From: Eubacteriales bacterium
GTDB lineage: Bacteria > Bacillota > Clostridia > Christensenellales > Aristaeellaceae
Length of the DNA stretch: 64,000 nucleotides
Assembly (NCBI GenBank): GCA_031556065.1
Contig: JAVBTR010000012.1
Location: 31 to 64,030 of the forward strand
Direction of reading: 5' to 3'
Position numbers and translations under genes: made by a program. Positions 1 through 64,000 of the stretch are shown here, piece by piece. Within the stretch, counting starts at the first letter, position 1. The number at the start of each line of letters is the position of its first letter. The notes below the pieces were generated by a model, which worked only from the letters and a program-made list of their open reading frames with translations, was not told the DNA's origin and ran no database searches.

Positions 1-183
1 TGTGCGGCGATTTTCGGTGGAATTTCGTAGAAATTCCTACCTTGCCCGAAGCCCTTTCAGGGCCTTAATGGGCCGATGGCCCCGACCGTAAAACCGAAGA
101 TTTTACAGTGCCGTGAGGGAAATCCCTCGTGCGACACCTGTGTCGCACGAAAGCGTCGACTTTGTCGACGCGCTGGAAGGGAT

Positions 184-1278
184 TTATCCTTTGACGGCCC
201 CTTCCTTTTTTGCGGCAACCAGTGCGCTGTTGATTACCTGATCCATATTGTAATAGCGGTACTCGCCCAGGCGGCCGCCGAAAAGCACGTTCTTTTCCTC
301 CTTAGCAAGAAAGGCATAGCGCGCAAATAAAAGGTTGTTTGCTTCATCGTTAACAGGATAATAAGGTTCGCCGTCGCCAAGGGAATATTCCCTTGTGATG
401 ACGGTTTTTTTCTGCTGGCCAAAAGCAAAATGCTTATGCTCGATAATACGGGTATAAGGGGTTTGCCCGTCGGTGTAGTTCATAACGGCCACCCCTTGAT
501 AATTTTCTACGTCCAAAGTTTCGGTTTCAAACCGCAGCGAACGGTATTGCAGCCGGCCCAGGGAATGGCCGAAATAAGCATCGATGGAACCGGTATAAAC
601 CACTTTTTTTGCCAACGCATTTAGTTCCTGCTTATGAGCGAGGTAATCCGTATCCAAGAGGATATCGCAGCCTTCCAGCATCTTTTCGATAATGGGCGTA
701 TATCCGCCTATGGGGATACCTTGGTAAGGATCGGTGAAGTAATTGTTGTCGAAGGTAAAACGAAGGGGAAGGCGGTTGATAATAGAAGGTGGCAGCTGGG
801 TACAGGGGCGGCCCCATTGCTTTTGGGTATAGCCTTTAATAAGGATTTCATACAGGTCCTGGCCGATAAGCTTAATGGCTTGCTCTTCCAAGTTCTGCGG
901 TGTGCCGCTTAAGGCGGACTGCTGCTTTGCAATCTTGGTTTTTGCTTGCTCCGGGGTGACCACACCCCACATTTGGTTGAAGGTATTCATATTAAATGGC
1001 AGGTTGAAAAGCCGGCCATTAAAGTTGGCAACAGGGCTGTTAATGTAATGATTAAATGTGGCGAACTGGCGGATATAATCCCACACATGAGCCATGCTGG
1101 TGTGGAAAATATGAGCCCCATAGGCATGCACGTCAATGCCTTCAATGTTTTTCGTATATACGTTGCCCCCAACATGAGAACGTTTATCTATTACCAGACA
1201 GGTCTTCCCAGCCTTGCGCATTTCATGGGCAAAAACCCCACCATATAAACCGGCACCAACAATTAAATAATCGTACAT
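184..1278 (-). CDS. glf: UDP-galactopyranose mutase
   Basis: The N-terminus MYDYLIVGAGLYGGVFAHEMRKAGKTCLVIDKRSHVGGNVYT is a Rossmann FAD motif, and the whole protein is Glf-like. I trimmed the start to the ATG at 1278, which is preceded by GGAGGGG. Confidence 0.9.
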   Translation of the reverse strand: MYDYLIVGAGLYGGVFAHEMRKAGKTCLVIDKRSHVGGNVYTKNIEGIDVHAYGAHIFHTSMAHVWDYIRQFATFNHYINSPVANFNGRLFNLPFNMNTFNQMWGVVTPEQAKTKIAKQQSALSGTPQNLEEQAIKLIGQDLYEILIKGYTQKQWGRPCTQLPPSIINRLPLRFTFDNNYFTDPYQGIPIGGYTPIIEKMLEGCDILLDTDYLAHKQELNALAKKVVYTGSIDAYFGHSLGRLQYRSLRFETETLDVENYQGVAVMNYTDGQTPYTRIIEHKHFAFGQQKKTVITREYSLGDGEPYYPVNDEANNLLFARYAFLAKEEKNVLFGGRLGEYRYYNMDQVINSALVAAKKEGAVKG

Positions 1279-1356
1279 AAAAAACCCCTCCTGAAAAGCA
1301 TTATAGCTTTTTATACAGAAGGGGTCAACCAAGGGTTCCGCTCGTTGCGCCCAGTA

Positions 1357-1902
1357 TTATTCTCTTATTTGCCTTTCTTTTTCTAAGGCGGCGATACGTT
1401 TGGTTACGCTTGAATGCAGCTTGTATAGCAAATAGGAAAGCCCGAACATGAGTATGGCGCAAAGGAAGTTCAACCAAGAAATAGGGGAGCGTAAGAAGAG
1501 AGAGACAAATAGGTTGTATAACCCTATGACCATTTCCAGGATGATTAAGGCTTGCCAGAATTTTTGCACCCGGCGGTAGTGGGCCAGCTTGGAATCCAGG
1601 TCTGAGAACAGATCAAAGGGCCCATCCTCTGCTTTTTTGCGAAAATACACCCAGCGCATATAGGTGGCAATGCATTCCACGTCGCTGTCTTCCATAAAGG
1701 CGATGTATTCTCTGCTCTTTTCGTGGGTGGCCAATTGTTCCAGTAGCTCGATGCGGTAGATGTATTCGCCTTTTTCCGCATCTTCGAAGGTGTATTTGCA
1801 CCAGCTGTAATCGATCAGTGCCAGGCCGTTTTTTGCCATACGGTTCAGCCAGGTTTCTTCGTTTTCGTAGTTCCAGTACGCTTTACGGATCACTGTTTTC
1901 AT
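1357..1902 (-). CDS. DUF2812-type membrane protein (usual partner of PadR)
   Basis: The N-terminus is YWNYENEETWLNRMAKNGLAL and the C-terminus has two TM helices. It overlaps the stop codon of the upstream padR gene. Confidence 0.7.
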   Translation of the reverse strand: MKTVIRKAYWNYENEETWLNRMAKNGLALIDYSWCKYTFEDAEKGEYIYRIELLEQLATHEKSREYIAFMEDSDVECIATYMRWVYFRKKAEDGPFDLFSDLDSKLAHYRRVQKFWQALIILEMVIGLYNLFVSLFLRSPISWLNFLCAILMFGLSYLLYKLHSSVTKRIAALEKERQIRE

Positions 1903-2216
1903 GAAACCACCTCCTGGGCATTTTGCAATAGCTCTTTAAGCCGTTGAATTTCCCCTGTGACCATGTCTTTGCCAAGGCCAGTAATAATGTATTCCTTCTT
2001 GCGAGAATCTTGCAAGCTTGGCACATCCTGGATCCACCCCTTATCAAGCAGGGTGTTGATAGCCCCGTACAGGGTACCTGCACCAAGGATCACGCGTCCG
2101 TTGCTTAACCGCTGAATTTCTTTAATGACCCCATAGCCGTGGCGTTTCTCGTAAAGAGAGAGAAGAATGTAAAAGACAGCTTCTGTTAAAGCGCCTCTTT
2201 CAAAACTTTCCGGCAT
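1899..2216 (-). CDS. PadR family transcriptional regulator
   Basis: The winged-HTH signature is FYILLSLYEKRHGYGVIKEIQRLSNGRVILGAGTLYGAINTLLDKGWI. The start MPESF at 2216 has AAAGGAGG 7 nt upstream. Confidence 0.85.
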   Translation of the reverse strand: MPESFERGALTEAVFYILLSLYEKRHGYGVIKEIQRLSNGRVILGAGTLYGAINTLLDKGWIQDVPSLQDSRKKEYIITGLGKDMVTGEIQRLKELLQNAQEVVS

Positions 2217-2265
2217 GAGCTGACCTCCTTTCATCGGCTACCGGTATATCGGCTTCCGTAATAAT

Positions 2266-2294
2266 ATTATATCGGCTGGCGATATAGTTGTCAA
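2266..2294 (-). promoter_or_regulatory. Consensus sigma-70 promoter for padR (minus strand)
   Basis: The minus strand reads TTGACA (2289-2294), a 17-nt spacer, then TATAAT (2266-2271). A 7-5-7 inverted repeat TATATCG-gctgg-CGATATA (2268-2286) sits inside it. Confidence 0.55.
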
Positions 2295-2309
2295 TACTTA
2301 TTTTCGTTG

Positions 2310-2338
2310 TTGACAAGCGGATCGAATTTCTATATAAT
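2310..2338 (+). promoter_or_regulatory. Consensus sigma-70 promoter for xylAB
   Basis: TTGACA (2310-2315), a 17-nt spacer, then TATAAT (2333-2338). Confidence 0.6.
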
Positions 2339-2355
2339 TCAAATAGTAAAAGAAA

Positions 2356-2371
2356 ATGTGCACGAGCACAT
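2356..2371. promoter_or_regulatory. ATGT-N8-ACAT palindrome (PadR-type operator pattern)
   Basis: ATGTgcacgagcACAT lies about 10-25 nt downstream of the predicted xylA transcription start. Confidence 0.4.
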
Positions 2372-2412
2372 GAATCGAATAGAACATGATAAATGAAGGG
2401 GGAACCATCACC

Positions 2413-3732
2413 ATGGCAGAAATTTTTAAGGACCTGAAGAAAGTGGCCTACGAAGGCCCCAAATCCACCAACCCTTATTCCTTTAAGTATTTCGATCCCG
2501 ATAAAGTGATTCTCGGCAAAACCATGAAGGAACATTTGCCCTTTGCTATGGCTTGGTGGCATAATCTCTGCGCTACCGGCGTTGATATGTTTGGCGCAGG
2601 CACAGCGGAGAAATCTTTCGGCGCACAAGCGGGCACCCTGGAACATGCCATTGCCAAGGTGGACGCGGGCTTTGAATTTATGCAAAAGCTGGGTATTGAA
2701 TACTTTTGCTTCCACGATGTGGACTTGGTTCCCGAAGGGGATACCATCGCGGAAACCAACAAGCGGCTGGATATCGTCACCGATCATATCCTGGTCAAAA
2801 TGAAGGAAACCGGTATTAAGTGCCTGTGGGGCACCGCCAACATGTTCTCTAATCCCCGCTTTATGAATGGCGCTGGTTCCACCAACTCTGTAGATGTGTA
2901 CTGCCACGCCGCGGCTCAGATCAAAAAAGCCCTGGATTGCACCGTTAAATTGGGCGGCAAGGGTTATGTGTTCTGGGGCGGCCGTGAAGGCTACGAAACC
3001 CTGCTGAACACCGATATGAAGTTTGAACAGGAAAACATTGCGGCGCTGATGAAGATGGCGGTTGAGTATGGCCGTTCCATTGGCTTTACAGGCGATTTCT
3101 TCATCGAGCCCAAGCCCAAGGAACCCATGAAGCACCAGTACGATTTCGACGCGGCTACCGCCATTGCTTTCGTGCGCCAACATGGCCTGGATAAAGATTT
3201 TAAGATGAACATCGAAGCCAATCATGCTACCTTGGCTGGCCATACCTTCCAGCACGATCTGCGGATCTCCGCCATGAACGGTATGCTGGGTTCCATCGAC
3301 GCCAACCAGGGCGATTATCTTCTGGGCTGGGATACGGACCAATTCCCCCAGAACGTTTATGAAACCACCCTTTGCATGTATGAAGTATTGAAAGCAGGCG
3401 GTCTTGTAAATGGCGGCTTCAACTTCGACGCGAAAAACCGCCGCCCTTCCTACACCATGGAAGACATGTTCCTGGGCTTCATCCTGGGCATGGATAGCTT
3501 CGCCCTGGGTCTGATTAAGGCTGCCGCCATTATCGAAGATGGCCGTATCGATGGGTTCATCAAAGAACGCTACGCTTCCTTCGAAGGGGAACTGGGACAG
3601 AAGATTCGTGGCGGCAAGGCCAACCTGGCTGAATTGGCCGCTATTGCGGAAATCAACGGCGCCCCCGCCCTTCCCGGCAGCGGCAGGCAAGAATATCTGG
3701 AGAGCATTCTCAACAATATTATGTTCAACTAA
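2413..3732 (+). CDS. xylA: Xylose isomerase
   Basis: The protein is XylA-like along its full length ([29 protein letters not shown]...FHDVD...WGGREGY...EPKP). There is an RBS before the ATG at 2413. Confidence 0.95.
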
Positions 3733-3756
3733 TTCGCATATTTGGAGGATTCCTTG

Positions 3757-5280
3757 ATGAAATACGTTTTAGGTATTGATTTGGGAACTTCCGGCACCAA
3801 GACCGTCTTGTTTTCACAGGACGGTCGTGCCGTTTGTTCCGCATCTTACGAATATCCCATGTACCAGCCCCAGAACGGCTGGGCAGAGCAAAAACCAGAG
3901 GATTGGTGGGCAGCGGCCCAGGATACCATTTCCCGGGTGGTGAAGCATTCCGGCGTTAACAACGAAGACATTGTTTCCATCGGTATTTCCGGCCAGATGC
4001 ACGGTCTGGTAATGCTGGACGAAAATGGCGATGTGCTTCGCCCGTCGATTATCTGGTGTGATCAGCGCACGCAAAAAGAATGCGACGAGATCACCGAAAA
4101 GGTGGGCGCCAAGCGGCTTATTGAGATCACCGCTAACCCGGCACTCACCGGCTTTACTGCTTCTAAGATTCTTTGGGTAAAAAACAACCAGCCGGAAATA
4201 TACGCCAAGTGCCGCCATATCCTTCTGCCAAAGGATTACCTGCGCTTCAAGCTTACCGGGGATTATGCTACAGAGGTTTCCGATGCCAGCGGTATGCAGC
4301 TGTTGGATGTGCCAGGCCGCTGCTGGTCTGAAGAGGTGTGCGGTAAACTGGGCATCGATATGGCCATGTTAGGCAAGGTCTACGAAAGCCCGGAGGTCAC
4401 AGGTCATATTGATTCTAAGGCTGCGGCACTGACTGGCCTTAGCGAAAAAACCCTGGTGGTTGGCGGCGCGGGAGATAACGCGGCGGCTGCGGTAGGTACC
4501 GGCGTGGTTGAAAACGGCAAGGCCTTTACCACCATCGGCACCTCCGGTGTGGTATTCGCCCATTCCGACCATATCACCATCGATCCATTAGGCCGGGTGC
4601 ATACCTTCTGCTGTGCGGTGCCGGGTGCATGGCATGTCATGGGCGTAACCCAGGCGGCAGGCCTTTCTCTTCAGTGGTTCCGCAACAATTTCTGCGGCGC
4701 GGAAGTGGAAACAGCAAAGCTCATGGGTACGGATTCCTATGTGCTGATGAACCAAGAGATTGAAAAGAGCCCCATAGGTGCCAACCGACTTTTATACATG
4801 CCTTACTTGATGGGCGAGCGGACCCCTCACCTGGATGCGGATTGCCGTGGGGCTTTCGTGGGCCTTAGCAACATTCACACCAAGGGCGATATGATGCGGG
4901 CCGTAATGGAAGGGGTTACCTATTCCCTGAACGACTGCCTGAATGTGTTGGATGGCATGGGCGTGAAGCCGGAAGCCATGTTGGCCTGCGGCGGCGGGGG
5001 AAAATCCCCCCTGTGGCGGCAAATGCTGGCGGACGTGTTTGGCCTTCCTGTGATGACCACCCAAAACACCGAAGGCCCTGCCTTAGGCGTGGCCATTCTG
5101 GCTGGGGTCGGCGCGGGGCTGTACAAATCTGTGCCAGAGGCTTGCCGGGAAATGATCCACAACAACACGCCCCAAGAGCCTGTCAAGGAAAATACCGAAA
5201 AGTACCGCCAGTGCTATGAGGTATACACAAGGGTATATCCGGCATTAAAAGGGATTTACAAAGACATGAAAAACCTGTAA
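3757..5280 (+). CDS. xylB: Xylulokinase (FGGY family)
   Basis: MKYVLGIDLGTSGTKTVLF followed by GISGQMHGLV and an FGGY C-terminal domain. GGAGG lies upstream of the ATG at 3757. Confidence 0.92.
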   Translation: MKYVLGIDLGTSGTKTVLFSQDGRAVCSASYEYPMYQPQNGWAEQKPEDWWAAAQDTISRVVKHSGVNNEDIVSIGISGQMHGLVMLDENGDVLRPSIIWCDQRTQKECDEITEKVGAKRLIEITANPALTGFTASKILWVKNNQPEIYAKCRHILLPKDYLRFKLTGDYATEVSDASGMQLLDVPGRCWSEEVCGKLGIDMAMLGKVYESPEVTGHIDSKAAALTGLSEKTLVVGGAGDNAAAAVGTGVVENGKAFTTIGTSGVVFAHSDHITIDPLGRVHTFCCAVPGAWHVMGVTQAAGLSLQWFRNNFCGAEVETAKLMGTDSYVLMNQEIEKSPIGANRLLYMPYLMGERTPHLDADCRGAFVGLSNIHTKGDMMRAVMEGVTYSLNDCLNVLDGMGVKPEAMLACGGGGKSPLWRQMLADVFGLPVMTTQNTEGPALGVAILAGVGAGLYKSVPEACREMIHNNTPQEPVKENTEKYRQCYEVYTRVYPALKGIYKDMKNL

Positions 5281-5286
5281 GCTAAG

Positions 5287-5310
5287 AGCACGGCAATACG
5301 CCGTGCTTTT
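5287..5310 (+). terminator. Rho-independent terminator after xylB
   Basis: An 8-bp stem AGCACGGC/GCCGTGCT followed by a T run. Confidence 0.6.
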
Positions 5311-5331
5311 AACTTACAAAGGGTGAAATGA

Positions 5332-6207
5332 ATGACGGTTTTAAAGCTCTCCAGGCGGAATCTGGCATGGGCGGTTGTTTTTTGGACGGTGCTGCTGGCT
5401 TTTACCTTCATGGCGCTAATCAGTGCGGTGCCAGGTTTAATATCGTTTTTATTTGCCCCACGGCTTAACATGGAAGCGGCGCTTATAGCGGCTCAAAATG
5501 AAAAGTGGCAGGAATCCAGGCAAACTTGTTTTGATCAAACCAGGGGTTATGTCAATTCGCAGATAATGGAAGCCAGCCTGTATGAGGGACGGTTTACCCA
5601 ACATGGCTTTACCTATTTTTCATTTATGCCCCAGCAATTGGTAAAGACCAATGTGTACCAGGAAACCACTCGCACCATTGAAGGCAGTATGGGCTTGGGA
5701 ACCATCGCCAGTGGCAAATTTGAAAGCTATTATGCCATTGCCTTGGTGGATGGAGCATGGTTGCCGGTTAAATACAGCGAGCCTTCGCAAATAGAAGGGA
5801 AAGCCAGGTTCGCAGGGGTGCTTTTGCCCTCCCGCCTGGAAGGTAAACGTATTTTGGAGCAGATGGGGATTGCATCAGAATTACCGGAGCTTCCTTATGA
5901 ATTGGATATGACCCGGCGCTTTTTAATTATTTTGATATCCCAATGCCTTTTGGCAGGCATTCTTTCCTTCGCCAGCGTGTGGGTTTCGAAAAAGGTGTTA
6001 AACCAGATCGAGAATAAGCAAAGCCGCCCTGTTTACCGGGGCATTGCTGCGTATAAGGTAACGGAAGAGCAAATGGACGAGATGCTTAAAAGCGCCGTTA
6101 AAACCAAAGGCCATTATATAGCGCAATGGCTGGTTCTGACGCCCCTTTTGTTTACCTCTCTTGTAAAGCTGAATGGCCATCATCCCAAGGCGCGGGAGTG
6201 GATGTAG
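5332..6207 (+). CDS. Hypothetical membrane protein
   Basis: It has an N-terminal TM helix and a second TM helix near residue 200. I recognise no domain. Confidence 0.5.
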   Translation: MTVLKLSRRNLAWAVVFWTVLLAFTFMALISAVPGLISFLFAPRLNMEAALIAAQNEKWQESRQTCFDQTRGYVNSQIMEASLYEGRFTQHGFTYFSFMPQQLVKTNVYQETTRTIEGSMGLGTIASGKFESYYAIALVDGAWLPVKYSEPSQIEGKARFAGVLLPSRLEGKRILEQMGIASELPELPYELDMTRRFLIILISQCLLAGILSFASVWVSKKVLNQIENKQSRPVYRGIAAYKVTEEQMDEMLKSAVKTKGHYIAQWLVLTPLLFTSLVKLNGHHPKAREWM

Positions 6208-6218
6208 AAACAGGGGGA

Positions 6219-6911
6219 ATGCAGATGATACACGGTTATAATGGTTTTGTGCAGGCGCTTTTAAAAGCCGGGTTTTCCATGAGCGGCAAATGCGACGGTG
6301 TGTTTTCACTGATCGATTTTGGCTGGGAGGAGCAGCCCCCCGATAGCCCCATCCGCTGGCATACAGGGGACCCTGATACCGATCCCTGGGAATGGCGCAA
6401 GCGGGTTTTGGAGCAGCGGGATGATATTCTATACGGCAAGGTGTTCTTTAAAAAGGCTGGGTATATTTTAGGGGATATGCTGCCTTTGTTTCTGGCGGCC
6501 AGAGGGGCAGACAGGGCTTTTGAAGAACGGTACGCCGATGGGCTTATAAGCCATGAAGGGAAAAGAATATTTAAGGTGCTGGAAGAAAACGGCCCTTTGC
6601 CGCTGGAGGAGATCAAGGCCCTTGGAGGCTTTTCCAGGGAGAACAAAAGTGCCTTTGACAGAGGACTTACGGAACTGCAAATGCGCCTTGATATTACCAT
6701 GTGCGGTACACGGCAAAGGCGGAATAAGTTCGGCGAAGAATACGGCTGGCATTCTACAGTGCTTTGTCTGATGGAAGAAAGGTTCCCGGAGGCGAAAGAA
6801 AAAGCCGCCTCCATTAAAAAGGACGCGGCCATAGTAGAATTAACACAGCGTGTGCTGGAATTGAACCCTCAGGCGGATTTGAAAAAGACCAGGAAGTTTA
6901 TTTTGGGCTAG
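6219..6911 (+). CDS. Hypothetical protein (possible winged-helix protein)
   Basis: The ORF uses codons consistently and starts at MQMIHG after a purine-rich RBS. I cannot assign a family with confidence. Confidence 0.5.
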   Translation: MQMIHGYNGFVQALLKAGFSMSGKCDGVFSLIDFGWEEQPPDSPIRWHTGDPDTDPWEWRKRVLEQRDDILYGKVFFKKAGYILGDMLPLFLAARGADRAFEERYADGLISHEGKRIFKVLEENGPLPLEEIKALGGFSRENKSAFDRGLTELQMRLDITMCGTRQRRNKFGEEYGWHSTVLCLMEERFPEAKEKAASIKKDAAIVELTQRVLELNPQADLKKTRKFILG

Positions 6912-8200
6912 TGCCAATCTAGCTGATACTCGTTAACCATGGGGTTTGCGTACCAATACTTGCCTGGGTGCCAGGTGTAATCCTTCATATCGAACAGCTT
7001 TGCGGCCTTATCGGCCGCGTTTTTCATGTTGGCCAGGGCACGGTTGTAGGCCCTTATGTCTGCGCCGGTTTGGGTATAGGAGCAAAGGGTAAAGGCATCC
7101 ATGGTTTCTTCAAGGGCGATTGCAGCCGCTTCCAAGGCTTCTTTTTTAGCATCGGTATCCCCCTGACCGCAGGCAGCAAGCAATTCTTTGGTGACATTGA
7201 TGGCATAGACGCCCTTAAAGCCTGTTTCGTCCAGCCAATCGGTGTATTTTTTGTTCACATAGGGCAGCTGCGCCGCCTGCACATCCCACACGGCTTTGAT
7301 GACAGCTTGACGGTTTTCTTGGTCGGTGTAGGTAAAATTGAAATTGCCCGGACCCGAACGGTAAGGGCCTTCCAGCACATAGCTGGCCATCTGGCTCAGG
7401 TCCAGCTTCATAATGGTGGGGAGCAAAGCCAACGTTTCCATAGTGGATATATTGGTGAAAAAATGAAGATCCTCTGAAGTTAACAGATTCACCAGGCCAG
7501 CAATGGCTTCTGGTTGGGCCATCATTTTTTGCAGGATGGCTGTCATCAGTTCCCTTTGGCGGTTGGTTCGGCCAAGATCGGTTTTGTTCACGCTGGCAAT
7601 GACCCGGGCCCTGAGATAATCGGCGATACCAAGGCCGTCTAAATGCTGCCAGCCCTTTTCATATTTGCGGCTGTAATGAGAATAGGTCATTTCCAGTTCG
7701 AAATCCACCCCGCCGATAGCGTCCCCGATGGCGATCATGGCAGCAAAATCCACAGCGCAGTAGGCATCGATTGGAATACCGCCTAAGGTTCGGCTGACGG
7801 CTTGGCAGCACACCTCCAGCCCCTCTTCCACAGTAGCAGCGCAGTTTACGGCGGAGTTCAGCTTATACAGGCCGCTGGCCCCTGGCACATAGGTTACCGT
7901 GTCCCGTGGAATGGATACCAGGGTGGCCTTGTTTTCATCTAAATCCAAAGCGACCACCATGACTGCGTCGGTATGGCAATCGCTTAATTCGCTTTTTTTG
8001 CCGCTGCCCCGGTACATTTCCCCGCCGTAATCGATGCCCAGAACCAGCAGGTTAAAAAACCGATGCGGGGTTTGAATGGTTTCCAAAGGTGCGTCCTTAT
8101 CCATTAAAGGGTGAACAGGGGGAGCGACGGTTTCTTCGCACAGGGCGGATGAAAAAATAAAGCACAATGCTAAAAAGCAAATTAAAAAGCGCCGCATCAT
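6908..8200 (-). CDS. LCP (LytR-CpsA-Psr) family protein
   Basis: A signal/TM N-terminus is followed by LLVLGIDYGG...HTDAVMVVALD...LVSIPRDT. The start MMRRF at 8200 follows GGAGG. Confidence 0.85.
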   Translation of the reverse strand: MMRRFLICFLALCFIFSSALCEETVAPPVHPLMDKDAPLETIQTPHRFFNLLVLGIDYGGEMYRGSGKKSELSDCHTDAVMVVALDLDENKATLVSIPRDTVTYVPGASGLYKLNSAVNCAATVEEGLEVCCQAVSRTLGGIPIDAYCAVDFAAMIAIGDAIGGVDFELEMTYSHYSRKYEKGWQHLDGLGIADYLRARVIASVNKTDLGRTNRQRELMTAILQKMMAQPEAIAGLVNLLTSEDLHFFTNISTMETLALLPTIMKLDLSQMASYVLEGPYRSGPGNFNFTYTDQENRQAVIKAVWDVQAAQLPYVNKKYTDWLDETGFKGVYAINVTKELLAACGQGDTDAKKEALEAAAIALEETMDAFTLCSYTQTGADIRAYNRALANMKNAADKAAKLFDMKDYTWHPGKYWYANPMVNEYQLDWH

Positions 8201-8251
8201 AGCACACCTCCTTCCAAGAAGTATACCATGTTTGCGGCGCAATTAGAAGGC

Positions 8252-10183
8252 TTATTTGCTTTGCTCTGTAACAATTTTGCCATATGTTCTGGCAGTCAAA
8301 AGGTAAACGATCAGGTAGAAAATGGCGAACAGCCCGCAGGTGGCCAAGGTGAAGTCCATAAACGGAGCGGATTCGGGCATGTTCATTAGAAGCATGATTT
8401 TTCGAATCATGGGGTAGGCGAACAATAAGTGGACAAAGGCTGTGATCAAAGGCAGGAAGAATAGCATAAGGGTTTGGGAATGGATGGCCTTTCTCACTTC
8501 GTTGTGGCTAAGTCCCACGTTTTGCATGATGGTGAAGCGATCCTTGTCGTCGTACCCTTCGGAAATTTGCTTGTAGTAGAGGATCAGTACCGTAGCCATT
8601 AAGAACAATAGACCCAGGAATAACCCCAGGAAGAAGAAGCCTGCGTACATGCCCTGGACTTCTACACCACCGGAGGCACGGCACTCCCAGAAGCCCAGCT
8701 TTTCCTTACGCAACTCTTTTTCTAGCCCTATTTGCTCTTTGGACGATAGATTGGTATCGAAACGTAGGTTGTAGGTAGGGTTAATGTTTAACCCATGGGC
8801 CATTTCAAGGACGGTAGCGGTGTCCTTTACCACCAGGTAAACATTAGGGTTAAGGCTCACGAAAGCGTTGAATTTGGCTTCAAGGGCGGGGGTTTTGGAA
8901 GCTTCTTTTACGGTAAAGACATAGCCGCCCAGTTGAATGGTAGACTCTTCATAGCGAATGGCTTCGGAAAAAACCATGGCTTCGCCATCTTTTAAGGGTT
9001 GACCCAGGCCCGTTTCCCGTGTGAAATCCTCCTGGGCAAGAACATAGTACCGATAGACTTCGTTTTCTTTGGCTTCCGCCAGGCCAATTTGGCGCATGCT
9101 CCATTGGTTTGTCATGGTACCGTTAGCCGCCGCCAGATGGGTTTGAATAATGCCATCCATACGGGCGATGTCTTCCTGGGTTTCAAAGGAGGCTTGCAAA
9201 TTGAACTCGCTGGGATACCGCTGCGCAACGGCCTCGTCCAGCCCTGCGATCAGGGCCGTGGTGGTGGACATCATCACCAATACCATGGTGGAAAGAATGC
9301 AAATGTTGGCAAGGCCAACGGCGTTTTGCTTCATACGGTAAAGCATGCCGGAAACGGAAATAAAGTGGTTGGTTTTGTAGTAATAATTTCTGTTCTTTTT
9401 AAGGGCTTTCAGCAGCGTGATGCTGCCCGCAGTGAAAAGCAGGTAAGTACCGATGATCACCAGAATCACAGCGAGAAAGAAGGAGGTCAGGGCGGTAACA
9501 GGGTTTTCCACCGTTAGAGAAAGAGAGTAGCCGATCCCCAGGGTAATCAGGCCTAAGATCGTGAGCACCCATTTGTTTTTCGGCTCTTTTTCCCCTACAT
9601 TGCCGCCCTTTAAAAGCTCTACGGGCTTGGACAGATGCACCTGCCAAAGGGAATGGAGGAACGTTAAAAAGAAGATGCCAAAAAACAGTGCGATGGTGGG
9701 AATAAAGCTTAAAACCGTGAAGGACAGGGAAAAAGTCTGCTCGGTGCCTAGTACCTTGCAAAGCAAAAGCGCCATCAGCCGTGAAAACAGCATGCCTGTT
9801 AAGATACCAAGGACAATGCTTACAGAGGCGGTAATCAGTGTTTCAATGAGCATGAGCTTGGAAAGATGCTTCTTTTCCATACCAAGAATGTTAAATAGAC
9901 CTATTTCCTTTTTCCGCCGCTTGATGACGAAGCTATGGGTATAAAAAAGGAAGATGGCAGCGAAAATGCCTACGATCACAAGGCCCATGCTGAGTATAAT
10001 ACGGATGTAATCCGCCCCGGCAGGCAGGGCGTTTAGCCCCTTATCCAAGGTTAGGGAGATCATCATGAAGAACATGGCCACGGTAAAAATGGCGGTAAGC
10101 ATATAGGGCACAAAGGTGCGGCGGTTCTTGACCATGTTGGAAAACGCCAGACGGGTATAAAACCATTTACGCATGGGTTTCAC
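8252..10183 (-). CDS. BceB-like ABC transporter permease (FtsX domains)
   Basis: A 643-aa, roughly 10-TM protein with a large extracellular loop. It overlaps the ATPase gene. Confidence 0.85.
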   Translation of the reverse strand: MKPMRKWFYTRLAFSNMVKNRRTFVPYMLTAIFTVAMFFMMISLTLDKGLNALPAGADYIRIILSMGLVIVGIFAAIFLFYTHSFVIKRRKKEIGLFNILGMEKKHLSKLMLIETLITASVSIVLGILTGMLFSRLMALLLCKVLGTEQTFSLSFTVLSFIPTIALFFGIFFLTFLHSLWQVHLSKPVELLKGGNVGEKEPKNKWVLTILGLITLGIGYSLSLTVENPVTALTSFFLAVILVIIGTYLLFTAGSITLLKALKKNRNYYYKTNHFISVSGMLYRMKQNAVGLANICILSTMVLVMMSTTTALIAGLDEAVAQRYPSEFNLQASFETQEDIARMDGIIQTHLAAANGTMTNQWSMRQIGLAEAKENEVYRYYVLAQEDFTRETGLGQPLKDGEAMVFSEAIRYEESTIQLGGYVFTVKEASKTPALEAKFNAFVSLNPNVYLVVKDTATVLEMAHGLNINPTYNLRFDTNLSSKEQIGLEKELRKEKLGFWECRASGGVEVQGMYAGFFFLGLFLGLLFLMATVLILYYKQISEGYDDKDRFTIMQNVGLSHNEVRKAIHSQTLMLFFLPLITAFVHLLFAYPMIRKIMLLMNMPESAPFMDFTLATCGLFAIFYLIVYLLTARTYGKIVTEQSK

Positions 10184-10934
10184 CGCCCGAGGCCAATACG
10201 GTCAGCGTATCGGAAATTTTCTTGTACATTTCGTCTTCTGTTTTATCCCCCCGGTAAAGCTGATGGAACACTTCGCCATCCCGAAGGAATAGGACCCGTT
10301 TGGCGTGGCTGGCTGCGCCGATGGAGTGGGTCACCATCAAAATAGTTTGTCCGGCCTGGTTAATGGCGGAAAATAGGTTTAGCAACTCCTTGGCAGATTT
10401 GGAATCCAGTGCGCCGGTGGGTTCATCGGCTAGAACCAGCCGGGGCTTGGTGATCAGCGCCCGGGCTACGGCGGCCCGTTGCTTTTGCCCGCCGGAAACC
10501 TCATAGGGGTATTTGCCTAAAAGGTCTTGTATATTAAGCAGGGTGGCGATGGGCTTTAACCGGGCTTCCATTTCATGGTGTTCTTTGCCTTGGAGAACCA
10601 AGGGTAAGAAAATGTTATCGCGCAAAGAAAAGGTATCCAGCAAGTTAAAATCCTGAAAAACAAAACCCAGCTTATCCCGGCGGAAAGCAGAAATCTCCTT
10701 TTCGCTTAAATCGCTCATAGGTCGGCCATCCAGCTTCACTTGCCCGGCGGTGGGCTTGTCCAGTGCGGCCAGAAGGTTTAAAAGGGTGGTCTTACCAGAG
10801 CCGGATTCACCCATAATGGCCACATATTCCCCTTCCTCCGCAGAAAAAGAGGTGTTTCTAAGAGCGGTTACCTGATTCCCCCCTAAACGGGTGGTGTAAG
10901 TTTTTTTAAGGTTGATTACTTCTAATAGTGCCAT
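10167..10934 (-). CDS. BceA-like ABC transporter ATP-binding protein
   Basis: Walker A GESGSGKTT, signature SGGQKQR and Walker B LVLADEPT. Confidence 0.9.
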   Translation of the reverse strand: MALLEVINLKKTYTTRLGGNQVTALRNTSFSAEEGEYVAIMGESGSGKTTLLNLLAALDKPTAGQVKLDGRPMSDLSEKEISAFRRDKLGFVFQDFNLLDTFSLRDNIFLPLVLQGKEHHEMEARLKPIATLLNIQDLLGKYPYEVSGGQKQRAAVARALITKPRLVLADEPTGALDSKSAKELLNLFSAINQAGQTILMVTHSIGAASHAKRVLFLRDGEVFHQLYRGDKTEDEMYKKISDTLTVLASGGETHA

Positions 10935-11003
10935 GGTGCGCCTCCTTCTTTCTTTAACAAGGTTATTCTAACGCTTCTTTGGCAGGCGTGCCATGGATTT
11001 GGG

Positions 11004-11030
11004 TTACATTAACCTTACATCCTCGTAAGG
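11004..11030 (-). promoter_or_regulatory. Candidate BceR-type response-regulator binding site upstream of the ABC genes
   Basis: The minus strand reads CTTACGAGGATGTAAGGTTAATGTAAC. Within it, TTACG-N4-TGTAA resembles the TNACA-N4-TGTAA site that I recall being reported for BceR-like regulators. A TAGAAT -10 lies downstream. Confidence 0.4.
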
Positions 11031-11992
11031 TTTTCACGGTTTAAATTAAGAGTTACCTTGGTGCCCTTGCCGATTTCCGATTGGATACTAATCGGATTGC
11101 CCAGCCGTTCTGTGGCCTTTTTCACTAAGTACAGCCCGATTCCAGTTGATTTTTCATGGGAACGGCCATTGAACCCGGTGTAACCCTTGTCGAACACCCG
11201 GGGCAGGTCTTCCTTGGCGATACCGATACCCGTATCGGAAACACAAAGCGTAAGATGCTCACAGGTAATGGTGATCTGTCCCCCCTCCTTGGTGTACTTA
11301 ATGGCATTGGAAAGCAATTGTTCAATGATGAATTGCAACCACTTTCCATCACTTAAGGCGGATTCGGAGGTGGCCTCGTAGCTTAGGGAAATCTTTCGCA
11401 TAATAAACAGATTGGCGTATTTGCGAAGGGCTTTTTTAATGATGTCATCCACCTTCACCCAAGTAAAAACATAGTCGGTTTCAGGGGTGTTAAGCCGAAG
11501 ATAGGTCAGCGCCATTTCCACATACTGCTCTATTTTGAACAGCTCGTTTTTAATTGGGGTCTGGCCTTCGCTGAGCATCAGGCTCATGGCGGCAATGGGA
11601 GTCTTGATCTGGTGCATCCAAAGGGTGTAATAGTCCAGGCTGTCGGCAGCGTTTTCATTTAGATTGTTTTCCAGTTGGTTTATTTTTTTGTGCTGCTCCA
11701 TTATTATGTCCTGATATGTTTTAATTATCGAATCGACTTTTTGGGGAAATGCAAAATCATTGCCATCCAGCTGCTTTTTAAGCCTGTTAAGGCTGCTTAA
11801 ATGGGCGGCAAAAAAATAAAAATCTGCCAGAGCCAGCAAAAAAAGCAGCACCCCCATTAACAAAAAGCCATAGCCAAACCTGTGTAGGGGCAAATTTTCC
11901 AACAGGCAAACGCTCACGAAAACGGCGGCGCATAAAACAAGCGCCGCGCCAAGGGGCCACCTGGCTTTTAAGTAAAAAAGAATTGCTTTCAT
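11015..11992 (-). CDS. Intramembrane-sensing histidine kinase (BceS-like)
   Basis: Two N-terminal TM helices with a minimal loop, an H-box HQIKTPIAAM, an N-box NAIKYT and a G-box DTGIGI. It shares an ATGA overlap with the regulator gene. Confidence 0.85.
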   Translation of the reverse strand: MKAILFYLKARWPLGAALVLCAAVFVSVCLLENLPLHRFGYGFLLMGVLLFLLALADFYFFAAHLSSLNRLKKQLDGNDFAFPQKVDSIIKTYQDIIMEQHKKINQLENNLNENAADSLDYYTLWMHQIKTPIAAMSLMLSEGQTPIKNELFKIEQYVEMALTYLRLNTPETDYVFTWVKVDDIIKKALRKYANLFIMRKISLSYEATSESALSDGKWLQFIIEQLLSNAIKYTKEGGQITITCEHLTLCVSDTGIGIAKEDLPRVFDKGYTGFNGRSHEKSTGIGLYLVKKATERLGNPISIQSEIGKGTKVTLNLNRENLTRM

Positions 11993-12666
11993 TTTAAGTG
12001 ATACCCGATCCCTTTTTTGGTTTGAATGTAATCGTTAAGCCCGATGGCTTCAAGGGTCTTACGAAGCCTTGCAACGTTGACGGTTAAGGTGTTATCGTCC
12101 ACAAAGCAATCGGTTTCCCAAAGCTTTTGCATCATGCTTTCCCGGGAAACCACCCCGCCATCCGCCTCCATAAGGGTTTGCAAAATGCGCCATTCGTTCT
12201 TTGTAAGGGCAATCGATTGGTTTTCATAGGTAAAGGTTCCCTTTGAAACATCCAGTGCGCCGCCTTGGTGGGAGAGAAGCTGCCCGGTCCCTTGAAATTC
12301 ATAGGCCCGGCGCAAAAGAGCCTGAACCTTGGCGGTTAAAAGACTCATATCAAAGGGCTTGGAAATAAAATCATCCGCGCCCATTTCAATGGCCATCACC
12401 TGGTTCATGCTGTCGGATGCCGAGGAAAGAAATACAATGGGCACCTTGGATGCTTTGCGAATTTCCCGGCACCAGTGGTAGCCGTTAAAAAAGGGCAATG
12501 AAATATCCATAAGCACCAAATCCGGGGCAAAGGAGCTAAAAGTCTCTAAAACCTTTTGAAAATCCTCCGGGGTATGGCAAGCATAGCCCCAATTCGAAAG
12601 CTGGGTAGCAATAGCGCTTGCGATAGCCCTGTCATCCTCGATGATGAAGATTTTATACATTGGCAT
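11989..12666 (-). CDS. OmpR-family response regulator (BceR-like)
   Basis: A receiver domain (IIEDD...DLVLMDISLP) followed by a winged-helix C-terminus. Confidence 0.9.
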   Translation of the reverse strand: MPMYKIFIIEDDRAIASAIATQLSNWGYACHTPEDFQKVLETFSSFAPDLVLMDISLPFFNGYHWCREIRKASKVPIVFLSSASDSMNQVMAIEMGADDFISKPFDMSLLTAKVQALLRRAYEFQGTGQLLSHQGGALDVSKGTFTYENQSIALTKNEWRILQTLMEADGGVVSRESMMQKLWETDCFVDDNTLTVNVARLRKTLEAIGLNDYIQTKKGIGYHLK

Positions 12667-13216
12667 TTAAAATGTGGTTCACAGGGAATTCGGATTTGAG
12701 GATATCCATGAACACATCGTCGTAGTGCTTGCCGTTTAAGTAATAGCTTTGCCGCCTGCGGCCGATTTCTTTAAAGCCTACCTTTTCGTATACATGGATG
12801 GCCCTTTCATTAAAGGAGAATACCTTGAGCATGATGTTGTTTAAATTCAGGTAGAAAAAGCCGTAGCTTAAAAGCAGCTCCAAGGCCTGGGTGCCGTAGC
12901 CCTTTTCCCGGTTTTCGCTGTCTCCAATGAAAAGGCCCACTTCTGCGTTCATGGAGGGGGTATGAATTTGTTCGATACCGCAGTTGCCAAGGAGCTTATC
13001 ATCGCTTTTTCTAACGATGGCAAACTGATATGCCCCGGAAGAAAGCTGGCTGTTGAGCCAGTCGCTTTCGCCTTTAAGGGTGGTTATGCGGGTGGAGGCC
13101 CCGGTACCGTCGGTCACTTGAAAATCGTTTAGCCAGCGCACATAGGTAGGCCCGTCGTCCACGCTCATAGGGGAAAGATAAATGTCTTTACCAACCAACT
13201 TTTGATAATACTTCAT
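12653..13216 (-). CDS. GNAT family N-acetyltransferase (RimJ/RimL-like)
   Basis: The acetyl-CoA motif is REKGYGTQALELLLSYGF. The start MKYYQ follows AAGGAGG. Confidence 0.8.
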   Translation of the reverse strand: MKYYQKLVGKDIYLSPMSVDDGPTYVRWLNDFQVTDGTGASTRITTLKGESDWLNSQLSSGAYQFAIVRKSDDKLLGNCGIEQIHTPSMNAEVGLFIGDSENREKGYGTQALELLLSYGFFYLNLNNIMLKVFSFNERAIHVYEKVGFKEIGRRRQSYYLNGKHYDDVFMDILKSEFPVNHILNANV

Positions 13217-13337
13217 GGTCATGCCTCCTTTTAATGGTATCTTAGCATAAATTGCGGATTGGGTAAAGAAAATGCTTGTCTTTCCGATGGCATTGTGATA
13301 TGATAGCAAGGCTTGATTAGCTAGGAGGTTTTTTTAA

Positions 13338-13577
13338 ATGAGCGTTTTACTTGTTATCGTCAACATTGTGTTGGTTATCGCGTCCCTGATCATGACTGCC
13401 ACTGTGCTTTTACAGTCCAGCGATGAAAACGGTTTAAGTGCCATTACCGGCAATTCCGATAGGCAGTATTCCCGTAGCCAAGCCAAATCCATCGACACCA
13501 AGCTGGCCCTTATCACCAAGATTTGTGCCGTGGTGTTCGTTGTGCTGTGCTTTGTTTCCATGCTGCTTTCTAAGTAA
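13338..13577 (+). CDS. secG: Preprotein translocase subunit SecG
   Basis: A 79-aa, two-TM protein containing LLQSSDENGLSAITG. Confidence 0.8.
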   Translation: MSVLLVIVNIVLVIASLIMTATVLLQSSDENGLSAITGNSDRQYSRSQAKSIDTKLALITKICAVVFVVLCFVSMLLSK

Positions 13578-13593
13578 TTTTTTTGCAAAGTAA

Positions 13594-13621
13594 AGCCCCG
13601 CCGTGAGGCGGGGCTTTTTTT
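13594..13621 (+). terminator. Rho-independent terminator after secG
   Basis: Stem AGCCCCGCC, loop gtga, stem GGCGGGGCT, then a T run. Confidence 0.75.
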
Positions 13622-14204
13622 ATGCGATTAACAGGTTGCAGGCGCCTTCGATCAGAAGGTTCAGCGCTGTGGAGAAGCCTTCCCCGATCTCCCTTTCCAG
13701 CATGGGAGTCAAGATCAACAGCCGAAAAACGGTACAGGCATTGTGCAGGCTGGTGGTCAGCCCGATGCCTGAATGGTTTAGCAATTCCATGATATGCTGT
13801 TCATCGTCGTGGTAATGCTCGCCTAAAATGCTTTGCGGCAGTTTGCGAAGCAAAAGGGGTAAATCCTCCTGCATGAAGGTGCTTAACCCATGACGGGCGA
13901 ACACATGGTACATTTCTTGTATGGCTAGGGCAGCCTGTTCCTTGGAGGGCAGATGACTGCTTTCTTCAAGGATCTTTTTTGCACTGCCATACATCTGCTG
14001 GTGCATCCGTTCGAACATGGCAAGAAAAAGAAGCTCCTTGCTTTCGTAAAAAGAATAGAAGGCTCCCTTGCTGATGCCTGCGTCTTTGCAAAGGGCATCT
14101 ACCGAAGTGTGCTTCATGCCAATGGACGCGGCATATTTTAGCGCGGCGTCCATAAGGCTTTGGGCAATGACGGTTCTTTCCTTGGTGGTAAAAGCGGTAG
14201 CCAT
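13620..14204 (-). CDS. TetR/AcrR family transcriptional regulator
   Basis: The N-terminal HTH is GMKHTSVDALCKDAGISKGAFYSFYESKE. Confidence 0.85.
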   Translation of the reverse strand: MATAFTTKERTVIAQSLMDAALKYAASIGMKHTSVDALCKDAGISKGAFYSFYESKELLFLAMFERMHQQMYGSAKKILEESSHLPSKEQAALAIQEMYHVFARHGLSTFMQEDLPLLLRKLPQSILGEHYHDDEQHIMELLNHSGIGLTTSLHNACTVFRLLILTPMLEREIGEGFSTALNLLIEGACNLLIA

Positions 14205-14222
14205 GATTTGGCTCCTTTCATG

Positions 14223-15263
14223 TTACGGAAGTGTAATGGTGGCGTTCATGCCCAGCAGTGTCTGGAAGGGGGCAGAGTAAGTAATATCCACGTCATAATA
14301 AGCGGCGTTTTGTTTTGTGATACCGCTTAGGCTGACAGCGCTGACGGTGCCGGAAACCGTTTGGCCAGGGTAGGCATCGAAGGTGATGGCCACTGTGGTT
14401 CCAAGGCTAACGCGGCTCAGATCGATTTCATCCACCTGGGCAACCACTTTAAGGTTGCTGGTATCGTTTAGTGTTAAAAGCAGCTGGCCCTTGTATACCT
14501 GCTGGCCACTGATAACTTTAGGGCCAGACAGCACCCCTTCGGCAGTGGCGGTGATGGAAGTGGAAAGGGTGTCAGGGGCGCAATCGATACTTACTGCTTC
14601 ATAGAGAGTGTCACCCTTTTTGACAGCATCTCCCTGCTGTTTAAGGACATTTACAATGCGGCCTGCCCCTTGCACATAGGTTTCCGGGGCACGGCCAATG
14701 GTGCCGGTGCCTACGCAGGATTTGCTGGTGCGCTTGGAATCCCGGTAAAGCTTTACTTGCTTGCCTTGTTCGAATTCGCCGGTGGATAGTTCCAGGGTAT
14801 AGGCCTTTGAATCGGCGGCAATGACCCGGCATTCGCCGTTATCGTCCTTATCGCTGGTCAGCTCGTAGTAAAGGGTTTCGCCTAAGTGAACAAATTTATA
14901 TTCCGCATCGGCGGCGGCGCCCTGGTAAGTAGCGGCAATCTGGTAAGGAACCGCCTTTTCGATGACGCACAGGGAACCGTATTGGTTAAGCACATCCTGG
15001 GTGTTGTCGCCGGCTTCGGCGAAGGTGGCAACCAGAATGCCATCCTGGGGAGCGTAGATTTTCGTGGTGTCGTAGCCAAGGAGGGAATCACCCTTGTAAA
15101 CATAATCCCCGGCGGCCAAATCAAAGGGCAAAAGGGTGCCGGAATAGGGGGCTGTGATATCATAGGTGGTTTGAGCCTGAACGGTGCCGTTGGCGGTATC
15201 TGCCAGGGCGAAAGCGGGGATCAGAAGCACCAGGGCTAACAGGATGGAGCAACACTTTTTCAT
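14223..15263 (-). CDS. Efflux periplasmic-adaptor (HlyD/MacA-like) protein
   Basis: It has a signal peptide and biotinyl-lipoyl-like and beta-barrel motifs. It is positioned after the FtsX permease gene. Confidence 0.7.
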   Translation of the reverse strand: MKKCCSILLALVLLIPAFALADTANGTVQAQTTYDITAPYSGTLLPFDLAAGDYVYKGDSLLGYDTTKIYAPQDGILVATFAEAGDNTQDVLNQYGSLCVIEKAVPYQIAATYQGAAADAEYKFVHLGETLYYELTSDKDDNGECRVIAADSKAYTLELSTGEFEQGKQVKLYRDSKRTSKSCVGTGTIGRAPETYVQGAGRIVNVLKQQGDAVKKGDTLYEAVSIDCAPDTLSTSITATAEGVLSGPKVISGQQVYKGQLLLTLNDTSNLKVVAQVDEIDLSRVSLGTTVAITFDAYPGQTVSGTVSAVSLSGITKQNAAYYDVDITYSAPFQTLLGMNATITLP

Positions 15264-15278
15264 AAGATTCAATCCTTT

Positions 15279-17585
15279 CTATTCTACACTTTTGAGGGCT
15301 TCAACCATGTCGATGTTCTTTACTTTGCTGGTCAGAAGCCTTGTGATGAAGTAAGCGAACGCCAGGGTAACCACGCAGGCAATGATGTAAGAGGGCAACT
15401 CCACCGTGGAGGCAAAAACCATGTTATCCCCTTCGCAGGTTTTAAGCACTGCGGCAGTTAAGAGCCGGCCGGGGATCACACCCAAGGCGGTGCCGATAAA
15501 GGCGGTGAGCATGTTTTCATGAACGATCAGCTTGCGGATTTCTTTTTGATGGTACCCCAGCACCTTTAGCGTGGCGTATTCCCGGCTGCGCTCTACGAAG
15601 TTCAAAATGCCCATGTTATAAAGCACCACGAAGGCCAGACCCAGGGCCGCTCCGGACATGAGGGTGAACACCCCCATCATACTTTGCAAAATGGTCAGCA
15701 TTTGGGTGTACTGGATGGCGGGGTATTTTAGGCCGGTTACTTCATCCATGTTATCCAGCGCGGCCAACCCAGCCTCTGTGGGGTTTAGGATCAATAGCGC
15801 CGTAGGGGTGAACTGGCCCTTTCTTTGGGCGGCGTAAACGCTTTGCTGCATGTACATGCCCTGGCCGATGTTCACATCGCAGATCATGGTTACGGGCAGG
15901 GCCATGGGAGCATCATCCCCGGCCAGGTAGATGGATACCGTATCCCCAACACCGAGGTTCAGCGCCTCAGCAAGCTTTTGCGTAATGGCTACGCCGTTTT
16001 CGGGAAGGGCCACAAAGGCCTGATCCTTGCCCAAGTGCAGTAAACTCATATCATCGGGGGTGATTGTCAGGGTAGTGGAACGGGCTTCGCCGTCAAACCG
16101 GGCGCTGACGGCTTTTTCCATCACCGGTTCCACCTTTTCGCCCTCCACCCGGTTAAGATAGCTTTCGGCTTTGCCCGCGTCGGAGCCTAAATCCGCCCGG
16201 AGGGTGTAAGCCAAGGTGCCTTGGTAGTAATTGCCTACAAAGTAGCGTACGCTGTCCTGTAGGCCTAACGAAGTGATGATCAGCATGGTGCAGCAGAATA
16301 GCCCGACCAGGGACATGATGGTTCGCAGCTTGTTGCGGAAGAGGTTTCTTACCACCATCTTGCCGTTAAAGTTAATCCCTTGCCAGAGCCTTGGGAACCG
16401 CTCCAGGAACAGCTTTCGCCCTGCCTTGGGCGGCTTTGGCCGAAGGAGGGCCGCTGTGACTTCATGGGCGGATTTGCGGTAGGCGTAAAGGCAGATCATT
16501 AGGCTTAACGCCACCATGGCCAGGCAAACCAGAATTTGCAATGTGGAAATAGGCGCCTGAATGCAGTAGGGCATGATGTGGCTGTCCGCTTCCATGTTGA
16601 ACAGGATGTAAGGCAGCGTAGCACGGCCTGTAAACAGCCCCAGCGCCGCGCCGATGGCCGAAGGGTACAGCGCGTAGCAAAGATAATGGCGGGTGATGGC
16701 GGCATCGTGATACCCAAGGGCCTTTAAGGTACCCATTTGCATGCGCTGGTTGTCGATCATACGGGTCAGGGTGGTTAAAACGATTAAAGCTGCTACCCCG
16801 AAAGCCAGCAGTGGGAACAGGTAGGAAAGGTTTTTGAACATGTCGATGTTCATTTGAGTGGAAGAGGTACTGGAATGGCTTTTGTGGTTAATGATCAGCG
16901 CCTCCGGATACATTTGCTGGATAATTTCTTCCGGGTTGGCTCCCTCTGTGAAGGCGATAACAGCCTGATTATAAGGCAATTGGGGGAAAGCGTCGTGGGA
17001 AGCCAGAATGAAGCCGTAATTGAAGGGATCGGGCCGCACATCGTTGGAGGTAACCACGTATTCAGGGCTTAACACCGTGCCCCGGACGATCAGCGTTGCT
17101 TTTGAGCCGTTTAACTTTAAGGTGATTTTGTCCCCAATGGCAATGCCGTTGGCTTTGGCAAATTGGTCTTCCATCAGACAGCCCCGGCTGTCGCCTTGAG
17201 AAAGAAGTGCCCCCTCCTGCAACAGCGGCAGGTTGATTTTCGGCAGCCCGTCGTACAGCACAACAGCCGCTTCCGGTTCGTGGGGCAAATCCACGTCCAT
17301 GGTGGCAACGGTTCGGGCTTGAACTGTCTCCACCCCTTCCACATGAACTAATTTGGTTAAAACCTCGTTATCCACCTGGCTTATATTCACCCAGACATCC
17401 GCCAGGTTTTGCTCGGTAAAATACTTAGTGGCCGTGGCGTCGAACATCCGCCAGGCGGCGTCCAGTCCGGCGAAGCACCAAGTACCCAGCGCACAAAGGA
17501 GAATCATGGCCACAAACTGCATTTTATTGCGCCACATATCCCGAAAAAGTTTGTTGTGCAGGATGTTTTTATTCTTTTTTACCAT
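15279..17585 (-). CDS. ABC transporter permease with two FtsX domains (MacB-like)
   Basis: A 768-aa protein with two 4-TM FtsX repeats, each preceded by a large extracytoplasmic domain. Confidence 0.85.
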   Translation of the reverse strand: MVKKNKNILHNKLFRDMWRNKMQFVAMILLCALGTWCFAGLDAAWRMFDATATKYFTEQNLADVWVNISQVDNEVLTKLVHVEGVETVQARTVATMDVDLPHEPEAAVVLYDGLPKINLPLLQEGALLSQGDSRGCLMEDQFAKANGIAIGDKITLKLNGSKATLIVRGTVLSPEYVVTSNDVRPDPFNYGFILASHDAFPQLPYNQAVIAFTEGANPEEIIQQMYPEALIINHKSHSSTSSTQMNIDMFKNLSYLFPLLAFGVAALIVLTTLTRMIDNQRMQMGTLKALGYHDAAITRHYLCYALYPSAIGAALGLFTGRATLPYILFNMEADSHIMPYCIQAPISTLQILVCLAMVALSLMICLYAYRKSAHEVTAALLRPKPPKAGRKLFLERFPRLWQGINFNGKMVVRNLFRNKLRTIMSLVGLFCCTMLIITSLGLQDSVRYFVGNYYQGTLAYTLRADLGSDAGKAESYLNRVEGEKVEPVMEKAVSARFDGEARSTTLTITPDDMSLLHLGKDQAFVALPENGVAITQKLAEALNLGVGDTVSIYLAGDDAPMALPVTMICDVNIGQGMYMQQSVYAAQRKGQFTPTALLILNPTEAGLAALDNMDEVTGLKYPAIQYTQMLTILQSMMGVFTLMSGAALGLAFVVLYNMGILNFVERSREYATLKVLGYHQKEIRKLIVHENMLTAFIGTALGVIPGRLLTAAVLKTCEGDNMVFASTVELPSYIIACVVTLAFAYFITRLLTSKVKNIDMVEALKSVE

Positions 17586-18280
17586 GCGATCGCCTCCGCT
17601 GGTAAGGGCGAATCGTTCATTTCCACGCTTTCGATCTGCCCGGAACGCACCCGGATGACCCGGTGGGCCATGGGCGCGATGGACGCGTTATGGGTAATAA
17701 TGGCCACGGTGGTGCCGTAGCGCTTGGATACATCCGCAAGCACCTGTAATACCTGCATGCCGGTTTTGCTGTCCAGGGCGCCGGTAGGTTCGTCGCATAA
17801 AAGCAGCGCCGGGTTTTTGCATAAGGCCCTGGCGATGGATACCCGCTGCTGTTCTCCGCCGGATAGCTGGGCAGGGAAGTTATGCATCCTTTCGCCCAGG
17901 CCTACCTGATTCATTACTTCCACCGGGTCCAGGCTGTGCTCGCAAACCTGCCGGGCAAGCTCCACGTTTTCCAGGGCGGTTAAGTTAGGCATCAGGTTAT
18001 AAAACTGAAAAACAAAGCCCACATCCAGCCGGCGGTATTCTGTTAGATCATACCCCTTTAGGCTGGTAATTTCTTTGCCCCCTACGGTGATAACGCCGCT
18101 GGATACCTTGTCCATGCCCCCCAACAGGTTCAATACCGTGGTTTTCCCCGCGCCGCTGGGCCCCAGGACCACGCATAGCTCGCCTTTTTCAATTTCGAAA
18201 TTGACTTTGTTGGCCGCCAGCACCCTTTCCCCGGCGGTGCGGTATTCCTTGGTTACATCTTCAAAGGTAATATAGCTCAT
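17579..18280 (-). CDS. ABC transporter ATP-binding protein (MacB/LolD-like)
   Basis: Walker [10 protein letters not shown], signature SGGEQQR and Walker B LLLCDEPT. The alternative TTG start at 18286 is also possible. Confidence 0.9.
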
Positions 18281-18309
18281 AAACAATCAAATCCTTTCCA
18301 AACAAAAAC

Positions 18310-18341
18310 GCTATGACTGTTTTTGCTTAAACAGTCATAGC
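18310..18341. promoter_or_regulatory. 13-bp perfect inverted repeat, probable TetR operator of the efflux operon
   Basis: GCTATGACTGTTT-ttgctt-AAACAGTCATAGC lies between a minus-strand TTGACA (18362-18367) and the ATPase start codon. Confidence 0.5.
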
Positions 18342-18406
18342 TTACTGCCATATTATGTTTATGTCAATCCCCTGTGTTTGAAAACCGCTATTTTGGGTTT
18401 CAAAGT

Positions 18407-19579
18407 TTATTTAGGGAAGAAAAGCAGGGGATCGATATTTACATCCTTGGTGGGAATGGAAACCGTGCTGTAAAGGTGGGCGGACTTATATTCTACAGTG
18501 CAGGTTACCGATTGGCAATCCGGCTGCAAGTAAGTGGTGCCTTCTCCATGAATATACACCTTCGCGCCTTTGGGGGCGGTTATTTCATCGTTAATTTTAA
18601 AGGCCGTTTTAAGGGTGCCGGTAGCTTTTGCGGCGATTGAAACATCTGTTACATCTTTTTTGTTCACATAGCAGTAGGCAGAAGGGGAGGTGTTTTCAAG
18701 CCGAATATGATACCGGTCCCCGCGTATGCCAATAACCGAAAACACACAATCGTTTTCAAGGGCTCCTGCCTCTTTTTTGCTGTTATAGCTATCATAAAAA
18801 GGAATGCCGCTTTTCTTAGGCTTGGAAAGGGGCGGCAGCAAAGCTTGAATGCCTCCTGTGGAGAAATTCAAGCTGTCTGATAGGATAAAGCCTGCCGCGT
18901 CATCCACCCGCACTTTGGTGAACTTATCGTTATTGGGATTGTTATCGTAAAGAATATAAAAGGTAGTGCCGCAGAAGTATTGCCCAACGGACTTGGCACT
19001 GGTGGAGGGCGAGGAGCGAAGGCTGATTTTTTTCTCTGCATCCCCTGTATCCCCATAGCAGGTGGCCAGGTTATCGGTTTGGGTAATATGCCAGGCGGAG
19101 GCGTAGCCATAGACGTATTGGCCATCTTCTTTATAGCTGATATGCAGCCAGTTATCGTCTACTGTGGCAAGGACGTTAACATAGCCCTTGGGCATTTCTC
19201 CAATTACATTGGATTTTTCGCTGGCCTTTTCATACAACGGCAGGCTGTTACTATCCCCGGTAAACCGCACCATTCCTAAAAGGCCTTCTGAAGCATAGTC
19301 GATTTCGCCTTCGCTGATGGTCTTTAGGAATTGAGTCATCATGTAGCCTTCTTTGCCGCCAATACGTACCTTTGAAAACTGCCCACTGGTAGACAAGATT
19401 TCCACATAGACCCCTTCAAAATACTGGGCCAGCACCTTGCCATTGCTATTGGGCTTTTCCCTTAGTTTCACCCGGTCCATATCGCCGCCCAGGTCATGGG
19501 TTACGGCCCATTCACTAGCCAATGCGGTGCTACATAAAATAAAGCTCAAGCATAATACCAGAAAAAATAGCTTTTTCAT
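18407..19579 (-). CDS. Secreted protein with repeated SH3b-like domains
   Basis: A signal peptide MKKLFFLVLCLSFILCSTALA is followed by repeated (V/L)R..P......(V/L)...G modules. Confidence 0.6.
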   Translation of the reverse strand: MKKLFFLVLCLSFILCSTALASEWAVTHDLGGDMDRVKLREKPNSNGKVLAQYFEGVYVEILSTSGQFSKVRIGGKEGYMMTQFLKTISEGEIDYASEGLLGMVRFTGDSNSLPLYEKASEKSNVIGEMPKGYVNVLATVDDNWLHISYKEDGQYVYGYASAWHITQTDNLATCYGDTGDAEKKISLRSSPSTSAKSVGQYFCGTTFYILYDNNPNNDKFTKVRVDDAAGFILSDSLNFSTGGIQALLPPLSKPKKSGIPFYDSYNSKKEAGALENDCVFSVIGIRGDRYHIRLENTSPSAYCYVNKKDVTDVSIAAKATGTLKTAFKINDEITAPKGAKVYIHGEGTTYLQPDCQSVTCTVEYKSAHLYSTVSIPTKDVNIDPLLFFPK

Positions 19580-19669
19580 TCTCATCAGCTCCTATCTATT
19601 GCGTTTGATAGATTAACGAGCGCAAGAGGACATTTGTTCGAATAAAATTTTAAAAAGGCCAGACAAGTT

Positions 19670-20072
19670 CCCAATGTGTTGAACGCGCTAAAGATAGCCG
19701 ATACCCTTGGCGTTTCGTTGTATTATCTGTTCGATATTGGCACCAAGAAGGAGCCTCCCAGACTGATTAGTGAATCTATCGCCATGCTGCCCATGGTGTT
19801 CATTTCCCCCTTCGCCGGGGTCTGGGCAGACCGCCGTTGACGCACTGATCCCCCAGATCGTGCCGGAAGAACATTTAACCCGCTTTAACGGCATCCAGAG
19901 CACAGCTCAATCCCTTACCATGTTTGCCGCACCCATGGCCGCCGGGGCACTTTTAACCTTTGTGCCCAATTTCTTTGTGTATTTGGCCATTATGGTTTTC
20001 TGCGGCTGCACCATGCCCTTATATAACAGCTTTATTCTGTTCGGCCGCAAAGAATTGGTGAAGATCGGGTAA
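19670..20072 (+). pseudogene. Mosaic gene remnant: XRE-HTH C-terminal fragment joined to frameshifted, truncated MFS transporter pieces
   Basis: One frame reads PNVLNALKIADTLGVSLYYLFDIG...LPMVFISPFAGVWADRR and ends at a stop at 19838. A second frame then reads DALIPQIVPEEHLTRFNGIQS...AAPMAAGALL. Neither an N-terminus nor a C-terminal half of an MFS transporter is present. Confidence 0.55.
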
Positions 20073-20076
20073 GGGA

Positions 20077-20502
20077 CTATTTCGCAATGAGGATCAGCCC
20101 CACCACACAGATGCCGATACCAATGATTTGCTTTAAGGTAAGGGTTTCTTTATAAAACAAAAACCCAACAATAATAAGCACGCAGGCCAGCGCGATACTG
20201 GCCACAAGGCTTGCCAGGCTGATTTTCCATCCCGCCCGGTAAATGCAGATAAAGCCAAATTCTAGCCCCACAACGGCTATGCCTAAAGCATAGGTCGTCC
20301 AGTTTGCTTTGGACAATTCTAAGAAGATGTCTTTTTGTGAGCTGGTAAGAAAGAACATGCCAATGGAGCAAACGGCGGCAATGGTGTAGGTTACCGCTAA
20401 AGAGGCGAACGAGTTTATGCTTTCCGGGGTTGATTTTGCACTGATATTGTAGATGGTATTAGAGGCAACGACGATCAATACAGGCCATAGCATGTTAAAC
20501 AT
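20077..20502 (-). CDS. Small EamA/DMT-type membrane transporter
   Basis: About 140 aa with 4-5 TM helices and an EamA-like sequence. Confidence 0.65.
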   Translation of the reverse strand: MFNMLWPVLIVVASNTIYNISAKSTPESINSFASLAVTYTIAAVCSIGMFFLTSSQKDIFLELSKANWTTYALGIAVVGLEFGFICIYRAGWKISLASLVASIALACVLIIVGFLFYKETLTLKQIIGIGICVVGLILIAK

Positions 20503-20866
20503 AAACATCCTCCGCATCGATCACATGGTAACCCTTTTCTTTAAGCGCCTTTGCGAAGAAACCCTGGCCTTTAATCAAGGTTGCTGAAAAGGTGCCATCG
20601 TAAACTTGGTTCACACCGCAGCTGGGGCTTCTGGATTGCAAAATGGCGCATTCAATTTCTTCGCCTGCGATCTTTTCAAGGGCCAGGGCAACCCCTTGTA
20701 CCAATTCAATCGGTATCCGGGGCGTTGGCAGCCCGCCAAGCACTTCCGGGCATATTTCCATTACGTCCTTGCCTTGCAAAAACCCCAGAACCTTGGGACT
20801 TAAATTGTTGCCCCCATTGTATTTGCAATTGCACCCCAACAGGCATGCGCTTACCAACACCTTCAT
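20495..20866 (-). CDS. DUF523 (YbbK-like) protein
   Basis: The signature is MKVLVSACLLGCNCKYNGG...SPSCG. Confidence 0.85.
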   Translation of the reverse strand: MKVLVSACLLGCNCKYNGGNNLSPKVLGFLQGKDVMEICPEVLGGLPTPRIPIELVQGVALALEKIAGEEIECAILQSRSPSCGVNQVYDGTFSATLIKGQGFFAKALKEKGYHVIDAEDVYV

Positions 20867-21031
20867 TTTGTATCACCCTCCGATTATAAAAAAGTATACC
20901 ATTTGGAATGCAGCGTATCAAGTCAAACAAAATAAATTGCACGCAATATAATTTTGCTATTGGCAAAAGCCAAATAGCCGTATATAATTTGCTTGAAATT
21001 AAATTTGAAGCAATTGAACGGAGGTTTGAAC

Positions 21032-21505
21032 ATGGAGCTATATGATATGACTGTAAAACAGATGGACGGCACAGACAAATCCTTAAACGATTATAAGGGC
21101 AAGGTGCTTTTGATCGTCAACACCGCTACGGGCTGCGGCTTTACCCCTCAATACGATGGGTTGCAGGATCTGTACGAGAAGTACGCTGGCCAGGGCTTTG
21201 AAATTTTGGATTTTCCCTGTAACCAATTTGGCCACCAGGCGCCGGGGGATGAGGAGGAGATCCACTCCTTTTGCACGGGGCGGTTTGGCATTACCTTCCC
21301 CCAATTCGCCAAGATCGACGTGAATGGCGCCAACGAATCCCCCCTGTACACCTGGCTGAAAAAGCAAAAGGGCGGCCTTGGGGGCAGCAATATTAAATGG
21401 AACTTTACCAAGTTTCTGGTAGACCAAAAAGGAAATGTTATCAAGCGCTTTGCCCCCACCCATAAGCCGGAAGCGCTGGACGCCCAGATCGCCGGTTTGC
21501 TGTAA
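21032..21505 (+). CDS. Glutathione peroxidase
   Basis: LIVNTATGCGFTPQY and FPCNQFGHQAPG...IKWNFTKFLV. The ATG follows GGAGG. Confidence 0.9.
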   Translation: MELYDMTVKQMDGTDKSLNDYKGKVLLIVNTATGCGFTPQYDGLQDLYEKYAGQGFEILDFPCNQFGHQAPGDEEEIHSFCTGRFGITFPQFAKIDVNGANESPLYTWLKKQKGGLGGSNIKWNFTKFLVDQKGNVIKRFAPTHKPEALDAQIAGLL

Positions 21506-21517
21506 GGAGGCGTAAGG

Positions 21518-21772
21518 ATGCATTACTCATACAAAACAGAAGACACCTGCTCCAGCGTGATCGATTTTGATCTGGAGGGCGGTATCGTGAAAAATGTACA
21601 GTTTACAGGGGGCTGCAATGGGAACCTGCAAGCCATTCCACGGCTTGTGGAGGGGATGGCGGCAACGGATGTTATTAAAACCCTGGGCGGCATCCGCTGC
21701 GGCAGACGGCCCTCCTCCTGTACAGATCAATTGACCATTGCCCTGCAAAAAGCCCGGGATAATGCAATTTAA
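21518..21772 (+). CDS. TIGR03905-type TSCPD domain protein
   Basis: FTGGCNGNLQAI....GIRCG.RPSSCTDQL. Confidence 0.8.
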   Translation: MHYSYKTEDTCSSVIDFDLEGGIVKNVQFTGGCNGNLQAIPRLVEGMAATDVIKTLGGIRCGRRPSSCTDQLTIALQKARDNAI

Positions 21773-21801
21773 TTGTGCGATAATCTATTGCGTGGTATAA
21801 T
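21764..21801 (+). promoter_or_regulatory. OhrR-box-like palindrome plus extended -10 promoter
   Basis: GCAATTTAATTGTG (21764-21777) resembles the CAATT-AATTG OhrR operator core. It is followed by TGgTATAAT, with the -10 at 21796-21801. Confidence 0.45.
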
Positions 21802-21823
21802 CCATGGGAAAGGGTGATCGATC

Positions 21824-22261
21824 ATGGGTTATGATATGCTCAAACTTGAAAACCAGCTGTGTTTTCCCTTATATGCCTGCGCCCGGGACGTGGTTAAAAA
21901 GTATACGCCGTTTTTAGAAAAGCTTGGGCTGACCTACACCCAATACATTGCCATGATGGTGTTATGGGAGCGCCAGAGCTTATCCGTAAAGGAATTGGGG
22001 GAAGCGCTGTATCTGGATTCCGGCACGCTCACCCCTTTGCTTAAACGCATGGAGAAGGAGGGCCTGGTTACAAGAACCAGAAGCCAGGCGGACGAACGCT
22101 GCGTGGTTGTGGCCATTACAGAAAAGGGCGAGGCGCTGAAGGAAGCGGCCAGCTACATTCCCGGGGAAATTGCCGGATGCATTCATTTATCTAAAGACGA
22201 AGCGGCCACACTATACGGGCTTTTGTACCGCATTCTTCTTAAGGAAGACCAGGCGAAATAA
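21824..22261 (+). CDS. MarR family regulator, OhrR-like
   Basis: The N-terminus LENQLCFPLYA carries the reactive Cys, and a MarR winged helix follows. Confidence 0.85.
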   Translation: MGYDMLKLENQLCFPLYACARDVVKKYTPFLEKLGLTYTQYIAMMVLWERQSLSVKELGEALYLDSGTLTPLLKRMEKEGLVTRTRSQADERCVVVAITEKGEALKEAASYIPGEIAGCIHLSKDEAATLYGLLYRILLKEDQAK

Positions 22262-22477
22262 GAGAGCGCTGGGATGCTGGAGCCTTGGAGGAACAGACGC
22301 TGCTGCGCGAAGCGTAGTCGGGGAGTGAAACGAGCGATGCGATAGCAGCGCGACGATTGAACGATCGGAAGAAAAGGGAGGTATGCGGAAACCTCCCGGT
22401 CCCTCTTGGAAAGCTACTTGCGCTAAAGAGCATTAGGCTTCGCTCCTTCACCCTTTTTCATCCCTTCCTCCTTCATC

Positions 22478-22506
22478 TTGACATTTATTCACAAACTCGC
22501 TATCAT
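22478..22506 (+). promoter_or_regulatory. Sigma-70 promoter immediately upstream of glyQS
   Basis: TTGACA (22478-22483), a 17-nt spacer, then TATCAT (22501-22506). Confidence 0.5.
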
Positions 22507-22536
22507 TGGAAAGAATAAATGCTGGAGGGGTTTACA

Positions 22537-23925
22537 ATGGGCGCATTGACGATGGATAAACTGGTGGCCCTGTGCAAAGGGCGTGGCTATATTTTCCCAG
22601 GCAGCGAAATCTACGGTGGTTTGGCTAACTCTTGGGATTACGGCCCCTTGGGCGTGGAATTTAAAAACAATGTAAAAAAAGCCTGGTGGCGCAAATTTGT
22701 ACAGGAATCCAAGTACAATGTGGGTTTGGACAGCGCCATTTTAATGAATCGCGATGTCTGGGTGGCTTCCGGCCACGTGGGCAACTTTAACGATCCATTA
22801 ATGGATTGCAAGGCCTGCAAGGCCCGCTTTAGGGCGGATAAGCTTGTTGAGGATTTCGCCGCCGCTAAGGGTGAAGACATTCAGGCCGATGGCTGGGGCA
22901 ACGCCGATTTGGAAAAATATATTGAAGAAAACAACATTCCTTGCCCCACCTGCGGTAAGCACGATTTTACGGGCATCCGCAAGTTCAACATGATGTTTAA
23001 AACCTTCCAAGGCGTAACGGAGGATTCTGCCAACGAGATTTATCTGCGTCCGGAAACGGCCCAGGGTATTTTCGTCAATTTTAAAAACATTGCCCGTACC
23101 ACACGTAAAAAGATGCCCATGGGCGTGGCCCAGATCGGTAAATCCTTCCGCAACGAAATTACCCCCGGCAACTTTATTTTCCGCATTCGCGAGTTTGAAC
23201 AAATGGAGCTGGAATTCTTCTGCAAGCCTGGCACCGATATGGAATGGTTTGAGTACTGGCGCGCATTCTGCCGGGAGTGGCTTCTTAACCTGGGTGTAAA
23301 ACAAGAATCCCTTCGTCTTCGGGATCATAAGCCGGAAGAATTGTCCCACTATTCCAAAGCCACCACCGACTTTGAGTTTCTCTTCCCCTTTGGCTGGGGG
23401 GAACTGTGGGGGATTGCCGACCGTACGGATTTCGACCTGAAAGCCCACCAGAGCCAATCCGGCGAAAACATGGAATACATTGATCCTGTTACCAACGAAC
23501 GCTATATTCCCTATGTGGTGGAGCCCTCCCTGGGCGCCGACCGCGTGGCCTTGGCCTTCCTTTGCAACGCTTATGAGGAAGAAGAATTAGAAGGGGGGGA
23601 TGTGCGTACCGTTATGCACCTGCATCCGGCTCTGGCCCCCTTTAAGGCCGCTGTGCTGCCCCTGCAAAAGAACAAGCTGGGGGAACTTGCCGCCAGCGTA
23701 TATGAAGGGCTTTCCAAATCCTTCATGGTGGATTACGACGAAACCGGCTCCATTGGCAAGCGCTACCGCCGCCAAGACGAGATCGGCACGCCTTATTGCA
23801 TTACCGTAGATTTCGATACCGAAGCGACCGGCAATGTGACCGTTCGCAACCGGGATACCATGACCCAGGACATCGTAGCCATTAAAGACTTAAAAGCCTA
23901 CATTGAAAAATCTTTGGAATTTTAG
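22537..23925 (+). CDS. glyQS: Glycine--tRNA ligase (homodimeric GlyQS type)
   Basis: The protein is GlyRS-like along its full length ([24 protein letters not shown]...[24 protein letters not shown]). Confidence 0.95.
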
Positions 23926-23927
23926 GC

Positions 23928-23956
23928 TTGACAAATAAAATTGTCTGTTGTATCAT
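23928..23956 (+). promoter_or_regulatory. Sigma-70 promoter of the T-box leader
   Basis: TTGACA (23928-23933), a 17-nt spacer, then TATCAT (23951-23956). Confidence 0.55.
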
Positions 23957-23974
23957 AACGCCAATCGAACATCA

Positions 23975-24238
23975 AACCGTTGAGCGGGAGGAGTACACCT
24001 TCTAAAAATCCTTCAAGAGAGCGCTGGGTGGTGGGATCAGCGCAAGGATGGGGAAAGTGGAATGGGCCTGCGAGGGTTCTCTTGAAAGCCAGGAGCTGTG
24101 GGCCGTAGGGAGAAACGGGGACTGCACCCGTTACAAGGGCAGCGCATATGATGGTATGCGAATAAAGTGGATCGAAAGATCAATTTGAGTGGCACCACGG
24201 GATATCCGCCTCAAGCAATATAGCTTGAGGCGTTTTTC
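23975..24238 (+). promoter_or_regulatory. T-box riboswitch leader with probable Trp (UGG) specifier
   Basis: It has an AG bulge and distal loop (ATCCTT-CAAGAGAG-CGCTG-GGTGGTGGGAT-CAGCG-C-AAGGAT) and an F-box CCGTTA. The T-box sequence is TTTGAGTGGCACCACGGG (about 24183-24202). The terminator is CCGCCTCAAGC/GCTTGAGGCG plus a T run (24206-24238). The specifier-loop context is GAA-TGG-G, with TGG at 24063-24065. Confidence 0.75.
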
Positions 24239-24272
24239 TATTTAAAAATCATTTTGAAAGGTGGACTTGGTT

Positions 24273-25235
24273 ATGAAAAAGTATGTGGCATTGGCAATGG
24301 CAATCCTGTTGGTTCTCTCTATGGCAAGGGCGTTGGCGCAGGATAAGCTCACCGTAGGCATTTTGCAGTTCGCGGAACACCCCTCCCTGGACAACTGCCG
24401 CAATGGGAGCATTGAAGGGCTTAAGCAAATGGGTTATGTAGAGGGTGAAAACCTGGTTATCGAATACCAGAACGCCCAGGCGGACATGGGTATTAACGCC
24501 CAGATCGCTCAAGGCTTTGCCGACAAGAACGTGAACCTCATCATTGGCATTGCCACCCCCTCCGCCATGGCTGCCTTTAACGCAGCAGACGAAAAGATTC
24601 CCGTGATTTACTCCGCCGTTACCGATCCGGTGGCGGCTCAACTGGCTAAGGAAGACGGTCTGAGCGGCCAGAACATCACCGGCACCAGCGATAAACTGCC
24701 CGTTGAAAAGCAGCTTCAGCTCATCCGCAAGGTGCTGCCAGAGGCCAAGAAAATCGGTATTCTCTACACCACCAGCGAGGTCAATAGCTATTCTGCTATT
24801 CAAGAATACAAGGCGTTGGCAGCAAATTATGGTTTTGAAATCGTTGAAATGGGCATTGCAACCGGTACGGACATCCCCTTGGCTTTGGATGTGCTTCTTC
24901 CCAAGGTGGATTGCCTGAACAACCTTACTGATAACACTGTGGTCAGCTACCTGGCCCTTGTTCTGGATAAGGCCAACGAACAATCCAAGCCTGTATTCGG
25001 CAGCGAGGTGGAACAGGTGCGGGATGGCTGTATTGCTTCAGAAGGCCTGGATTACATCGCCCTGGGTCAGCAGACTGGCGTTCTGGCAGCACGGGTGTTG
25101 AACGGCGAAGACGCAGGGCAAATTCCCTTTGAACTGATTGTAGAATCTGCTTCCTATATTAACAGCAGTGTATTCGCCGCGTTGAATATCGATATACCCG
25201 CAGAATTGGCGGGTGCAGAGGATGTGGCGAAATAG
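24273..25235 (+). CDS. ABC transporter substrate-binding lipoprotein (ABC_sub_bind/TrpX-like family)
   Basis: A signal peptide is followed by KLTVGILQFAEHPSLDNCRNG...GIATPSAMAA, which is typical of the PF04392-type family. Confidence 0.8.
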   Translation: MKKYVALAMAILLVLSMARALAQDKLTVGILQFAEHPSLDNCRNGSIEGLKQMGYVEGENLVIEYQNAQADMGINAQIAQGFADKNVNLIIGIATPSAMAAFNAADEKIPVIYSAVTDPVAAQLAKEDGLSGQNITGTSDKLPVEKQLQLIRKVLPEAKKIGILYTTSEVNSYSAIQEYKALAANYGFEIVEMGIATGTDIPLALDVLLPKVDCLNNLTDNTVVSYLALVLDKANEQSKPVFGSEVEQVRDGCIASEGLDYIALGQQTGVLAARVLNGEDAGQIPFELIVESASYINSSVFAALNIDIPAELAGAEDVAK

Positions 25236-25298
25236 GGAGTAGCGCAAAGGGGTAAAGTATGTTAAAATATCAACGATTAAAACAACAGGAGGCATTTT

Positions 25299-26438
25299 AT
25301 GAAAAAATTGGCATTGCTTCTGGCGATCACGTTGGTATTGTGCACGCCGCTTACTTTGGCGGAAACCCTGGTATCGCCCATGCATCCAGGCCCCCAAAAC
25401 CCTTTGACTGACAATTTGTACGATTTCCGGTTCGTAATGGAAAACGTTCTGTACGAACTGCCCACATCCTATGAAACCTTTACTGCCGCCGGGTGGGAAG
25501 TGAAGAACAAGCAGGATTTGGAAGATACGCTGACCCCTAACCAGTACACCTTCAGCGTCAGACTGGTGAATAACGCCAATTTTGAGACCAGAGAGATTTA
25601 CGTCAGCTTTTTCAACAACGATAACTGCGTAAAAAAGGTGGGGGAATGCCCGGTGGCCGGTATCACCATCGAAACCGCCTCCGGGGATAAGCCCCAGATT
25701 GCCGTAGTGCTGCCTAAGGGAATTGAAAAGGGCATTTCCACCCAGGAGGATATCGTTGCTGCTTACGGCAACCCCACCAATCTTTATGAAGGTTCTTCTT
25801 ACAATTGTTTGACCTATGAAACCGAAAGCTACCGCAACTTTAAGCTGTACGTAGAAAACGGCGTTCTGAACAAGGTGGAGGCCCGGAACTTTGTGGATGG
25901 GGAAACCCAATCCCCTGTATCGGAGGACGTGCCTCAGTACATTTTGGATTATGAAGCTCCCGCGGAATTGGGGGAAGATATCACCGGCTTTGTGGTTTCC
26001 TTTAATGGCGATCTGTACAAGCTGCCTGCGCCTATTAGCGCATTTGTGGCCAACGGCTATGCCTTCCAAAGCGCTAAGGTGGAAAGCGTTCCCGCTAAAG
26101 ATAGTCCCTACGGTGGTGTGGTGCTGACCAAGGATAACCAGAATTACAAGTTCTACACCAGAAACTATGCTGATGTAGCTGTGCTGCCGGAAAACTGCGC
26201 GGTGTACGAGATTGAAGTAAGCAGCTATGATGAATATGAATTGATCTTGCCCGGTAACATCCAAAAAGGCATGGCCAAGGCTGACTTAGAAGCCTTGATA
26301 GGCTCCTTGGGCTTTGAACGCACGGAACAGGACAAATACTGGCGCTACTATTTTAAAGACGACAACCGCAACACCATCGAAATTATCGTATCAAAAGAAA
26401 ATGAGCAGATCAGCGGCATTGAGGTCAGCGCAAGATAA
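25299..26438 (+). CDS. Secreted hypothetical protein
   Basis: It has a signal peptide MKKLALLLAITLVLCTPLTLA and a good RBS. I recognise no domain. Confidence 0.55.
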   Translation: MKKLALLLAITLVLCTPLTLAETLVSPMHPGPQNPLTDNLYDFRFVMENVLYELPTSYETFTAAGWEVKNKQDLEDTLTPNQYTFSVRLVNNANFETREIYVSFFNNDNCVKKVGECPVAGITIETASGDKPQIAVVLPKGIEKGISTQEDIVAAYGNPTNLYEGSSYNCLTYETESYRNFKLYVENGVLNKVEARNFVDGETQSPVSEDVPQYILDYEAPAELGEDITGFVVSFNGDLYKLPAPISAFVANGYAFQSAKVESVPAKDSPYGGVVLTKDNQNYKFYTRNYADVAVLPENCAVYEIEVSSYDEYELILPGNIQKGMAKADLEALIGSLGFERTEQDKYWRYYFKDDNRNTIEIIVSKENEQISGIEVSAR

Positions 26439-26470
26439 GCTCACCCCATACAGGTTTTCTTAGCTCGGAT

Positions 26471-26525
26471 AACGTGAGAGGGAAGGGGTTCTTTTTTTAA
26501 AAAAGAACCCCTTCCCTCTCACGTT
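26471..26525. terminator. Bidirectional terminator (perfect palindrome)
   Basis: AACGTGAGAGGGAAGGGGTTCTTTTTTT/AAAAAAGAACCCCTTCCCTCTCACGTT. Confidence 0.8.
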
Positions 26526-26662
26526 CTATTGCCCAATATGCCAACAAAATACAAGGAAGAAACTACATGGTTATGTTATGATAAATGTATGGTATAATCG
26601 CTGTGCTGAACGAAAGCCAAAGATCCTGCGGGCGGGGAAATGAAACGTAGGAGGATGAGCTT

Positions 26663-27841
26663 TTGAAGACCAATTTAGGTTCAAGGCCATACCGCCACCG
26701 ACTAAAGCGATTTGCTATGGGGCTCACAAGCGCGGTGATGACAGCCATGCTGGTTTTAGCCAGCAGCGGAGGGAATCAAGCACAGGCTCTGGCGGCACAA
26801 GAAACTACAAAGGATAGGATGGTACGACCGATGATTAGCGCATACGTATACGATCGGGCCGGAATGAAATTACAAGACAGGGATGGGGCTTATTTAAGCC
26901 AGATGAACTATTCTTTCGCACTGATTGAGGATGGCAAGGTAACCGGCAAGCATTGGAAGAGCATTAAGACCTTTGAAAGCTACATTAAGAAGCATTCCAA
27001 TGTTTTGCCCGTTTTGGCCGTTGGCGGCTGGGGGGCAGATGGTTTTTCCCAAGCGGCGGCCACCGATGCAAGCCGGAAAAAGTTTGCCCAGAGCGCTATC
27101 GAGCTAATGGAAAAGCACGGTTTCCTGGGGCTGGATATGGACTGGGAATACCCTGGATCGTCTGTGGCGGGCATAACCAGCTCTGAAAAGGACAAGCATA
27201 ATTTTACGTTATTGCTCCAAGAGTTAAGGTATACCTTCGACGCGGTGGAGAAGCAGGACGGCAAGCACAGATACCTGACCATCGCTGTGGGTGGCTCCAA
27301 AACCCATGCGGATGGCTTGGAATTGAACGCCATCGCCAAGATTGTGGATCAGGTAAACGTGATGACTTACGATCTGAGGGGCTTTGAAAAGACCACCGGC
27401 CACCATACCTGTTTGTACGCCCAGAAGGGCGATGTAGATAAGGTCAGCGCAGCGGAAGGGGTCAAGGCCTATATCAACGGCGGAATCCCGGCCAGCAAGC
27501 TCATGATGGGCGCGGCGTTTTACGGCAGGGCCTGGCGTAACGTTAAGGGCGAAGGCACAGGCCTAGATCAAAAGGCCGGCACCAGTGGCAACAAGAGCTA
27601 TTCCTATGCCCAAATAGAAGAAATGATCGAGGGCGGGGAATACAAGGTCTATTGGGATGAAAACGCTCACGCCAACTATTTGTTTAATGGCAGCACCTTT
27701 ATTAGCTACGAATCCACCGATTCCATCGGGCAAAAAGGTCAGTACGCGCTGAATAACGGGTTGCAAGGCGTGATGTTTTGGGAGTATAATCAAGATACCA
27801 CGGGGCAGTTGCTCAAAGCCCTGTACGATTCCTTGCACTGA
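26663..27841 (+). CDS. Glycoside hydrolase family 18 (chitinase-like) secreted protein
   Basis: The catalytic motif is GLDMDWEYP (DxxDxDxE). It has a signal/TM N-terminus and a TTG start 9 nt after AGGAGG. Confidence 0.85.
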   Translation: MKTNLGSRPYRHRLKRFAMGLTSAVMTAMLVLASSGGNQAQALAAQETTKDRMVRPMISAYVYDRAGMKLQDRDGAYLSQMNYSFALIEDGKVTGKHWKSIKTFESYIKKHSNVLPVLAVGGWGADGFSQAAATDASRKKFAQSAIELMEKHGFLGLDMDWEYPGSSVAGITSSEKDKHNFTLLLQELRYTFDAVEKQDGKHRYLTIAVGGSKTHADGLELNAIAKIVDQVNVMTYDLRGFEKTTGHHTCLYAQKGDVDKVSAAEGVKAYINGGIPASKLMMGAAFYGRAWRNVKGEGTGLDQKAGTSGNKSYSYAQIEEMIEGGEYKVYWDENAHANYLFNGSTFISYESTDSIGQKGQYALNNGLQGVMFWEYNQDTTGQLLKALYDSLH

Positions 27842-27845
27842 TGTG

Positions 27846-27874
27846 TTGACAAAGGTCGCTTCGTGGGGTATAAT
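27846..27874 (+). promoter_or_regulatory. Consensus sigma-70 promoter of the his operon
   Basis: TTGACA (27846-27851), a 17-nt spacer, then TATAAT (27869-27874). Confidence 0.55.
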
Positions 27875-27924
27875 TCATCGCATTAGCACTTTATCATGCT
27901 AAAGCAAACCCCAGGAGGTGTACA

Positions 27925-29127
27925 ATGAATCGAATCGATTGCCAAATCCCGGAAGGGATGCAAGATACATTACCGGGTGAATGCTTGCGTAAGCGTCAGG
28001 TTGAAGGGACGCTGCGCAAGCTTTTTGCGCGTTACGGCTATCAAGAGATCGAAACGCCGCTGTTAGAATATTACCGCGTGATGGACGATGAAACCTTCGG
28101 GTTTCAAGAAACCCATGTATGGAAGACTTTTGACAGGCGGGGCCGTGTATTGGCTATCCGTCCGGATTCCACAATCCCCTCGGTGCGCATGGCGGCGTCC
28201 CGTTTAAGCGAGGAGCCGCTGCCGCTGAGGCTATGCTACATGCAATCGGCGGCCACATACCGCCTAGACACGGCCTCGGCTCTTTGCGAGGGCACTCAGG
28301 CCGGAGTGGAATTGATGGGGGAAGGAGGGCCTTACGCCGACGCGGAGGTGATTGCCTTGGCGGTGGAAAGCCTGAAAGCTGCCGGACTGAAGGCTTTTCA
28401 GTTGGATGTGGGCCAGGTGGCTTTCTTTAGTGGCTTTATGGAAGAGGCAGGGCTTTCCCAAAACCAAAGGTCCATGATTGCCCGTTTTGTGGACGATAAG
28501 AACATGCTGGGCATGGAGCTGTATTTGAAGGAGGAGGGCCTGCCGGACGATATCATGAGCAAGCTGGGTAAACTGACCCAGCTTTACGGTGATGAAAGTA
28601 TTTTGGAAGAAGCGGAACAGCTGACTCAAAATGCCACCTGTATAAAGGCCATTGAAAATTTGAAGCAGGTGCGGGATATTTTGCATGCCTATGGGCTAAT
28701 GGATTATATCAGCTTCGATTTAGGCATGGTGGGGGGCATTAATTATTATTCTGGGATGATTTTCCGGGGTATTACCACCCACCTGGGGCAGCCTTTGCTA
28801 TCCGGCGGCCGGTACGACGGCCTGCCTGGCGCCTTTGGCCGGGAAATGCCGGCCACGGGATTCGCCCTGTCGGTGAAGCTATTGATGATTGCCCTGGAGC
28901 AGCAAGGTGAGGTGTTTTCAAAGCCTTGGATGGATATGGTTCTGGGCTTTGAACCAGGGGCCATTGAACAGGCCCTTGGGTACGCGGCACAGATGCGCCG
29001 GGATGGCAAAACCGTGGCCATTTTATACGATGGAAAGCGGGAGACTGTCAAGGCCCATTCAGGCTGCGGCCAAGCGGTTTATGTAACGAAGGAGGCCATC
29101 GAAATCATGGCGGGGGGGCGTGTGTAA
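27925..29127 (+). CDS. hisZ: ATP phosphoribosyltransferase regulatory subunit
   Basis: It is a HisRS paralogue ([12 protein letters not shown]...[14 protein letters not shown]) located directly upstream of a short-form hisG. Confidence 0.9.
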
Positions 29128-29777
29128 TGGAGAAAATCACCATTGCGCTGGCCAAAGGGCGGCTGGCAGAACAGGCCTTTACGCTATTGGAGGGCATGGG
29201 CGTGGATTGCTCGGAGCCGAAAAACCCGGGCAGAAGGCTGGTGCTTCAAGATGAAAAGAACGGTATATCCTTTATTCTGGTAAAGCCCAGCGACGTGCCC
29301 ACCTATGTGGATCACGGCGTGGCGGATATTGGCTTTGTGGGGAAGGATACTCTGATGGAAGCCAATCGGCCCTTGTATGAGGTGCTGGATTTGGGGTTTG
29401 GCCGCTGCCGTCTGTGCATTGCCGGGTTCCCAGGGAAGCGGGAGGGCAGCGTCACCAGGGCTAATTACCGGGTGGCCACCAAGTACCCGCAAATCGCAAG
29501 GGATTACTATGCCGCCAAGGGCAAGACCATTGAAATTATCAAATTAAACGGCTCGGTGGAATTGGGGCCCTTGGTGGGATTAAGCGATGTGATACTGGAT
29601 ATCGTAGAATCCGGATCCACCCTTAAAGCCAATGGCCTGGATGTATTGGAAGAAATCTGTGAGGTTTCCGCAAGGCTTGTAGTCAATCGGGTAGCCCTTA
29701 AAACCAAAAGGGAACGGGTGCGCTGGCTGATCGACGGCATACAGAAGGAATTGGAGAAGAAAGGGGATCAAGGCTGA
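29127..29777 (+). CDS. hisG: ATP phosphoribosyltransferase (short form)
   Basis: [13 protein letters not shown]...DIGFVGKD...[14 protein letters not shown]. Confidence 0.92.
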
Positions 29778-31081
29778 TGATACCGATTTTAAAAGCAAGC
29801 GATGCAGCAAAGATTAAACAGCGGCTGTTGTCCCGCACCCAGTTAAGCGACGAGAGCATTGTAAAAGCCGTAAAAGAGATTGTGCAAAGCGTCCGGGATA
29901 GGGGCGACGAAGCCTTATTTGAATACACGAAAAAATTCGATAAAGCGGAATTAACAGGGGCCACCGTTCGAGTCACAAGGGAAGAAATAGAAGAAGCTTA
30001 CAAGGGGGCCGATGAAAAGTGGCTTGCTTCCATGGCCGAAGCGGCCAAGCGGATTACCGCCTTTCACGAAAAGCAAAAACAGAAAACCTGGATGGATTTT
30101 GAAGAGAACCTGGCCCTGGGTCAAATGGTGCGGCCCCTTGAAAAAGCGGGTGTCTATGTGCCTGGCGGCACAGCAGCCTACCCTTCCAGTGTTTTAATGA
30201 ACGTGCTGCCTGCCAAGGTGGCCGGTGTGGAAAAGATTGTTATGGTAACCCCGCCGGACAAAAACGGCAAGGTGTCTTACCCTTTAACGCTGGTGGCGGC
30301 GGATATCGCTGGGGTAGACGAAATCTACAAAATAGGCGGCGCCCAGGCTGTGGCTGCGCTGGCCTTTGGTACACACTCCATTCCCAAGGTGGATAAGATT
30401 TCAGGCCCTGGAAACATTTACGTAGCCAACGCAAAGCGGGAGGTGTTCGGCTTTGTGGGCATCGATATGGTGGCGGGCCCCAGCGAGGTGCTGGTGATTG
30501 CCGATGAAAGCGCCGATCCTGTTTATGTAGCGGCGGATTTGCTAAGCCAGGCGGAGCACGATATGTTTGCTGCGGTGGTTTTGGTAACCGATTGCGAACA
30601 GCTGGCTAAAGATGTGCAACAGGAAATTGAGATGCAAACGGCGAAATTAAGCCGTAGGGAGATCATTGAAAAATCCTTAAAAGCCTACGGTACCATCGTG
30701 TTGGTAGACGATCTGGACCAGGCGGCACAGGTTAGCAACCTGGTTGCGCCGGAGCACTTGGAATTGAGCATAAAGGAGCCCTACGCCCTTTTGGGTAAGA
30801 TCAAAAACGCCGGAGCCATCTTTATGGGCCACTATTCACCGGAGCCTTTGGGAGATTATTTTGCCGGCCCCAACCATGTGCTGCCCACTAGCGGCACAGC
30901 AAGGTTCTTTTCTCCCCTATCGGTGGATGATTTTATTAAGAAGTCTTCTTTGATCTGCTATTCAAGAGAAGCCTTGGAGCCGGTGGCTAAGGATGTTATC
31001 CGCCTAGCCAAGAATGAAGGGCTGGACGCCCACGCCAATTCGGTGGCGGTGCGATTCGGGCTCGATATCGGAGGGATATAA
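29777..31081 (+). CDS. hisD: Histidinol dehydrogenase
   Basis: The protein is HisD-like along its full length (GGAQAVAALAFGT...AGPSEVLVIAD...QAEHD). Confidence 0.95.
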   Translation: MIPILKASDAAKIKQRLLSRTQLSDESIVKAVKEIVQSVRDRGDEALFEYTKKFDKAELTGATVRVTREEIEEAYKGADEKWLASMAEAAKRITAFHEKQKQKTWMDFEENLALGQMVRPLEKAGVYVPGGTAAYPSSVLMNVLPAKVAGVEKIVMVTPPDKNGKVSYPLTLVAADIAGVDEIYKIGGAQAVAALAFGTHSIPKVDKISGPGNIYVANAKREVFGFVGIDMVAGPSEVLVIADESADPVYVAADLLSQAEHDMFAAVVLVTDCEQLAKDVQQEIEMQTAKLSRREIIEKSLKAYGTIVLVDDLDQAAQVSNLVAPEHLELSIKEPYALLGKIKNAGAIFMGHYSPEPLGDYFAGPNHVLPTSGTARFFSPLSVDDFIKKSSLICYSREALEPVAKDVIRLAKNEGLDAHANSVAVRFGLDIGGI

Positions 31082-31082
31082 G

Positions 31083-31679
31083 ATGAGGCAGGGGTCAGTA
31101 AGCCGTCAAACGCGAGAAACGAATATCAGTGTTGAAATAAATCTTGATGGCAAGGGCGAAAGCAAAATCGATACAGGCGTGGGCTTTTTCGACCATATGC
31201 TTGCCTCTTTTATGCGGTTTGGCTTTTTCGATGGGGAAATCGTCTGCAAGGGGGATACCCATATCGACGCCCATCACACAGTGGAGGATGTGGGCATTGT
31301 GCTGGGGCAAGCCTTTTTAAGAGCCCTGGGGGATAAACAGGGAATTGCTCGTTTGGCAAGCGCTTACGTGCCCATGGATGAAGCATTGGCCTTTTGCGCG
31401 GTGGATATTTCGGGCCGGGTGCATCTGCATTTGGAGGCCAGCTTCCACGCACCCATGTGCGGCCAGATGGATACCCAGCTTTGCCGGGAGTTTATGCGTG
31501 CTTTTTCGCAGCAGGCGGGGCTGACACTGCATATTTCGGTGCCCTATGGAGACAATGACCACCATATCATGGAAGCCATTTTCAAGGCTCTTGGCAAGGC
31601 TCTGGGGGATGCTGTAAGGCTGGACTCCCGTGTGGTGGGGGTTCATTCCACTAAGGGTGTGTTGGAGGGGAGGCAATGA
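31083..31679 (+). CDS. hisB: Imidazoleglycerol-phosphate dehydratase
   Basis: RQTRETNISVEINLDG...DAHHTVEDVGI...NDHHIMEAIFKA. Confidence 0.92.
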   Translation: MRQGSVSRQTRETNISVEINLDGKGESKIDTGVGFFDHMLASFMRFGFFDGEIVCKGDTHIDAHHTVEDVGIVLGQAFLRALGDKQGIARLASAYVPMDEALAFCAVDISGRVHLHLEASFHAPMCGQMDTQLCREFMRAFSQQAGLTLHISVPYGDNDHHIMEAIFKALGKALGDAVRLDSRVVGVHSTKGVLEGRQ

Positions 31680-32389
31680 TCGTTTTTCCAGCCATTGATG
31701 TGATGGATAAGCGGGCCGTGCGCCTTGAAAAGGGCCTGCGAGACAAGGTGACCGATTACGGCAGCCCCGAGGGATTGGCAAAAGGGTTTTCAAACGATGG
31801 TGCACAATGGCTCCATATGGTGGATTTGTCCGCTGCCTTTGATGGGGCAAGCCCTAATGGGGAAGTGATACAAAGGGCTGTGAATGCCTTTGGAGGCAAG
31901 GTACAGCTGGGAGGCGGCATCCGCACCCTTGATGATGTGGTTACGCGGATTGAAACCTATGGTGTCAGCCGGGTGATCATTGGTACCGCGGCAGTGGAAA
32001 AGCCGGAGCTGGTAAAGGAAGCCTGTAAGCGCTATCCGGGGATGGTTGCCTGTGGCATCGACGCAAAAAACGGTATCGCTGCTCTTCGGGGTTGGGTGAA
32101 GAAAAGCGGCATTACGGCAGTAGAGCTAGGCCTTCGCATGAGGGATTCCGGTGTGGATACGGTGATTTATACCGATATCGACAAGGATGGCATGATGCAG
32201 GGGCCGAACCTGGAACAGACCAGAGAAATGATCGAGAAAACGGGGCTGAACATTATTGGTTCCGGAGGAGTGAACAGCCTTGAAAGCTTGAAGGCTTTGA
32301 AAGAAATTGGCTGCTATGGAGCGATCACAGGGAAGGCTTTGTATGCCAATGCTTTTACTTTGAAAGACGCGCTAAAGGAGGTTTTTTAA
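31676..32389 (+). CDS. hisA: ProFAR isomerase
   Basis: MIVFPAIDVMDKRAVRL...TDIDKDGMMQGPN...GKALY. Confidence 0.9.
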   Translation: MIVFPAIDVMDKRAVRLEKGLRDKVTDYGSPEGLAKGFSNDGAQWLHMVDLSAAFDGASPNGEVIQRAVNAFGGKVQLGGGIRTLDDVVTRIETYGVSRVIIGTAAVEKPELVKEACKRYPGMVACGIDAKNGIAALRGWVKKSGITAVELGLRMRDSGVDTVIYTDIDKDGMMQGPNLEQTREMIEKTGLNIIGSGGVNSLESLKALKEIGCYGAITGKALYANAFTLKDALKEVF

Positions 32390-33013
32390 ATGGATTTGAG
32401 CATGATTAAGTTTGACGTAAATGGCTTGGTGCCTGCTATCGCCCAGGATGTGAACACCGGGGCAGTGCTGATGCTGGCTTATATGAACGAGGAATCGTTA
32501 AGGATCACCATGGAAACGGGGTTTGCCACGTATTTCAGCCGTTCCCGCCAGAGTCTTTGGAAAAAGGGCGAAACCTCGGGTAATTTTCAAAGGATTCGTT
32601 CCATACAATACGACTGCGATGGGGATACCCTTCTTATGATGGTGGAACAGCGGGGCTCTGCCTGCCATACGGGCGAATATACCTGCTTTAACAACGCACT
32701 TATTTCCCTGGTGGAGGAATCCAACCGACAGCCCAGCGCCAGGGTCTTGCAGGAAGTATATAACGTGATTATCGATAGGGACCGTAATCCCAAGGAAGGC
32801 AGCTATACCAATTATTTGCTGACCAAGGGCGTAGAGAAGATTTGCAAGAAGGTGGGGGAAGAGGCCAGCGAATCGATTATCGCGGCAGTAAAGGGCAGCA
32901 AGGATGAACTGCGCTATGAGGTGGCGGATTTGTTCTACCATGTGCTGGTGCTTTTGTACAACCAAGGGCTGACACCAACGGAAATCTTTGCGGAATTGGA
33001 AAAGCGCCGCTGA
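32390..33013 (+). CDS. hisI: Bifunctional phosphoribosyl-AMP cyclohydrolase / phosphoribosyl-ATP pyrophosphatase
   Basis: The HisI part is GLVPAIAQD...DCDGDTLL...ACHTG. The HisE C-terminus is EEASE..IA......[17 protein letters not shown]. Confidence 0.9.
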
Positions 33014-33182
33014 AGGCACCGCTGAAAAGGGCGCATCTGAAGGTGCAGCGTTCGCAGCCCTTCGGCGACGTACGCATCTGTACGCCTTTCTCAGGGCTGC
33101 TCCGTTGTACCTCCATCTGCAACCCTTTTGAGCGGTGCTAGAGACGCTGCATTAAGCTATTTGTTTTTTTCAATATTTTGTA

Positions 33183-33211
33183 TTGACAAAGCGGGTTGTT
33201 CATTGTATTAT
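33183..33211 (+). promoter_or_regulatory. Sigma-70 promoter of the tRNA cluster
   Basis: TTGACA (33183-33188), a 17-nt spacer, then TATTAT (33206-33211). Confidence 0.5.
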
Positions 33212-33255
33212 ATAACACGTCGCCGCGTTAAACCCTGCTTGTCGGTGGCGCTAAT

Positions 33256-33331
33256 GGGAGCATAGCTCAGCTGGGAGAGCATCTGCCTTACAAGCAGAGG
33301 GTCACAGGTTCGAGCCCTGTTGTTCCCACCA
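33256..33331 (+). tRNA. tRNA-Val(TAC)
   Basis: It folds as a cloverleaf by hand. The acceptor is GGGAGCA/TGTTCCC, the anticodon loop is CTTACAA, the T-arm is GGTTCGAGCC, and CCA is encoded. Confidence 0.9.
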
Positions 33332-33335
33332 TTAT

Positions 33336-33412
33336 GGCCCGGTAGTTCAGTTGGTTAGAATGCCAGCCTGTCACGCTGGAGGTCGAGGGTTCGAGCCCCT
33401 TCCGGGTCGCCA
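33336..33412 (+). tRNA. tRNA-Asp(GTC)
   Basis: The acceptor is GGCCCGG/CCGGGTC, the anticodon loop is CTGTCAC, and CCA is encoded. Confidence 0.9.
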
Positions 33413-33418
33413 ATATTT

Positions 33419-33494
33419 GCCTCGGTAGCTCAGATGGTAGAGCAGTAGACTGAAAATCTACGTGTCGGTGGTTCGATTCCGCCCCGAGGCACCA
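33419..33494 (+). tRNA. tRNA-Phe(GAA)
   Basis: The acceptor is GCCTCGG/CCGAGGC, the anticodon loop is CTGAAAA, and CCA is encoded. Confidence 0.9.
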
Positions 33495-33499
33495 TGTGT

Positions 33500-33574
33500 G
33501 CGGTAGTAGCTCAGTGGTAGAGTGCCACCTTGCCAAGGTGGATGTCGCGAGTTCGAATCTCGTCTACCGCTCCA
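33500..33574 (+). tRNA. tRNA-Gly(GCC)
   Basis: The acceptor is GCGGTAG/CTACCGC, the anticodon loop is TTGCCAA, and CCA is encoded. Confidence 0.9.
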
Positions 33575-33579
33575 CACAC

Positions 33580-33654
33580 GGTGCCATAGCCAAGCGGTAA
33601 GGCGAAGGTCTGCAAAACCTTTATTCTCCAGTTCAAATCTGGATGGCACCTCCA
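33580..33654 (+). tRNA. tRNA-Cys(GCA)
   Basis: The acceptor is GGTGCCA/TGGCACC, the anticodon loop is CTGCAAA, and CCA is encoded. Confidence 0.9.
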
Positions 33655-33662
33655 GAAAGAAT

Positions 33663-33688
33663 AAACCCGCTTGGTGCGGGTTTTTCTT
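33663..33688 (+). terminator. Rho-independent terminator after the five-tRNA cluster
   Basis: AAACCCGC-ttggt-GCGGGTTT followed by a T run. Confidence 0.7.
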
Positions 33689-33702
33689 TTCCTTTTTCTC
33701 TC

Positions 33703-33789
33703 GCTGCTGTGATGGAATAGGCAGACATAACAGACTTAAAATCTGTCGGTGGAAACACCGTGCCGGTTCGACCCCGGCCAGCAGCACCA
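33703..33789 (+). tRNA. tRNA-Leu(TAA), long variable arm
   Basis: The acceptor is GCTGCTG/CAGCAGC, the anticodon loop is CTTAAAA, and the variable arm is CGGTGGAAACACCG. CCA is encoded. A compound hairpin follows at 33798-33849. Confidence 0.85.
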
Positions 33790-33992
33790 AACCAATATAA
33801 TCCGAACCAATCCCGACAGATAATACCTGTTGGCGAAGGGTTCGGATTATTAGTTTATTTCGAGTATGGTTTCTTCCCTAATGGGGTAAAGCAAAGGGCG
33901 GAGTCAAAACCCAGAGGGCCGAGAAAAAAGAAAAGAACTGAATAGACAGAAAAAAGGGGCACTGGCATCATTGCGATACCAGTGCCCTGCTG

Positions 33993-34181
33993 TCAATTAT
34001 TCTTTTTCTTCTCTTTTCTAACCGTATCCATTTCTTGCTGCTGCTTCCACTCGGCAAATTCTTTTTGCCCTTCCTCGCTCTCGAAAAGAGCAAGAACATC
34101 GGGCATAATACAACGAGCGATGGCTTCAATTTTGTATTGTGGAATGTTGGTGTTGTTAATAATCTTCTTGCGCCGTCCCAT
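33993..34181 (-). CDS. Small island-backbone protein (62 aa), unknown function
   Basis: The start MGRRKKIINNTNIPQYKIEAIARCI follows GGAGG at 6 nt. A hairpin GGGCACTGG/CCAGTGCCC lies downstream of the stop. Confidence 0.5.
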   Translation of the reverse strand: MGRRKKIINNTNIPQYKIEAIARCIMPDVLALFESEEGQKEFAEWKQQQEMDTVRKEKKKNN

Positions 34182-34284
34182 GATTTTCCTCCGTATGTAG
34201 TTTTCAAGGTACAAAGTCTTGAAATCTCACTTTCATAAATATTGGGGTAATAAAAAACCACGCCTCATTTCTGATAGCGTGGAG

Positions 34285-35124
34285 CTAATGTTGCTCATAT
34301 TCGATAAACGCTTTCTTGATTGCGCTCATCCGTTTTAGTACACCGCTGTGATTCTTGTATCCCATCACGTTGGCGATTTGCTCATAGGTGAATCCTTGTA
34401 TTCGATAATCTAGTATCTCCATATCCCGTGGCAAGAGCTGCAATCTGAAGCGTCGATAGAAGTCATCGGCTACAACCTGTTCAACGAAGTGCGATGAAGG
34501 ATCAGCCAATGCATGGATTCCATTCCCGACATCTTCGATGCTGCCTTCCAATGATACCATCTGCACTTTTTTAGATCGGGTGTGATACCACTTGCGAAGG
34601 AAATCTTTGCGAACGTTGGTGTTCCAGTTTTCAAAATCTTCATCGCAAGGCATTTCCCGCACAACATCAAGCGTGGGTTGCCAGCCTTCTTCTTGAATGG
34701 CACGTTTTACGATTCGTCCCATTACTTCTTCAATGTAATCAGACGTGAAGAACGGAATGGTTTCAACGCTTGGAATATAGAAAAGCCGTTGCAAACCCCA
34801 CCCGGTTTCTGCCTCCAACAATCTTGCCCAAATAGGTAACATATAGCACAGCTTCCATACCGGGCAATAGCCTGTGTAATGTTCTTTCCAACCACTAAAG
34901 CCGAAGTGCGGAAAAACCATTGCCGCACTTGCATCGGTAATCTCGCTAAAGAAGGCATCGCTGTTCACGACTGCCATCATTTCTTCGGAGTACACTACTT
35001 CTCTCACTTTTCGTGGTAAAGAATAAAGCGTTGGGCACTTTTTAATTAAATCTTGCGGCAGGAAATATACTAATGGTAAATAAAGCAGATTGCTGTCTGC
35101 GGATATTTGCAATAAGCTCATCAT
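34285..35124 (-). CDS. Protein with a C-terminal sigma-70 region 4 / LuxR-like HTH
   Basis: The C-terminus is LLPRDMEILDYRIQGFTYEQIANVMGYKNHSGVLKRMSAIKKAF. AAGGAGG precedes the start. Confidence 0.6.
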   Translation of the reverse strand: MMSLLQISADSNLLYLPLVYFLPQDLIKKCPTLYSLPRKVREVVYSEEMMAVVNSDAFFSEITDASAAMVFPHFGFSGWKEHYTGYCPVWKLCYMLPIWARLLEAETGWGLQRLFYIPSVETIPFFTSDYIEEVMGRIVKRAIQEEGWQPTLDVVREMPCDEDFENWNTNVRKDFLRKWYHTRSKKVQMVSLEGSIEDVGNGIHALADPSSHFVEQVVADDFYRRFRLQLLPRDMEILDYRIQGFTYEQIANVMGYKNHSGVLKRMSAIKKAFIEYEQH

Positions 35125-35322
35125 TTCACCTCCTTAATTTTGAACTATACTTATATACGGCATAAATGCAAAGCAATTGTTCCAGATAGGCTGATTATAA
35201 CAAAATAAGCAATCAGAAACAAGCTGCTTTAATAGCACCCTTTGCATATTGTGCGAGTTGGAGAGTATTTGCAAGACACCTTCCAAGCATTTTCCTACAT
35301 GACACCTCGTGTATATTTTCTT

Positions 35323-35357
35323 TATTCGGTGCGAATTATGTAAAATTATGCTATAAT
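35323..35357 (+). promoter_or_regulatory. Candidate extended -10 promoter of the cargo operon
   Basis: TGcTATAAT, with the -10 at 35352-35357. The -35 is weak (TGCGAA). Confidence 0.35.
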
Positions 35358-35492
35358 GGCAAAGATAATAATTTGGCAGTCAGCAATTAATATAAGCTAT
35401 GCTGCTCGCAAGTTAATTGGAGAAACATTTCACACAACTACAGAGTGGTTATCAGCCAGAACATGCTTTGTTTCGAAAGGAGCCGAGACCAA

Positions 35493-36917
35493 ATGCGCAA
35501 GGCATATGATACGATTTTACGATCCGAAGTGTCTGCTGAGTTGGTTGCAGAAGGCGGCGTATTTGATGAACCTTATCGTTTTGAGTGTGCTTGTTGCGGC
35601 GAAGAAGTTCGAATTGCCGCTGCTGAAAGTACTAAACAGACGGTTCACTTCAGACATCGTAGTGGCAATAATGATACTGAATGCGAAAACTATTTGGGGA
35701 AAAATATGCAAATAAGTATTGATTCCGCATCAAAGAAAAGCAATCGTGAAAGATTGGAATTTTACTTTGTTTACAGCAACAAGAATTTTTGCATGGGATT
35801 AAAGTTTACTGAGCAGGAACTTATGAATTATGAACAATGCTCAGCTTTATTTACATTGAGTGTAAGCGAGACGCAAGAGGCTTTTCGCACTTTGGAAATA
35901 AACCGCACTAATTTTTTTCCGGACGCTATGGAGTTAATTCCGTTGGGAACGTTTTCACACAGTTACTATTTAACTAATACATATGATAAAACTTGGCGAA
36001 AATACGATTTTATTAACATAGAGAATACCCCTGCATTTTTTAAAGTTTTAGGTGATGTTGCCAATTTCAAGGCACGCCTTGTGCAGGGTGATGTTATATA
36101 TACAAACACAAAGTACTTTGTTACTTTTCAAAATCAATATTACGAAAATCATTTCAGGTCTTTTTCAGTTGAAGATAAGTTCACGTTTGAGACTATGGGA
36201 AAGCAATTTACAGGTATCATTATAAGTTTTCCCCAAAAAAGTGAACGAATTGATGCCTTGATTGCTCCATGGGGATATAGACTCGAAAGTTCTGATACTT
36301 TAACATTATTGTGGCCTCCGGCGTCATCCGATGGTGATACCTCTTATATTTCTGGAGACAACGCCTTTATATACTCCACGTTTCGATTGCAAGCTCATGG
36401 AAACATCAATGTTAATCCAAGTGATGTTGTCAATATTACCGCTAATCTGTCAAAAGTGCTAATTCGCTCTACGACAAAGGTTTTCAGGAGAAACGCAGAA
36501 CTTACAATAAGTAATTGTGCATTGCCACTGTGCGCATTGGATAAGTTGGATGTATCAGAGGACTTGGCTGATTGTTTTGTTGCAAATGCTGAAAGCACTT
36601 GCTTTAGCTTTACTTCAGCAGGGGTATTGCCGCTAGATGCGGCAGCTTGGTTTTATCTTACACCAGAAGACGTGGTGCGAAAATACCAACATGGCTATTT
36701 GATTGGAGAGGTAAAATACCCTCCACAATCTGCGCCGAAGAAAAAAGAGTTGCTAAACGATTTGCTAAAGCATTATAAGCTGAATGAGCCATTTGTCAAA
36801 ACGCGATTGAATATGATTTCAATTAGCGAAACAGTGTCAGAATATCTCCTTTCTTGCGAAGAATCAGCGCAAATCAACTCTGCTGCAAAACGCTTTATTG
36901 AGGAGGGACGTCTGTGA
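35493..36917 (+). CDS. Cargo gene 1: unknown protein with a CoiA-like Cys/His N-terminal motif
   Basis: A 474-aa protein with AAAGGAG 10 nt before the ATG. The N-terminus is FECACCGEEVRIAAAESTKQTVHFRHRSGNNDTECENY (C-x2-C ... HFxH ... C). I recognise no domain in the rest. Confidence 0.75.
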   Translation: MRKAYDTILRSEVSAELVAEGGVFDEPYRFECACCGEEVRIAAAESTKQTVHFRHRSGNNDTECENYLGKNMQISIDSASKKSNRERLEFYFVYSNKNFCMGLKFTEQELMNYEQCSALFTLSVSETQEAFRTLEINRTNFFPDAMELIPLGTFSHSYYLTNTYDKTWRKYDFINIENTPAFFKVLGDVANFKARLVQGDVIYTNTKYFVTFQNQYYENHFRSFSVEDKFTFETMGKQFTGIIISFPQKSERIDALIAPWGYRLESSDTLTLLWPPASSDGDTSYISGDNAFIYSTFRLQAHGNINVNPSDVVNITANLSKVLIRSTTKVFRRNAELTISNCALPLCALDKLDVSEDLADCFVANAESTCFSFTSAGVLPLDAAAWFYLTPEDVVRKYQHGYLIGEVKYPPQSAPKKKELLNDLLKHYKLNEPFVKTRLNMISISETVSEYLLSCEESAQINSAAKRFIEEGRL

Positions 36918-38872
36918 GCTATTTGCCTCTCTTGTCGGATGACGACATCCGTTTTGTTTGCTCAATAATTCCACATGAGGAAGTTATTCGCTATTTTTCA
37001 CGACATCCTAAAGACCTTGCTCAGATAAGGCCTGGCTTTCGGGCAAAGACGTTTAGCAAAAGTGATGTTAGCAAACTACTATTCAATTTCCAATCAAAAA
37101 ACTTTATACAGAACATTATCGAAAATTGGCTTGACTTTTGTCTGCGGGAAATAGAGAAATATTATAACAACTGCATAGCAGATGGTGATGACAAAGACGT
37201 GGCTCAATTAAAGACGCTATCCGGGTCTTTTTTCGCACCCAACATAGCTGTTTACTTTAAGCTTGTTGGAGAAGAACGTTCACAAAGGGAAATGGAGCTG
37301 CTTAGTGCATCTATTACGGCGATTCGAGAAAATAGCGAAAGCAACATAGTACAAAATCGAGAGCTAAAGTCAAAAGAAAAAGAGCTGCAACAAGAAAAGG
37401 ACAAGGCTGATGCACTTCATGAAAAATTGGAGAAGGCTACTGCAAGTCAACAAAGGAGAATTGCTGAAATTGTAGATCTCAAGCGTGAGTTAGCTGAACT
37501 TCATGATCTGAGGGGTAAAGTAGATAAGCAAAACAAAGATATCAGTTCGGCTAAAATGCTCGTAGAAGAAAAAGAAGCATGCATAGTCAAAATGAAACAA
37601 GAATTGAGTATATCTGCAAGTGAAATTGCAAATCTCAAAAGTGAACTCGGCAAAAATGCGATATTGCAGGCTGAAGTAATCGCCCTACGAAAAAAAGAGA
37701 GCTATATTACTCAACTTGAAGCGGATGTTATATTTTATCAAAATCAGAGTATGGATTGCGAAAAGCAACTTGAAAGGCTTTCGGACGATTTGGTTGAGTC
37801 ATCCAGTAAAATAACAAATCTCGAAGAAAAAGTTGCTGCAAACGCACAGCTTCAGGCTGAGATTTCTGAGCTGAGAAAATCTAAAGAGGGCATAACCGCC
37901 TTAAAAAGTGAACTGGAAAATTTAATTGAACGCAACAGAGTTTGCGAAGAACATGTGGAAAGACTAAAGATCGAGCTAGCGACTGCAATTTACAATGACG
38001 AGCAACGGCAAGAACAAGAAAAATCGTCTCGTGTCTTATCAAATGTAACATCCAGTGGAGCAATACATGTAGCACACAAACCACTAAAGCCGATCGAAAT
38101 GGCGCTCTTTACTGAGTATATTGGCTATAATCTTGAAAGCATAGGCATTCCAAGTGATGCAGAGGTGTTTAATTTGCTGATTAATCATTTGAGCAGAATT
38201 TGCTTTGGAGGAGTGCCGATTATCGCCAATCGCCTTACAGGTGCTGCTATCGCGAAATGTATTGCTAATGTGATTACAGGTGCGCCCGAAGTGAAAACAC
38301 TTCGGTATAAAAAAGAAATTTCCATTGAAGAAATCAGCGCTTTTTTTGAATCAAAAGAGCGGGTTGTTTGCCTTGACAATTTTGTTGGAAACTACAACGA
38401 AACAGAACTGCTACCCTTGTTTGAAGAGAATCGAAATAAAATTATTTTCCTGTTAACGGCTTATGATCGAACAGTAAATTATATATCAGAAGAATTTTTG
38501 CGTTACTGTCACTATTTAAACTTAAATCAACTCATTGCACGAATCCCTACGTTGGAGCTTTCTGAGGATTCCTCCACATTGGACGAGGGAGAATACTCTC
38601 CCGAAAGAACAGATGCAAACAATCGTTATGCAGACATAATGCGCAAAATTCTAAATGAAATCAATTACTGCAAAAGCATTATCGAAGAAAAATGCGCCGA
38701 GATTTCGAGTGAGCAAGAGTTGTGCGGATCATTAGCCTTTGATGTTTTACCATACTGTGTTGACGTGCTTCACATATCCCCATATAACAGTTCTGCACAC
38801 CTTGGCAGATATGCAGGAGTTGCGGGTAGATGTCCGCATCGCAAGTTGCTTAAGGAGTGGTTTGCGCTATGA
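36914..38872 (+). CDS. Cargo gene 2: long coiled-coil protein with a degenerate P-loop-like C-terminal domain
   Basis: The GTG start overlaps the upstream stop (GTGA). Residues about 135-370 are heptad-rich and E/K/L/Q-rich, with a duplicated unit of about 62 aa. The C-terminus carries VPIIANRLTGAAIAKC ... VVCLDNF ... IIFLLTAYD. Confidence 0.75.
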   Translation: MSYLPLLSDDDIRFVCSIIPHEEVIRYFSRHPKDLAQIRPGFRAKTFSKSDVSKLLFNFQSKNFIQNIIENWLDFCLREIEKYYNNCIADGDDKDVAQLKTLSGSFFAPNIAVYFKLVGEERSQREMELLSASITAIRENSESNIVQNRELKSKEKELQQEKDKADALHEKLEKATASQQRRIAEIVDLKRELAELHDLRGKVDKQNKDISSAKMLVEEKEACIVKMKQELSISASEIANLKSELGKNAILQAEVIALRKKESYITQLEADVIFYQNQSMDCEKQLERLSDDLVESSSKITNLEEKVAANAQLQAEISELRKSKEGITALKSELENLIERNRVCEEHVERLKIELATAIYNDEQRQEQEKSSRVLSNVTSSGAIHVAHKPLKPIEMALFTEYIGYNLESIGIPSDAEVFNLLINHLSRICFGGVPIIANRLTGAAIAKCIANVITGAPEVKTLRYKKEISIEEISAFFESKERVVCLDNFVGNYNETELLPLFEENRNKIIFLLTAYDRTVNYISEEFLRYCHYLNLNQLIARIPTLELSEDSSTLDEGEYSPERTDANNRYADIMRKILNEINYCKSIIEEKCAEISSEQELCGSLAFDVLPYCVDVLHISPYNSSAHLGRYAGVAGRCPHRKLLKEWFAL

Positions 38873-39888
38873 ATGAACTTTTAAAAGCAATGTCAACCGA
38901 TATGAGAATCAAACGTTATCAAAATGAAACGGAGGATTCGTTTGCCTATCGCTTATGCTATTCGGCTTTAGGACAATGGTGTTTACGGCTGGCGCAAAAC
39001 ACTTATGACGGTGCTATAGGCACTTCAAAGCATAGCCAAACCATTATACTTAACGAATTGATCGCAAGATTTATTGAGCTGTTTCCTTATCTTGAGGAAA
39101 AGCTTATCGATGGTAGCGGAAAGAATGATAGCATTTCTGTTCACATACGAAAAGTCTATGAAGAAACAGGTTATTTACTTACTTCTGATACCAACCGAAA
39201 CAGGATAGCTAACTACGGCAGAAGCATTGCTGTTGGACATGCAAATCTGTTTTTCGGACTCCCTTCATCGAGCTATACCGTAAATGGGTTGGGTGTATTA
39301 ACTCCTTCTCCTGCACACAACGTTACATCGAGGGAGTTTCTTATAAGGGACAATCTATCTTGGAAAAAATATTTTCAGGCACAGTTTGACAATGTTGAGT
39401 TTGGCGATAGAGATATCGATATTACGCAACTCGAATTTTTCGATCCACAGTCGCACAAATCTCCTTCGTCATCGTGGAGAAAGTCGATTACAACAAGCTG
39501 CACTATCGCACGAGGTGGCGAATTCGGCCCTTTCTATAAGGTGAAGCAGATGACCAATGGATCCTTTTTATTTGCTGACGAACCGATAATTACACAATCG
39601 GATGCTTTTACTTCGTATGAGTACAGACGCTTGTACTTTGCACTTAAGGCACAATACGGGGCTCCGCTTATTGCTTATATCAGTAGACACGATTCGGATT
39701 ATGCGACGGTTAGATTAAGCGGGCTCTTGCCCAATCGTGAATATTATTACATATTATTGCTGGCATGGCCTCAAAACACTTTTTATAACAAAGCAGGCTT
39801 TATTATTAGAACGGACTTATTGCCAGAACTATCAACGGTACTAATTAATCTAGGAATAAAGATAGAAAGCGAGGGCGCATATGCATAA
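38869..39888 (+). CDS. Cargo gene 3: unknown 339-aa protein
   Basis: It shares an ATGA overlap with gene 2. I recognise no motif. Confidence 0.7.
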
Positions 39889-42800
39889 TTCAAGCAGTGT
39901 TCAAGTGTACTATCAAACTATTCGTGATAGGTTGAAAAACTACATTAAATCGGACTATTTGGCTAATAGCGAAACGTTGCTTATGTATGTTGATGATCTA
40001 TTAGGAGAAAACTGCTCTCCATATGCCAACATTGCGCGTGAACCATATATCGAAACATCCGCTTCCTATAAAAAAATTCAAAACGGGATTGCAAACTCTC
40101 AGCTGATTGAAGATTCTATTAAAGAATCTCTGCTTAAGCTTGTTGAGGAGAAGCTTGGCGTTTTTGCTGATCCGTTTGAGCATCAGGTGCAAGCACTTGA
40201 ATATTTTTTGGCAGGACGAGATATGTTTGTATCAACTGGAACAGGTTCTGGCAAAACCGAATGCTTCTTGTGGCCTATTATAGCAAAATGCTTCGCTGAA
40301 GCAAAAACACACCCTAATAGTTTTAATAAAGAAGGCGTGCGGACTCTTATTATCTATCCTATGAACGCACTTGTATCTGATCAATTGGCTAGATTCAGAA
40401 AAATTATCGGTAGTGAAGAATTTAAAGATATCTTTACAGAAGATACATTGGCAACTCGCATTCCGCATTTCGGCATGTATACAGGCAGAACTCCTTACGC
40501 CGGAAAGCCAAAGACTGCCAGCAACAAAGAGCTGGCAGCTACATTTCGAGAAAGTTACCTGGTGGATGAGGAAGCGGATAATCAAACTCAAGAGCGACAA
40601 CGTAATAATATTAACGGATTGAAAAGTATCAATAAGTACCCAGCTAGATTTGGAGAAAACGGTCTTGAAAAATTTATTGATGATTTGGAACGGAACATAC
40701 ATAAACCAGCTTCTTTTGACGCTGAATTTATTACCAGATTCGAGATGCAAAGGTGTCCGCCGGATATACTGATAACGAACTATTCCATGCTGGAATATAT
40801 GCTCATGCGTCAACGCGAGACGGGTATTTGGGATAAGACAAAAGAGTGGCTTAACGAATCACAAGACAATCGTTTGCTTATTGTTTTGGATGAGGCACAT
40901 ATGTATCGGGGCGCTGCTGGTGGCGAAATAGCGTTGCTGTTAGAACGTTTATTCTATCGCCTTGGAATTTCACGAGACAAAGTCCAGTTCATCCTTACTA
41001 CTGCCAGTATGCCGCAAGATGATCAGAAAGCAATAGATGCATTTTACACTGGGCTTACGCAGAAAGAGCCTTCTCACTATGAATTCATTGATGGATCGAA
41101 AGAGGAAATTGCAAGTGAGGCTGAAATCAAAACCAATGTGGCTGCGCTGGCATCAGTTGGATCGGAACAGGTATATGGCGAGAGTATTGCCGAAAAAATA
41201 AGAGTTTTTTCGCACGCTGTTTTTGGACATATTCTTCCCGAAACCATCAGTTCAAAGCAGGCACAAGCTTGGTTATATGATAACCTCGCAAGATATGATG
41301 CATTTCTCCAATTGAATAAGGTGTGCCGTGACGGGGCTACGTCATACAGTGAAATAAAGAACAGGCTTTTTGGGGAGGCAACCGACTCTGAAGCCGCACT
41401 GGATGCTTTGTTAGCTATCGTAGCTCTTGCTGAGAAGAATGGTAACATCCTATTTCCTGTGCGTCTGCATATGTTTTTGAGAGGACTTCAGGGCCTATTT
41501 GCATGTTCAAACCCCAAATGCGTTCACGCAAAGTACTCGAGTGAAGAACAGCTGCCGCTAGGAAAGGTAACCTCAGTGCCACGAGATAAGTGTGAATGTG
41601 GTGCACGAGTTTATGAGCTTGTTAATCATATAAAATGCGGCGGACTTTATTTGCGCGTTTTTGTTCAAAAGAACGAAGGCAGTCCTTACTGGTATGTCTT
41701 TCCGCAAAAAGGAATAAGCGGAGATGTGAACTCACTTAATGAAATGCTTCTATACGTGGTTCCAAAGAACTATCAAAAAGGACGAAATGATAATATTGGC
41801 TCGCTTGATCCCTTAACAGGAAAATTGTACATTTCGCCCCAATCTGATGATAAATTACTAACAGTAATTTATAGCAATAACTTTGATACCAAGTTGCAGT
41901 CCTTTAATTTCAATGTATGCCCGAAGTGCAAAAAGAAAATGAGCTTAAAAAAGCCTGCCGACTTGGCAACGAAAGGCAATATTCCTTTCTACAATCTGAC
42001 AAAAGCGCAGTTTGAGTTGCAACCTCCCAAATCAAATCTAATTAATCAAGGAAAAAAGGTATTACTCTTCTCGGACTCGCGCCAAAACGCAGCGAAGCTT
42101 GCACTGGACTTGTCGAAATCATCAGATGCAGATGCTTTCCGCCAAGCAATCATACTAGCTTCTTTGCTCTTGCAAAATGATGAAAAGGAGCATACTTTAG
42201 CAGATATATATCCTGCTTTCTTAGAAGTGTGTATAGAAAACAAACTGAATTTTTTCAGTGGGATAAGTAACGAAAAATTCGTTCAAGACAAGAACCTCTT
42301 TGAGGGGCATAAGCGTCGCATGATGCGCCGTGGAAACGAGAATGATTCTTCGGAACTGGCAGCAAAATATCAATCGTTGCCCGATGAATATCACGAACAA
42401 CTATTGACCTTTTTTACAGAAAGCCCGCGATCTTTCAAAGACATTGGAATTGGTTTCTTGGCGCCGACGGTCAATGCGCTGGAAGATTGTAGTTTTGACT
42501 TGGAAGAAGACGGAATAGTCATAGACAAAGATATTCTTTATCAGCTTCTTGTTCTTCTTTTTTGGGATGTAATGGATGACAGTGCGGCCTTGGGTGAGAA
42601 TATCCCGGATGACATTCGAAAGGGATTACCCGGACGCAGTAAAGAACGTGAATTTGGGCTAAGCAGCACTTTCACAACAGCATTAGATAGCAAATTTCTT
42701 CAGCGGGGCAAGGAGATTCTTAATCTTAATAGCGATGCAATGTTGGAGAAAGTAATCAATAAGATACGTGATTTGTTTTTCTCGACATCACGAATAAGTC

Positions 42801-45115
42801 GTTATTACATTAAACTTGGGGCTGTAAAAATCGAGTTTGCAAACAAAGATTTTACGTGGTATCGTTGCTTAAAGTGTGGGAAACTATCGCCATTCAAAAT
42901 TGGCAACCATTGTGGGGCCTGTTTCGAATCAACGGATGTGAAGCCGATTGGAGAGGATGACCTCTCACGTTTTGATTTCTGGCGAAAACCAGTTTTGGAT
43001 GCATTGAATAAAAGTGTAAGCATCCATACAATTGATACTGAAGAACATACTGCGCAACTGTCGCACAAGGAAGTGCATAACGATGCTTGGAGTCGCACGG
43101 AAAAATATGAAATGCGGTTTCAAGATATTAGTGCTGGTGAAAATGGAGAGGAATCGATAGATGTGTTGAGTTGCACCACCACAATGGAGGTTGGTATCGA
43201 CATCGGTTCTTTGACAGCTGTCGGGCTTCGTAACATTCCGCCAATGCGAGAAAACTATCAACAGCGTGCAGGACGCGCAGGACGTAAGAATGCCGGAATT
43301 TCTACTATAGTAACTTATGCTTCCGGGGGTGTTCATGACAGCTATTATTTTTTGCACCCTGATGAAATGATATCTGGATCGCCTCGAAAACCGTGGATAG
43401 ATCGAGACAATCTCAAGATAAAGCAACGCCATATTAATATGTTGTCGTTGAACAAATTTTTATCTACGCCGAATATGAGTTGCCAGTTTGATGGCATCCT
43501 TGACATAGGCATTATTACATTCTGTGAAAAATATGGGCAGAACTTTATCGAATGTACCGAAGCTTTTGCAACAGAATCGGGATTTTCATCCGAAACAACA
43601 ATTCGTCAATTTGCTATGATATCTCGCGACGTTTTAGATGAAAGTAAGAGGAATGAATACATTAACAATGAAAAAGAAACATCTGCATTTGATGTGTTCT
43701 ATCGTGAAGGCTTTATTCCGTCATATTCATTCCCTAAAAATGTAGTACGCTTTTTTGTGGAAAAAGAGTCTTCTCGTGGTAAAAATGCTCCGCGGGATAT
43801 TCAGTATGCTCCTGACAGAGATATATCTGTTGCCCTTAGCGAGTATGCTCCGGGACGATTTGTGTGCATTGATAAGAAGACATACAAAAGCGGCGGCTTA
43901 TATGCTAATCCACGGCCGAAAGGTTTTGAAAAAAATCAAGCTGAATACTATTTTTCAAACAAAGAGTATTGTAAAGATATTTTCGTTTGCACAGAATGCA
44001 ATTGGTTTGGCTTGAAGGTAGAAGAAACGTCAAATATGGCTTGCCCGTACTGTGGTGCTGCTGTTGCAAAAAGCACCATGCTTCGCCCTTGGGGTTTTTC
44101 GGCAGTTAAAGGTGATGAGCAAAAGTACGAAGATGAAGATGAACAGTATACGTACGCAGAAGCCCCATTTTATTCATATGTACCGGATGATTATCCAAGA
44201 GATATTTTTGAAGGAAGCAATATTCATTATGCAAATCTCCCTGATAAAGACGTATTAACCGTTAACATGGGGAAAAGCAAAAATGGTTTTAATGTGTGCA
44301 GAAAATGTGGTGGCGCAGAAGTTAGAAATCCTAATTCAAATGGAGATTACTCATTTTCCCAGCCTTACCATGATCCCCATCTTTGTCGGCATGAAGGTAC
44401 TGTGTCGTCAGGAATTTACCTTGGATATCAGTTTTTAACCGATATGTTCATGTTGGATATTTCTTACGATTCAAACAAGCTGGTCGGTAATGCCAGTGTA
44501 GAAGAGAAAAGTATATTACGGTCGGCAGCGACTACCTTGCATGAAGCATTAAAAAAAGCTGTTTCATTAGTTTTGGATATAGATTACAATGAAATTGCAG
44601 GCGGTTGGCGACCTAGAATAAAGAGCGATGGTTCATCACACATTGAAATGTTCTTTTATGACAACCTTATTAGCGGTGCTGGCTACTCGTCGCTAATTGG
44701 TTCTATTCTTGAAAAGGTGCTTGATAGCGCAAAAACGATTTTATCTGAATGTGAATGTTCACGTTCATGCAAAAACTGCATCGATAATTATTGGAATCAG
44801 CGAAACCATCAATTGTTTGATAGAAAGTTGGGGCTCCAGTTGCTTGAATATGCACGTTACAAACAGTTGCCCAACCGCTATTCCGTTGAGGAGCAGAAGG
44901 TATATCTTGCACCATTGTGGAAATTAATATCAGAGGACGGCAGTACGGTAAAGTCTGATCATCAAATTGATTTTGAAGTTATTCCTGCGCTTTTGAAAAA
45001 GCCTGAAAGCACAAAGATCAAAATCTATTTGAATCCCTACGATTTGTCGGACTGGCTTCCGAATGCGTTTATGACGTATAGAAGTCTTGTTTCTGGAGGA
45101 ACGTCAAATGGCTAA
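39881..45115 (+). CDS. Cargo gene 4: 1744-aa DEAH-box SF2 helicase fused to a DUF1998/MrfA-type zinc-binding C-terminal domain (DruE-like)
   Basis: Motif I is GTGSGKT (40238-40258), motif II is DEAH (40889-40900) and motif III is TTAS. Motif IV is [11 protein letters not shown] (from 42056), motif V is [11 protein letters not shown] and motif VI is [10 protein letters not shown] (43259-43288). The DUF1998 hallmarks are SEYAPGRFV and [25 protein letters not shown] (Cys cluster at 44750-44779). Confidence 0.9.
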
Positions 45116-45947
45116 ATCACTTTCACCGCTTCGATATCCAGGCGGCAAGTCAAAGATATACGAAAAGGTGAAAAACTTAATAGAGATTAATGCTTTTGGA
45201 AACAGGACCTATGTTGAACCTTTTGCGGGAGGGTTTGGTATTGGTATTGGACTACTTTGCGATAATACTGTGCAAACGGCAGTTCTCAACGATTTTGATA
45301 CACATATTTATAATTTTTGGTATGCTATATTGCACCACACCGAAGAGTTGAACAGGTTGATAACTGAAACGCCAATTACACTGGACGAACGTGAGAATCA
45401 AAAGCATGTTTATGAAGCCGAGGTTGATGATGCCCTTGCTGATGGGTTTGCCACATTGTTTCTTAATCGTGTTAATTTCTCAGGTGTATTTAATGGCGGT
45501 CCTATTGGTGGCTATTCGCAGACTGGAACATATAGACTTGATTGCCGCTTTAACAAAAATGATATTATTAAGCGGATTGAACAGGTTGCCCTACTTGCTA
45601 ATCGCATTGATTTATACAATTTAGAGGCGAGCGAACTGATTACTGTCCAATTGCAAAATACGATTAGAACGTCTTTTTTCAATATCGATCCGCCATATGT
45701 CGAAAAGGGACAGCGATTGTATAAAAATTATTTCCTTGAAGAAGACCATCGAGCACTTGAACGGATAATTGCTCAGTACTTGATAGATACACGATGGATT
45801 GTAACGTATGATGATTGCGAGCTGGTAAGAGATATCTATAGCGCTTATACGACTGTTGGGTATGATATTCAACACAATGTTGGTGCTAGTAAAAATGGCA
45901 AAGAGATCGTGATAACAAACATTCCTGTTGATACGTTTAGCTGGTAA
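45108..45947 (+). CDS. Cargo gene 5: Dam-class (D12, alpha-type) N6-adenine DNA methyltransferase
   Basis: LRYPGGKSK, an AdoMet motif [10 protein letters not shown], and the catalytic DPPY (45687-45698). The start has GGAGGA 7 nt upstream and overlaps the helicase gene stop by 8 nt. Confidence 0.88.
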
Positions 45948-46008
45948 CATAAATGATCGAGGCTACTATCATTGGGTGATGAATAGTTTCACATTGCGAA
46001 AACAACAT

Positions 46009-46312
46009 ACAATACTGGCAAGCAGGGCAAGTGGCATGCCACATTGCAAAACTGCTTGTTGGTGACAGCGTCCCCAAACCCCTTTGAACATAGAATTGAT
46101 TTCTATGGCTACGCACTTTTTTCAAAAGTACTACATCTTCGGGTTGAATTTTTCGCTCAAGTTTTGCTTTTTGCTCTCGGCAAATGAATAGCACTTTTGA
46201 AAAAAGTGCGTAGCCGCAAAATGAAATTTTGCGTTTGATTAGGGGTTTGGGGCTTTGCCTCAACAAGCAAAATGCAAAAGTGTCATAACACTTGCCCTGC
46301 TTGCCAGTATTG
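46009..46312. repeat. About 300-bp imperfect inverted duplication (two arms of about 135 bp)
   Basis: The outer 23 bp are perfect (CAATACTGGCAAGCAGGGCAAGTG vs CACTTGCCCTGCTTGCCAGTATTG). Further matching blocks are CCCCAAACCCCT/AGGGGTTTGGGG and GGCTACGCACTTTTTTCAAAAGT/ACTTTTGAAAAAAGTGCGTAGCC. Each arm also has its own small hairpins. Confidence 0.8.
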
Positions 46313-46322
46313 AACCAACTAT

Positions 46323-46360
46323 GAAAAAAGCCCACACGATTTTGCATTCGTGCGGGCTTT
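46323..46360 (-). terminator. Rho-independent terminator after tnpV (minus strand)
   Basis: AAGCCCGCACG-loop-CGTGTGGGCT followed by TTTTTT on the minus strand. Confidence 0.7.
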
Positions 46361-46363
46361 CCA

Positions 46364-46717
46364 TTATGCGTAGACGATTTCTTTTAGAATAATTTCTTCG
46401 GCGCAAGACTTGATGTTGTTCATTGCACCGACCCATGCCATTTGATCTTTTGCCTTTAACTCTTCGGTGATGCCTTGAATTTTTTGCATCTGTTGAATCG
46501 TGTTTGAAAGTTGTTCGTTGGCTTGCCGATCGGTTTCAACAAGATGCTCATGCAACTTGAAGGATAAAAACAAAGTGGCGTAGATGACTGGGCGATGATC
46601 TTCGAGATACTTTTTGCGAAGCCTTCCGTATTTACCGATAGGGGTTGTATTTTGCTCAGGAAAGATAAAATCAGGGACGAGATAGTCACCGTTTTGAATG
46701 TAGCTGATTTTATTCAT
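46364..46717 (-). CDS. tnpV: TnpV-family transposon-associated protein
   Basis: NGDYLVPDFIFPEQ...IGKYGRLRKKYLEDHRPVIY...GITEELKAKDQMAWVGAMNNIKSCAEEIILKEIVYA matches my recollection of the TnpV family. Confidence 0.75.
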   Translation of the reverse strand: MNKISYIQNGDYLVPDFIFPEQNTTPIGKYGRLRKKYLEDHRPVIYATLFLSFKLHEHLVETDRQANEQLSNTIQQMQKIQGITEELKAKDQMAWVGAMNNIKSCAEEIILKEIVYA

Positions 46718-47000
46718 AATCGTTTACCACCTCTCCGCAATTGTTAAACGTTTCTGACATGAGCATGACACCGAAACGGAGCCCGTAGGTAAATTTTTGA
46801 TATTGTGTTATGCCGTCAATTTCAGCTTGGGCGTCGTTGAATTTCTGAAATATTACTTTCTCATTTTCGTTCAGCGTTAAAAGTAATTCTTTGCGGTTAT
46901 TCTCCCGTAGCTGTACAAGTTGAACGTAGGGTGAATTTTGATCGTAGACTTTACCGTCTGCACGAATATTGCCGTAATAGAGCTCCTCTAAAATCTTCAT
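46710..47000 (-). CDS. Island-backbone hypothetical protein (DUF6809-like, usual neighbour of tnpV)
   Basis: It has an MKILEELYYGNI N-terminus and overlaps the tnpV start. Confidence 0.6.
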   Translation of the reverse strand: MKILEELYYGNIRADGKVYDQNSPYVQLVQLRENNRKELLLTLNENEKVIFQKFNDAQAEIDGITQYQKFTYGLRFGVMLMSETFNNCGEVVNDYE

Positions 47001-47141
47001 AAAAGTTTCCTTTCTTCTTGTGAGTGCGACAATGCTTGAAAGGAACTTAGGCGCATGATATAATATTTACGCCGTAATTGCCTTGGCAGTTGTCGGTGTC
47101 GGGAAGTAGCGTGATTCTTTGCGGGAGAGCGCTGCTTCCTT

Positions 47142-47303
47142 TTACTTTTTCAGATCGCCGTAAATACGATCAATCCCTTGGCGAATAATCTCTGATTTTG
47201 TGACCTTGAACGTTTCGCTACATTCCTTGAGCTTCTCGTCTGTTTGAACATCAATCCTAATTCTCAGAGAAATATCCTTGGGACTTTCGGTTGGGCGACC
47301 CAT
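47142..47303 (-). CDS. Small ribbon-helix-helix (CopG/MobC-like) protein, absent from the supplied ORF track
   Basis: My manual translation is MGRPTESPKDISLRIRIDVQTDEKLKECSETFKVTKSEIIRQGIDRIYGDLKK (53 aa). An alternative TTG start at 47318 lies just after GAGGTGA. Confidence 0.6.
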   Translation of the reverse strand: MGRPTESPKDISLRIRIDVQTDEKLKECSETFKVTKSEIIRQGIDRIYGDLKK

Positions 47304-47399
47304 CTTTTTGGCAGGCAAGTCATCACCTCACTTTTGTATCGCCAAATCTATTGTACATTATGGATACACAAAAGTCAACCACCAAAACCTTAAATGGGG

Positions 47400-47428
47400 T
47401 TGAAAATAGTCAAATTATGGGTTAAAAT
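47400..47428 (+). promoter_or_regulatory. Candidate promoter for the XRE-recombinase pair
   Basis: TTGAAA (47400-47405), a 17-nt spacer, then TAAAAT (47423-47428). Confidence 0.4.
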
Positions 47429-47457
47429 AAATTCAACAAACTAGGAGGTGCTCACTA

Positions 47458-47817
47458 ATGAAAGAAGTGGGGATACGTTTGAAAACTTTGCGTGAAAGCG
47501 CAATGCTTTCGCAAGCGAAGATGGCAGAGATTTTTGAATCTACCCAATCCAGTATCAACCGTTATGAAAATGGACAATCGACCCCGACTGTTGCGCTATT
47601 TCGTGCATATGCAAATTACTTCGATGTGTCTATGGATTATATATTTGCTCGAACCGATAAGCCCCAAGGCGAGTTGTACGAATACAAGCCGAATATCGCT
47701 ACTGATAATCCTCAGATGCGCCAGTTTATTGATATGTGTTTTGATCCCAACTCACCCGTGAGCGGGAAGTTGAAAGATACATTGTTGCAGATGATGAAAG
47801 GCGATGAGAAAAAATGA
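47458..47817 (+). CDS. XRE-family HTH regulator
   Basis: IRLKTLRESAMLSQAKMAEIFESTQSSINRYENGQSTP. AGGAGG lies upstream, and the gene overlaps the recombinase start (ATGA). Confidence 0.8.
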   Translation: MKEVGIRLKTLRESAMLSQAKMAEIFESTQSSINRYENGQSTPTVALFRAYANYFDVSMDYIFARTDKPQGELYEYKPNIATDNPQMRQFIDMCFDPNSPVSGKLKDTLLQMMKGDEKK

Positions 47818-49304
47818 AAGCAGTCATCTATGCACGCTATTCCTCCGATAGCCAGCGTGAAGAATCCATCGAAGGACAGCTCCGTGAATGTGCCGCCTTT
47901 GCTGAAAAGAACGGCATTACTATCTTGCGAAATTATATTGACCGTGCTTTCTCTGCCAAGACGGACAACCGCCCGGAGTTCCAAAACATGATTAAGGATA
48001 GCGGCAAAAAGTTATTTGATATGGTCATTGTTTGGAAGTTGGATCGCTTTGCACGCAATCGCTATGACAGTGCAAGATACAAATCCATCTTAAAGAAAAA
48101 TGGTGTGAAGGTTGTGTCTGCCACCGAAGTCATTTCTGACGGTGCAGAAGGCATTATTCTGGAATCGGTTCTTGAAGGCTATGCGGAATACTATTCTGCT
48201 GATCTATCCGAGAAGGTCATTCGCGGCATGACCGAGAACGCCTTGAAGGGCAAGTTCAATGGTGGTTCACTTCCGATAGGATATGTGATTGACGAGGAAC
48301 GACATTTTCAAATCGATCCATTGACCGCACCTTTTATCTTAGAAGCGTATAAGCGATATGACGAAGGGGGAACCATGACCAACATCCGAGATTGGCTAAA
48401 TGCAAAAGGCGTTACCAACAAGTTCGGTGGGGGCTTAACCTATAATAGCGTTCAATTGTTGTTGCACAATCGCCGTTACATTGGTGAGTTCAAATATAGA
48501 GATATTCTCTTGCCCAGTGCCATCCCTGCCATCGTGCCAAAAGAATTGTTTGACCGTGTACAAGCGAAGATGGAGAAAAACAAAAAAGCCCCAGCCCGTC
48601 ATAAGGCTGAGGACGATTATCTGCTAACAACGAAACTTTTCTGCGGTCATTGTGGGGCATATCTATGTGGAGAAAGCGGGACGGGGCGCTCTCATGTATA
48701 TCATTATTATAAGTGCGTCAATGTTAAAAAGAGCAAAACCTGCAAAAAGAAACCAGTTCAAAAAGACTGGATAGAAAACTTGGTTATTGACGAAACGGTG
48801 AATATGATCACAGATGACAAGACGGTTGAAGCCATCGTTTCAATGGTGATGGATTTGCAAGAGCGTGAAAATACAAGTTTGCCGCTATTTGAACAGCAAT
48901 TGCAGGACACCAACTTCGGCATTCAAAACATCCTCAACGCCATTCAGCAGGGTATCTTGACCAAATCCACCAAGAGCCGCCTTGATGAGCTGGAAGCGGT
49001 CAAAGAAGATTTGGAAATCAAGATTGCCAACGAAAGCCTTGCCAAGCCCAAGCTAAATGCAGATTTCGTGAAGTTTTGGCTACGCCGATTCCGCAAACTG
49101 GATACACGAAAGAAAGAGCATAGAATGATGTTGATTGATTCGTTTGTTAATGCGATCTTTCTCTATGACGATAAAGTGGTTATTACATTCAATTATAAGG
49201 ATGGCACGAAAACAATCACCCTTGGTGATGTAAAAGGTTCGGATTTGGAATGCTCTGGGGCACCATCAAGAGTTATCAAACTCAATACAAAGAGGTCTTC
49301 GTGA
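47814..49304 (+). CDS. Large serine recombinase
   Basis: The resolvase catalytic N-terminus is MKAVIYARYSSDSQ...WKLDRFARN. A recombinase domain and a zinc ribbon (CGHCGAYL...YHYYKC) follow, then a C-terminal coiled coil. Confidence 0.92.
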   Translation: MKAVIYARYSSDSQREESIEGQLRECAAFAEKNGITILRNYIDRAFSAKTDNRPEFQNMIKDSGKKLFDMVIVWKLDRFARNRYDSARYKSILKKNGVKVVSATEVISDGAEGIILESVLEGYAEYYSADLSEKVIRGMTENALKGKFNGGSLPIGYVIDEERHFQIDPLTAPFILEAYKRYDEGGTMTNIRDWLNAKGVTNKFGGGLTYNSVQLLLHNRRYIGEFKYRDILLPSAIPAIVPKELFDRVQAKMEKNKKAPARHKAEDDYLLTTKLFCGHCGAYLCGESGTGRSHVYHYYKCVNVKKSKTCKKKPVQKDWIENLVIDETVNMITDDKTVEAIVSMVMDLQERENTSLPLFEQQLQDTNFGIQNILNAIQQGILTKSTKSRLDELEAVKEDLEIKIANESLAKPKLNADFVKFWLRRFRKLDTRKKEHRMMLIDSFVNAIFLYDDKVVITFNYKDGTKTITLGDVKGSDLECSGAPSRVIKLNTKRSS

Positions 49305-49480
49305 TAACGGGGGCTTTTTTGTTATGTGTATGAAGGTTACATGGTGCTGTTATATGCAAATAAGTGATGATTTTATTGCCTCTTGTATCAATATAAATTT
49401 TGTTTGGATCATATTTACAAAACCATTTTTCTCCTGTACAATGCAAGCATTATCTCAATTACATCAAGGTGGACAAACTA

Positions 49481-50758
49481 ATGCTAAAGAAATGGATGAG
49501 CACCATGACGGAAAAGATCAAAGTAATTGCCAGATTCACCGATGAACACAGAAAAAAGATTATTGCCCTCTTTGTTATTGTATCGGTCCTTTTGCTGGGT
49601 TTTATGACGCTGATGAGCATAAAAAGTTATTCCGATTCCCATGACTACCTGATCACAGGCATTGAGGAGCGCATGATTGCGCTGGCCTCTGCCGCCCGGG
49701 AAGCCATTGATCCGGCGCACTTTCTTTCTGTAGAAAACGCCGAACAAGCTCTTGCCAGCCCAGAGTATGCTCAGGATATCGGACGGTTGCGGCTGCTGGC
49801 AAATCGCCTGGAGGTGAGGTATATTTACGCCTTGAAAAAGGTTGGGGATCAGTACCTTTTTGTATACGATTCCGATCTGGCGGACCAGCAGGTTTTCACT
49901 GCTTATGATGATGTGAACCCGGTGCATATGGAGGCCTTTCGCGGCGTGGCCTCGGCCTGCGCCTACGACATGAGCGATGCGTATGGCAGCTTTTCCACCG
50001 GCTGTGTCCCAATATATGATGCACAGGGCAGTGTCATTGGCGTGGTGGCAGCGGATATTGAGGATAACCTGGTAAAGCAGCACCGCGATAGTCAGTTTGC
50101 CAATATGCTGCTGCTGGTGCTTACCATCTTGATAATGCTGACTGTGCTTGCAATCTTCTTAATCAGCTTTCTTAGCAAGCTTAAGACCATGAGCGATGCG
50201 CTTTACCGCCAGTCCCATTATGACAAGCTAACTGGGCTGCCAAACCGTCAATTTCTGCTGGAAAGGCTGGACTACATGGTTAAGCAGAACGAGCAATACG
50301 CCTTGTTCTTTCTGGATTTGGATAATTTTAAGCGCGTTAACGATACTGCCGGGCATGACGCCGGAGATGCATTGCTAGTGGGCGTTGGCGAGTATTTAAG
50401 CAGCATACACCATGGTGGGCAGCAAACGCAGGTGTTCCGCCCTGCGGCGGGCAAGCTTAACGTAGCTGCACGCATTGGGGGCGATGAGTTTATATTGGTG
50501 GCCCCTGGCATGTCGCCAGAAAAGGCGCAGGAATATGCGGAGGAGATTATCAGCGGTTTGCGCTGCAAGGTAGATAATCCCAATATCTCATTGTTTGATA
50601 TTGGTTTTTCTATCGGTATTGCCTTTAGCCCTGCGGATACGAAGGATGCCAATGTGCTTATCAAGTATGCCGATATTGCCATGTATCACGCCAAACGCAG
50701 CGGCAAAAATACCTACCTTTCTTATCGCACAGATATGAGCGGCAAAAACGAGAAGTAG
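49481..50758 (+). CDS. Membrane-anchored diguanylate cyclase (GGDEF)
   Basis: Two TM helices flank a sensor domain, followed by YDKLTGLPNR...RIGGDEFILV. The start follows AAGGTGGA. Confidence 0.88.
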   Translation: MLKKWMSTMTEKIKVIARFTDEHRKKIIALFVIVSVLLLGFMTLMSIKSYSDSHDYLITGIEERMIALASAAREAIDPAHFLSVENAEQALASPEYAQDIGRLRLLANRLEVRYIYALKKVGDQYLFVYDSDLADQQVFTAYDDVNPVHMEAFRGVASACAYDMSDAYGSFSTGCVPIYDAQGSVIGVVAADIEDNLVKQHRDSQFANMLLLVLTILIMLTVLAIFLISFLSKLKTMSDALYRQSHYDKLTGLPNRQFLLERLDYMVKQNEQYALFFLDLDNFKRVNDTAGHDAGDALLVGVGEYLSSIHHGGQQTQVFRPAAGKLNVAARIGGDEFILVAPGMSPEKAQEYAEEIISGLRCKVDNPNISLFDIGFSIGIAFSPADTKDANVLIKYADIAMYHAKRSGKNTYLSYRTDMSGKNEK

Positions 50759-51113
50759 GCTGTTTTAGGATGTGATCGAGAGGTTCCGATAACTATTCGA
50801 GAATGCTAAGACGGTGCACCAGAGTGCTTGGCGTGGTTTTTTGCTACCATATGCCCGATGCTCCTTCGCGCACTTTCGGCCATGCGTTATCAAGCGCTTA
50901 CCAATGCCCAAAGCAAACGAGGAATTGCATTGCCTTTGGGGTTTTTGACATAGCCGTATCTAGGGTAGACACAATAGAAAGGTCTTCTTCAATAAAGAGG
51001 CTTTTTGTGTTTTAAATGAAAGTTGAACAAAAAAGTGATATAAGTGGAAAAGGCTAGGAGCCGTCGTTCTAAGTTGCGGAGCATCAAATGATTCTGCAGT
51101 GATTCATGCGCTG

Positions 51114-51253
51114 CTACCTGTTGCGAGGATAGGGCTGGGGTTGATCGGTTATGTCTAGGATATAATCTGTGGACGTGTTGAAAAACTCTGCCAGCTTTAT
51201 CAGGCTGTTAATGGGCAGTTGCCTTTGGCCTGTTTCATATTGTGAATAAGTGT
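51114..51253 (-). pseudogene. N-terminally truncated XRE-HTH gene fragment
   Basis: The minus strand reads TYSQYETGQRQLPINSLIKLAEFFNTSTDYILDITDQPQPYPRNR then a stop. An in-frame stop lies immediately upstream, and there is no start codon or helix 1-2. Confidence 0.5.
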
Positions 51254-51276
51254 TTTAAACGCAAGGGGGAAGTATT

Positions 51277-51621
51277 ATGAGGTTTGGCGGGATATGCATC
51301 ACGACCAATAACGCGCCTGGATTAGCGCAATTTTACAAAACTGTTTTTCAAGAGGAGCCATATGTGGAAGGCAGTCATTACGGGTTTAGCCAGATCGCTG
51401 TATACGACCCGGGGAATGTAAAGATGGGGAAAGAGAAAAACATATGGCTGCAATGCTTTGAGCCGGACATTGATGGGTTATATGAGCGGCTGCTGCGGGA
51501 AATCCCTGGTATCGAGATTATTTCACCCCCCGAAAGAAAGCCCTGGGGCGCGTATTCTTTTTGGTTTAAGGACCCGGACGGGAATAAGATTGCTGTTGCT
51601 CAGGAAAACCTGAAGAAATAG
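51277..51621 (+). CDS. VOC (glyoxalase/bleomycin-resistance) family protein
   Basis: A 114-aa protein ending PWGAYSFWFKDPDGNKIAV. Confidence 0.75.
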   Translation: MRFGGICITTNNAPGLAQFYKTVFQEEPYVEGSHYGFSQIAVYDPGNVKMGKEKNIWLQCFEPDIDGLYERLLREIPGIEIISPPERKPWGAYSFWFKDPDGNKIAVAQENLKK

Positions 51622-51753
51622 CAATGTGCTTAAACGATGGAAGAATAAAAAGCTGTCTTGAAACTGCTGCCTGTATTTTTCGGGCAATGGGGCGTTGACA
51701 GCTTTTTTTCAATGAAGTACAGTATATTTATAGATAAAAGGAGGGCGAGACGT

Positions 51754-53919
51754 ATGATTAAGAAATTCCTTTGCCTGTTATTATCGCTGCTGTTGATGAC
51801 GGCGGCAGCCATGGGGGAGAGCGTCACACTCTTGAATGAAGAAGAGGCTTTAACCATAGTGAGCATGGTATCGAGCCGGGATCAGATTTACGTCCTTTCG
51901 GGGGAAACGGTGCTGGCTCTTGCCCCCCAGACGGGAGAAGCAACCCAGTGGAGCGTTCTTGAGGGAGCGGGCTGGCAGCTGATGGGCGGGGATGAGCTGT
52001 GGGCGCTGAACCTGAACACGGGCGAGGCCGGATTGGTGACGGAAAAAGGTTTTGAAAAGCAAGTGGAACTGGATTGGTCTGTTATCGAGGGAGTCGGAAC
52101 GCAGCAAGGGGATGCCCTGTGGAACCCTCTTCGCCAGAATGGAAAGATTTATCTTCTTCGCCGTTCGGGCAGTGCTGTTGCACTAGGGGGCGAAGAACTT
52201 TTGGCCTTTGATGAAAGGACGGGCAAGGCAAGTGTCAGCGCTTTGCCCTATGCGCTGGAATTGGCTAGTAACGGCCAGGATTTGGCGCTCTTGTGGCAAG
52301 ACATAAGCCGTGTTGCAAAGGGAGAAACGGGTTTGGTGCTGCAAGCGGTGGATAGGGAGGGCAGGCTTTTGCAGGTGCTGGCCAGCAACCTAAGCTATCA
52401 GACAGGCGGCATTGCCTATGATGCGCGTAATGAACAGCTTTTCCTTTCTGGGGAAGGCGAATTGAAACGGGTGCTTACCGATGGCAGCCTGGAAACGGCA
52501 GGCTACCTGGAGGTGACATCGGCCTTGACCATGCCTGCCGCTATTGCGGGGGATTGGTACGCGGTGCTTACCCAGACTGGAGTGAAAGCGTGCTCCTTAG
52601 CTGCGGAGCTGGAGCAGGTGGAAAAATTGACCATTTTCGGCGGCTCCATGGATGAAAAGGCGCAAGCCTTTATGGCGGAGCATCCGGGGCTGAAACTGTC
52701 CTTTGTGCCAAGTGTGCTGACCACCGGGGAGACCATCCGCAATGATGTGATTGCCGGTTCCACCCAGACGGACATTTATGTCATCAATAGCCTCCTGGGG
52801 CTTTGGACGCTTATCGATAAAGGGTATATAGCACCCCTTGAAGATGAGGAGCTGGTGCGGGATGTGGAAACCATGTATCCGCAAATCGCCCAGGCGCTGG
52901 TGAAGGATGGGAAGGTGTACGCCTACCCGCAATTATTTCAGCTGGGGGCTTGGTCGCTGAACCAAGCCGCATGGGATGTGGTAGGCTGGGAGGAACCTGT
53001 GCCTGAAACCTTCCTGGAACTGATGGCTTTATTGGAACTTTGGAATGAAGACTATCAAGAAGAGTTCAGCGAATATAACTTTATGCAGCTTTATATGGGC
53101 AAGGCGCAGCTTGTATCCAGTGTGCTGGAGCAATACTCGCTGATGTATGCTACAGCCGATGCACCGCTCAAATTCGATGATGAACGGTTCATTGCTGCCC
53201 TGGAAAGCATCCGTCGAATAGAAGTAGATGGCATTTCGTTAAATGACGCCAGCCAGCTGACCCAGGAAGTAATGACAAAAATCACTGAGGTCATGATGCG
53301 GGAAACGCTTATTGAACAGATGATGACCACTTCCGTTCTAGCGGGAACCGACGACAGACGCCCCATCGCCCCCATGGTGTTTGAAAAAGGTGAGCAGCCT
53401 GCTATTCGGGCCCAGATGTTGGTTTATGTGGTTAATTCCAACAGCCCCAACAAGGAGCAGGCCATAGAGTTTATTAGCTACATGGCAAAGCGCCAGGATG
53501 ATGAATTGCGCATCAGCCTCCATCCCGACGACAATACCCCCGTGCGGCCCAAGGATTACGACAAGCGGATGGCCGACCTGAACCAGGACGCCCAGCTATT
53601 AAAGACACAGCTGGAAACGACCAAGCCGGAAGATAAAAAGGCATTGGAGGAGCAGCTCCAAAATGTTCAGAAGCAGCTTAGCCAGATGGAGCAAAACGAA
53701 TGGCTTATTAGCGCTAAAGGCATAGCGGATTACCGCGCCTTGGCCCCCTACATGACAATGGGCCAGAATGTCCAGTTCTTGTATAATAACGAAAACCAGG
53801 CTGCCACCGAGGAATTGAACAATTTACTTATCCGCTTCATTGATGGGCAGGTGGATTCCCGGCAATTGGTGAAGGAGCTGGATAAAAAACTGGATAAGAT
53901 GTTTAAAGAAGGCCGGTAA
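51754..53919 (+). CDS. Secreted protein: N-terminal repeat/propeller-like region plus a C-terminal extracellular solute-binding-like domain
   Basis: A signal peptide MIKKFLCLLLSLLLMTAAAMG follows AAAGGAGGG. The C-terminal half resembles family-1 solute-binding proteins. Confidence 0.6.
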   Translation: MIKKFLCLLLSLLLMTAAAMGESVTLLNEEEALTIVSMVSSRDQIYVLSGETVLALAPQTGEATQWSVLEGAGWQLMGGDELWALNLNTGEAGLVTEKGFEKQVELDWSVIEGVGTQQGDALWNPLRQNGKIYLLRRSGSAVALGGEELLAFDERTGKASVSALPYALELASNGQDLALLWQDISRVAKGETGLVLQAVDREGRLLQVLASNLSYQTGGIAYDARNEQLFLSGEGELKRVLTDGSLETAGYLEVTSALTMPAAIAGDWYAVLTQTGVKACSLAAELEQVEKLTIFGGSMDEKAQAFMAEHPGLKLSFVPSVLTTGETIRNDVIAGSTQTDIYVINSLLGLWTLIDKGYIAPLEDEELVRDVETMYPQIAQALVKDGKVYAYPQLFQLGAWSLNQAAWDVVGWEEPVPETFLELMALLELWNEDYQEEFSEYNFMQLYMGKAQLVSSVLEQYSLMYATADAPLKFDDERFIAALESIRRIEVDGISLNDASQLTQEVMTKITEVMMRETLIEQMMTTSVLAGTDDRRPIAPMVFEKGEQPAIRAQMLVYVVNSNSPNKEQAIEFISYMAKRQDDELRISLHPDDNTPVRPKDYDKRMADLNQDAQLLKTQLETTKPEDKKALEEQLQNVQKQLSQMEQNEWLISAKGIADYRALAPYMTMGQNVQFLYNNENQAATEELNNLLIRFIDGQVDSRQLVKELDKKLDKMFKEGR

Positions 53920-53953
53920 AAAATGCAGTAATGATGACACTGGAGGTATTGGT

Positions 53954-54382
53954 ATGATAGATAATGAACTGAAGATCAAAATGTATTCATTTACGGTGGA
54001 CTGCAAAGATACCCAAGCATTGGCGAAATTCTACGCAACGCTCATGAACTGGGAATATGGTTTTGCCGATGAAGAATACGCCTGGGTGTACCCGCCCGGA
54101 ACCCAGCAGGGGATGTATCCCGGCATTGTGTTTCAACGAAATCCTGGATATGAACCGCCTGTGTGGCCCGATGAGCCAGGTGCACAGCAGCAAATGGCCC
54201 ATTTGGATTTCGCTGTTACGGATTTGGAAAAAACGGTTCAGCGCGCCATTCAATGCGGGGCAACGATGGCGAGAGAGCAGTTTTCCGAGGATTGGACAGT
54301 CATGTTGGACCCGGAAGGTCATCCCTTTTGCTTGTGTTTAATGAATGAACTCTTTAAGAGTGAACATTTTACATTGCTATGA
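53954..54382 (+). CDS. VOC family protein
   Basis: MAHLDFAVTDLEKTV...MLDPEGHPFCL. Confidence 0.75.
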   Translation: MIDNELKIKMYSFTVDCKDTQALAKFYATLMNWEYGFADEEYAWVYPPGTQQGMYPGIVFQRNPGYEPPVWPDEPGAQQQMAHLDFAVTDLEKTVQRAIQCGATMAREQFSEDWTVMLDPEGHPFCLCLMNELFKSEHFTLL

Positions 54383-54587
54383 AAAGCATAGGTACAAGAA
54401 ACCGCAGGCTCAATACCTCTTTGGGGTACGTCTGGTTATGAGCAAGCCGAGGGTCCGTGCTTTGAATGCTTCCCGGATGGTAAAATGGAAGCGTGGATAC
54501 CAATTCAGCGCAAATGAAAACCAAGGTGGCTGCCAACTGTAAAAGGGAGGAGCCACCTTGGGCCTTTTCTATAAAGAGGGCGTGCTA

Positions 54588-55823
54588 TTACTCAAGGGCG
54601 AAGGAAACAGCGTCTTTCGGAAACAGAACTTTTTTCTGTGTTCCTTGATCGAATCTGGCAGGCATCACTGTAATGCTTTTGGGGATTCGCTTTAGGTTCG
54701 TCATTTCCGCGGTGTAGGCCCATACATATGTGCCGTCGGCTTGCTGTTGCGGCGCCTTGGTATCGTTGTCGCCGCTAATGGCGGAAGCCCACCAGATATC
54801 GCCCGTTTCGTCCAGAAAATAGAAATCCCAGAGATTGGATTCATATTCCCTGGCGGCGGATTGGCTTTCAAACACCCGTTCTAGATGGAAGGTGGCTGAA
54901 TTCAGGTTTACATCGGCCTTTGTTACCCGCAGGGTATAGGTATCATTGTTCTTCTCTACGGTTTCAGCTTTCTTTAATTGGTCTTGTGCATTGCATTTGA
55001 CGGTGAAAGCCATATAAAGCGTATCTAATTGCTTCATGAGTCCGCTGGCTTCCAAATTTTCAATTCTGGTAATGGCTGGGTTATATTGGGTTCCTAACTC
55101 CACGCCACCGTCTGGTGCCACGGGAATCTTGCCTTGAGCCACCAAGGCTTCAATGGGTGCGTGGTATTCATCGGCAGGGGTGCTTTCGCTTATTGCACCT
55201 ATTTCAACCACCTGGCCCTTCGGGGTAAAGGCAGTGAAGGTTAGGCCCACATCGCATTTTTCCAAGGCGGTGCCGAGGCTTCCCCCAGCCACCCTAGCAG
55301 AAAAGCCGCTATGAATGGTTTCGCCCGGTTGGATGAAAACTTCATCCCCGTTGGTAAAGGTACCCATACCTGTTGGGGCTTGATTCACCTGAATATCGCA
55401 CAGCAAGTAAATGGTTTCGGTGGTATTGTTGGTTACCGTCCAGGCCGTTACCAGAGCGTTGCCGTCGAATATGGCATCCACTATGTTGGCGGATAACGCA
55501 TCTCCCTTTAAAGCTTCCTTGATGGGCTGTACATGGCTTGCCAGTGCTTCGTTCACTTGCTCCTGGCCATCAATTCCCTTGTGGGTAATCAATGAGCGGC
55601 TGCCCCAGGAGGCTACGGCTAAGGCAGTGCCGCAGACGAGGATCAACGCCGCTATAAGGATAGGGGCCAGACGAAAGGGTTTACGTACAACCGCGGGGTG
55701 TGAAGCGGATTGCATTTTCCTGCGCAGCTTTTGCTGTAAACGGAGTTCGGTGTCCTGGCTGATGATGATATTCTCGGTTTCCATCTGGCGAAGGACCGCC
55801 TGATCAAATGGATTGTTCCGCAT
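54588..55823 (-). CDS. Putative anti-sigma factor (single TM, large extracytoplasmic domain)
   Basis: It overlaps the ECF sigma gene. A short cytoplasmic N-terminus is followed by a TM helix (APILIAALILVCGTALAV). Confidence 0.6.
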   Translation of the reverse strand: MRNNPFDQAVLRQMETENIIISQDTELRLQQKLRRKMQSASHPAVVRKPFRLAPILIAALILVCGTALAVASWGSRSLITHKGIDGQEQVNEALASHVQPIKEALKGDALSANIVDAIFDGNALVTAWTVTNNTTETIYLLCDIQVNQAPTGMGTFTNGDEVFIQPGETIHSGFSARVAGGSLGTALEKCDVGLTFTAFTPKGQVVEIGAISESTPADEYHAPIEALVAQGKIPVAPDGGVELGTQYNPAITRIENLEASGLMKQLDTLYMAFTVKCNAQDQLKKAETVEKNNDTYTLRVTKADVNLNSATFHLERVFESQSAAREYESNLWDFYFLDETGDIWWASAISGDNDTKAPQQQADGTYVWAYTAEMTNLKRIPKSITVMPARFDQGTQKKVLFPKDAVSFALE

Positions 55824-56298
55824 AAAAAGCTTCCTCCTTTTCTAATAACAGGCGTAGTCTATCCCGCCCGCGGGCCAGCCGCACCAAGACGGTGGGGGTA
55901 GGCAAGCCTAGCACATGGGCGATTTCCTTTGCCTTAAACCCTTCATAGTAATGTAGGATCAGCACATCCCGGTAGTGAAGGGGCAACGCTTGAAGAAGCT
56001 CGAATACGCTGCCTTCTTGGTTTTCCAACGCTGGCTTGTCATAGACGCTAAAATCTTCCACCAGCACCTCGCGTTTGTGCTTTCTAAGCATATCATAGCA
56101 GCACCGGACGAGAATCCGCATGATCCAGGTTTTAAAGTACCGTTCTTCCCGAAGCGTATGGGCGTTTTGATATGCCTTGAAAAGCGCTTCGGAAACCGCG
56201 TCTTCCGCGTTGGCGTTTTGCTGCAGGATGCCAAGGGCTACCCGCATCATATTGTGCCGAAGCTCCCAAGCCATTTCGGCCGTATGGTTTGCGTTCAC
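55804..56298 (-). CDS. ECF-type RNA polymerase sigma factor
   Basis: Region 2 is FKTWIMRILVRCCYDMLRK and region 4 is YRDVLILHYYEGFKAKEIAHVLGLPTPTVLVRLARGR. It uses a GTG start. Confidence 0.85.
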   Translation of the reverse strand: MNANHTAEMAWELRHNMMRVALGILQQNANAEDAVSEALFKAYQNAHTLREERYFKTWIMRILVRCCYDMLRKHKREVLVEDFSVYDKPALENQEGSVFELLQALPLHYRDVLILHYYEGFKAKEIAHVLGLPTPTVLVRLARGRDRLRLLLEKEEAFYAEQSI

Positions 56299-56460
56299 TT
56301 AATCACCTCGTTTTTGTCATGACATCTTATAGACGGGAAGCCTCTGCCTATTATTACAGTGGCTTTGAAATTTTCTAAAAAAATATGTTAAAATAGTGCT
56401 TGACTCTCCTGTTAGGGGAGAATGTAAGATTAAATCAAGGAAGAGAGGAGGGTGATGGGA

Positions 56461-57270
56461 ATGTACCGCATTGGGATGTTTTCCAAGCTATCGCGGACAA
56501 CCATTAAAACGCTGCGCCACTATGATGAGGTGGGGTTGCTGATCCCCGCTTACGTGGACGAAGAAAACGGGTACCGCTATTATACCACGGAGCAGCTGGT
56601 GAAATTGAACCAGATCGTGGCCCTTCGGCAGATGGGTTTTTCGATCCCGGAGGTGATAGACATCGTTGACGGCCGCAACGTGTCCTTGATCCTTAACCAG
56701 CGCAAAGCGGAGCTAGCCAGCGAACAGCAAACCGTCACCGAGCAGCTCTTTCGGTTGGAAAACTACATTCTTAAACAGAAAGAGGGTTATTACATGAAAT
56801 ATCAGGCAGTTATCAAAGAAATCCCATCTTACACGGTTTACTCGGCAAAATATCTGGTTCCCAACTATGCGGCGCTCAATGGCATCATGCCTGCGCTGGG
56901 GGAAAAGGTAGCCAAGGCCAACCCGGGCATCAAGTGTGTGGAACCGGACTATTGCTTTAACGTGTATCTGGACGGGGAATACCGGGATACCGACATCAAC
57001 GTAGAGATTTGCCAAGCAGTCACCACCCGGGGCAAGGATGGGGATGGGATTGTGTTTAAGGAAATCCCGGCAGTGGCGGTGGTATCGGTACTGCATAAGG
57101 GCGCTTACGAGAAGCTGGGCGAGGCTTATGCCTATGCCATGCAATGGGTAGAGCAGAATGGGTATAAGCTTTGCGATAACGTTCGGGAAAGCTATATCGA
57201 TGGCATTTGGAATAAGGAAGACGTGGCCGATTGGCTGACGGAGATTCAGGTGCCTGTTGCGAAAAAATAA
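56461..57270 (+). CDS. MerR-family regulator with a GyrI-like effector domain (BmrR-like)
   Basis: MYRIGMFSKLSRTTIKTLRHYDEVGLL followed by a GyrI-like C-terminal half. Confidence 0.85.
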   Translation: MYRIGMFSKLSRTTIKTLRHYDEVGLLIPAYVDEENGYRYYTTEQLVKLNQIVALRQMGFSIPEVIDIVDGRNVSLILNQRKAELASEQQTVTEQLFRLENYILKQKEGYYMKYQAVIKEIPSYTVYSAKYLVPNYAALNGIMPALGEKVAKANPGIKCVEPDYCFNVYLDGEYRDTDINVEICQAVTTRGKDGDGIVFKEIPAVAVVSVLHKGAYEKLGEAYAYAMQWVEQNGYKLCDNVRESYIDGIWNKEDVADWLTEIQVPVAKK

Positions 57271-57319
57271 GGGAGATGCTTAAAGGAGCTCCCCAATGTA
57301 GATTGTTGAAAAAGTAAAA

Positions 57320-57370
57320 GCAATACCCAGGCCAAGATGCGTTTCGCTGTTTTGGCCTGGGTATTGCTTT
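57320..57370 (+). terminator. Terminator hairpin after the merR-like gene
   Basis: A 16-bp stem GCAATACCCAGGCCAA/TTGGCCTGGGTATTGC followed by a T run. Confidence 0.7.
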
Positions 57371-57661
57371 GCGGTTTTAATCGGAACGTTGGGTTTTACC
57401 CAAACCCATTAAAGGGCGATGCCCTTTAAAATCCCATATTTCAACCCTGGACAAGGGGCGAGTGGCCGAAAAAGGCAGGGGTGTGGAAATCTGGTGCGGG
57501 GGTATCGACGGGCGACCAGCATAGGTAATGGGGGATGTCTGTGCGGCTGCCACATTTGTAAAAGTTGGCATTCAGCGTTTGCCCGGCAATGGATACCAGG
57601 TGGATAAAATGATAGCCTACGGAAGATAACAAGTCCCAGTGTAACCTATTGAAAACGGGCA

Positions 57662-57707
57662 AATACAAGCAAGCGCAGGCGCGTTTTTACCTGCGCTTGC
57701 TTGTATT
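57662..57707. terminator. Terminator hairpin downstream of sanA
   Basis: An 18-bp perfect stem AATACAAGCAAGCGCAGG/CCTGCGCTTGCTTGTATT. Confidence 0.65.
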
Positions 57708-57734
57708 AGGTGTCATGGGGCGCTCTTGCTTCGG

Positions 57735-58427
57735 TTAATCGTTGGTGGCATCTCCATTCCCGAATACCGGGATAGGTTCCCCTAAATAGGTGGGGGCAGG
57801 CTGGGTGATTCCCCAGATAAAATCCTTGATCCGTGCCAGGTATTCCCGGATGTCGTAATACCGTTGGCGGGCATAGCTGTCCAGATCGGAGGCCACGCCG
57901 TAGGCTTCCAAGCCCATGCGCTCGGCATCGTAAATAGCCCGGTAAAGATGGTAGCGCTGGGTGACGATAACCACCTTTTTCGCCTGGAAGATGTCCCTTG
58001 CCCGGTACATGCTTTCATAGGTGGAAAAGCCCGCGTGATCCATGAAAATGTCGCTGGATGGCACATCCCGTTCTATGGCGAAGGCCTTCATGGCATTCAC
58101 TTCGTCGTAGTTGATGCGTCCATGATCGCCGCTCATCAGAAGCTTTGGGGCCCCGCCGGCCTTATATATGTCGATCCCTACCAATACCCGATGGGATAGC
58201 ATAGTGCTGGGGGTGCCATCACCTCTTACCCCTGCGCCCAGCACCAAAACACAATCCATATTAAGGTTGGCGGCTTCTTCGGTGGTAAGGATTTTGTCCT
58301 TGGTAGAAAGGATTACATAGGCGTTTATGGCAATGGTGGTAAGGCCCGCGCACAGACCTGCGATCACAAAAAAGCGGAAGGTTCGAAACAGCAGGCCATG
58401 CTTTTTTCTTGGGGTGGTTTTACTCAT
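57735..58427 (-). CDS. SanA/YdcF (DUF218) family protein
   Basis: An N-terminal TM helix is followed by DCVLVLGAGV...LLMSGDHG...YDEVNAMK...FMDHAGFSTYESMYRA. Confidence 0.85.
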   Translation of the reverse strand: MSKTTPRKKHGLLFRTFRFFVIAGLCAGLTTIAINAYVILSTKDKILTTEEAANLNMDCVLVLGAGVRGDGTPSTMLSHRVLVGIDIYKAGGAPKLLMSGDHGRINYDEVNAMKAFAIERDVPSSDIFMDHAGFSTYESMYRARDIFQAKKVVIVTQRYHLYRAIYDAERMGLEAYGVASDLDSYARQRYYDIREYLARIKDFIWGITQPAPTYLGEPIPVFGNGDATND

Positions 58428-58527
58428 AATGGATGGTTCATCCTCTCTTGTATTGGCGTTACATAACCATAACGAGAGAGGGAAGCAAAAATTCCCAAAA
58501 GAGAGTGCATGGAAAAAGGAACACTGG

Positions 58528-60300
58528 TTATTTGAGCATCCGCCATAAGGTGCTTCTGCTAATACCAAGCCGTTGGGCTGCTTTTGTTTGGTTTCCTTCT
58601 TCCTGAGCCAGGATGAGCTTCACAATGCTTTTTGTGATGGTGTCAAGGGTCGCGCCTGGCGCAAGAAGGGTGCTTGGCACATGGGCCTCTTCTGTTAAAA
58701 GCGCTTCCTGGGCAAGTACGCTGCGCAGCTCTTGCTCGTCTATGATGTTTTTGTTGCAAAGCAGCATCACTTGCATGATGACACGTTTGAGCTGTGCGTA
58801 ATTTTCTGTCCAGCTGAAGGCCTGAATTAGTTTAACTGCGCTTTCTTCCATCCCAATAATCTGCTTGCCAAGGGTCACGTTTAAGGAGCTGATGCAAAGG
58901 CTGATAAGATTGTGGACCTCGCTCATGGAATCTCTAAGGGGCGGCAGCATTATTTTCAGGGAAGTGGCGTGCTCCATTAAGCAATGGTACAAGCGGTTGT
59001 CCATTTCGCCTTCAGGCGAAAGTGTGAAAGCGAATAGCAGCTTGTTCCGCCTAGCGGCGTTGGTTTCTTCAACAAAATCGAACAATTGCTGGGATAGCAC
59101 GGCGGACAGGCATTGGCAGTTTTTAAAAACCACCATGTGGCCAGTGCTGCTCAACGGAGATTGATGGTTTTCAAGCAAATACCGCCAGCCCTTTTCTTTG
59201 GCGGTTTCGCAGTCGACGATCATCATGGGATGGTTAACGCAGTCGCTTTGAAGATACAGCATGACGGCCAGGCTATCCCGGCCGGTGCCGCGTTCCCCGG
59301 TTACGACCAACGGAAGGTCGACGCAGTGGTACCGCTCTACTTGCTTGTGAATCAAATCGCTTTTGAGGCCAATGGTGTAAAAGCTTTTCAAGTGTTCGTC
59401 CTGGGCATCGGTCTTTGAAAGGTAATCGATGCCGGATTGCTCATCCAGCCCTTGAGAGCTGATAAAAAAGGTGGTGCAAAGGCCGGTGCTTTCATAGGCG
59501 GTTCGTTTGGTCTCGATGATGAATTGCTGTCCCATATCCTTGTTCTTCTTGATAAATGAGTAATCTGCCATATCAGGCCTGGTGGCAAGCTCACGCTTTA
59601 ATATGGGCAGAAGGTATTCCCTTGCCCCCTTAAGGTTGTCGATAAGAAGCGTGTTTTGACTGTCGAATGCAGCCATGAGGATGGGGGTGTTGGCGATGAC
59701 CTGCTTAAGCTGCTCATTGTGCTGCTTGAGTTCTGCCGCTAGGCGGAATTGCTCCATGGCCTGATCGAATGCGTTGTCGATGCTTTCTGTGCCGGATGTG
59801 AGGAGAACGGAATTCATTCCGGCTTCCTTTGCCAGGCGGCTGGTGACCATATCCCCGATCACCATGCGGTAACTTTTTTCTTTCAGTTCGTGAAGAACGC
59901 TGGCGGCTTGCTCGGGGCTGTGAATGGTTACAATCTCAATATCGCTTTTGATCAGGTCCTGCAAAAGCCGGGCCACAGTTGTAATAGAAGGAAAGCCTAC
60001 AATGGCATGCCTCTCTGTGAAATTCTGCACAAGCCGGATGGCCCTTAAAATATCGTACACCGAAAGGGCGATTTCAACCACCGGCAGGTGGGTGGCGTCG
60101 CGTATCATTTCTGCGGTGCCGCCCCGGGAAAGAATGACGTCGTATTTGCCTGGTTCAATGGTGCGCGCGATATAGGCACCCTCTTCCAGATCGCCTACAT
60201 AAACGGTCAGGGCGATTTCAGGGCGCTTTTGCGCCGCGTCCATTAAAGCCAAGCGCATTCCTTCGTAAGGGGCGATTGCGAGCATACTGATTCTGTTCAT
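58528..60300 (-). CDS. PrpR-N domain regulator with a degenerate sigma-54-activator AAA+ core and a Fis-type HTH
   Basis: The PrpR_N part is IAPYEGM...DVILSRGGTAEMIRD...PVVEI. The central domain has GERGTGRD in place of GESGTGKE, and I cannot recognise a GAFTGA loop or a DE Walker B motif. The C-terminus is KAAQRLGISRSTLWRMLK. Confidence 0.75.
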   Translation of the reverse strand: MNRISMLAIAPYEGMRLALMDAAQKRPEIALTVYVGDLEEGAYIARTIEPGKYDVILSRGGTAEMIRDATHLPVVEIALSVYDILRAIRLVQNFTERHAIVGFPSITTVARLLQDLIKSDIEIVTIHSPEQAASVLHELKEKSYRMVIGDMVTSRLAKEAGMNSVLLTSGTESIDNAFDQAMEQFRLAAELKQHNEQLKQVIANTPILMAAFDSQNTLLIDNLKGAREYLLPILKRELATRPDMADYSFIKKNKDMGQQFIIETKRTAYESTGLCTTFFISSQGLDEQSGIDYLSKTDAQDEHLKSFYTIGLKSDLIHKQVERYHCVDLPLVVTGERGTGRDSLAVMLYLQSDCVNHPMMIVDCETAKEKGWRYLLENHQSPLSSTGHMVVFKNCQCLSAVLSQQLFDFVEETNAARRNKLLFAFTLSPEGEMDNRLYHCLMEHATSLKIMLPPLRDSMSEVHNLISLCISSLNVTLGKQIIGMEESAVKLIQAFSWTENYAQLKRVIMQVMLLCNKNIIDEQELRSVLAQEALLTEEAHVPSTLLAPGATLDTITKSIVKLILAQEEGNQTKAAQRLGISRSTLWRMLK

Positions 60301-60488
60301 ATAAACTCCTAGGTGTTTAAAAATAAAACAACAAAACGGGAAAAATAGTTCGAAACAAATATTATGTTCTAAAATGATACTATTTGGATTGGTTTGCAGA
60401 TTTACAGACGCCACAATTTTGATTAAACTGCATATAGATTGTAACACAAAGACAGCAATGTGTCATTAGCTAAAGATAAAGTTCAAAA

Positions 60489-60504
60489 GGGCACATCGAT
60501 TGTT
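60489..60504 (+). promoter_or_regulatory. Weak sigma-54-like -24/-12 element
   Basis: GGGCAC-atcga-TTGTTT compared with the consensus TGGCAC-N5-TTGC. The -12 GC is imperfect. It lies 44 nt upstream of the kinase ATG. Confidence 0.3.
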
Positions 60505-60547
60505 TCAAAATAGAGCGAATGATGAAGGCTCAGGGGGAGGCGGGAAA

Positions 60548-61855
60548 ATGGTGAAGCTGCTGATCATTGCTGATGATTTTACAGGGGCGTTGGACACAGG
60601 CGTGAAATTTGCCAAGGCTGGAGCCCGCACGGCCGTTATTTGCGCAAGCATGGTGAAAAAAGAGAGCTTTAAAATGGATGCGCAGGTATTGGTGGTAGAC
60701 GCTGGAACAAGGCATCTTAAAAAGGAAGAAGCCTACCGCATTGTTTGGAATTTGACAAAGCTGGGCTATGCATGGCCGGATATACGTTTGTATAAGAAAA
60801 CCGATTCGGCCCTCCGGGGAAACATTGGCAGCGAACTGACCGCTATGCTGGACGCCTCTGAACAATCGGTGATGGCCTTTGTGCCCGCGCTGCCGGAGCA
60901 AAACCGCGTGACCGTACATTCCGTTCAGCTCGCGGATGGCAGGCCCATTAGCGAGAGCGAATTGGGAAGGGATTTATTTGAACCCATTTCCTGTTCATAT
61001 ATTCCAGATTTGATTAAAGCGCAAAGTGATGTGAAGACGGTATCCGTTTTTCGGGATGCCTATGAGCAGGTTGATTTTTCGGGCTCGGATCAGCGCATTT
61101 TGATTTATGACGCCACGGGGGATGAAGACATGGTACGCATTGCTGAAAGCCTTGGAAGGGCGAAAAAGCTCCAGGTGTTGGCAGGCTGTGCGGCATTTGC
61201 AGCAGTGCTTCCCAAAGTGCTTCATTTGGATGGGGAGGTTTCTTCGCCGGTTATGGGTGCCGGAAAGCTGGTGGCCATATGCGGCAGCATCAACCCTATT
61301 ACTCAAAGGCAGCTTGAGCATGGGGAAAAAGCGGGCTACGCGCGTATCAATTTAAGCGCTGAAATGATTTTGAAGGAGAGCTTTTCAGCCGGAGATATTG
61401 CCGATACGGTTGTCCGGCGCCTCCAAACCGCGGATGTGGTGATGGTGGATGCCAATAATCTTGGGCATCTGAATGAAAAGATGGATTACGCCGCCCGGCT
61501 TGGAATTGCCAAAGAGGAGATGCGCACGCGGATCGCGCGGCGTCTGGGGGAAATTGGGAAGCATGTCTTAAAATTGGGGCCCGACGCGCTGATGACCTTT
61601 GTTGGCGGCGATACGCTCAATGGCTTCCTGGATCAAATTTCTTGGGAAAAGTTAACTCCGGTCAAGGAAATAACCAATGGCTGCGTTTTATCATTAGTGC
61701 ATACGGGTGAAGGTGCTTTTCCCGTTATCAGCAAGTCCGGTGGATTGGGCGAGGCAGATTGGCTTACGCAGTTGGCAGGCTATATGAGAGGTGAAGGCAC
61801 GTGCTCAAAGGGAAAACCGCAGTCGTTACAGGTGGAACAAGGGGCATTGGCCTAG
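60548..61855 (+). CDS. Four-carbon acid-sugar kinase family protein (DUF1537)
   Basis: The N-terminus is MVKLLIIADDFTGALDTG. The C-terminal nucleotide-binding half contains GGDT and SKSGG. Confidence 0.85.
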   Translation: MVKLLIIADDFTGALDTGVKFAKAGARTAVICASMVKKESFKMDAQVLVVDAGTRHLKKEEAYRIVWNLTKLGYAWPDIRLYKKTDSALRGNIGSELTAMLDASEQSVMAFVPALPEQNRVTVHSVQLADGRPISESELGRDLFEPISCSYIPDLIKAQSDVKTVSVFRDAYEQVDFSGSDQRILIYDATGDEDMVRIAESLGRAKKLQVLAGCAAFAAVLPKVLHLDGEVSSPVMGAGKLVAICGSINPITQRQLEHGEKAGYARINLSAEMILKESFSAGDIADTVVRRLQTADVVMVDANNLGHLNEKMDYAARLGIAKEEMRTRIARRLGEIGKHVLKLGPDALMTFVGGDTLNGFLDQISWEKLTPVKEITNGCVLSLVHTGEGAFPVISKSGGLGEADWLTQLAGYMRGEGTCSKGKPQSLQVEQGALA

Positions 61856-62544
61856 CTATTTCCCTTAAGCTTGCGCAACATGGCGCAAATATTGTTTTAA
61901 ACGGTGTCCACAAAGAGAGCCTTGAAACCACTGGGGAAAAAATCAAAGCCCTGGGGGTTGGCTACGAGTGTGTGGCGGGAGATGTCAGCTTGCCTGAAAC
62001 AGGGGTGCAGCTTTTAAAAACAGTGGAGGCTGCCTTTGGAAAGGTTGATATTCTGGTTAATAACGCGGGCATCAATCTGCGTGTTCCCTTTATGGAGCTG
62101 GAAGCGGAGCAGTGGTTGAAGCTGATCAATGTTAACCTGAACGGCACTTTTTATGTGACCCACTCGCTGCTGCCGCTAATGATAAAAGGTGCCAATGCAA
62201 GCGTTGTTAATATTTCCTCCTCTGCGGCAAAGACGCCTCATGCCAACGCGGCGGCAGGCTACGCCGCTTCAAAGGGCGGCGTGAACGGGCTGACTAGGCA
62301 ATTGGCTTATGAGCTGGCGCAGTATGGAATCAGGGTCAATGCCATTTGTCCTGGCCCCATTGAAACGGATATGACAGCCCAATGGCCTGAGGGTTATCTG
62401 GATAAGGTGCTAAACAAAATCCCGCTTAGGCGCCTTGGCCGGGTGGAGGATGTGGCAAACGCGGTTTTGTTTCTTGCGTCGGACGCATCTGCGTTTATTA
62501 CGGGCGAAAGCATTAATGTAAACGGCGGAGCCTATATGGATTGA
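61801..62544 (+). CDS. SDR-family oxidoreductase (FabG-like)
   Basis: TGGTRGIG, NNAG and YAASK. It uses a GTG start and overlaps the kinase 3' end. Confidence 0.85.
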   Translation: MLKGKTAVVTGGTRGIGLAISLKLAQHGANIVLNGVHKESLETTGEKIKALGVGYECVAGDVSLPETGVQLLKTVEAAFGKVDILVNNAGINLRVPFMELEAEQWLKLINVNLNGTFYVTHSLLPLMIKGANASVVNISSSAAKTPHANAAAGYAASKGGVNGLTRQLAYELAQYGIRVNAICPGPIETDMTAQWPEGYLDKVLNKIPLRRLGRVEDVANAVLFLASDASAFITGESINVNGGAYMD

Positions 62545-62555
62545 GGGGATAAGGA

Positions 62556-63689
62556 ATGTATACGTTGAAGCTTCCTTGCAGTGTCTTTTCGGGGCAGAAC
62601 GCGCTGGGGCAGATTGCCTCTATTGTAAAGGGCTTCCACCAGGTAACACTTTTTACCGATCAGGGAATTGTGGGGGCAGGGCTGTCGGATAAGCTGAGGT
62701 GCCTGATTGAGCAAGCCGGATGCCATGTAAACGTCATAGATCATTTGACAGCGGAACCCACGCTTAATGAAGCCCAGGAAGCAGTAGACGCGTTTCACCA
62801 GGGCGGCGGCCAGGCGGTCATTGGTTTAGGCGGGGGAAGCGTGATGGACGTGGCGAAGCTGGCGTCCTTGCAAGAGGCTAAGGGGGGCCTGAAAACCTAT
62901 TTAGAGCAGCCTTCCTTGGCCCGAAAAGCCGTGCCGCTGATACTGATCCCCACCACAGCGGGTACGGGTGCGGAGGCGACGCCTAACGCCATTGTGGCGT
63001 TGCCGGAGCTTCAAGTGAAGGTAGGGATCGTAAGCCGTGAAATGGTGGCGGACTATGTGATTCTAGACCCGGCTATGACTGCCAGCACGCCCAAGCCTGT
63101 AGCGGCAGCGGCCTGTGTGGATGCCCTCGCCCATGCGATTGAATGCTATACCTCAAAAAAGGCCACGCCCTTTAGCGATCTATTCGCTATGGAGGCCATG
63201 AAGCTTATTTTCCGCCATGGGGAGGCAGGCTGTATTGAAGGGGAAGAAAAAGCCCGTGAAGCCTTGCTGGTTGCAGCTTTTTATGCCGGGGTAGCCATTG
63301 CCGCGTCCGGCACCACGGCGGTTCACGCGTTGTCCTATCCCCTTGGGGGGCGTTTCCACATTGCTCACGGGGTGGCCAATGCTATTTTACTTGCACCAGT
63401 TATGCGTTTTAACGAGCCTGCGGTCAGAGGACGGCTGGCCAATGTATGCGATATGGCCCTTGGCTTCACAGAAGAAAGCGCGGCTGTGAAAGCGCAGCGG
63501 GTGATCGGGCGTATTGAAGAAATGGTCAAGGCATTAGCAATTCCTCAAACGCTTTCCGGCTTCAATGTCACATCGGCGCATTTGGATGAATTGGTTGCAT
63601 CTGCCTTGCAAGTAACACGGCTTTTGGATAACAATCCCCGGGTGGTTTTGGCGGAAGATGCCTGTAGAATCTATTCCCAGGTTTTATAA
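62556..63689 (+). CDS. Iron-containing (group III) alcohol dehydrogenase
   Basis: GLGGGSVMDVAK plus the conserved His-rich motifs (HAIE, HALS, HG). Confidence 0.85.
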   Translation: MYTLKLPCSVFSGQNALGQIASIVKGFHQVTLFTDQGIVGAGLSDKLRCLIEQAGCHVNVIDHLTAEPTLNEAQEAVDAFHQGGGQAVIGLGGGSVMDVAKLASLQEAKGGLKTYLEQPSLARKAVPLILIPTTAGTGAEATPNAIVALPELQVKVGIVSREMVADYVILDPAMTASTPKPVAAAACVDALAHAIECYTSKKATPFSDLFAMEAMKLIFRHGEAGCIEGEEKAREALLVAAFYAGVAIAASGTTAVHALSYPLGGRFHIAHGVANAILLAPVMRFNEPAVRGRLANVCDMALGFTEESAAVKAQRVIGRIEEMVKALAIPQTLSGFNVTSAHLDELVASALQVTRLLDNNPRVVLAEDACRIYSQVL

Positions 63690-63704
63690 AGGGGAGTGAG
63701 AAAA

Positions 63705-64000
63705 GATGAATGGCCATCTAAAGGGAATCGTCGTTCCGATTATTACACCCATGAGGGCGGATGAAAGCATTGATGAAAAGGCCCTGCGCGAACATGTGGA
63801 GCGTATGATTCAGGCAGGGATACACGGCATTTTTTGCCTGGGCACCAACGGTGAGGCATTTGCTCTTGATATGGAAGAAAAACGCCGTGTGATCGCAGCC
63901 ACGGTGGAGCAGGTGAATAAGCGGGTGCCAGTATATGCAGGCACGGGCTGCGTTACCACAAGGGAGACCCTTCAATTGTCTAAGGCGGCTAAAGAACTGG
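63705..64000 (+). CDS. DapA/DHDPS-NAL family aldolase (5' part, truncated by the window end)
   Basis: My manual translation is MNGHLKGIVVPIITPMRADESIDEKALREHVERMIQAGIHGIFCLGTNGEAF. Confidence 0.75.

Follow-up and report, generated by a model that had tools for sequence, protein, structure and literature searches.

On the evidence of its protein sequences, a five-gene operon in the 64-kb stretch of DNA analysed here (the window) is a sub-lineage of Druantia type I and not an undescribed defence system. This window-type sub-lineage is distinct, occurs mostly in Bacillota, and joins a four-gene core of DruB-, DruC-position, DruD- and DruE-type proteins to a D12 adenine DNA methyltransferase. Probably, the locus is an intact, DruA-less anti-phage system of the type I lineage, carried as island cargo, that would combine self-marking by m6A with attack by DruBCDE. 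The coupling of a D12 methyltransferase to the operon agrees with recent hints that adenine methylation is how type I Druantia distinguishes its own DNA from that of phages. Homology, gene order, operon coupling, co-occurrence statistics and the integrity of catalytic motifs were computed directly.

Operon organization and genomic context

The operon spans positions 35493–45947 on the plus strand (ORF calls). It comprises a druB-type gene (g1, 35493–36917, 474 aa) with an ATG start and AAAGGAG just upstream, a gene in the druC position (g2, 36914–38872, 652 aa), a druD-type gene (g3, 38869–39888, 339 aa), druE (g4, 39881–45115, 1744 aa) and the gene for the D12 adenine DNA methyltransferase (g5, 45108–45947, 279 aa). 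The longest ORF of g1 begins at a GTG at 35445. The original prediction described five overlap-coupled genes without gaps, and all four junctions read exactly as it proposed: GTGA at 36914–36917, ATGA at 38869–38872, ATGCATAA at 39881–39888, and the 8-nt overlap of the druE end with g5, ATGGCTAA, at 45108–45115. A purine-rich ribosome-binding site lies 5' of every one of these junctions. About 135 nt 5' of the g1 start codon, the sequence contains a candidate extended -10 element, TGcTATAAT (35349–35357, plus strand), which may act as a promoter element; its poor -35 hexamer kept it out of the output of a consensus promoter scan.

The GC profile, a tRNA scan and Pfam matches place the operon on a low-GC mobile island (33900–49304, left edge approximate), with a GC content of 0.38–0.42 across ~34–48 kb versus ~0.50 in the flanks. 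The island is inserted just downstream of a six-tRNA cluster (33256–33789, tRNA scan). The upstream neighbour of the operon is an HTH-ended ORF (34285–35124, minus strand), and Pfam identifies TnpV (46364–46717, minus), a DUF6809 protein (46710–47000, minus), an XRE HTH protein (47458–47817, plus) and a large serine recombinase of 496 aa (47814–49304, plus) as further island genes. The GC profile and the recombinase thus bear out the AT-rich serine-recombinase island described previously.

In total, 25 related loci emerged when the genomes of 185,579 species were scanned. The neighbourhood check proposed with the original prediction revealed a co-conserved four-gene core, with g1-g2-g3-g4 in the same order in 25/25 of these loci; in two of them (L017 and L021) the core is truncated.

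Type I signatures in the core proteins

The g4 protein matches the PADLOC DruE1 model PDLC00013 with 1956 bits over residues 2–1737 (E 0), a score three times higher than with the DruE models of types II–IV (<=664 bits). With its Pfam DEAD, Helicase_C and MZB domains, it represents a YprA/MrfA-like SF2 helicase of the DEAH type that carries zinc ribbons and, at its C-terminus, an MZB/DUF1998 module, and it has the features of type I DruE, a large (about 1,700–2,100 aa) YprA-like helicase with DUF1998/MZB. The motifs GTGSGKT, DEAH, TAS and QRAGRAGR are conserved without exception across the family (22/22 members). Two ~2000-aa helicases (9wae, 9tu7) and YprA are the closest solved structures. 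Identity to canonical proteobacterial DruE is ~31%, and the canonical DruE proteins of Pseudomonas and Ralstonia match the same DruE1 model as g4.

Some members of the YprA/MrfA helicase family, to which DruE belongs, act in repair, and the operon might accordingly be read as a MrfA/YprA-type DNA-repair or chromosome-maintenance module and not as an immune system. We regard this as the least probable reading of all, given that the best matches are to defence-branch DruE models and not to MrfA, that the operon is situated on a mobile island and has relatives in differing surroundings, among them a Tn7-like element, and that a modification methyltransferase is linked to the operon.

The reading as a Druantia type I lineage extends to g1 and g3, which the original prediction could not tie to DruB, DruC or DruD by any motif. 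Contrary to that view, both have full-length PADLOC matches: g1 to the DruB1 model PDLC00003 (E 8e-163; protein residues 1–474, model positions 1–477 of 477) and g3 to the DruD1 model PDLC00008 (E 9e-140; residues 1–336). A DruB upstream and a DruD directly upstream of DruE are type I features, and both are present. Alignment with the canonical proteins by hhalign is confined to one region each, comprising the N-terminal 56 columns for DruB (probability 82%, E 1e-5) and the C-terminal 123 columns for DruD (probability 63%, E 7e-5). The C-x2-C/HFxH N-terminus previously noticed in g1 was found again as a zinc-finger-like CxxC...HFRH motif, followed by a body rich in beta-sandwiches and, at the C-terminus, a helical domain. 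An AlphaFold2 model of g1 has a pLDDT of 75 (<50 for residues 1–86) and gave no structural neighbour in a search of the PDB. The g3 protein is an alpha/beta protein (AlphaFold2 pLDDT 86, pTM 0.86) for which Foldseek found no known structural relative in the PDB (best E 0.3) or BFVD (best E 0.06). At 90% identity, the g1 and g3 families contain 324 and 458 clusters, respectively.

A coiled-coil protein in the DruC position

The g2 protein consists of an N-terminal domain, a coiled coil (residues ~120–380) and a conserved C-terminal globular domain (residues 388–652). Two extra 62-aa units, the result of a duplication, distinguish its coiled coil from that of 528-aa relatives. The coiled coil, already recognized in the original prediction, matches SMC and JetC models, and beyond it no significant match was found in PADLOC, Pfam or NCBIfam. 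The degenerate P-loop-like domain that had also been suggested did not hold up, with no P-loop family match even at relaxed thresholds. The protein is strictly syntenic in 25/25 related loci. It has no direct match to the DruC model PDLC00006 (E 0.44), and hhalign aligned nothing between it and canonical DruC. Among ten distant relatives of its C-terminal domain, six match DruC1 models (E 1e-9 to 4e-5), partly in the coiled coil; for closer relatives, most matches are to generic coiled-coil models. Sequences intermediate between g2 and DruC score 99.4% against the g2 family and only 13% against canonical DruC in hhalign. The g2 protein thus appears to hold the DruC position and architecture and is tied to DruC only via intermediate sequences; homology is not established.

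These features of g2, together with the absence of DruA and the partial similarity of g1 and g3 to canonical DruB and DruD, would suit a categorically new defence system that has only a DruE-like helicase in common with Druantia, in line with the original prediction of a candidate undescribed system. This reading is very unlikely and, judging from the PADLOC matches, already largely refuted. PDLC00003 and PDLC00008 match g1 and g3 over their entire lengths, the DruE score singles out type I, the gene order is the canonical B-C-D-E, and intermediate sequences link g2 to DruC1 models. Profiling the five proteins with PADLOC accordingly assigned part of the set, namely DruB1, DruD1 and DruE1, to a described system.

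Druantia type I (Doron et al. 2018) reportedly comprises DruABCDE. The window locus resembles it in its kind of DruE, in the dedicated type I models that match its DruB and DruD, in the gene order B-C-D-E and in the N-domain, coiled-coil and C-domain layout of its slot-C protein. It differs in lacking DruA/DUF4338 and in having a druE-coupled D12 methyltransferase, in the alignment of its DruB and DruD with the canonical proteins over a single region each, and in a slot-C protein without a direct DruC model match.

An adenine methyltransferase coupled to druE

As predicted from its sequence, g5 is an intact Dam-class (D12) N6-adenine DNA methyltransferase. It matches Pfam MethyltransfD12 (PF02086, E 1.6e-20), the PADLOC models PD-Lambda-5_B (4e-98, the best named match) and MTase_II (1e-75), and, with 52 bits and under the model cut-off, the 'dam' model TIGR00571. 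D12 enzymes carry a MethyltransfD12 domain with a glycine-rich SAM loop and a catalytic DPPY motif, and g5 fits this description. The DPPY motif at residue 194 is intact in 20/20 family members, and 7m6b and DpnM are the solved structures closest to g5. The previous assignment to the Dam-class m6A enzymes, as opposed to the type II cytosine methylase DruM, was therefore correct. In Druantia type II, the C5-cytosine methylase DruM is partnered by DruF and DruG. Both type II and the window locus are DruE helicase operons that include a DNA methyltransferase; in the window locus, however, this enzyme is an N6-adenine D12 methylase, the match of DruE to type II models is limited to the low scores given above, and no model for DruM, DruF or DruG matches any of the five proteins.

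DISARM and ARMADA likewise combine a YprA-like DUF1998 helicase with a DNA methyltransferase whose presumed role is to mark self DNA. Their large PglX- or DrmMI/MII-type methyltransferases and SNF2/BrxHII helicases are, however, absent from the window locus, as is the PLD nuclease of DISARM. Matches of g4 to DrmA models are weak and cover only ~65 residues, all in its helicase C domain (E 4e-11), and PADLOC found no DrmB, DrmC, DrmD or DrmM among the five proteins.

A D12 methyltransferase occurs near the core in 20/23 judgeable related loci, a linkage that upholds the proposal of a subtype, which is genuine and conserved and does not reflect a chance association. A g5-type gene follows druE directly in the window and in 14 related loci, and in 13 of the latter the distance from the stop codon of druE to its start is -8 to +13 nt. 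A second D12 clade (~41% identity) accompanies the same core in six further loci, which implies repeated recruitment or replacement of the methyltransferase. The divergence of the methyltransferase follows that of DruE (Mantel r 0.53, p about 2e-4), and no family other than the methyltransferase recurs in the flanks of the related loci. The core lacks a D12 methyltransferase in the available sequence of three loci: L005, in which druE is frameshifted, and L024 and L025, in which the core is located amid housekeeping genes.

The latter two loci bear on a rival explanation, namely that the core is a methylation-independent Druantia and the methyltransferase an unrelated neighbour, either an orphan Dam or one half of a compact RM/PD-lambda-5-like system, brought together with it by defence-gene clustering. 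Type III Druantia acts independently of host methylation (type III literature), and a need for methylation is therefore not general among Druantia helicases. The best named match of g5 points in the same direction, as do two related loci in which the methyltransferase may belong to a separate system because it is paired with its own partner gene: L010 harbours both PD-Lambda-5 components, A and B, next to the core but on the other strand, and in L001 an AAA_15 ATPase comes after the methyltransferase. PD-lambda-5 (Vassallo et al. 2022) is a compact RM+Abi-like two-gene system with an A effector and a B methyltransferase, and g5 is a close family match to its B component. In contrast, the window methyltransferase is built into the dru operon, and neither PD-Lambda-5_A nor any other partner is found among the window neighbours or in the 14 loci whose methyltransferase adjoins druE directly. 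The tight spacing to druE in the 13 loci and its overlap in the window, the codivergence with DruE, the otherwise non-recurring flanks and the association of one core with two D12 clades also argue against an unrelated neighbour, which we consider unlikely.

Proposed mechanism

For an integrated system of core and methyltransferase, we infer defence activity, methylation-based self/non-self discrimination and the following subunit roles. The methyltransferase would write m6A at a short motif in host DNA as a self mark. DruB, DruC, DruD and DruE would form a complex built around DruE, which, by analogy with type III DruE, may act as a 3'-to-5' helicase loading at ssDNA or end-containing DNA. 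The type III enzyme unwinds DNA in the 3'-to-5' direction and needs ssDNA or a 3' overhang for loading (bioRxiv 10.64898/2026.05.13.724758; 10.64898/2026.05.12.722862). The complex would engage unmarked incoming or replicating phage DNA and unwind or clear it, with DruB (zinc finger and beta-sandwiches), the coiled-coil protein and DruD as putative recognition or regulatory subunits. Domain and structure searches of the operon proteins found no nuclease or methyl-reading domain; degradation, if any, would therefore be carried out by an unrecognised active site or by host nucleases.

In E. coli, canonical type I Druantia places m6A on host DNA at CAGCTGNC through a writer left unnamed, and a phage factor that alters phage m6A defeats type I Druantia (bioRxiv 10.1101/2024.04.14.589459). 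It is plausible that m6A serves as the self-discrimination mark in the window locus as well, in agreement with the m6A marking that this preprint describes for canonical type I.

Absence of DruA

A DruA HMM built from five canonical sequences recovers DruA in 7/7 canonical type I loci. Run at E <= 10 against six-frame translations of the entire 64-kb window and of the 25 related loci, this model detected no DruA (DUF4338), which confirms the suspected absence of DruA from the window. DruA models also failed to match the upstream neighbour (34285–35124) and three scanned genes 3' of g5. Conversely, no D12 methyltransferase is present in the canonical loci (0/7), and the D12 HMM matches window-type loci only. 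DruA and the D12 methyltransferase are thus mutually exclusive within this sample, a small table of two locus sets gathered with different queries.

A tentative and rather doubtful extension is that DruA and the Dam-class methyltransferase are interchangeable self-marking modules, in which case the natural exchange observed in the window-type loci would point to DruA (DUF4338, without methyltransferase motifs) as the m6A writer of canonical type I or as an essential cofactor. If true, all type I Druantia would represent a restriction-modification-like, methylation-gated helicase system with an exchangeable modification module.

The missing DruA might alternatively mark the locus as a decaying, non-functional type I remnant that has lost druA, and degraded relatives do exist, with the frameshifted druE of L005 and the truncated cores of L017 and L021. 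Decay is nevertheless highly improbable for the window locus: all five ORFs are full length with intact catalytic motifs, about 20 distantly related genomes retain the DruA-less architecture intact, and hundreds of clusters make up the partner families.

A DruA-less lineage of type I Druantia

The five-gene operon belongs to the Druantia type I lineage, lacks one of the features that define this type, the DUF4338 protein DruA, and has gained a Dam-class methylase. ORF calls and reading of the sequence agree on the predicted layout of five overlapping genes on the forward strand: g1 (35493-36917, 474 aa), g2 (36914-38872, 652 aa), g3 (38869-39888, 339 aa), g4 (39881-45115, 1744 aa) and g5 (45108-45947, 279 aa). 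At the junctions the sequence is, in order, GTGA, ATGA, ATGCATAA and ATGGCTAA, as predicted; each is preceded by a purine-rich ribosome-binding site, and g1 itself by a candidate extended -10 element (TGcTATAAT, 35349-35357).

The original prediction had proposed an undescribed defence system whose partner proteins could not be tied to Dru families. Neither claim survived comparison with the PADLOC models: g1 matches DruB1 (PDLC00003) over its full length (E 8e-163), g3 matches DruD1 (PDLC00008, E 9e-140), and g4 scores 1956 bits against DruE1 (PDLC00013), compared with at most 664 bits for the DruE models of types II to IV. Pfam assigns DEAD, Helicase_C and MZB/DUF1998 domains to g4, its helicase motifs I, II, III and VI are invariant among 22 family members, and its closest solved structures are YprA and two helicases of roughly 2000 aa. 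Canonical type I DruB, DruC and DruD from Pseudomonas and Ralstonia plasmids hit other sub-models (PDLC00005, 00006 and 00009), and DruE from the same plasmids hits the DruE1 model, as g4 does. Given these B and D sub-models and the shared DruE1 model, PADLOC already places the sub-lineage represented by g1-g5 in type I. The system itself is thus not new; for this variant we found no description in the searchable literature, the coverage of which is incomplete. Since PADLOC v2.0.0 holds sub-lineage models for DruB, DruD and DruE and none for the protein in the DruC position (slot C) or the methylase, automated annotation may call such loci incomplete. None of g1, g2 and g3 is covered by NCBIfam.

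Canonical DruE is ~31% identical to g4, and profile-profile alignment links canonical DruB to g1 solely via the N-terminal CxxC...HFxH region (probability 82%) and canonical DruD to g3 via the C-terminal 123 columns (probability 63%). The slot-C protein g2 shares with canonical DruC, whose coiled coil (residues 154-382) is likewise JetC-like, its position and its layout of N-terminal domain, coiled coil and C-terminal domain.

A search for the g2 family in one genome per species yielded 25 related loci; a further locus, L029, holds a g2 fragment only and was excluded from ORF maps. Hosts are mostly Bacillota, with Flavobacteriaceae, deltaproteobacterial and candidate-phylum MAGs also represented. 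Co-conservation of the operon genes in other genomes had been set beforehand as a check, and the order g1-g2-g3-g4 is kept in 25/25 loci. Across hosts of different phyla, DruE stands out by its high conservation, with 63-76% identity to the window protein, and the DruB, slot-C and DruD proteins reach only 33-60%. Such a pattern fits an operon that is often transferred horizontally and whose accessory subunits evolve faster. A Pfam survey of 99 flanking ORFs (97 from related loci, two from the window) revealed no recurrent extra partner other than RhuM-family proteins, which flank four related loci and are the sole family seen more than twice.

The accessory subunits

No direct match between g2 and DruC was found, either with the PADLOC models (E 0.44) or by hhalign against canonical DruC. 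An exhaustive profile search with the g2 C-terminal domain alone gathered 144 representatives. The ten remotest full-length sequences among them include six that hit DruC1 models (E 1e-9 to 4e-5); closer relatives mainly match generic coiled-coil models. In profile alignments, DruC-like intermediates reach 99.4% probability against the g2 family and only 13% against canonical DruC. We regard g2 and DruC as likely homologues. For the genomic context of the intermediates, two metagenome scans and tblastn against plasmids gave no match, and the g2 family profile retrieved only coiled-coil noise from PDB sequences. The first protein search with g2 had given at least 25 homologues, scored among the 8,000 candidates with most shared words, a list that we suspect was crowded by coiled-coil words, and this figure is no gauge of rarity. 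The g2 coiled coil (within 37463-37965) is 124 aa longer than in 528-aa relatives owing to two added 62-aa (186-nt) repeat units, which share 38% protein identity. Protein length in the family spans about 517-773 aa, suggesting that the coiled coil is a spacer of variable length.

The AlphaFold2 model of DruD (g3) is confident (pLDDT 86, pTM 0.86) and has no significant structural neighbour in Foldseek searches of PDB and BFVD, so that DruD may adopt a new fold. DruB (g1) was modelled at pLDDT 75 as mostly beta-sandwich with a low-confidence zinc-finger N-terminus; Foldseek found no significant neighbour in PDB, and the g1 family profile had no match among PDB sequences. Outside DruE and the methylase, the operon proteins yielded no nuclease, methyl-reader or P-loop domain, and relaxed Pfam scans of sub-domains added nothing beyond zinc-ribbon hints in DruE. 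The absence of an obvious nuclease, as originally noted, is borne out by Pfam, by these scans and by the Foldseek searches with the DruB and DruD models; the degenerate P-loop once ascribed to g2 was not assigned by the relaxed scans.

A methylase in place of DruA

A profile HMM for DruA, made from five canonical sequences, recovers DruA in 7/7 canonical type I loci from plasmids and finds none in the window, in line with the original prediction, or in any related locus (E <= 10). The HMM for D12 methyltransferases behaves in reverse, matching window-type loci and not the canonical ones. DruA and methylase are thus mutually exclusive in this small, non-randomly collected sample. DruA itself is not a recognisable methyltransferase, because hhalign found no profile similarity to the g5 family and a motif search found neither DPPY nor FxGxG.

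As predicted, g5 is a small Dam-class m6A enzyme: profile matches identify it as a D12-class N6-adenine methyltransferase with DPPY. Its best named match is PD-Lambda-5_B, a family that supplies the methylase in a compact RM+Abi-like system (PMC9519451). As in the window, a g5-type enzyme (54-72% identical) directly follows druE in 14 related loci (L002, L006, L007, L009, L011, L015, L017, L018, L021 as a remnant, L022, L023, L026, L027 and L028); in 13 of them its start lies at -8 to +13 nt relative to the druE stop. A second D12 clade (~41% identical) occurs downstream of the core after a 206-478 nt gap in L016 and L019 and upstream of it in L001, L010, L012 and L014. DPPY is intact in 20/20 complete methyltransferases. 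Two loci, L008 and L020, could not be judged, as their contigs end inside the core.

The main rival explanation treats the methylase as a neighbour that is independent of the dru core. It draws on loci without a D12 methyltransferase, namely L024 and L025, whose cores are surrounded by housekeeping genes, and L005. It is also favoured by two loci in which the methylase has its own partner: in L010 (5160-7883) the upstream enzyme belongs to a complete PD-Lambda-5 A+B pair encoded on the strand opposite the core, and in L001 (5294-7896) it is paired with an AAA_15 ATPase. This arrangement also hints at a single methylase serving two effectors. Against this rival speak the tight methylase-druE coupling, the co-divergence of methylase and DruE (Mantel r 0.53, p about 2e-4), the fact that two methylase clades were recruited, and the lack of any other partner.

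The best-supported model takes up the proposed m6A self-marking: g5 would place m6A on self DNA, and a DruBCDE complex would act against unmarked invading DNA via the helicase activity of DruE, with DruB, the slot-C protein and DruD possibly contributing recognition or regulation. The sole mechanistic lead on type I Druantia in the searchable literature, a 2024 preprint, reports that the canonical E. coli system, without a recognisable methylase, marks host DNA with m6A at CAGCTGNC and is defeated by a phage protein altering phage m6A (bioRxiv 10.1101/2024.04.14.589459). Type III Druantia is methylation-independent, and its DruE is a 3'-to-5' helicase that loads on ssDNA or 3' overhangs (bioRxiv 10.64898/2026.05.13.724758, 10.64898/2026.05.12.722862). 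The DruA-less sub-lineage with its Dam-class methylase provides independent comparative support for methylation-based self-recognition in type I and yields a concrete, testable hypothesis on the role of DruA. It also offers a simpler experimental model, combining a four-protein core with a standard methyltransferase whose motif is readable by methylome sequencing.

Mobility and decay

The operon stretch has a GC content of 0.38-0.42 between flanks of ~0.50. This low-GC stretch begins directly after six tRNA genes (Val, Asp, Phe, Gly, Cys and Leu; 33256-33789) and is terminated by genes for TnpV, DUF6809, a regulator of the XRE family and a large serine recombinase of 496 aa (46364-49304). These features identify the operon as cargo of a mobile island, in agreement with the AT-rich serine-recombinase island originally described. 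The terminal gene set resembles that of clostridial Tn4451-type mobilisable transposons. In L019 (4728-8250), the dru core and methylase lie directly downstream of Tn7-like TnsD/TniQ and TnsE-like genes, and the system is therefore also carried by a Tn7-like transposon. Decay is visible in some of the related loci: L005 (3636-9210) carries a frameshift in druE; L017 (9971-13076) has lost druB and has a truncated slot-C gene and druE beside an intact methylase; and in L021 (7636-12683) druE is broken and the methylase reduced to a remnant. Divergent from the dru operon lies a 279-aa ORF (34285-35124, reverse strand) for which Pfam, NCBIfam and PADLOC gave no match. The C-terminus of its product resembles sigma-70 region 4 or a LuxR-type helix-turn-helix, and it could be a regulator of the element.

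Follow-up and report, generated by a model that had tools for sequence, protein, structure and literature searches.

We identified an open reading frame of 1744 amino acids in the window, the 64,000-nucleotide stretch of DNA analyzed here, which very probably encodes DruE, the type I-class Druantia helicase, with the accessory domains that are standard in the family and a predicted ATP-driven 3'-5' mode of action. The initial annotation had described the protein as a helicase with very large insertions and several zinc-ribbon-like clusters, and considered this combination as not previously described. This does not hold in the light of a full-length match to the DruE1 profile, a collinear DruE in Ralstonia, matches to the structures 9TU7 and 9WAE, and the domain map of Bell et al. 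2025. As judged from the sequence comparisons, the large insertions and the zinc-binding cysteine clusters are the standard DruE architecture, which has already been published. The outcome of the check is negative in that the apparent novelty is removed: the helicase belongs to a well-populated family for which models already exist, and the zinc-module architecture of this family has been described bioinformatically and, for a sister type, determined by cryo-EM.

Helicase core and family membership

The gene and the segments of its helicase core are located as follows.

39881..45115, + strand: druE, Druantia signature gene of the type I class, encoding a 1744-aa SF2/MZB helicase with an ATG start
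40238..41008, + strand: RecA1 core, with motif I GTGSGKT at 40238-40258 (aa 120-126)
40889-40900, + strand: RecA1 motif II DEAH (aa 337-340)
40997-41008, + strand: RecA1 motif III TTAS (aa 373-376)
42056..42085, + strand: motif IV region, first RecA2 segment (aa 726-735)
43175..43288, + strand: motifs V and VI, second RecA2 segment (aa 1099-1109 and 1127-1136)

Membership in the DruE family is demonstrated by the PADLOC profile DruE1 (PDLC00013), which matched the protein with 1955.7 bits and aligned residues 2-1737 to positions 2-1774 of 1776, while the scores were 664 bits for DruE2, 342-543 bits for DruE3, 603 bits for DruE4, 69 bits for DpdJ, and 40 bits for DrmA. More than 7500 homologs were retrieved, the best 120 of which are 1697-1747 amino acids long and 71-79% identical to the window DruE at a query coverage of 97-100%. 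A profile of the family searched against the PDB matched the DruE structures 9TU7 (E 6.9e-178) and 9WAE (E 1.3e-157) and the MrfA structure 6ZNP (E 5.3e-33). The Pfam matches comprise DEAD, ResIII, Helicase_C, and MZB, and the YjiV_N domain (precomputed Pfam) covers the insertion region. The MZB match agrees with the initial assignment to the SF2 helicases of the DUF1998/MZB type, for which DruE had also been correctly picked as the comparison set.

The helicase motifs, all of which had been recorded as intact, were located in the open reading frame at 39881-45115, and the residues of motifs I-VI are invariant in a family alignment of 55 sequences with a mean identity of about 31%, including F730, S731, D732, and R734 of motif IV. 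The motif V-VI region, in which residues 1101-1150 are 99% conserved among the 120 close homologs, can be aligned with MrfA (6ZNP) as well as with the DruE structures 9TU7 and 9WAE.

Insertions and accessory domains

The two RecA lobes had been reported to be split by insertions of about 350 and 370 amino acids, and the measured spacing is indeed 349 amino acids between motifs III and IV and 363 amino acids between motifs IV and V. A third insertion, inside RecA1 (about residues 205-285), had been overlooked. The accessory domains are given below.

About aa 205-285, + strand: type I RecA1 insertion of ~80 aa, between motifs I and II
41021..41440, + strand: helical domain after RecA1 (about aa 381-520, boundaries approximate), corresponding to the BrxA-like, WH, or five-helix domain
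41504..41929, + strand: double zinc-binding beta-barrel (dZBD or beta-barrel ZBM) with sites 1 and 2, between RecA1 and RecA2
42158..42922, + strand: RecA2 helical insertion (about aa 760-985), the putative duplex-binding or MarR-like domain, ending in the zinc ribbon of site 3
43988..44392, + strand: OB-fold region with two zinc inserts (OBZ), sites 4 and 5
44540..44782, + strand: MZB/DUF1998 domain with site 6 (Pfam PF09369, 50.1 bits at a cut-off of 24.2, aa 1554-1634)
44801..45112, + strand: C-terminal domain of ~105 aa, at the position taken by the PLD nuclease domains in type III DruE

The predicted order of the accessory domains is a BrxA-like/WH domain, the double-zinc barrel, and the RecA2 insertion, followed by an extended winged helix, the OB region with its two zinc inserts, and the MZB domain. 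This published order was recovered in the alignments to 9TU7, 9WAE, and the canonical type I DruE with the ligands in register, which demonstrates that the domains are collinear. In the Druantia helicases as described by Bell et al. 2025 (PMC12458937), a BrxA-like domain is accompanied by two RecA2 inserts, namely a beta-barrel ZBM and a MarR-like domain that carries a zinc module, and by DUF1998 and an OB region containing two zinc modules. The helical domain after RecA1 is named in the same study and in the 2026 cryo-EM preprints as a BrxA-like, WH, or five-helix domain, a ZBM near the C-terminus is usual in MarR-like domains (Bell et al. 2025), and the RecA1 insertion of type I is classified as an HTH insertion (Bell et al. 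2025). Further published domain maps and functions of DruE also agree (10.64898/2026.05.12.722862, 10.64898/2026.05.13.724313).

The RecA1 insertion has no counterpart in the type III-A structure 9TU7, where residues 174-283 of the query correspond to residues 172-208 of the chain. The OBZ region aligns to residues 1360-1724 of 9TU7 and the MZB domain to residues 675-731 of MrfA. The alignment to 9TU7 stops at chain residue ~1724, ahead of the PLD domains, and the PLD region is absent because the window DruE ends about 110 amino acids after the MZB domain. The C-terminal domain contains no recognizable nuclease motif and no conserved acidic or histidine residues in a profile of 26 homologs, and a search with this profile of the last ~110 amino acids against the PDB and Pfam gave no significant match. 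An inactivated Vsr-like fold has been predicted for the C-terminus of type I DruE (Bell et al. 2025).

Structures were predicted with AlphaFold2 for residues 1-1200 and 1137-1744, each from an alignment of 39 sequences that was too shallow (71-80% identity), and the models reached a mean pLDDT of 63.9 and 59.2, respectively. Neither the RecA2 core nor the OB/zinc region was modelled with confidence, and the model is unreliable for the OBZ region. The models contain helices at 382-514 in the domain after RecA1 (pLDDT about 75-90), beta strands at 564-664 in the double zinc-binding beta-barrel, helices at 734-966 in the RecA2 insertion (pLDDT 75-92), and a confident small alpha/beta fold in the C-terminal domain (pLDDT 85-93). 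Foldseek searches with both models against a PDB library to 2026-04-08 gave MrfA as the top match together with generic DEAD-box proteins only, and no DruE match.

Predicted metal sites

The cysteine clusters quoted in the initial annotation all exist, including those at 42866-42922 and 44750-44779, but they form six sites rather than five, and two spacers had been given one residue too long, as the motifs are CLKCG-x10-CGAC, not x11, and CTEC-x14-CPYC, not x15. Site 1 comprises C542, C547, C571, and C573. Site 2 consists of H583, C586, C680, and C683, where the half-site CPKCKKK is partnered by HIKC. Site 3 (42866-42922) is formed by C996, C999, C1011, and C1014, site 4 by C1370, C1373, C1388, and C1391, and site 5 by C1473, C1476, and C1502 plus H1504. 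Site 6, in the MZB domain (44750-44779), contains C1624, C1626, C1630, and C1633.

The conservation of the ligands is demonstrated at two distances. The 22 cluster cysteines are 100% conserved in the 120 close homologs, and among 98 full-length representatives with 30-40% identity their conservation is still 97-100%, with 99-100% for site 3 and 97-99% for the MZB cysteines in these distant representatives. The 13 cysteines outside the clusters are present in the same 30-40% identity set at 83% for C1098 in motif V and at 1-44% for the other 12. In the alignment of these distant representatives, 97 of the 99 rows carry H, D, or C at position 583, all of which are metal ligands. Position 1504 is occupied by H in 30 and by G in 25 of the 55 sequences in the family alignment.

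Sites 1 and 2 align with CSNKQC...CDC, CSGC, and CVCC in 9TU7 and with CVDPQC...CSC, HRDC, and CPVC in the canonical type I DruE, and site 3 aligns with CSNC...CTRC in 9WAE and CQDC...CLAC in the canonical type I protein. Since the clusters are in register with those of the DruE relatives and with the published zinc modules, the insertions and clusters are standard in DruE, which is the very observation that the initial annotation had named beforehand as speaking against its reading.

Operon and genomic context

The gene is located in an operon with the order druB, druC-like gene, druD, druE, and Dam-like methyltransferase gene, in a clade that mostly consists of Bacillota.

35445..36917, + strand: druB, longest open reading frame 490 aa, full-length match to PADLOC DruB1 (PDLC00003, 540.6 bits)
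36914..38872, + strand: gene in the druC position, 652 aa, coiled coil, not matched by the PADLOC DruC profiles
38857..39888, + strand: druD, longest open reading frame 343 aa (339 aa from 38869), full-length match to PADLOC DruD1 (PDLC00008, 463.4 bits)
45108..45947, + strand: D12-class (Dam-like) N6-adenine DNA methyltransferase, 279 aa

The gene call for druB on the identical contig starts at 35493 and yields 474 amino acids. The upstream genes are joined by overlapping stop and start codons, and druD overlaps the start of druE by 8 nucleotides. The ATG of the methyltransferase gene overlaps the stop codon of druE (ATGGCTAA) and is preceded by GGAGG. The methyltransferase was matched by Pfam MethyltransfD12 (74 bits) and PADLOC PD-Lambda-5_B (326 bits), and its DPPY and FAGG motifs are invariant in all 50 homologs. 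For the protein in the druC position, the best PADLOC and NCBIfam matches are weak hits to SMC, JetC, and LmuB coiled coils, with an E-value of 0.44 for DruC1, while a homolog occupies the same place in 49 related loci.

The Druantia locus is situated within a low-GC mobile island with TnpV and a serine recombinase. The island gave no megablast match to any of the complete E. coli genomes, so that the locus is distinct from the type I system of E. coli. An HMM for DruA (DUF4338, Pfam PF14236), built from five DruA proteins that it recovers at 559-713 bits, gave zero matches in the 64-kb window and in 62 related loci, and DruA was also not found in the flanking open reading frames by Pfam and PADLOC scans.

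Comparison with related systems

The closest comparison is the canonical type I DruE of Ralstonia solanacearum UW163, encoded in a PADLOC-complete DruABCDE locus on plasmid pUW163a (NZ_CP012941.1, 25868-31423). The two proteins share 32% identity, are collinear along the entire helicase, and have the six Cys/His sites in register; their full-length DruE1 scores are 1956 bits for the window DruE and 2300 bits for the pUW163a DruE. They share the RecA1 insertion, a short C-terminal domain free of nuclease motifs, and genes of the DruB and DruD classes upstream, while the lengths of 1744 and 1851 amino acids differ by about 100 residues. However, the operon in the window lacks DruA, ends with the Dam-like methyltransferase, and encodes a protein in the druC position that is not recognizably homologous. 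The best PADLOC sub-models also differ, being PDLC00003 versus 00005 for DruB and 00008 versus 00009 for DruD. Comparison of the clade and canonical profiles with hhalign showed no similarity for DruC (probability 0.5%), a 50-aa N-terminal motif for DruB (76%), and a weak C-terminal stretch for DruD (40%).

The type III-A DruE from E. coli EDL933/ATCC 8739 (PDB 9TU7-9TUC) has the same domain order from the SF2 core to the MZB domain, and the cysteine clusters of its dZBD, OBZ, and MZB domains align with those of the window DruE. It is a protein of 2108 amino acids with two C-terminal PLD nuclease domains, a dimerization domain in the DBD, and DruH as a partner. Its cryo-EM structures contain five zinc-binding motifs (Himpich et al. 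2026, 10.64898/2026.05.13.724758), none of which is reported at the end of the DBD, and it has no RecA1 insertion. The window DruE thus differs by a sixth zinc ribbon (C996-C1014), the RecA1 insertion, and the lack of both PLD domains and DruH.

It is improbable that the locus instead represents another defense system of the YprA family, that is, Druantia type II, III, or IV, ARMADA, BRIGADE, TALON, DISARM, or Dpd. The architecture of BrxA-like, beta-barrel ZBM, MarR-like, and OB-ZBM modules is common to all of these systems, and ARMADA ArmC, DISARM DrmA/DrmB, and Dpd DpdJ share both ancestry and the multi-ZBM architecture with the window DruE (Bell et al. 2025). The missing DruA and the presence of a methyltransferase also recall type II Druantia, DISARM, and ARMADA, the last two of which combine a helicase with a DNA methyltransferase for self-marking. 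However, the DruE1 score is three times higher than those for DruE2, DruE3, and DruE4 and about 30 times higher than those for DpdJ or DrmA, and the neighbors are DruB1 and DruD1. The partners in ARMADA, DISARM, and Dpd are a PglX-like methylase, the BrxHII helicase, and PLD or Vsr nucleases, whereas neither these partners nor DruH or DruM/F/G were found by Pfam or PADLOC in the scanned proteins of the operon and its flanks. The methyltransferase of the window is not PglX-like but a small Dam-like enzyme of the D12 class, and the helicase has no C-terminal PLD and no recognizable active Vsr nuclease.

Still less probable is a decaying Druantia remnant on a mobile element that has lost DruA, in which DruC has diverged and the helicase is no longer defensive. 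While the absent DruA, the unmatched DruC profile, and the position on an island with TnpV and a serine recombinase would fit such decay, no helicase motif and none of the 24 predicted metal-ligand positions (22 Cys, H583, and H1504) has been lost. The conservation of the operon is, moreover, demonstrated by the recurrence of the five-gene arrangement with overlapping frames in 45-50 species-level genomes, which span Bacillota, Bacteroidota, Spirochaetota, Thermotogota, and Deltaproteobacteria. DruE is 60-79% identical across these genomes, a signature of purifying selection on a functional module that spreads horizontally.

The repair helicase MrfA/YprA of Bacillus subtilis (6ZNP) has the SF2 core and the MZB Cys4 in common with the window DruE, and sequence matches are limited to RecA1, motifs II-III, motifs V-VI, and the MZB domain. 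The accessory parts absent from MrfA are the BrxA-like domain, the zinc barrel, the helical insertion in RecA2, the zinc inserts of the OB region, and the C-terminal domain. MrfA had been estimated to be roughly half the size, in agreement with 751 amino acids in 6ZNP versus 1744, which leaves about 1000 amino acids of extra domains in the window DruE relative to the ~750-aa MrfA. Its partner is the exonuclease MrfB, and it acts in mitomycin-C repair rather than in a defense operon. The initial reading of a stand-alone MrfA/YprA-type repair helicase with lineage-specific, undescribed insertions and zinc ribbons has a negligible probability and is ruled out by the alignments: the kinship with MrfA in the SF2 core and MZB domain is real (E 3.2e-17 by sequence, E 5.3e-33 by profile, and the top Foldseek match), but the insertions occur collinearly in the canonical type I DruE, in the DruE structures, and in about 100 representatives that are 30-40% identical, druE belongs to a conserved druB-druD operon on a low-GC mobile island with no adjoining MrfB exonuclease, and the DruE architecture is already in print (Bell et al. 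2025; Himpich et al. 2026).

Proposed mechanism

By homology with MrfA and with the characterized type III DruE, which is only about 25-30% identical, the window DruE would load onto single-stranded DNA and move in the 3' to 5' direction driven by ATP; type III is the only DruE for which ATP-dependent 3'-5' unwinding has been demonstrated (Himpich et al. 2026). The double-zinc barrel and the helical insertion may together form a platform that receives the duplex, and one or two of the zinc modules may be in direct contact with the DNA. The earlier suggestion that the zinc-ribbon-like modules handle nucleic acids is plausible by analogy, as one of the two ZBMs in the OBZ of type III-A DruE touches the displaced strand (Himpich et al. 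2026). Unlike type III DruE, the window DruE contains neither PLD domains nor a recognizable active nuclease, so that the effector step would have to come from DruB, DruC, DruD, or factors of the host. Most likely, the m6A methyltransferase coupled to druE labels the host DNA as self. Within type I Druantia, DruABCDE of E. coli is so far the only system that has been tested for phage resistance (Ojima 2024).

DruA-less loci and the methyltransferase

Of the 54 species-level loci, 45 have the D12 methyltransferase gene directly downstream of druE, and another five have it within 8 kb (50/54). DruA is absent from the loci in the clade of the window, and none of the ten DruA-positive loci contains a D12 methyltransferase. 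The two states map to two clades, so that the pattern may go back to a single evolutionary event or simply to the neighborhood of a defense island. It is possible, but we suggest it only tentatively, that the locus represents a distinct and widespread DruA-less subtype of type I Druantia with the Dam-like D12 methyltransferase as a core, translationally coupled component.

No similarity was detected between the DruA profile and the PDB, nor between DruA and the D12 methyltransferase with hhalign; if DruA is a functional replacement, it is thus not a detectable homolog. The appearance of a new m6A motif in the host DNA has been attributed to type I Druantia (Ojima 2024), and the canonical DruABCDE system has been reported to install an m6A mark without a recognizable methylase. 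If the locus does represent such a subtype, m6A self-marking would be general to type I Druantia, and DruA would correspond to the methyltransferase in function, as the modification or specificity module. The compact Bacillota variant with its explicit Dam-like methyltransferase would provide a handle on type I Druantia as a methylation-gated, helicase-driven restriction system. The coupled methyltransferase may also have a bearing on the m6A methylase of type I Druantia.

The helicase gene encodes a type I DruE

The helicase gene is a single uninterrupted ORF, and the SF2 motifs that the initial annotation had considered intact were all located in its translation, between residues 120 and 1136.

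The druE ORF and its helicase motifs
39881-45115, + strand: druE, uninterrupted ORF of 1744 codons
Residues 120-126: motif I, GTGSGKT
Residues 337-340: motif II, DEAH
Residues 373-376: motif III, TTAS
Residues 726-735: motif IV-like element
Residues 1099-1109: motif V
Residues 1127-1136: motif VI

The spacing between motifs III and IV is 349 aa and that between motifs IV and V is 363 aa, in agreement with the insertions of about 350 and 370 aa reported around motif IV. The protein matches the Pfam families DEAD, ResIII, Helicase_C and MZB (the DUF1998 domain), and the PADLOC profile DruE1, which represents the type I Druantia helicase, aligns to residues 2-1737 (profile positions 2-1774 of 1776) with 1955.7 bits, as compared to 664 bits for DruE2, 543 for DruE3, 603 for DruE4, 69 for DpdJ and 40 for DrmA. 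These profile searches settle the identity of the protein, which by its sequence is a DruE of the type I class and thus a further member of a known family. There are more than 7500 homologues in a large protein collection, and the best 120 of these are all 1697-1747 aa long, with a query coverage of 97-100%. According to the precomputed annotation of the homologues, the recent Pfam family YjiV_N spans part of the "insertion" region.

Conserved cysteines form six predicted metal sites

The protein contains 35 cysteines, 22 of which are located in clusters. The cysteine strings quoted in the initial annotation are all present where it had placed them, except that two of the spacers were off by one and should read CLKCG-x10-CGAC and CTEC-x14-CPYC. 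Conservation was assessed in a close alignment of DruE with its 120 closest cluster representatives (71-79% identity), in a distant alignment of 98 full-length sequences, each representing a 50%-identity cluster and 30-40% identical to the query, and in a third alignment of 55 sequences that included three annotated plasmid DruE proteins. Among the 98 distant representatives, conservation is 97-100% for the 22 cluster cysteines, 83% for C1098 in motif V and only 1-44% for the remaining 12 cysteines; the 55-sequence alignment agrees with this pattern. When the half-sites were paired by a search for conserved partner residues, the "at least five" clusters first counted, correct as a minimum, became six predicted sites.

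Predicted metal sites in DruE
Site 1: C542/C547/C571/C573, conserved Cys columns
Site 2: H583/C586/C680/C683, with H, D or C in column 583, all of them metal ligands
Site 3: C996/C999/C1011/C1014, conserved Cys columns
Site 4: C1370/C1373/C1388/C1391, conserved Cys columns
Site 5: C1473/C1476/C1502, with H1504 in about half of the family
Site 6: C1624/C1626/C1630/C1633, the MZB site

The insertions and clusters are standard in DruE

The initial annotation had presented this combination of insertions and Cys clusters as undescribed, and had set an alignment with DruE proteins as the test that could refute it. A tblastn search identified full-length relatives with about 31% identity on plasmids, in neighborhoods where the annotated genes include "Druantia anti-phage system protein DruA". 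On plasmid pUW163a of Ralstonia solanacearum, PADLOC recognizes all five proteins, DruA-DruE, with a DruE1 score of 2300 bits. This canonical type I DruE is collinear with the window protein in BLASTP at 32% identity, and every cluster is in register.

Cluster pairs in the BLASTP alignment (window protein/pUW163a DruE)
CSNPKC/CVDPQC
CEC/CSC
HIKC/HRDC
CPKC/CPVC
CLKC...CGAC/CQDC...CLAC
CTEC...CPYC/CEAC...CPVC
CRKCGG/CGRCG

A phmmer search against the PDB returned 9WAE (1970 aa) and 9TU7 (2108 aa), both large helicases of the DruE type, followed by MrfA/YprA (6ZNP), and with the family profile the E-values were 6.9e-178 for 9TU7 and 1.3e-157 for 9WAE. In residue alignments, the clusters of the double zinc-binding domain (dZBD), the OB fold and the MZB domain match those of 9TU7, and the C996-C1014 ribbon pairs with 9WAE. 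For the Druantia/ARMADA lineage, Bell et al. 2025 (PMC12458937) describe a BrxA-like domain that follows RecA1, a β-barrel "zinc-binding module" that has two or more CxxC pairs and is inserted where RecA2 begins, and an adjoining MarR-like domain, where a further zinc module is usual. They also describe the DUF1998 cluster and, for every Druantia type, two OB-region inserts that carry zinc; type I additionally has an HTH inserted into RecA1 and a Vsr-like C-terminus that is inactivated. The 9TU7 structure, a type III-A DruE, comprises eleven domains. Of its five zinc-binding motifs, the dZBD and the OB/zinc domain each carry two, one of which contacts DNA, and the MZB domain carries the fifth (Himpich et al. 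2026, 10.64898/2026.05.13.724758). Concordant DruE structures are reported in two more 2026 preprints (10.64898/2026.05.12.722862, 10.64898/2026.05.13.724313). The canonical type I alignment, the solved structures and these descriptions together demonstrate that the multi-zinc, insertion-rich architecture of DruE is already known, both predicted and solved, and that the insertions are not peculiar to the window protein.

Domain map of DruE (approximate boundaries, from alignments and the confident parts of the AlphaFold2 models)
1-60: N-terminal region
61-380: RecA1, with the type I insertion at about 205-285
381-520: helical BrxA-like/WH domain
525-700: double-zinc β-barrel
700-760: first RecA2 segment, carrying motif IV
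760-985: helical duplex-binding/MarR-like domain
990-1020: zinc ribbon
1025-1190: second RecA2 segment, carrying motifs V and VI
1190-1280: extended winged helix
1280-1545: OB fold with two zinc inserts
1546-1640: connector/MZB
1641-1744: small C-terminal domain

Compared to the type III-A DruE, the window protein has an additional insertion in RecA1 and a sixth zinc ribbon but lacks the PLD nuclease domains, since the chain stops about 110 aa past the MZB domain. The profile of the C-terminal domain had no match in the PDB or Pfam, and the domain has no conserved acidic or His residues, which is compatible with an inactive remnant; the Vsr-like fold is predicted for type I by Bell et al. 2025. 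AlphaFold2 models of residues 1-1200 and 1137-1744, built from shallow alignments of close homologues, had mean pLDDT values of 63.9 and 59.2 and did not resolve the fold of either the core of RecA2 or the OB/zinc part of the chain. A Foldseek search of these models against the PDB (to April 2026) placed MrfA at the top, followed by generic DEAD-box proteins, with no DruE entries among the matches.

The protein belongs to the DruE family, is collinear with characterized DruE proteins, has invariant ATPase motifs and metal ligands, and is encoded in a conserved operon. By analogy with the biochemistry of MrfA and type III DruE, it would translocate 3'-to-5' on single-stranded DNA, driven by ATP, and unwind the duplex. 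The zinc barrel and the helical insertion would serve as the platform for duplex entry, the OB/zinc and MZB domains would form a lid over the RecA tunnel, and unwinding would require the MZB domain. The zinc sites may be mainly structural, with one or two in contact with DNA. DruE contains no recognizable nuclease, and the effector step must therefore reside in DruB, DruC, DruD or host factors.

Most loci of this DruA-less clade have a methyltransferase gene

The three genes directly upstream of druE have overlapping stop and start codons, and a methyltransferase gene follows directly at its 3' end.

Genes of the Druantia operon flanking druE
Directly upstream operon: druB, PADLOC DruB1 541 bits
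36914-38872, + strand: gene in the DruC position, 652 aa, coiled coil, no match to any DruC profile
Directly upstream operon: druD, PADLOC DruD1 463 bits
45108-45947, + strand: D12-class, Dam-like methyltransferase, 279 aa

The start of the methyltransferase gene overlaps the druE stop codon (ATGGCTAA) and is preceded by GGAGG, and the gene, for a predicted m6A methyltransferase, is thus read as translationally coupled to druE. Its product scores 74 bits with Pfam MethyltransfD12 and 326 bits with PADLOC PD-Lambda-5_B. We surveyed the clade in 58 loci from species-representative genomes, mostly Bacillota with scattered Bacteroidota, Spirochaetes, Kosmotogales and Deltaproteobacteria. Among the 54 loci that include the 3' end of druE, the methyltransferase gene is located directly downstream on the same strand in 45 and elsewhere within 8 kb in five, and is absent from four. 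The DPPY and FAGG motifs are invariant in all 50 homologues. The identities to the window methyltransferase in related loci (L002-L062) fall into two groups, of about 36-43% and 52-71%, which suggests swapping or diversification of the methyltransferase specificity.

The DruA HMM scored 559-713 bits in five canonical plasmid loci but recovered no DruA from the window or from the other loci of the clade. Conversely, none of ten DruA-positive loci (five plasmid and five viral-contig) contained a D12 methyltransferase. Strict membership in the five-gene type I thus fails on DruA, and the DruC-position gene, which matches no DruC profile, is at most a candidate druC; the locus is therefore best called a DruA-less, methyltransferase-bearing variant of type I. 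No description of such a variant was found in the literature searched, where one 2026 preprint states loosely that types I and II "contain methyltransferase accessory modules".

The DruA/methyltransferase pattern is the only part of the finding worth pursuing. The DruABCDE system of E. coli is reported to generate a new m6A motif, for which "the gene responsible ... has yet to be identified" (Ojima et al. 2024). The complementary distribution of DruA and the D12 methyltransferase suggests m6A self-marking as an inherent trait of type I Druantia, in which DruA would act as the functional counterpart of the methyltransferase. The two proteins showed no homology in an hhalign comparison. Alternatively, the pattern may represent a single evolutionary event, as the two states coincide with two clades. 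Defense islands also often place unrelated systems side by side. The D12 gene at druE may also bear on the m6A mark reported for the E. coli system.

An intermediate clade, whose DruE proteins share 36-38% identity with the query, lacks both DruA and the D12 methyltransferase. In the two of its loci examined, both on viral contigs (L069, 1-1955; L071, 2463-4525), a complete type II restriction-modification pair, consisting of a C5 cytosine methylase and an EcoO109I-like or Eco47II-like endonuclease, is located immediately upstream of the druB-like gene. The druC-like gene in these loci encodes about 920 aa.

Operon divergence and spread to archaea

The DruC-position protein has only weak coiled-coil similarity of the SMC/JetC/LmuB type; in most relatives it is about 527 aa long, and only the C-terminal 370 residues or so are shared with the window version. 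In L002-L062, DruE is far more conserved than its operon partners, with identities to the window operon of 60-79% for DruE, 26-50% for DruB, 26-52% for the DruC-like protein and 37-59% for DruD. Relatedness between the canonical and Bacillota-clade DruB, DruC and DruD is barely or not detectable, although DruE is collinear.

Full-length type I DruE homologues are also present on three haloarchaeal plasmids (30-31% identity, 99% coverage). In the one whose annotation was read, that of Haloplanus sp. GDY1, a 705-aa DruA is encoded on the opposite strand, with only two genes between it and DruE. These homologues and the Haloplanus DruA place type I Druantia, as judged from sequence, in archaea as well.

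The operon is carried by a low-GC island

The Druantia operon is cargo of an island of about 15 kb (within 33256-49304) with a GC content of about 40%, compared to about 50% in the flanks. The left edge is located directly past the his operon and six tRNA genes, and the right end encodes TnpV, DUF6809, an HTH_3 protein and a large serine recombinase. Its flanks yielded no convincing direct repeats.

Other features of the island and its left flank
33256-33789: tRNA genes for Val, Asp, Phe, Gly, Cys and Leu, directly before the island
34285-35124, - strand: ORF of 279 aa, divergent from druB
46010-46312: nested imperfect palindrome of about 300 nt, with 52-nt and 47-nt arm pairs
47814-49304: large serine recombinase

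The 279-aa ORF at the left edge has no match in Pfam, PADLOC or NCBIfam, and the gene tables of three related loci (L002-L004) show no counterpart of it upstream of druB. The palindrome is located between the methyltransferase and TnpV genes, inside a called minus-strand ORF of 136 aa without a family match, and it has no match in Rfam. Folded as single-stranded DNA, it reaches -96 kcal/mol, compared to -44 +/- 4 for shuffled sequences (z = -12.7), and it may serve the mobile element as an origin or a site of recombination.
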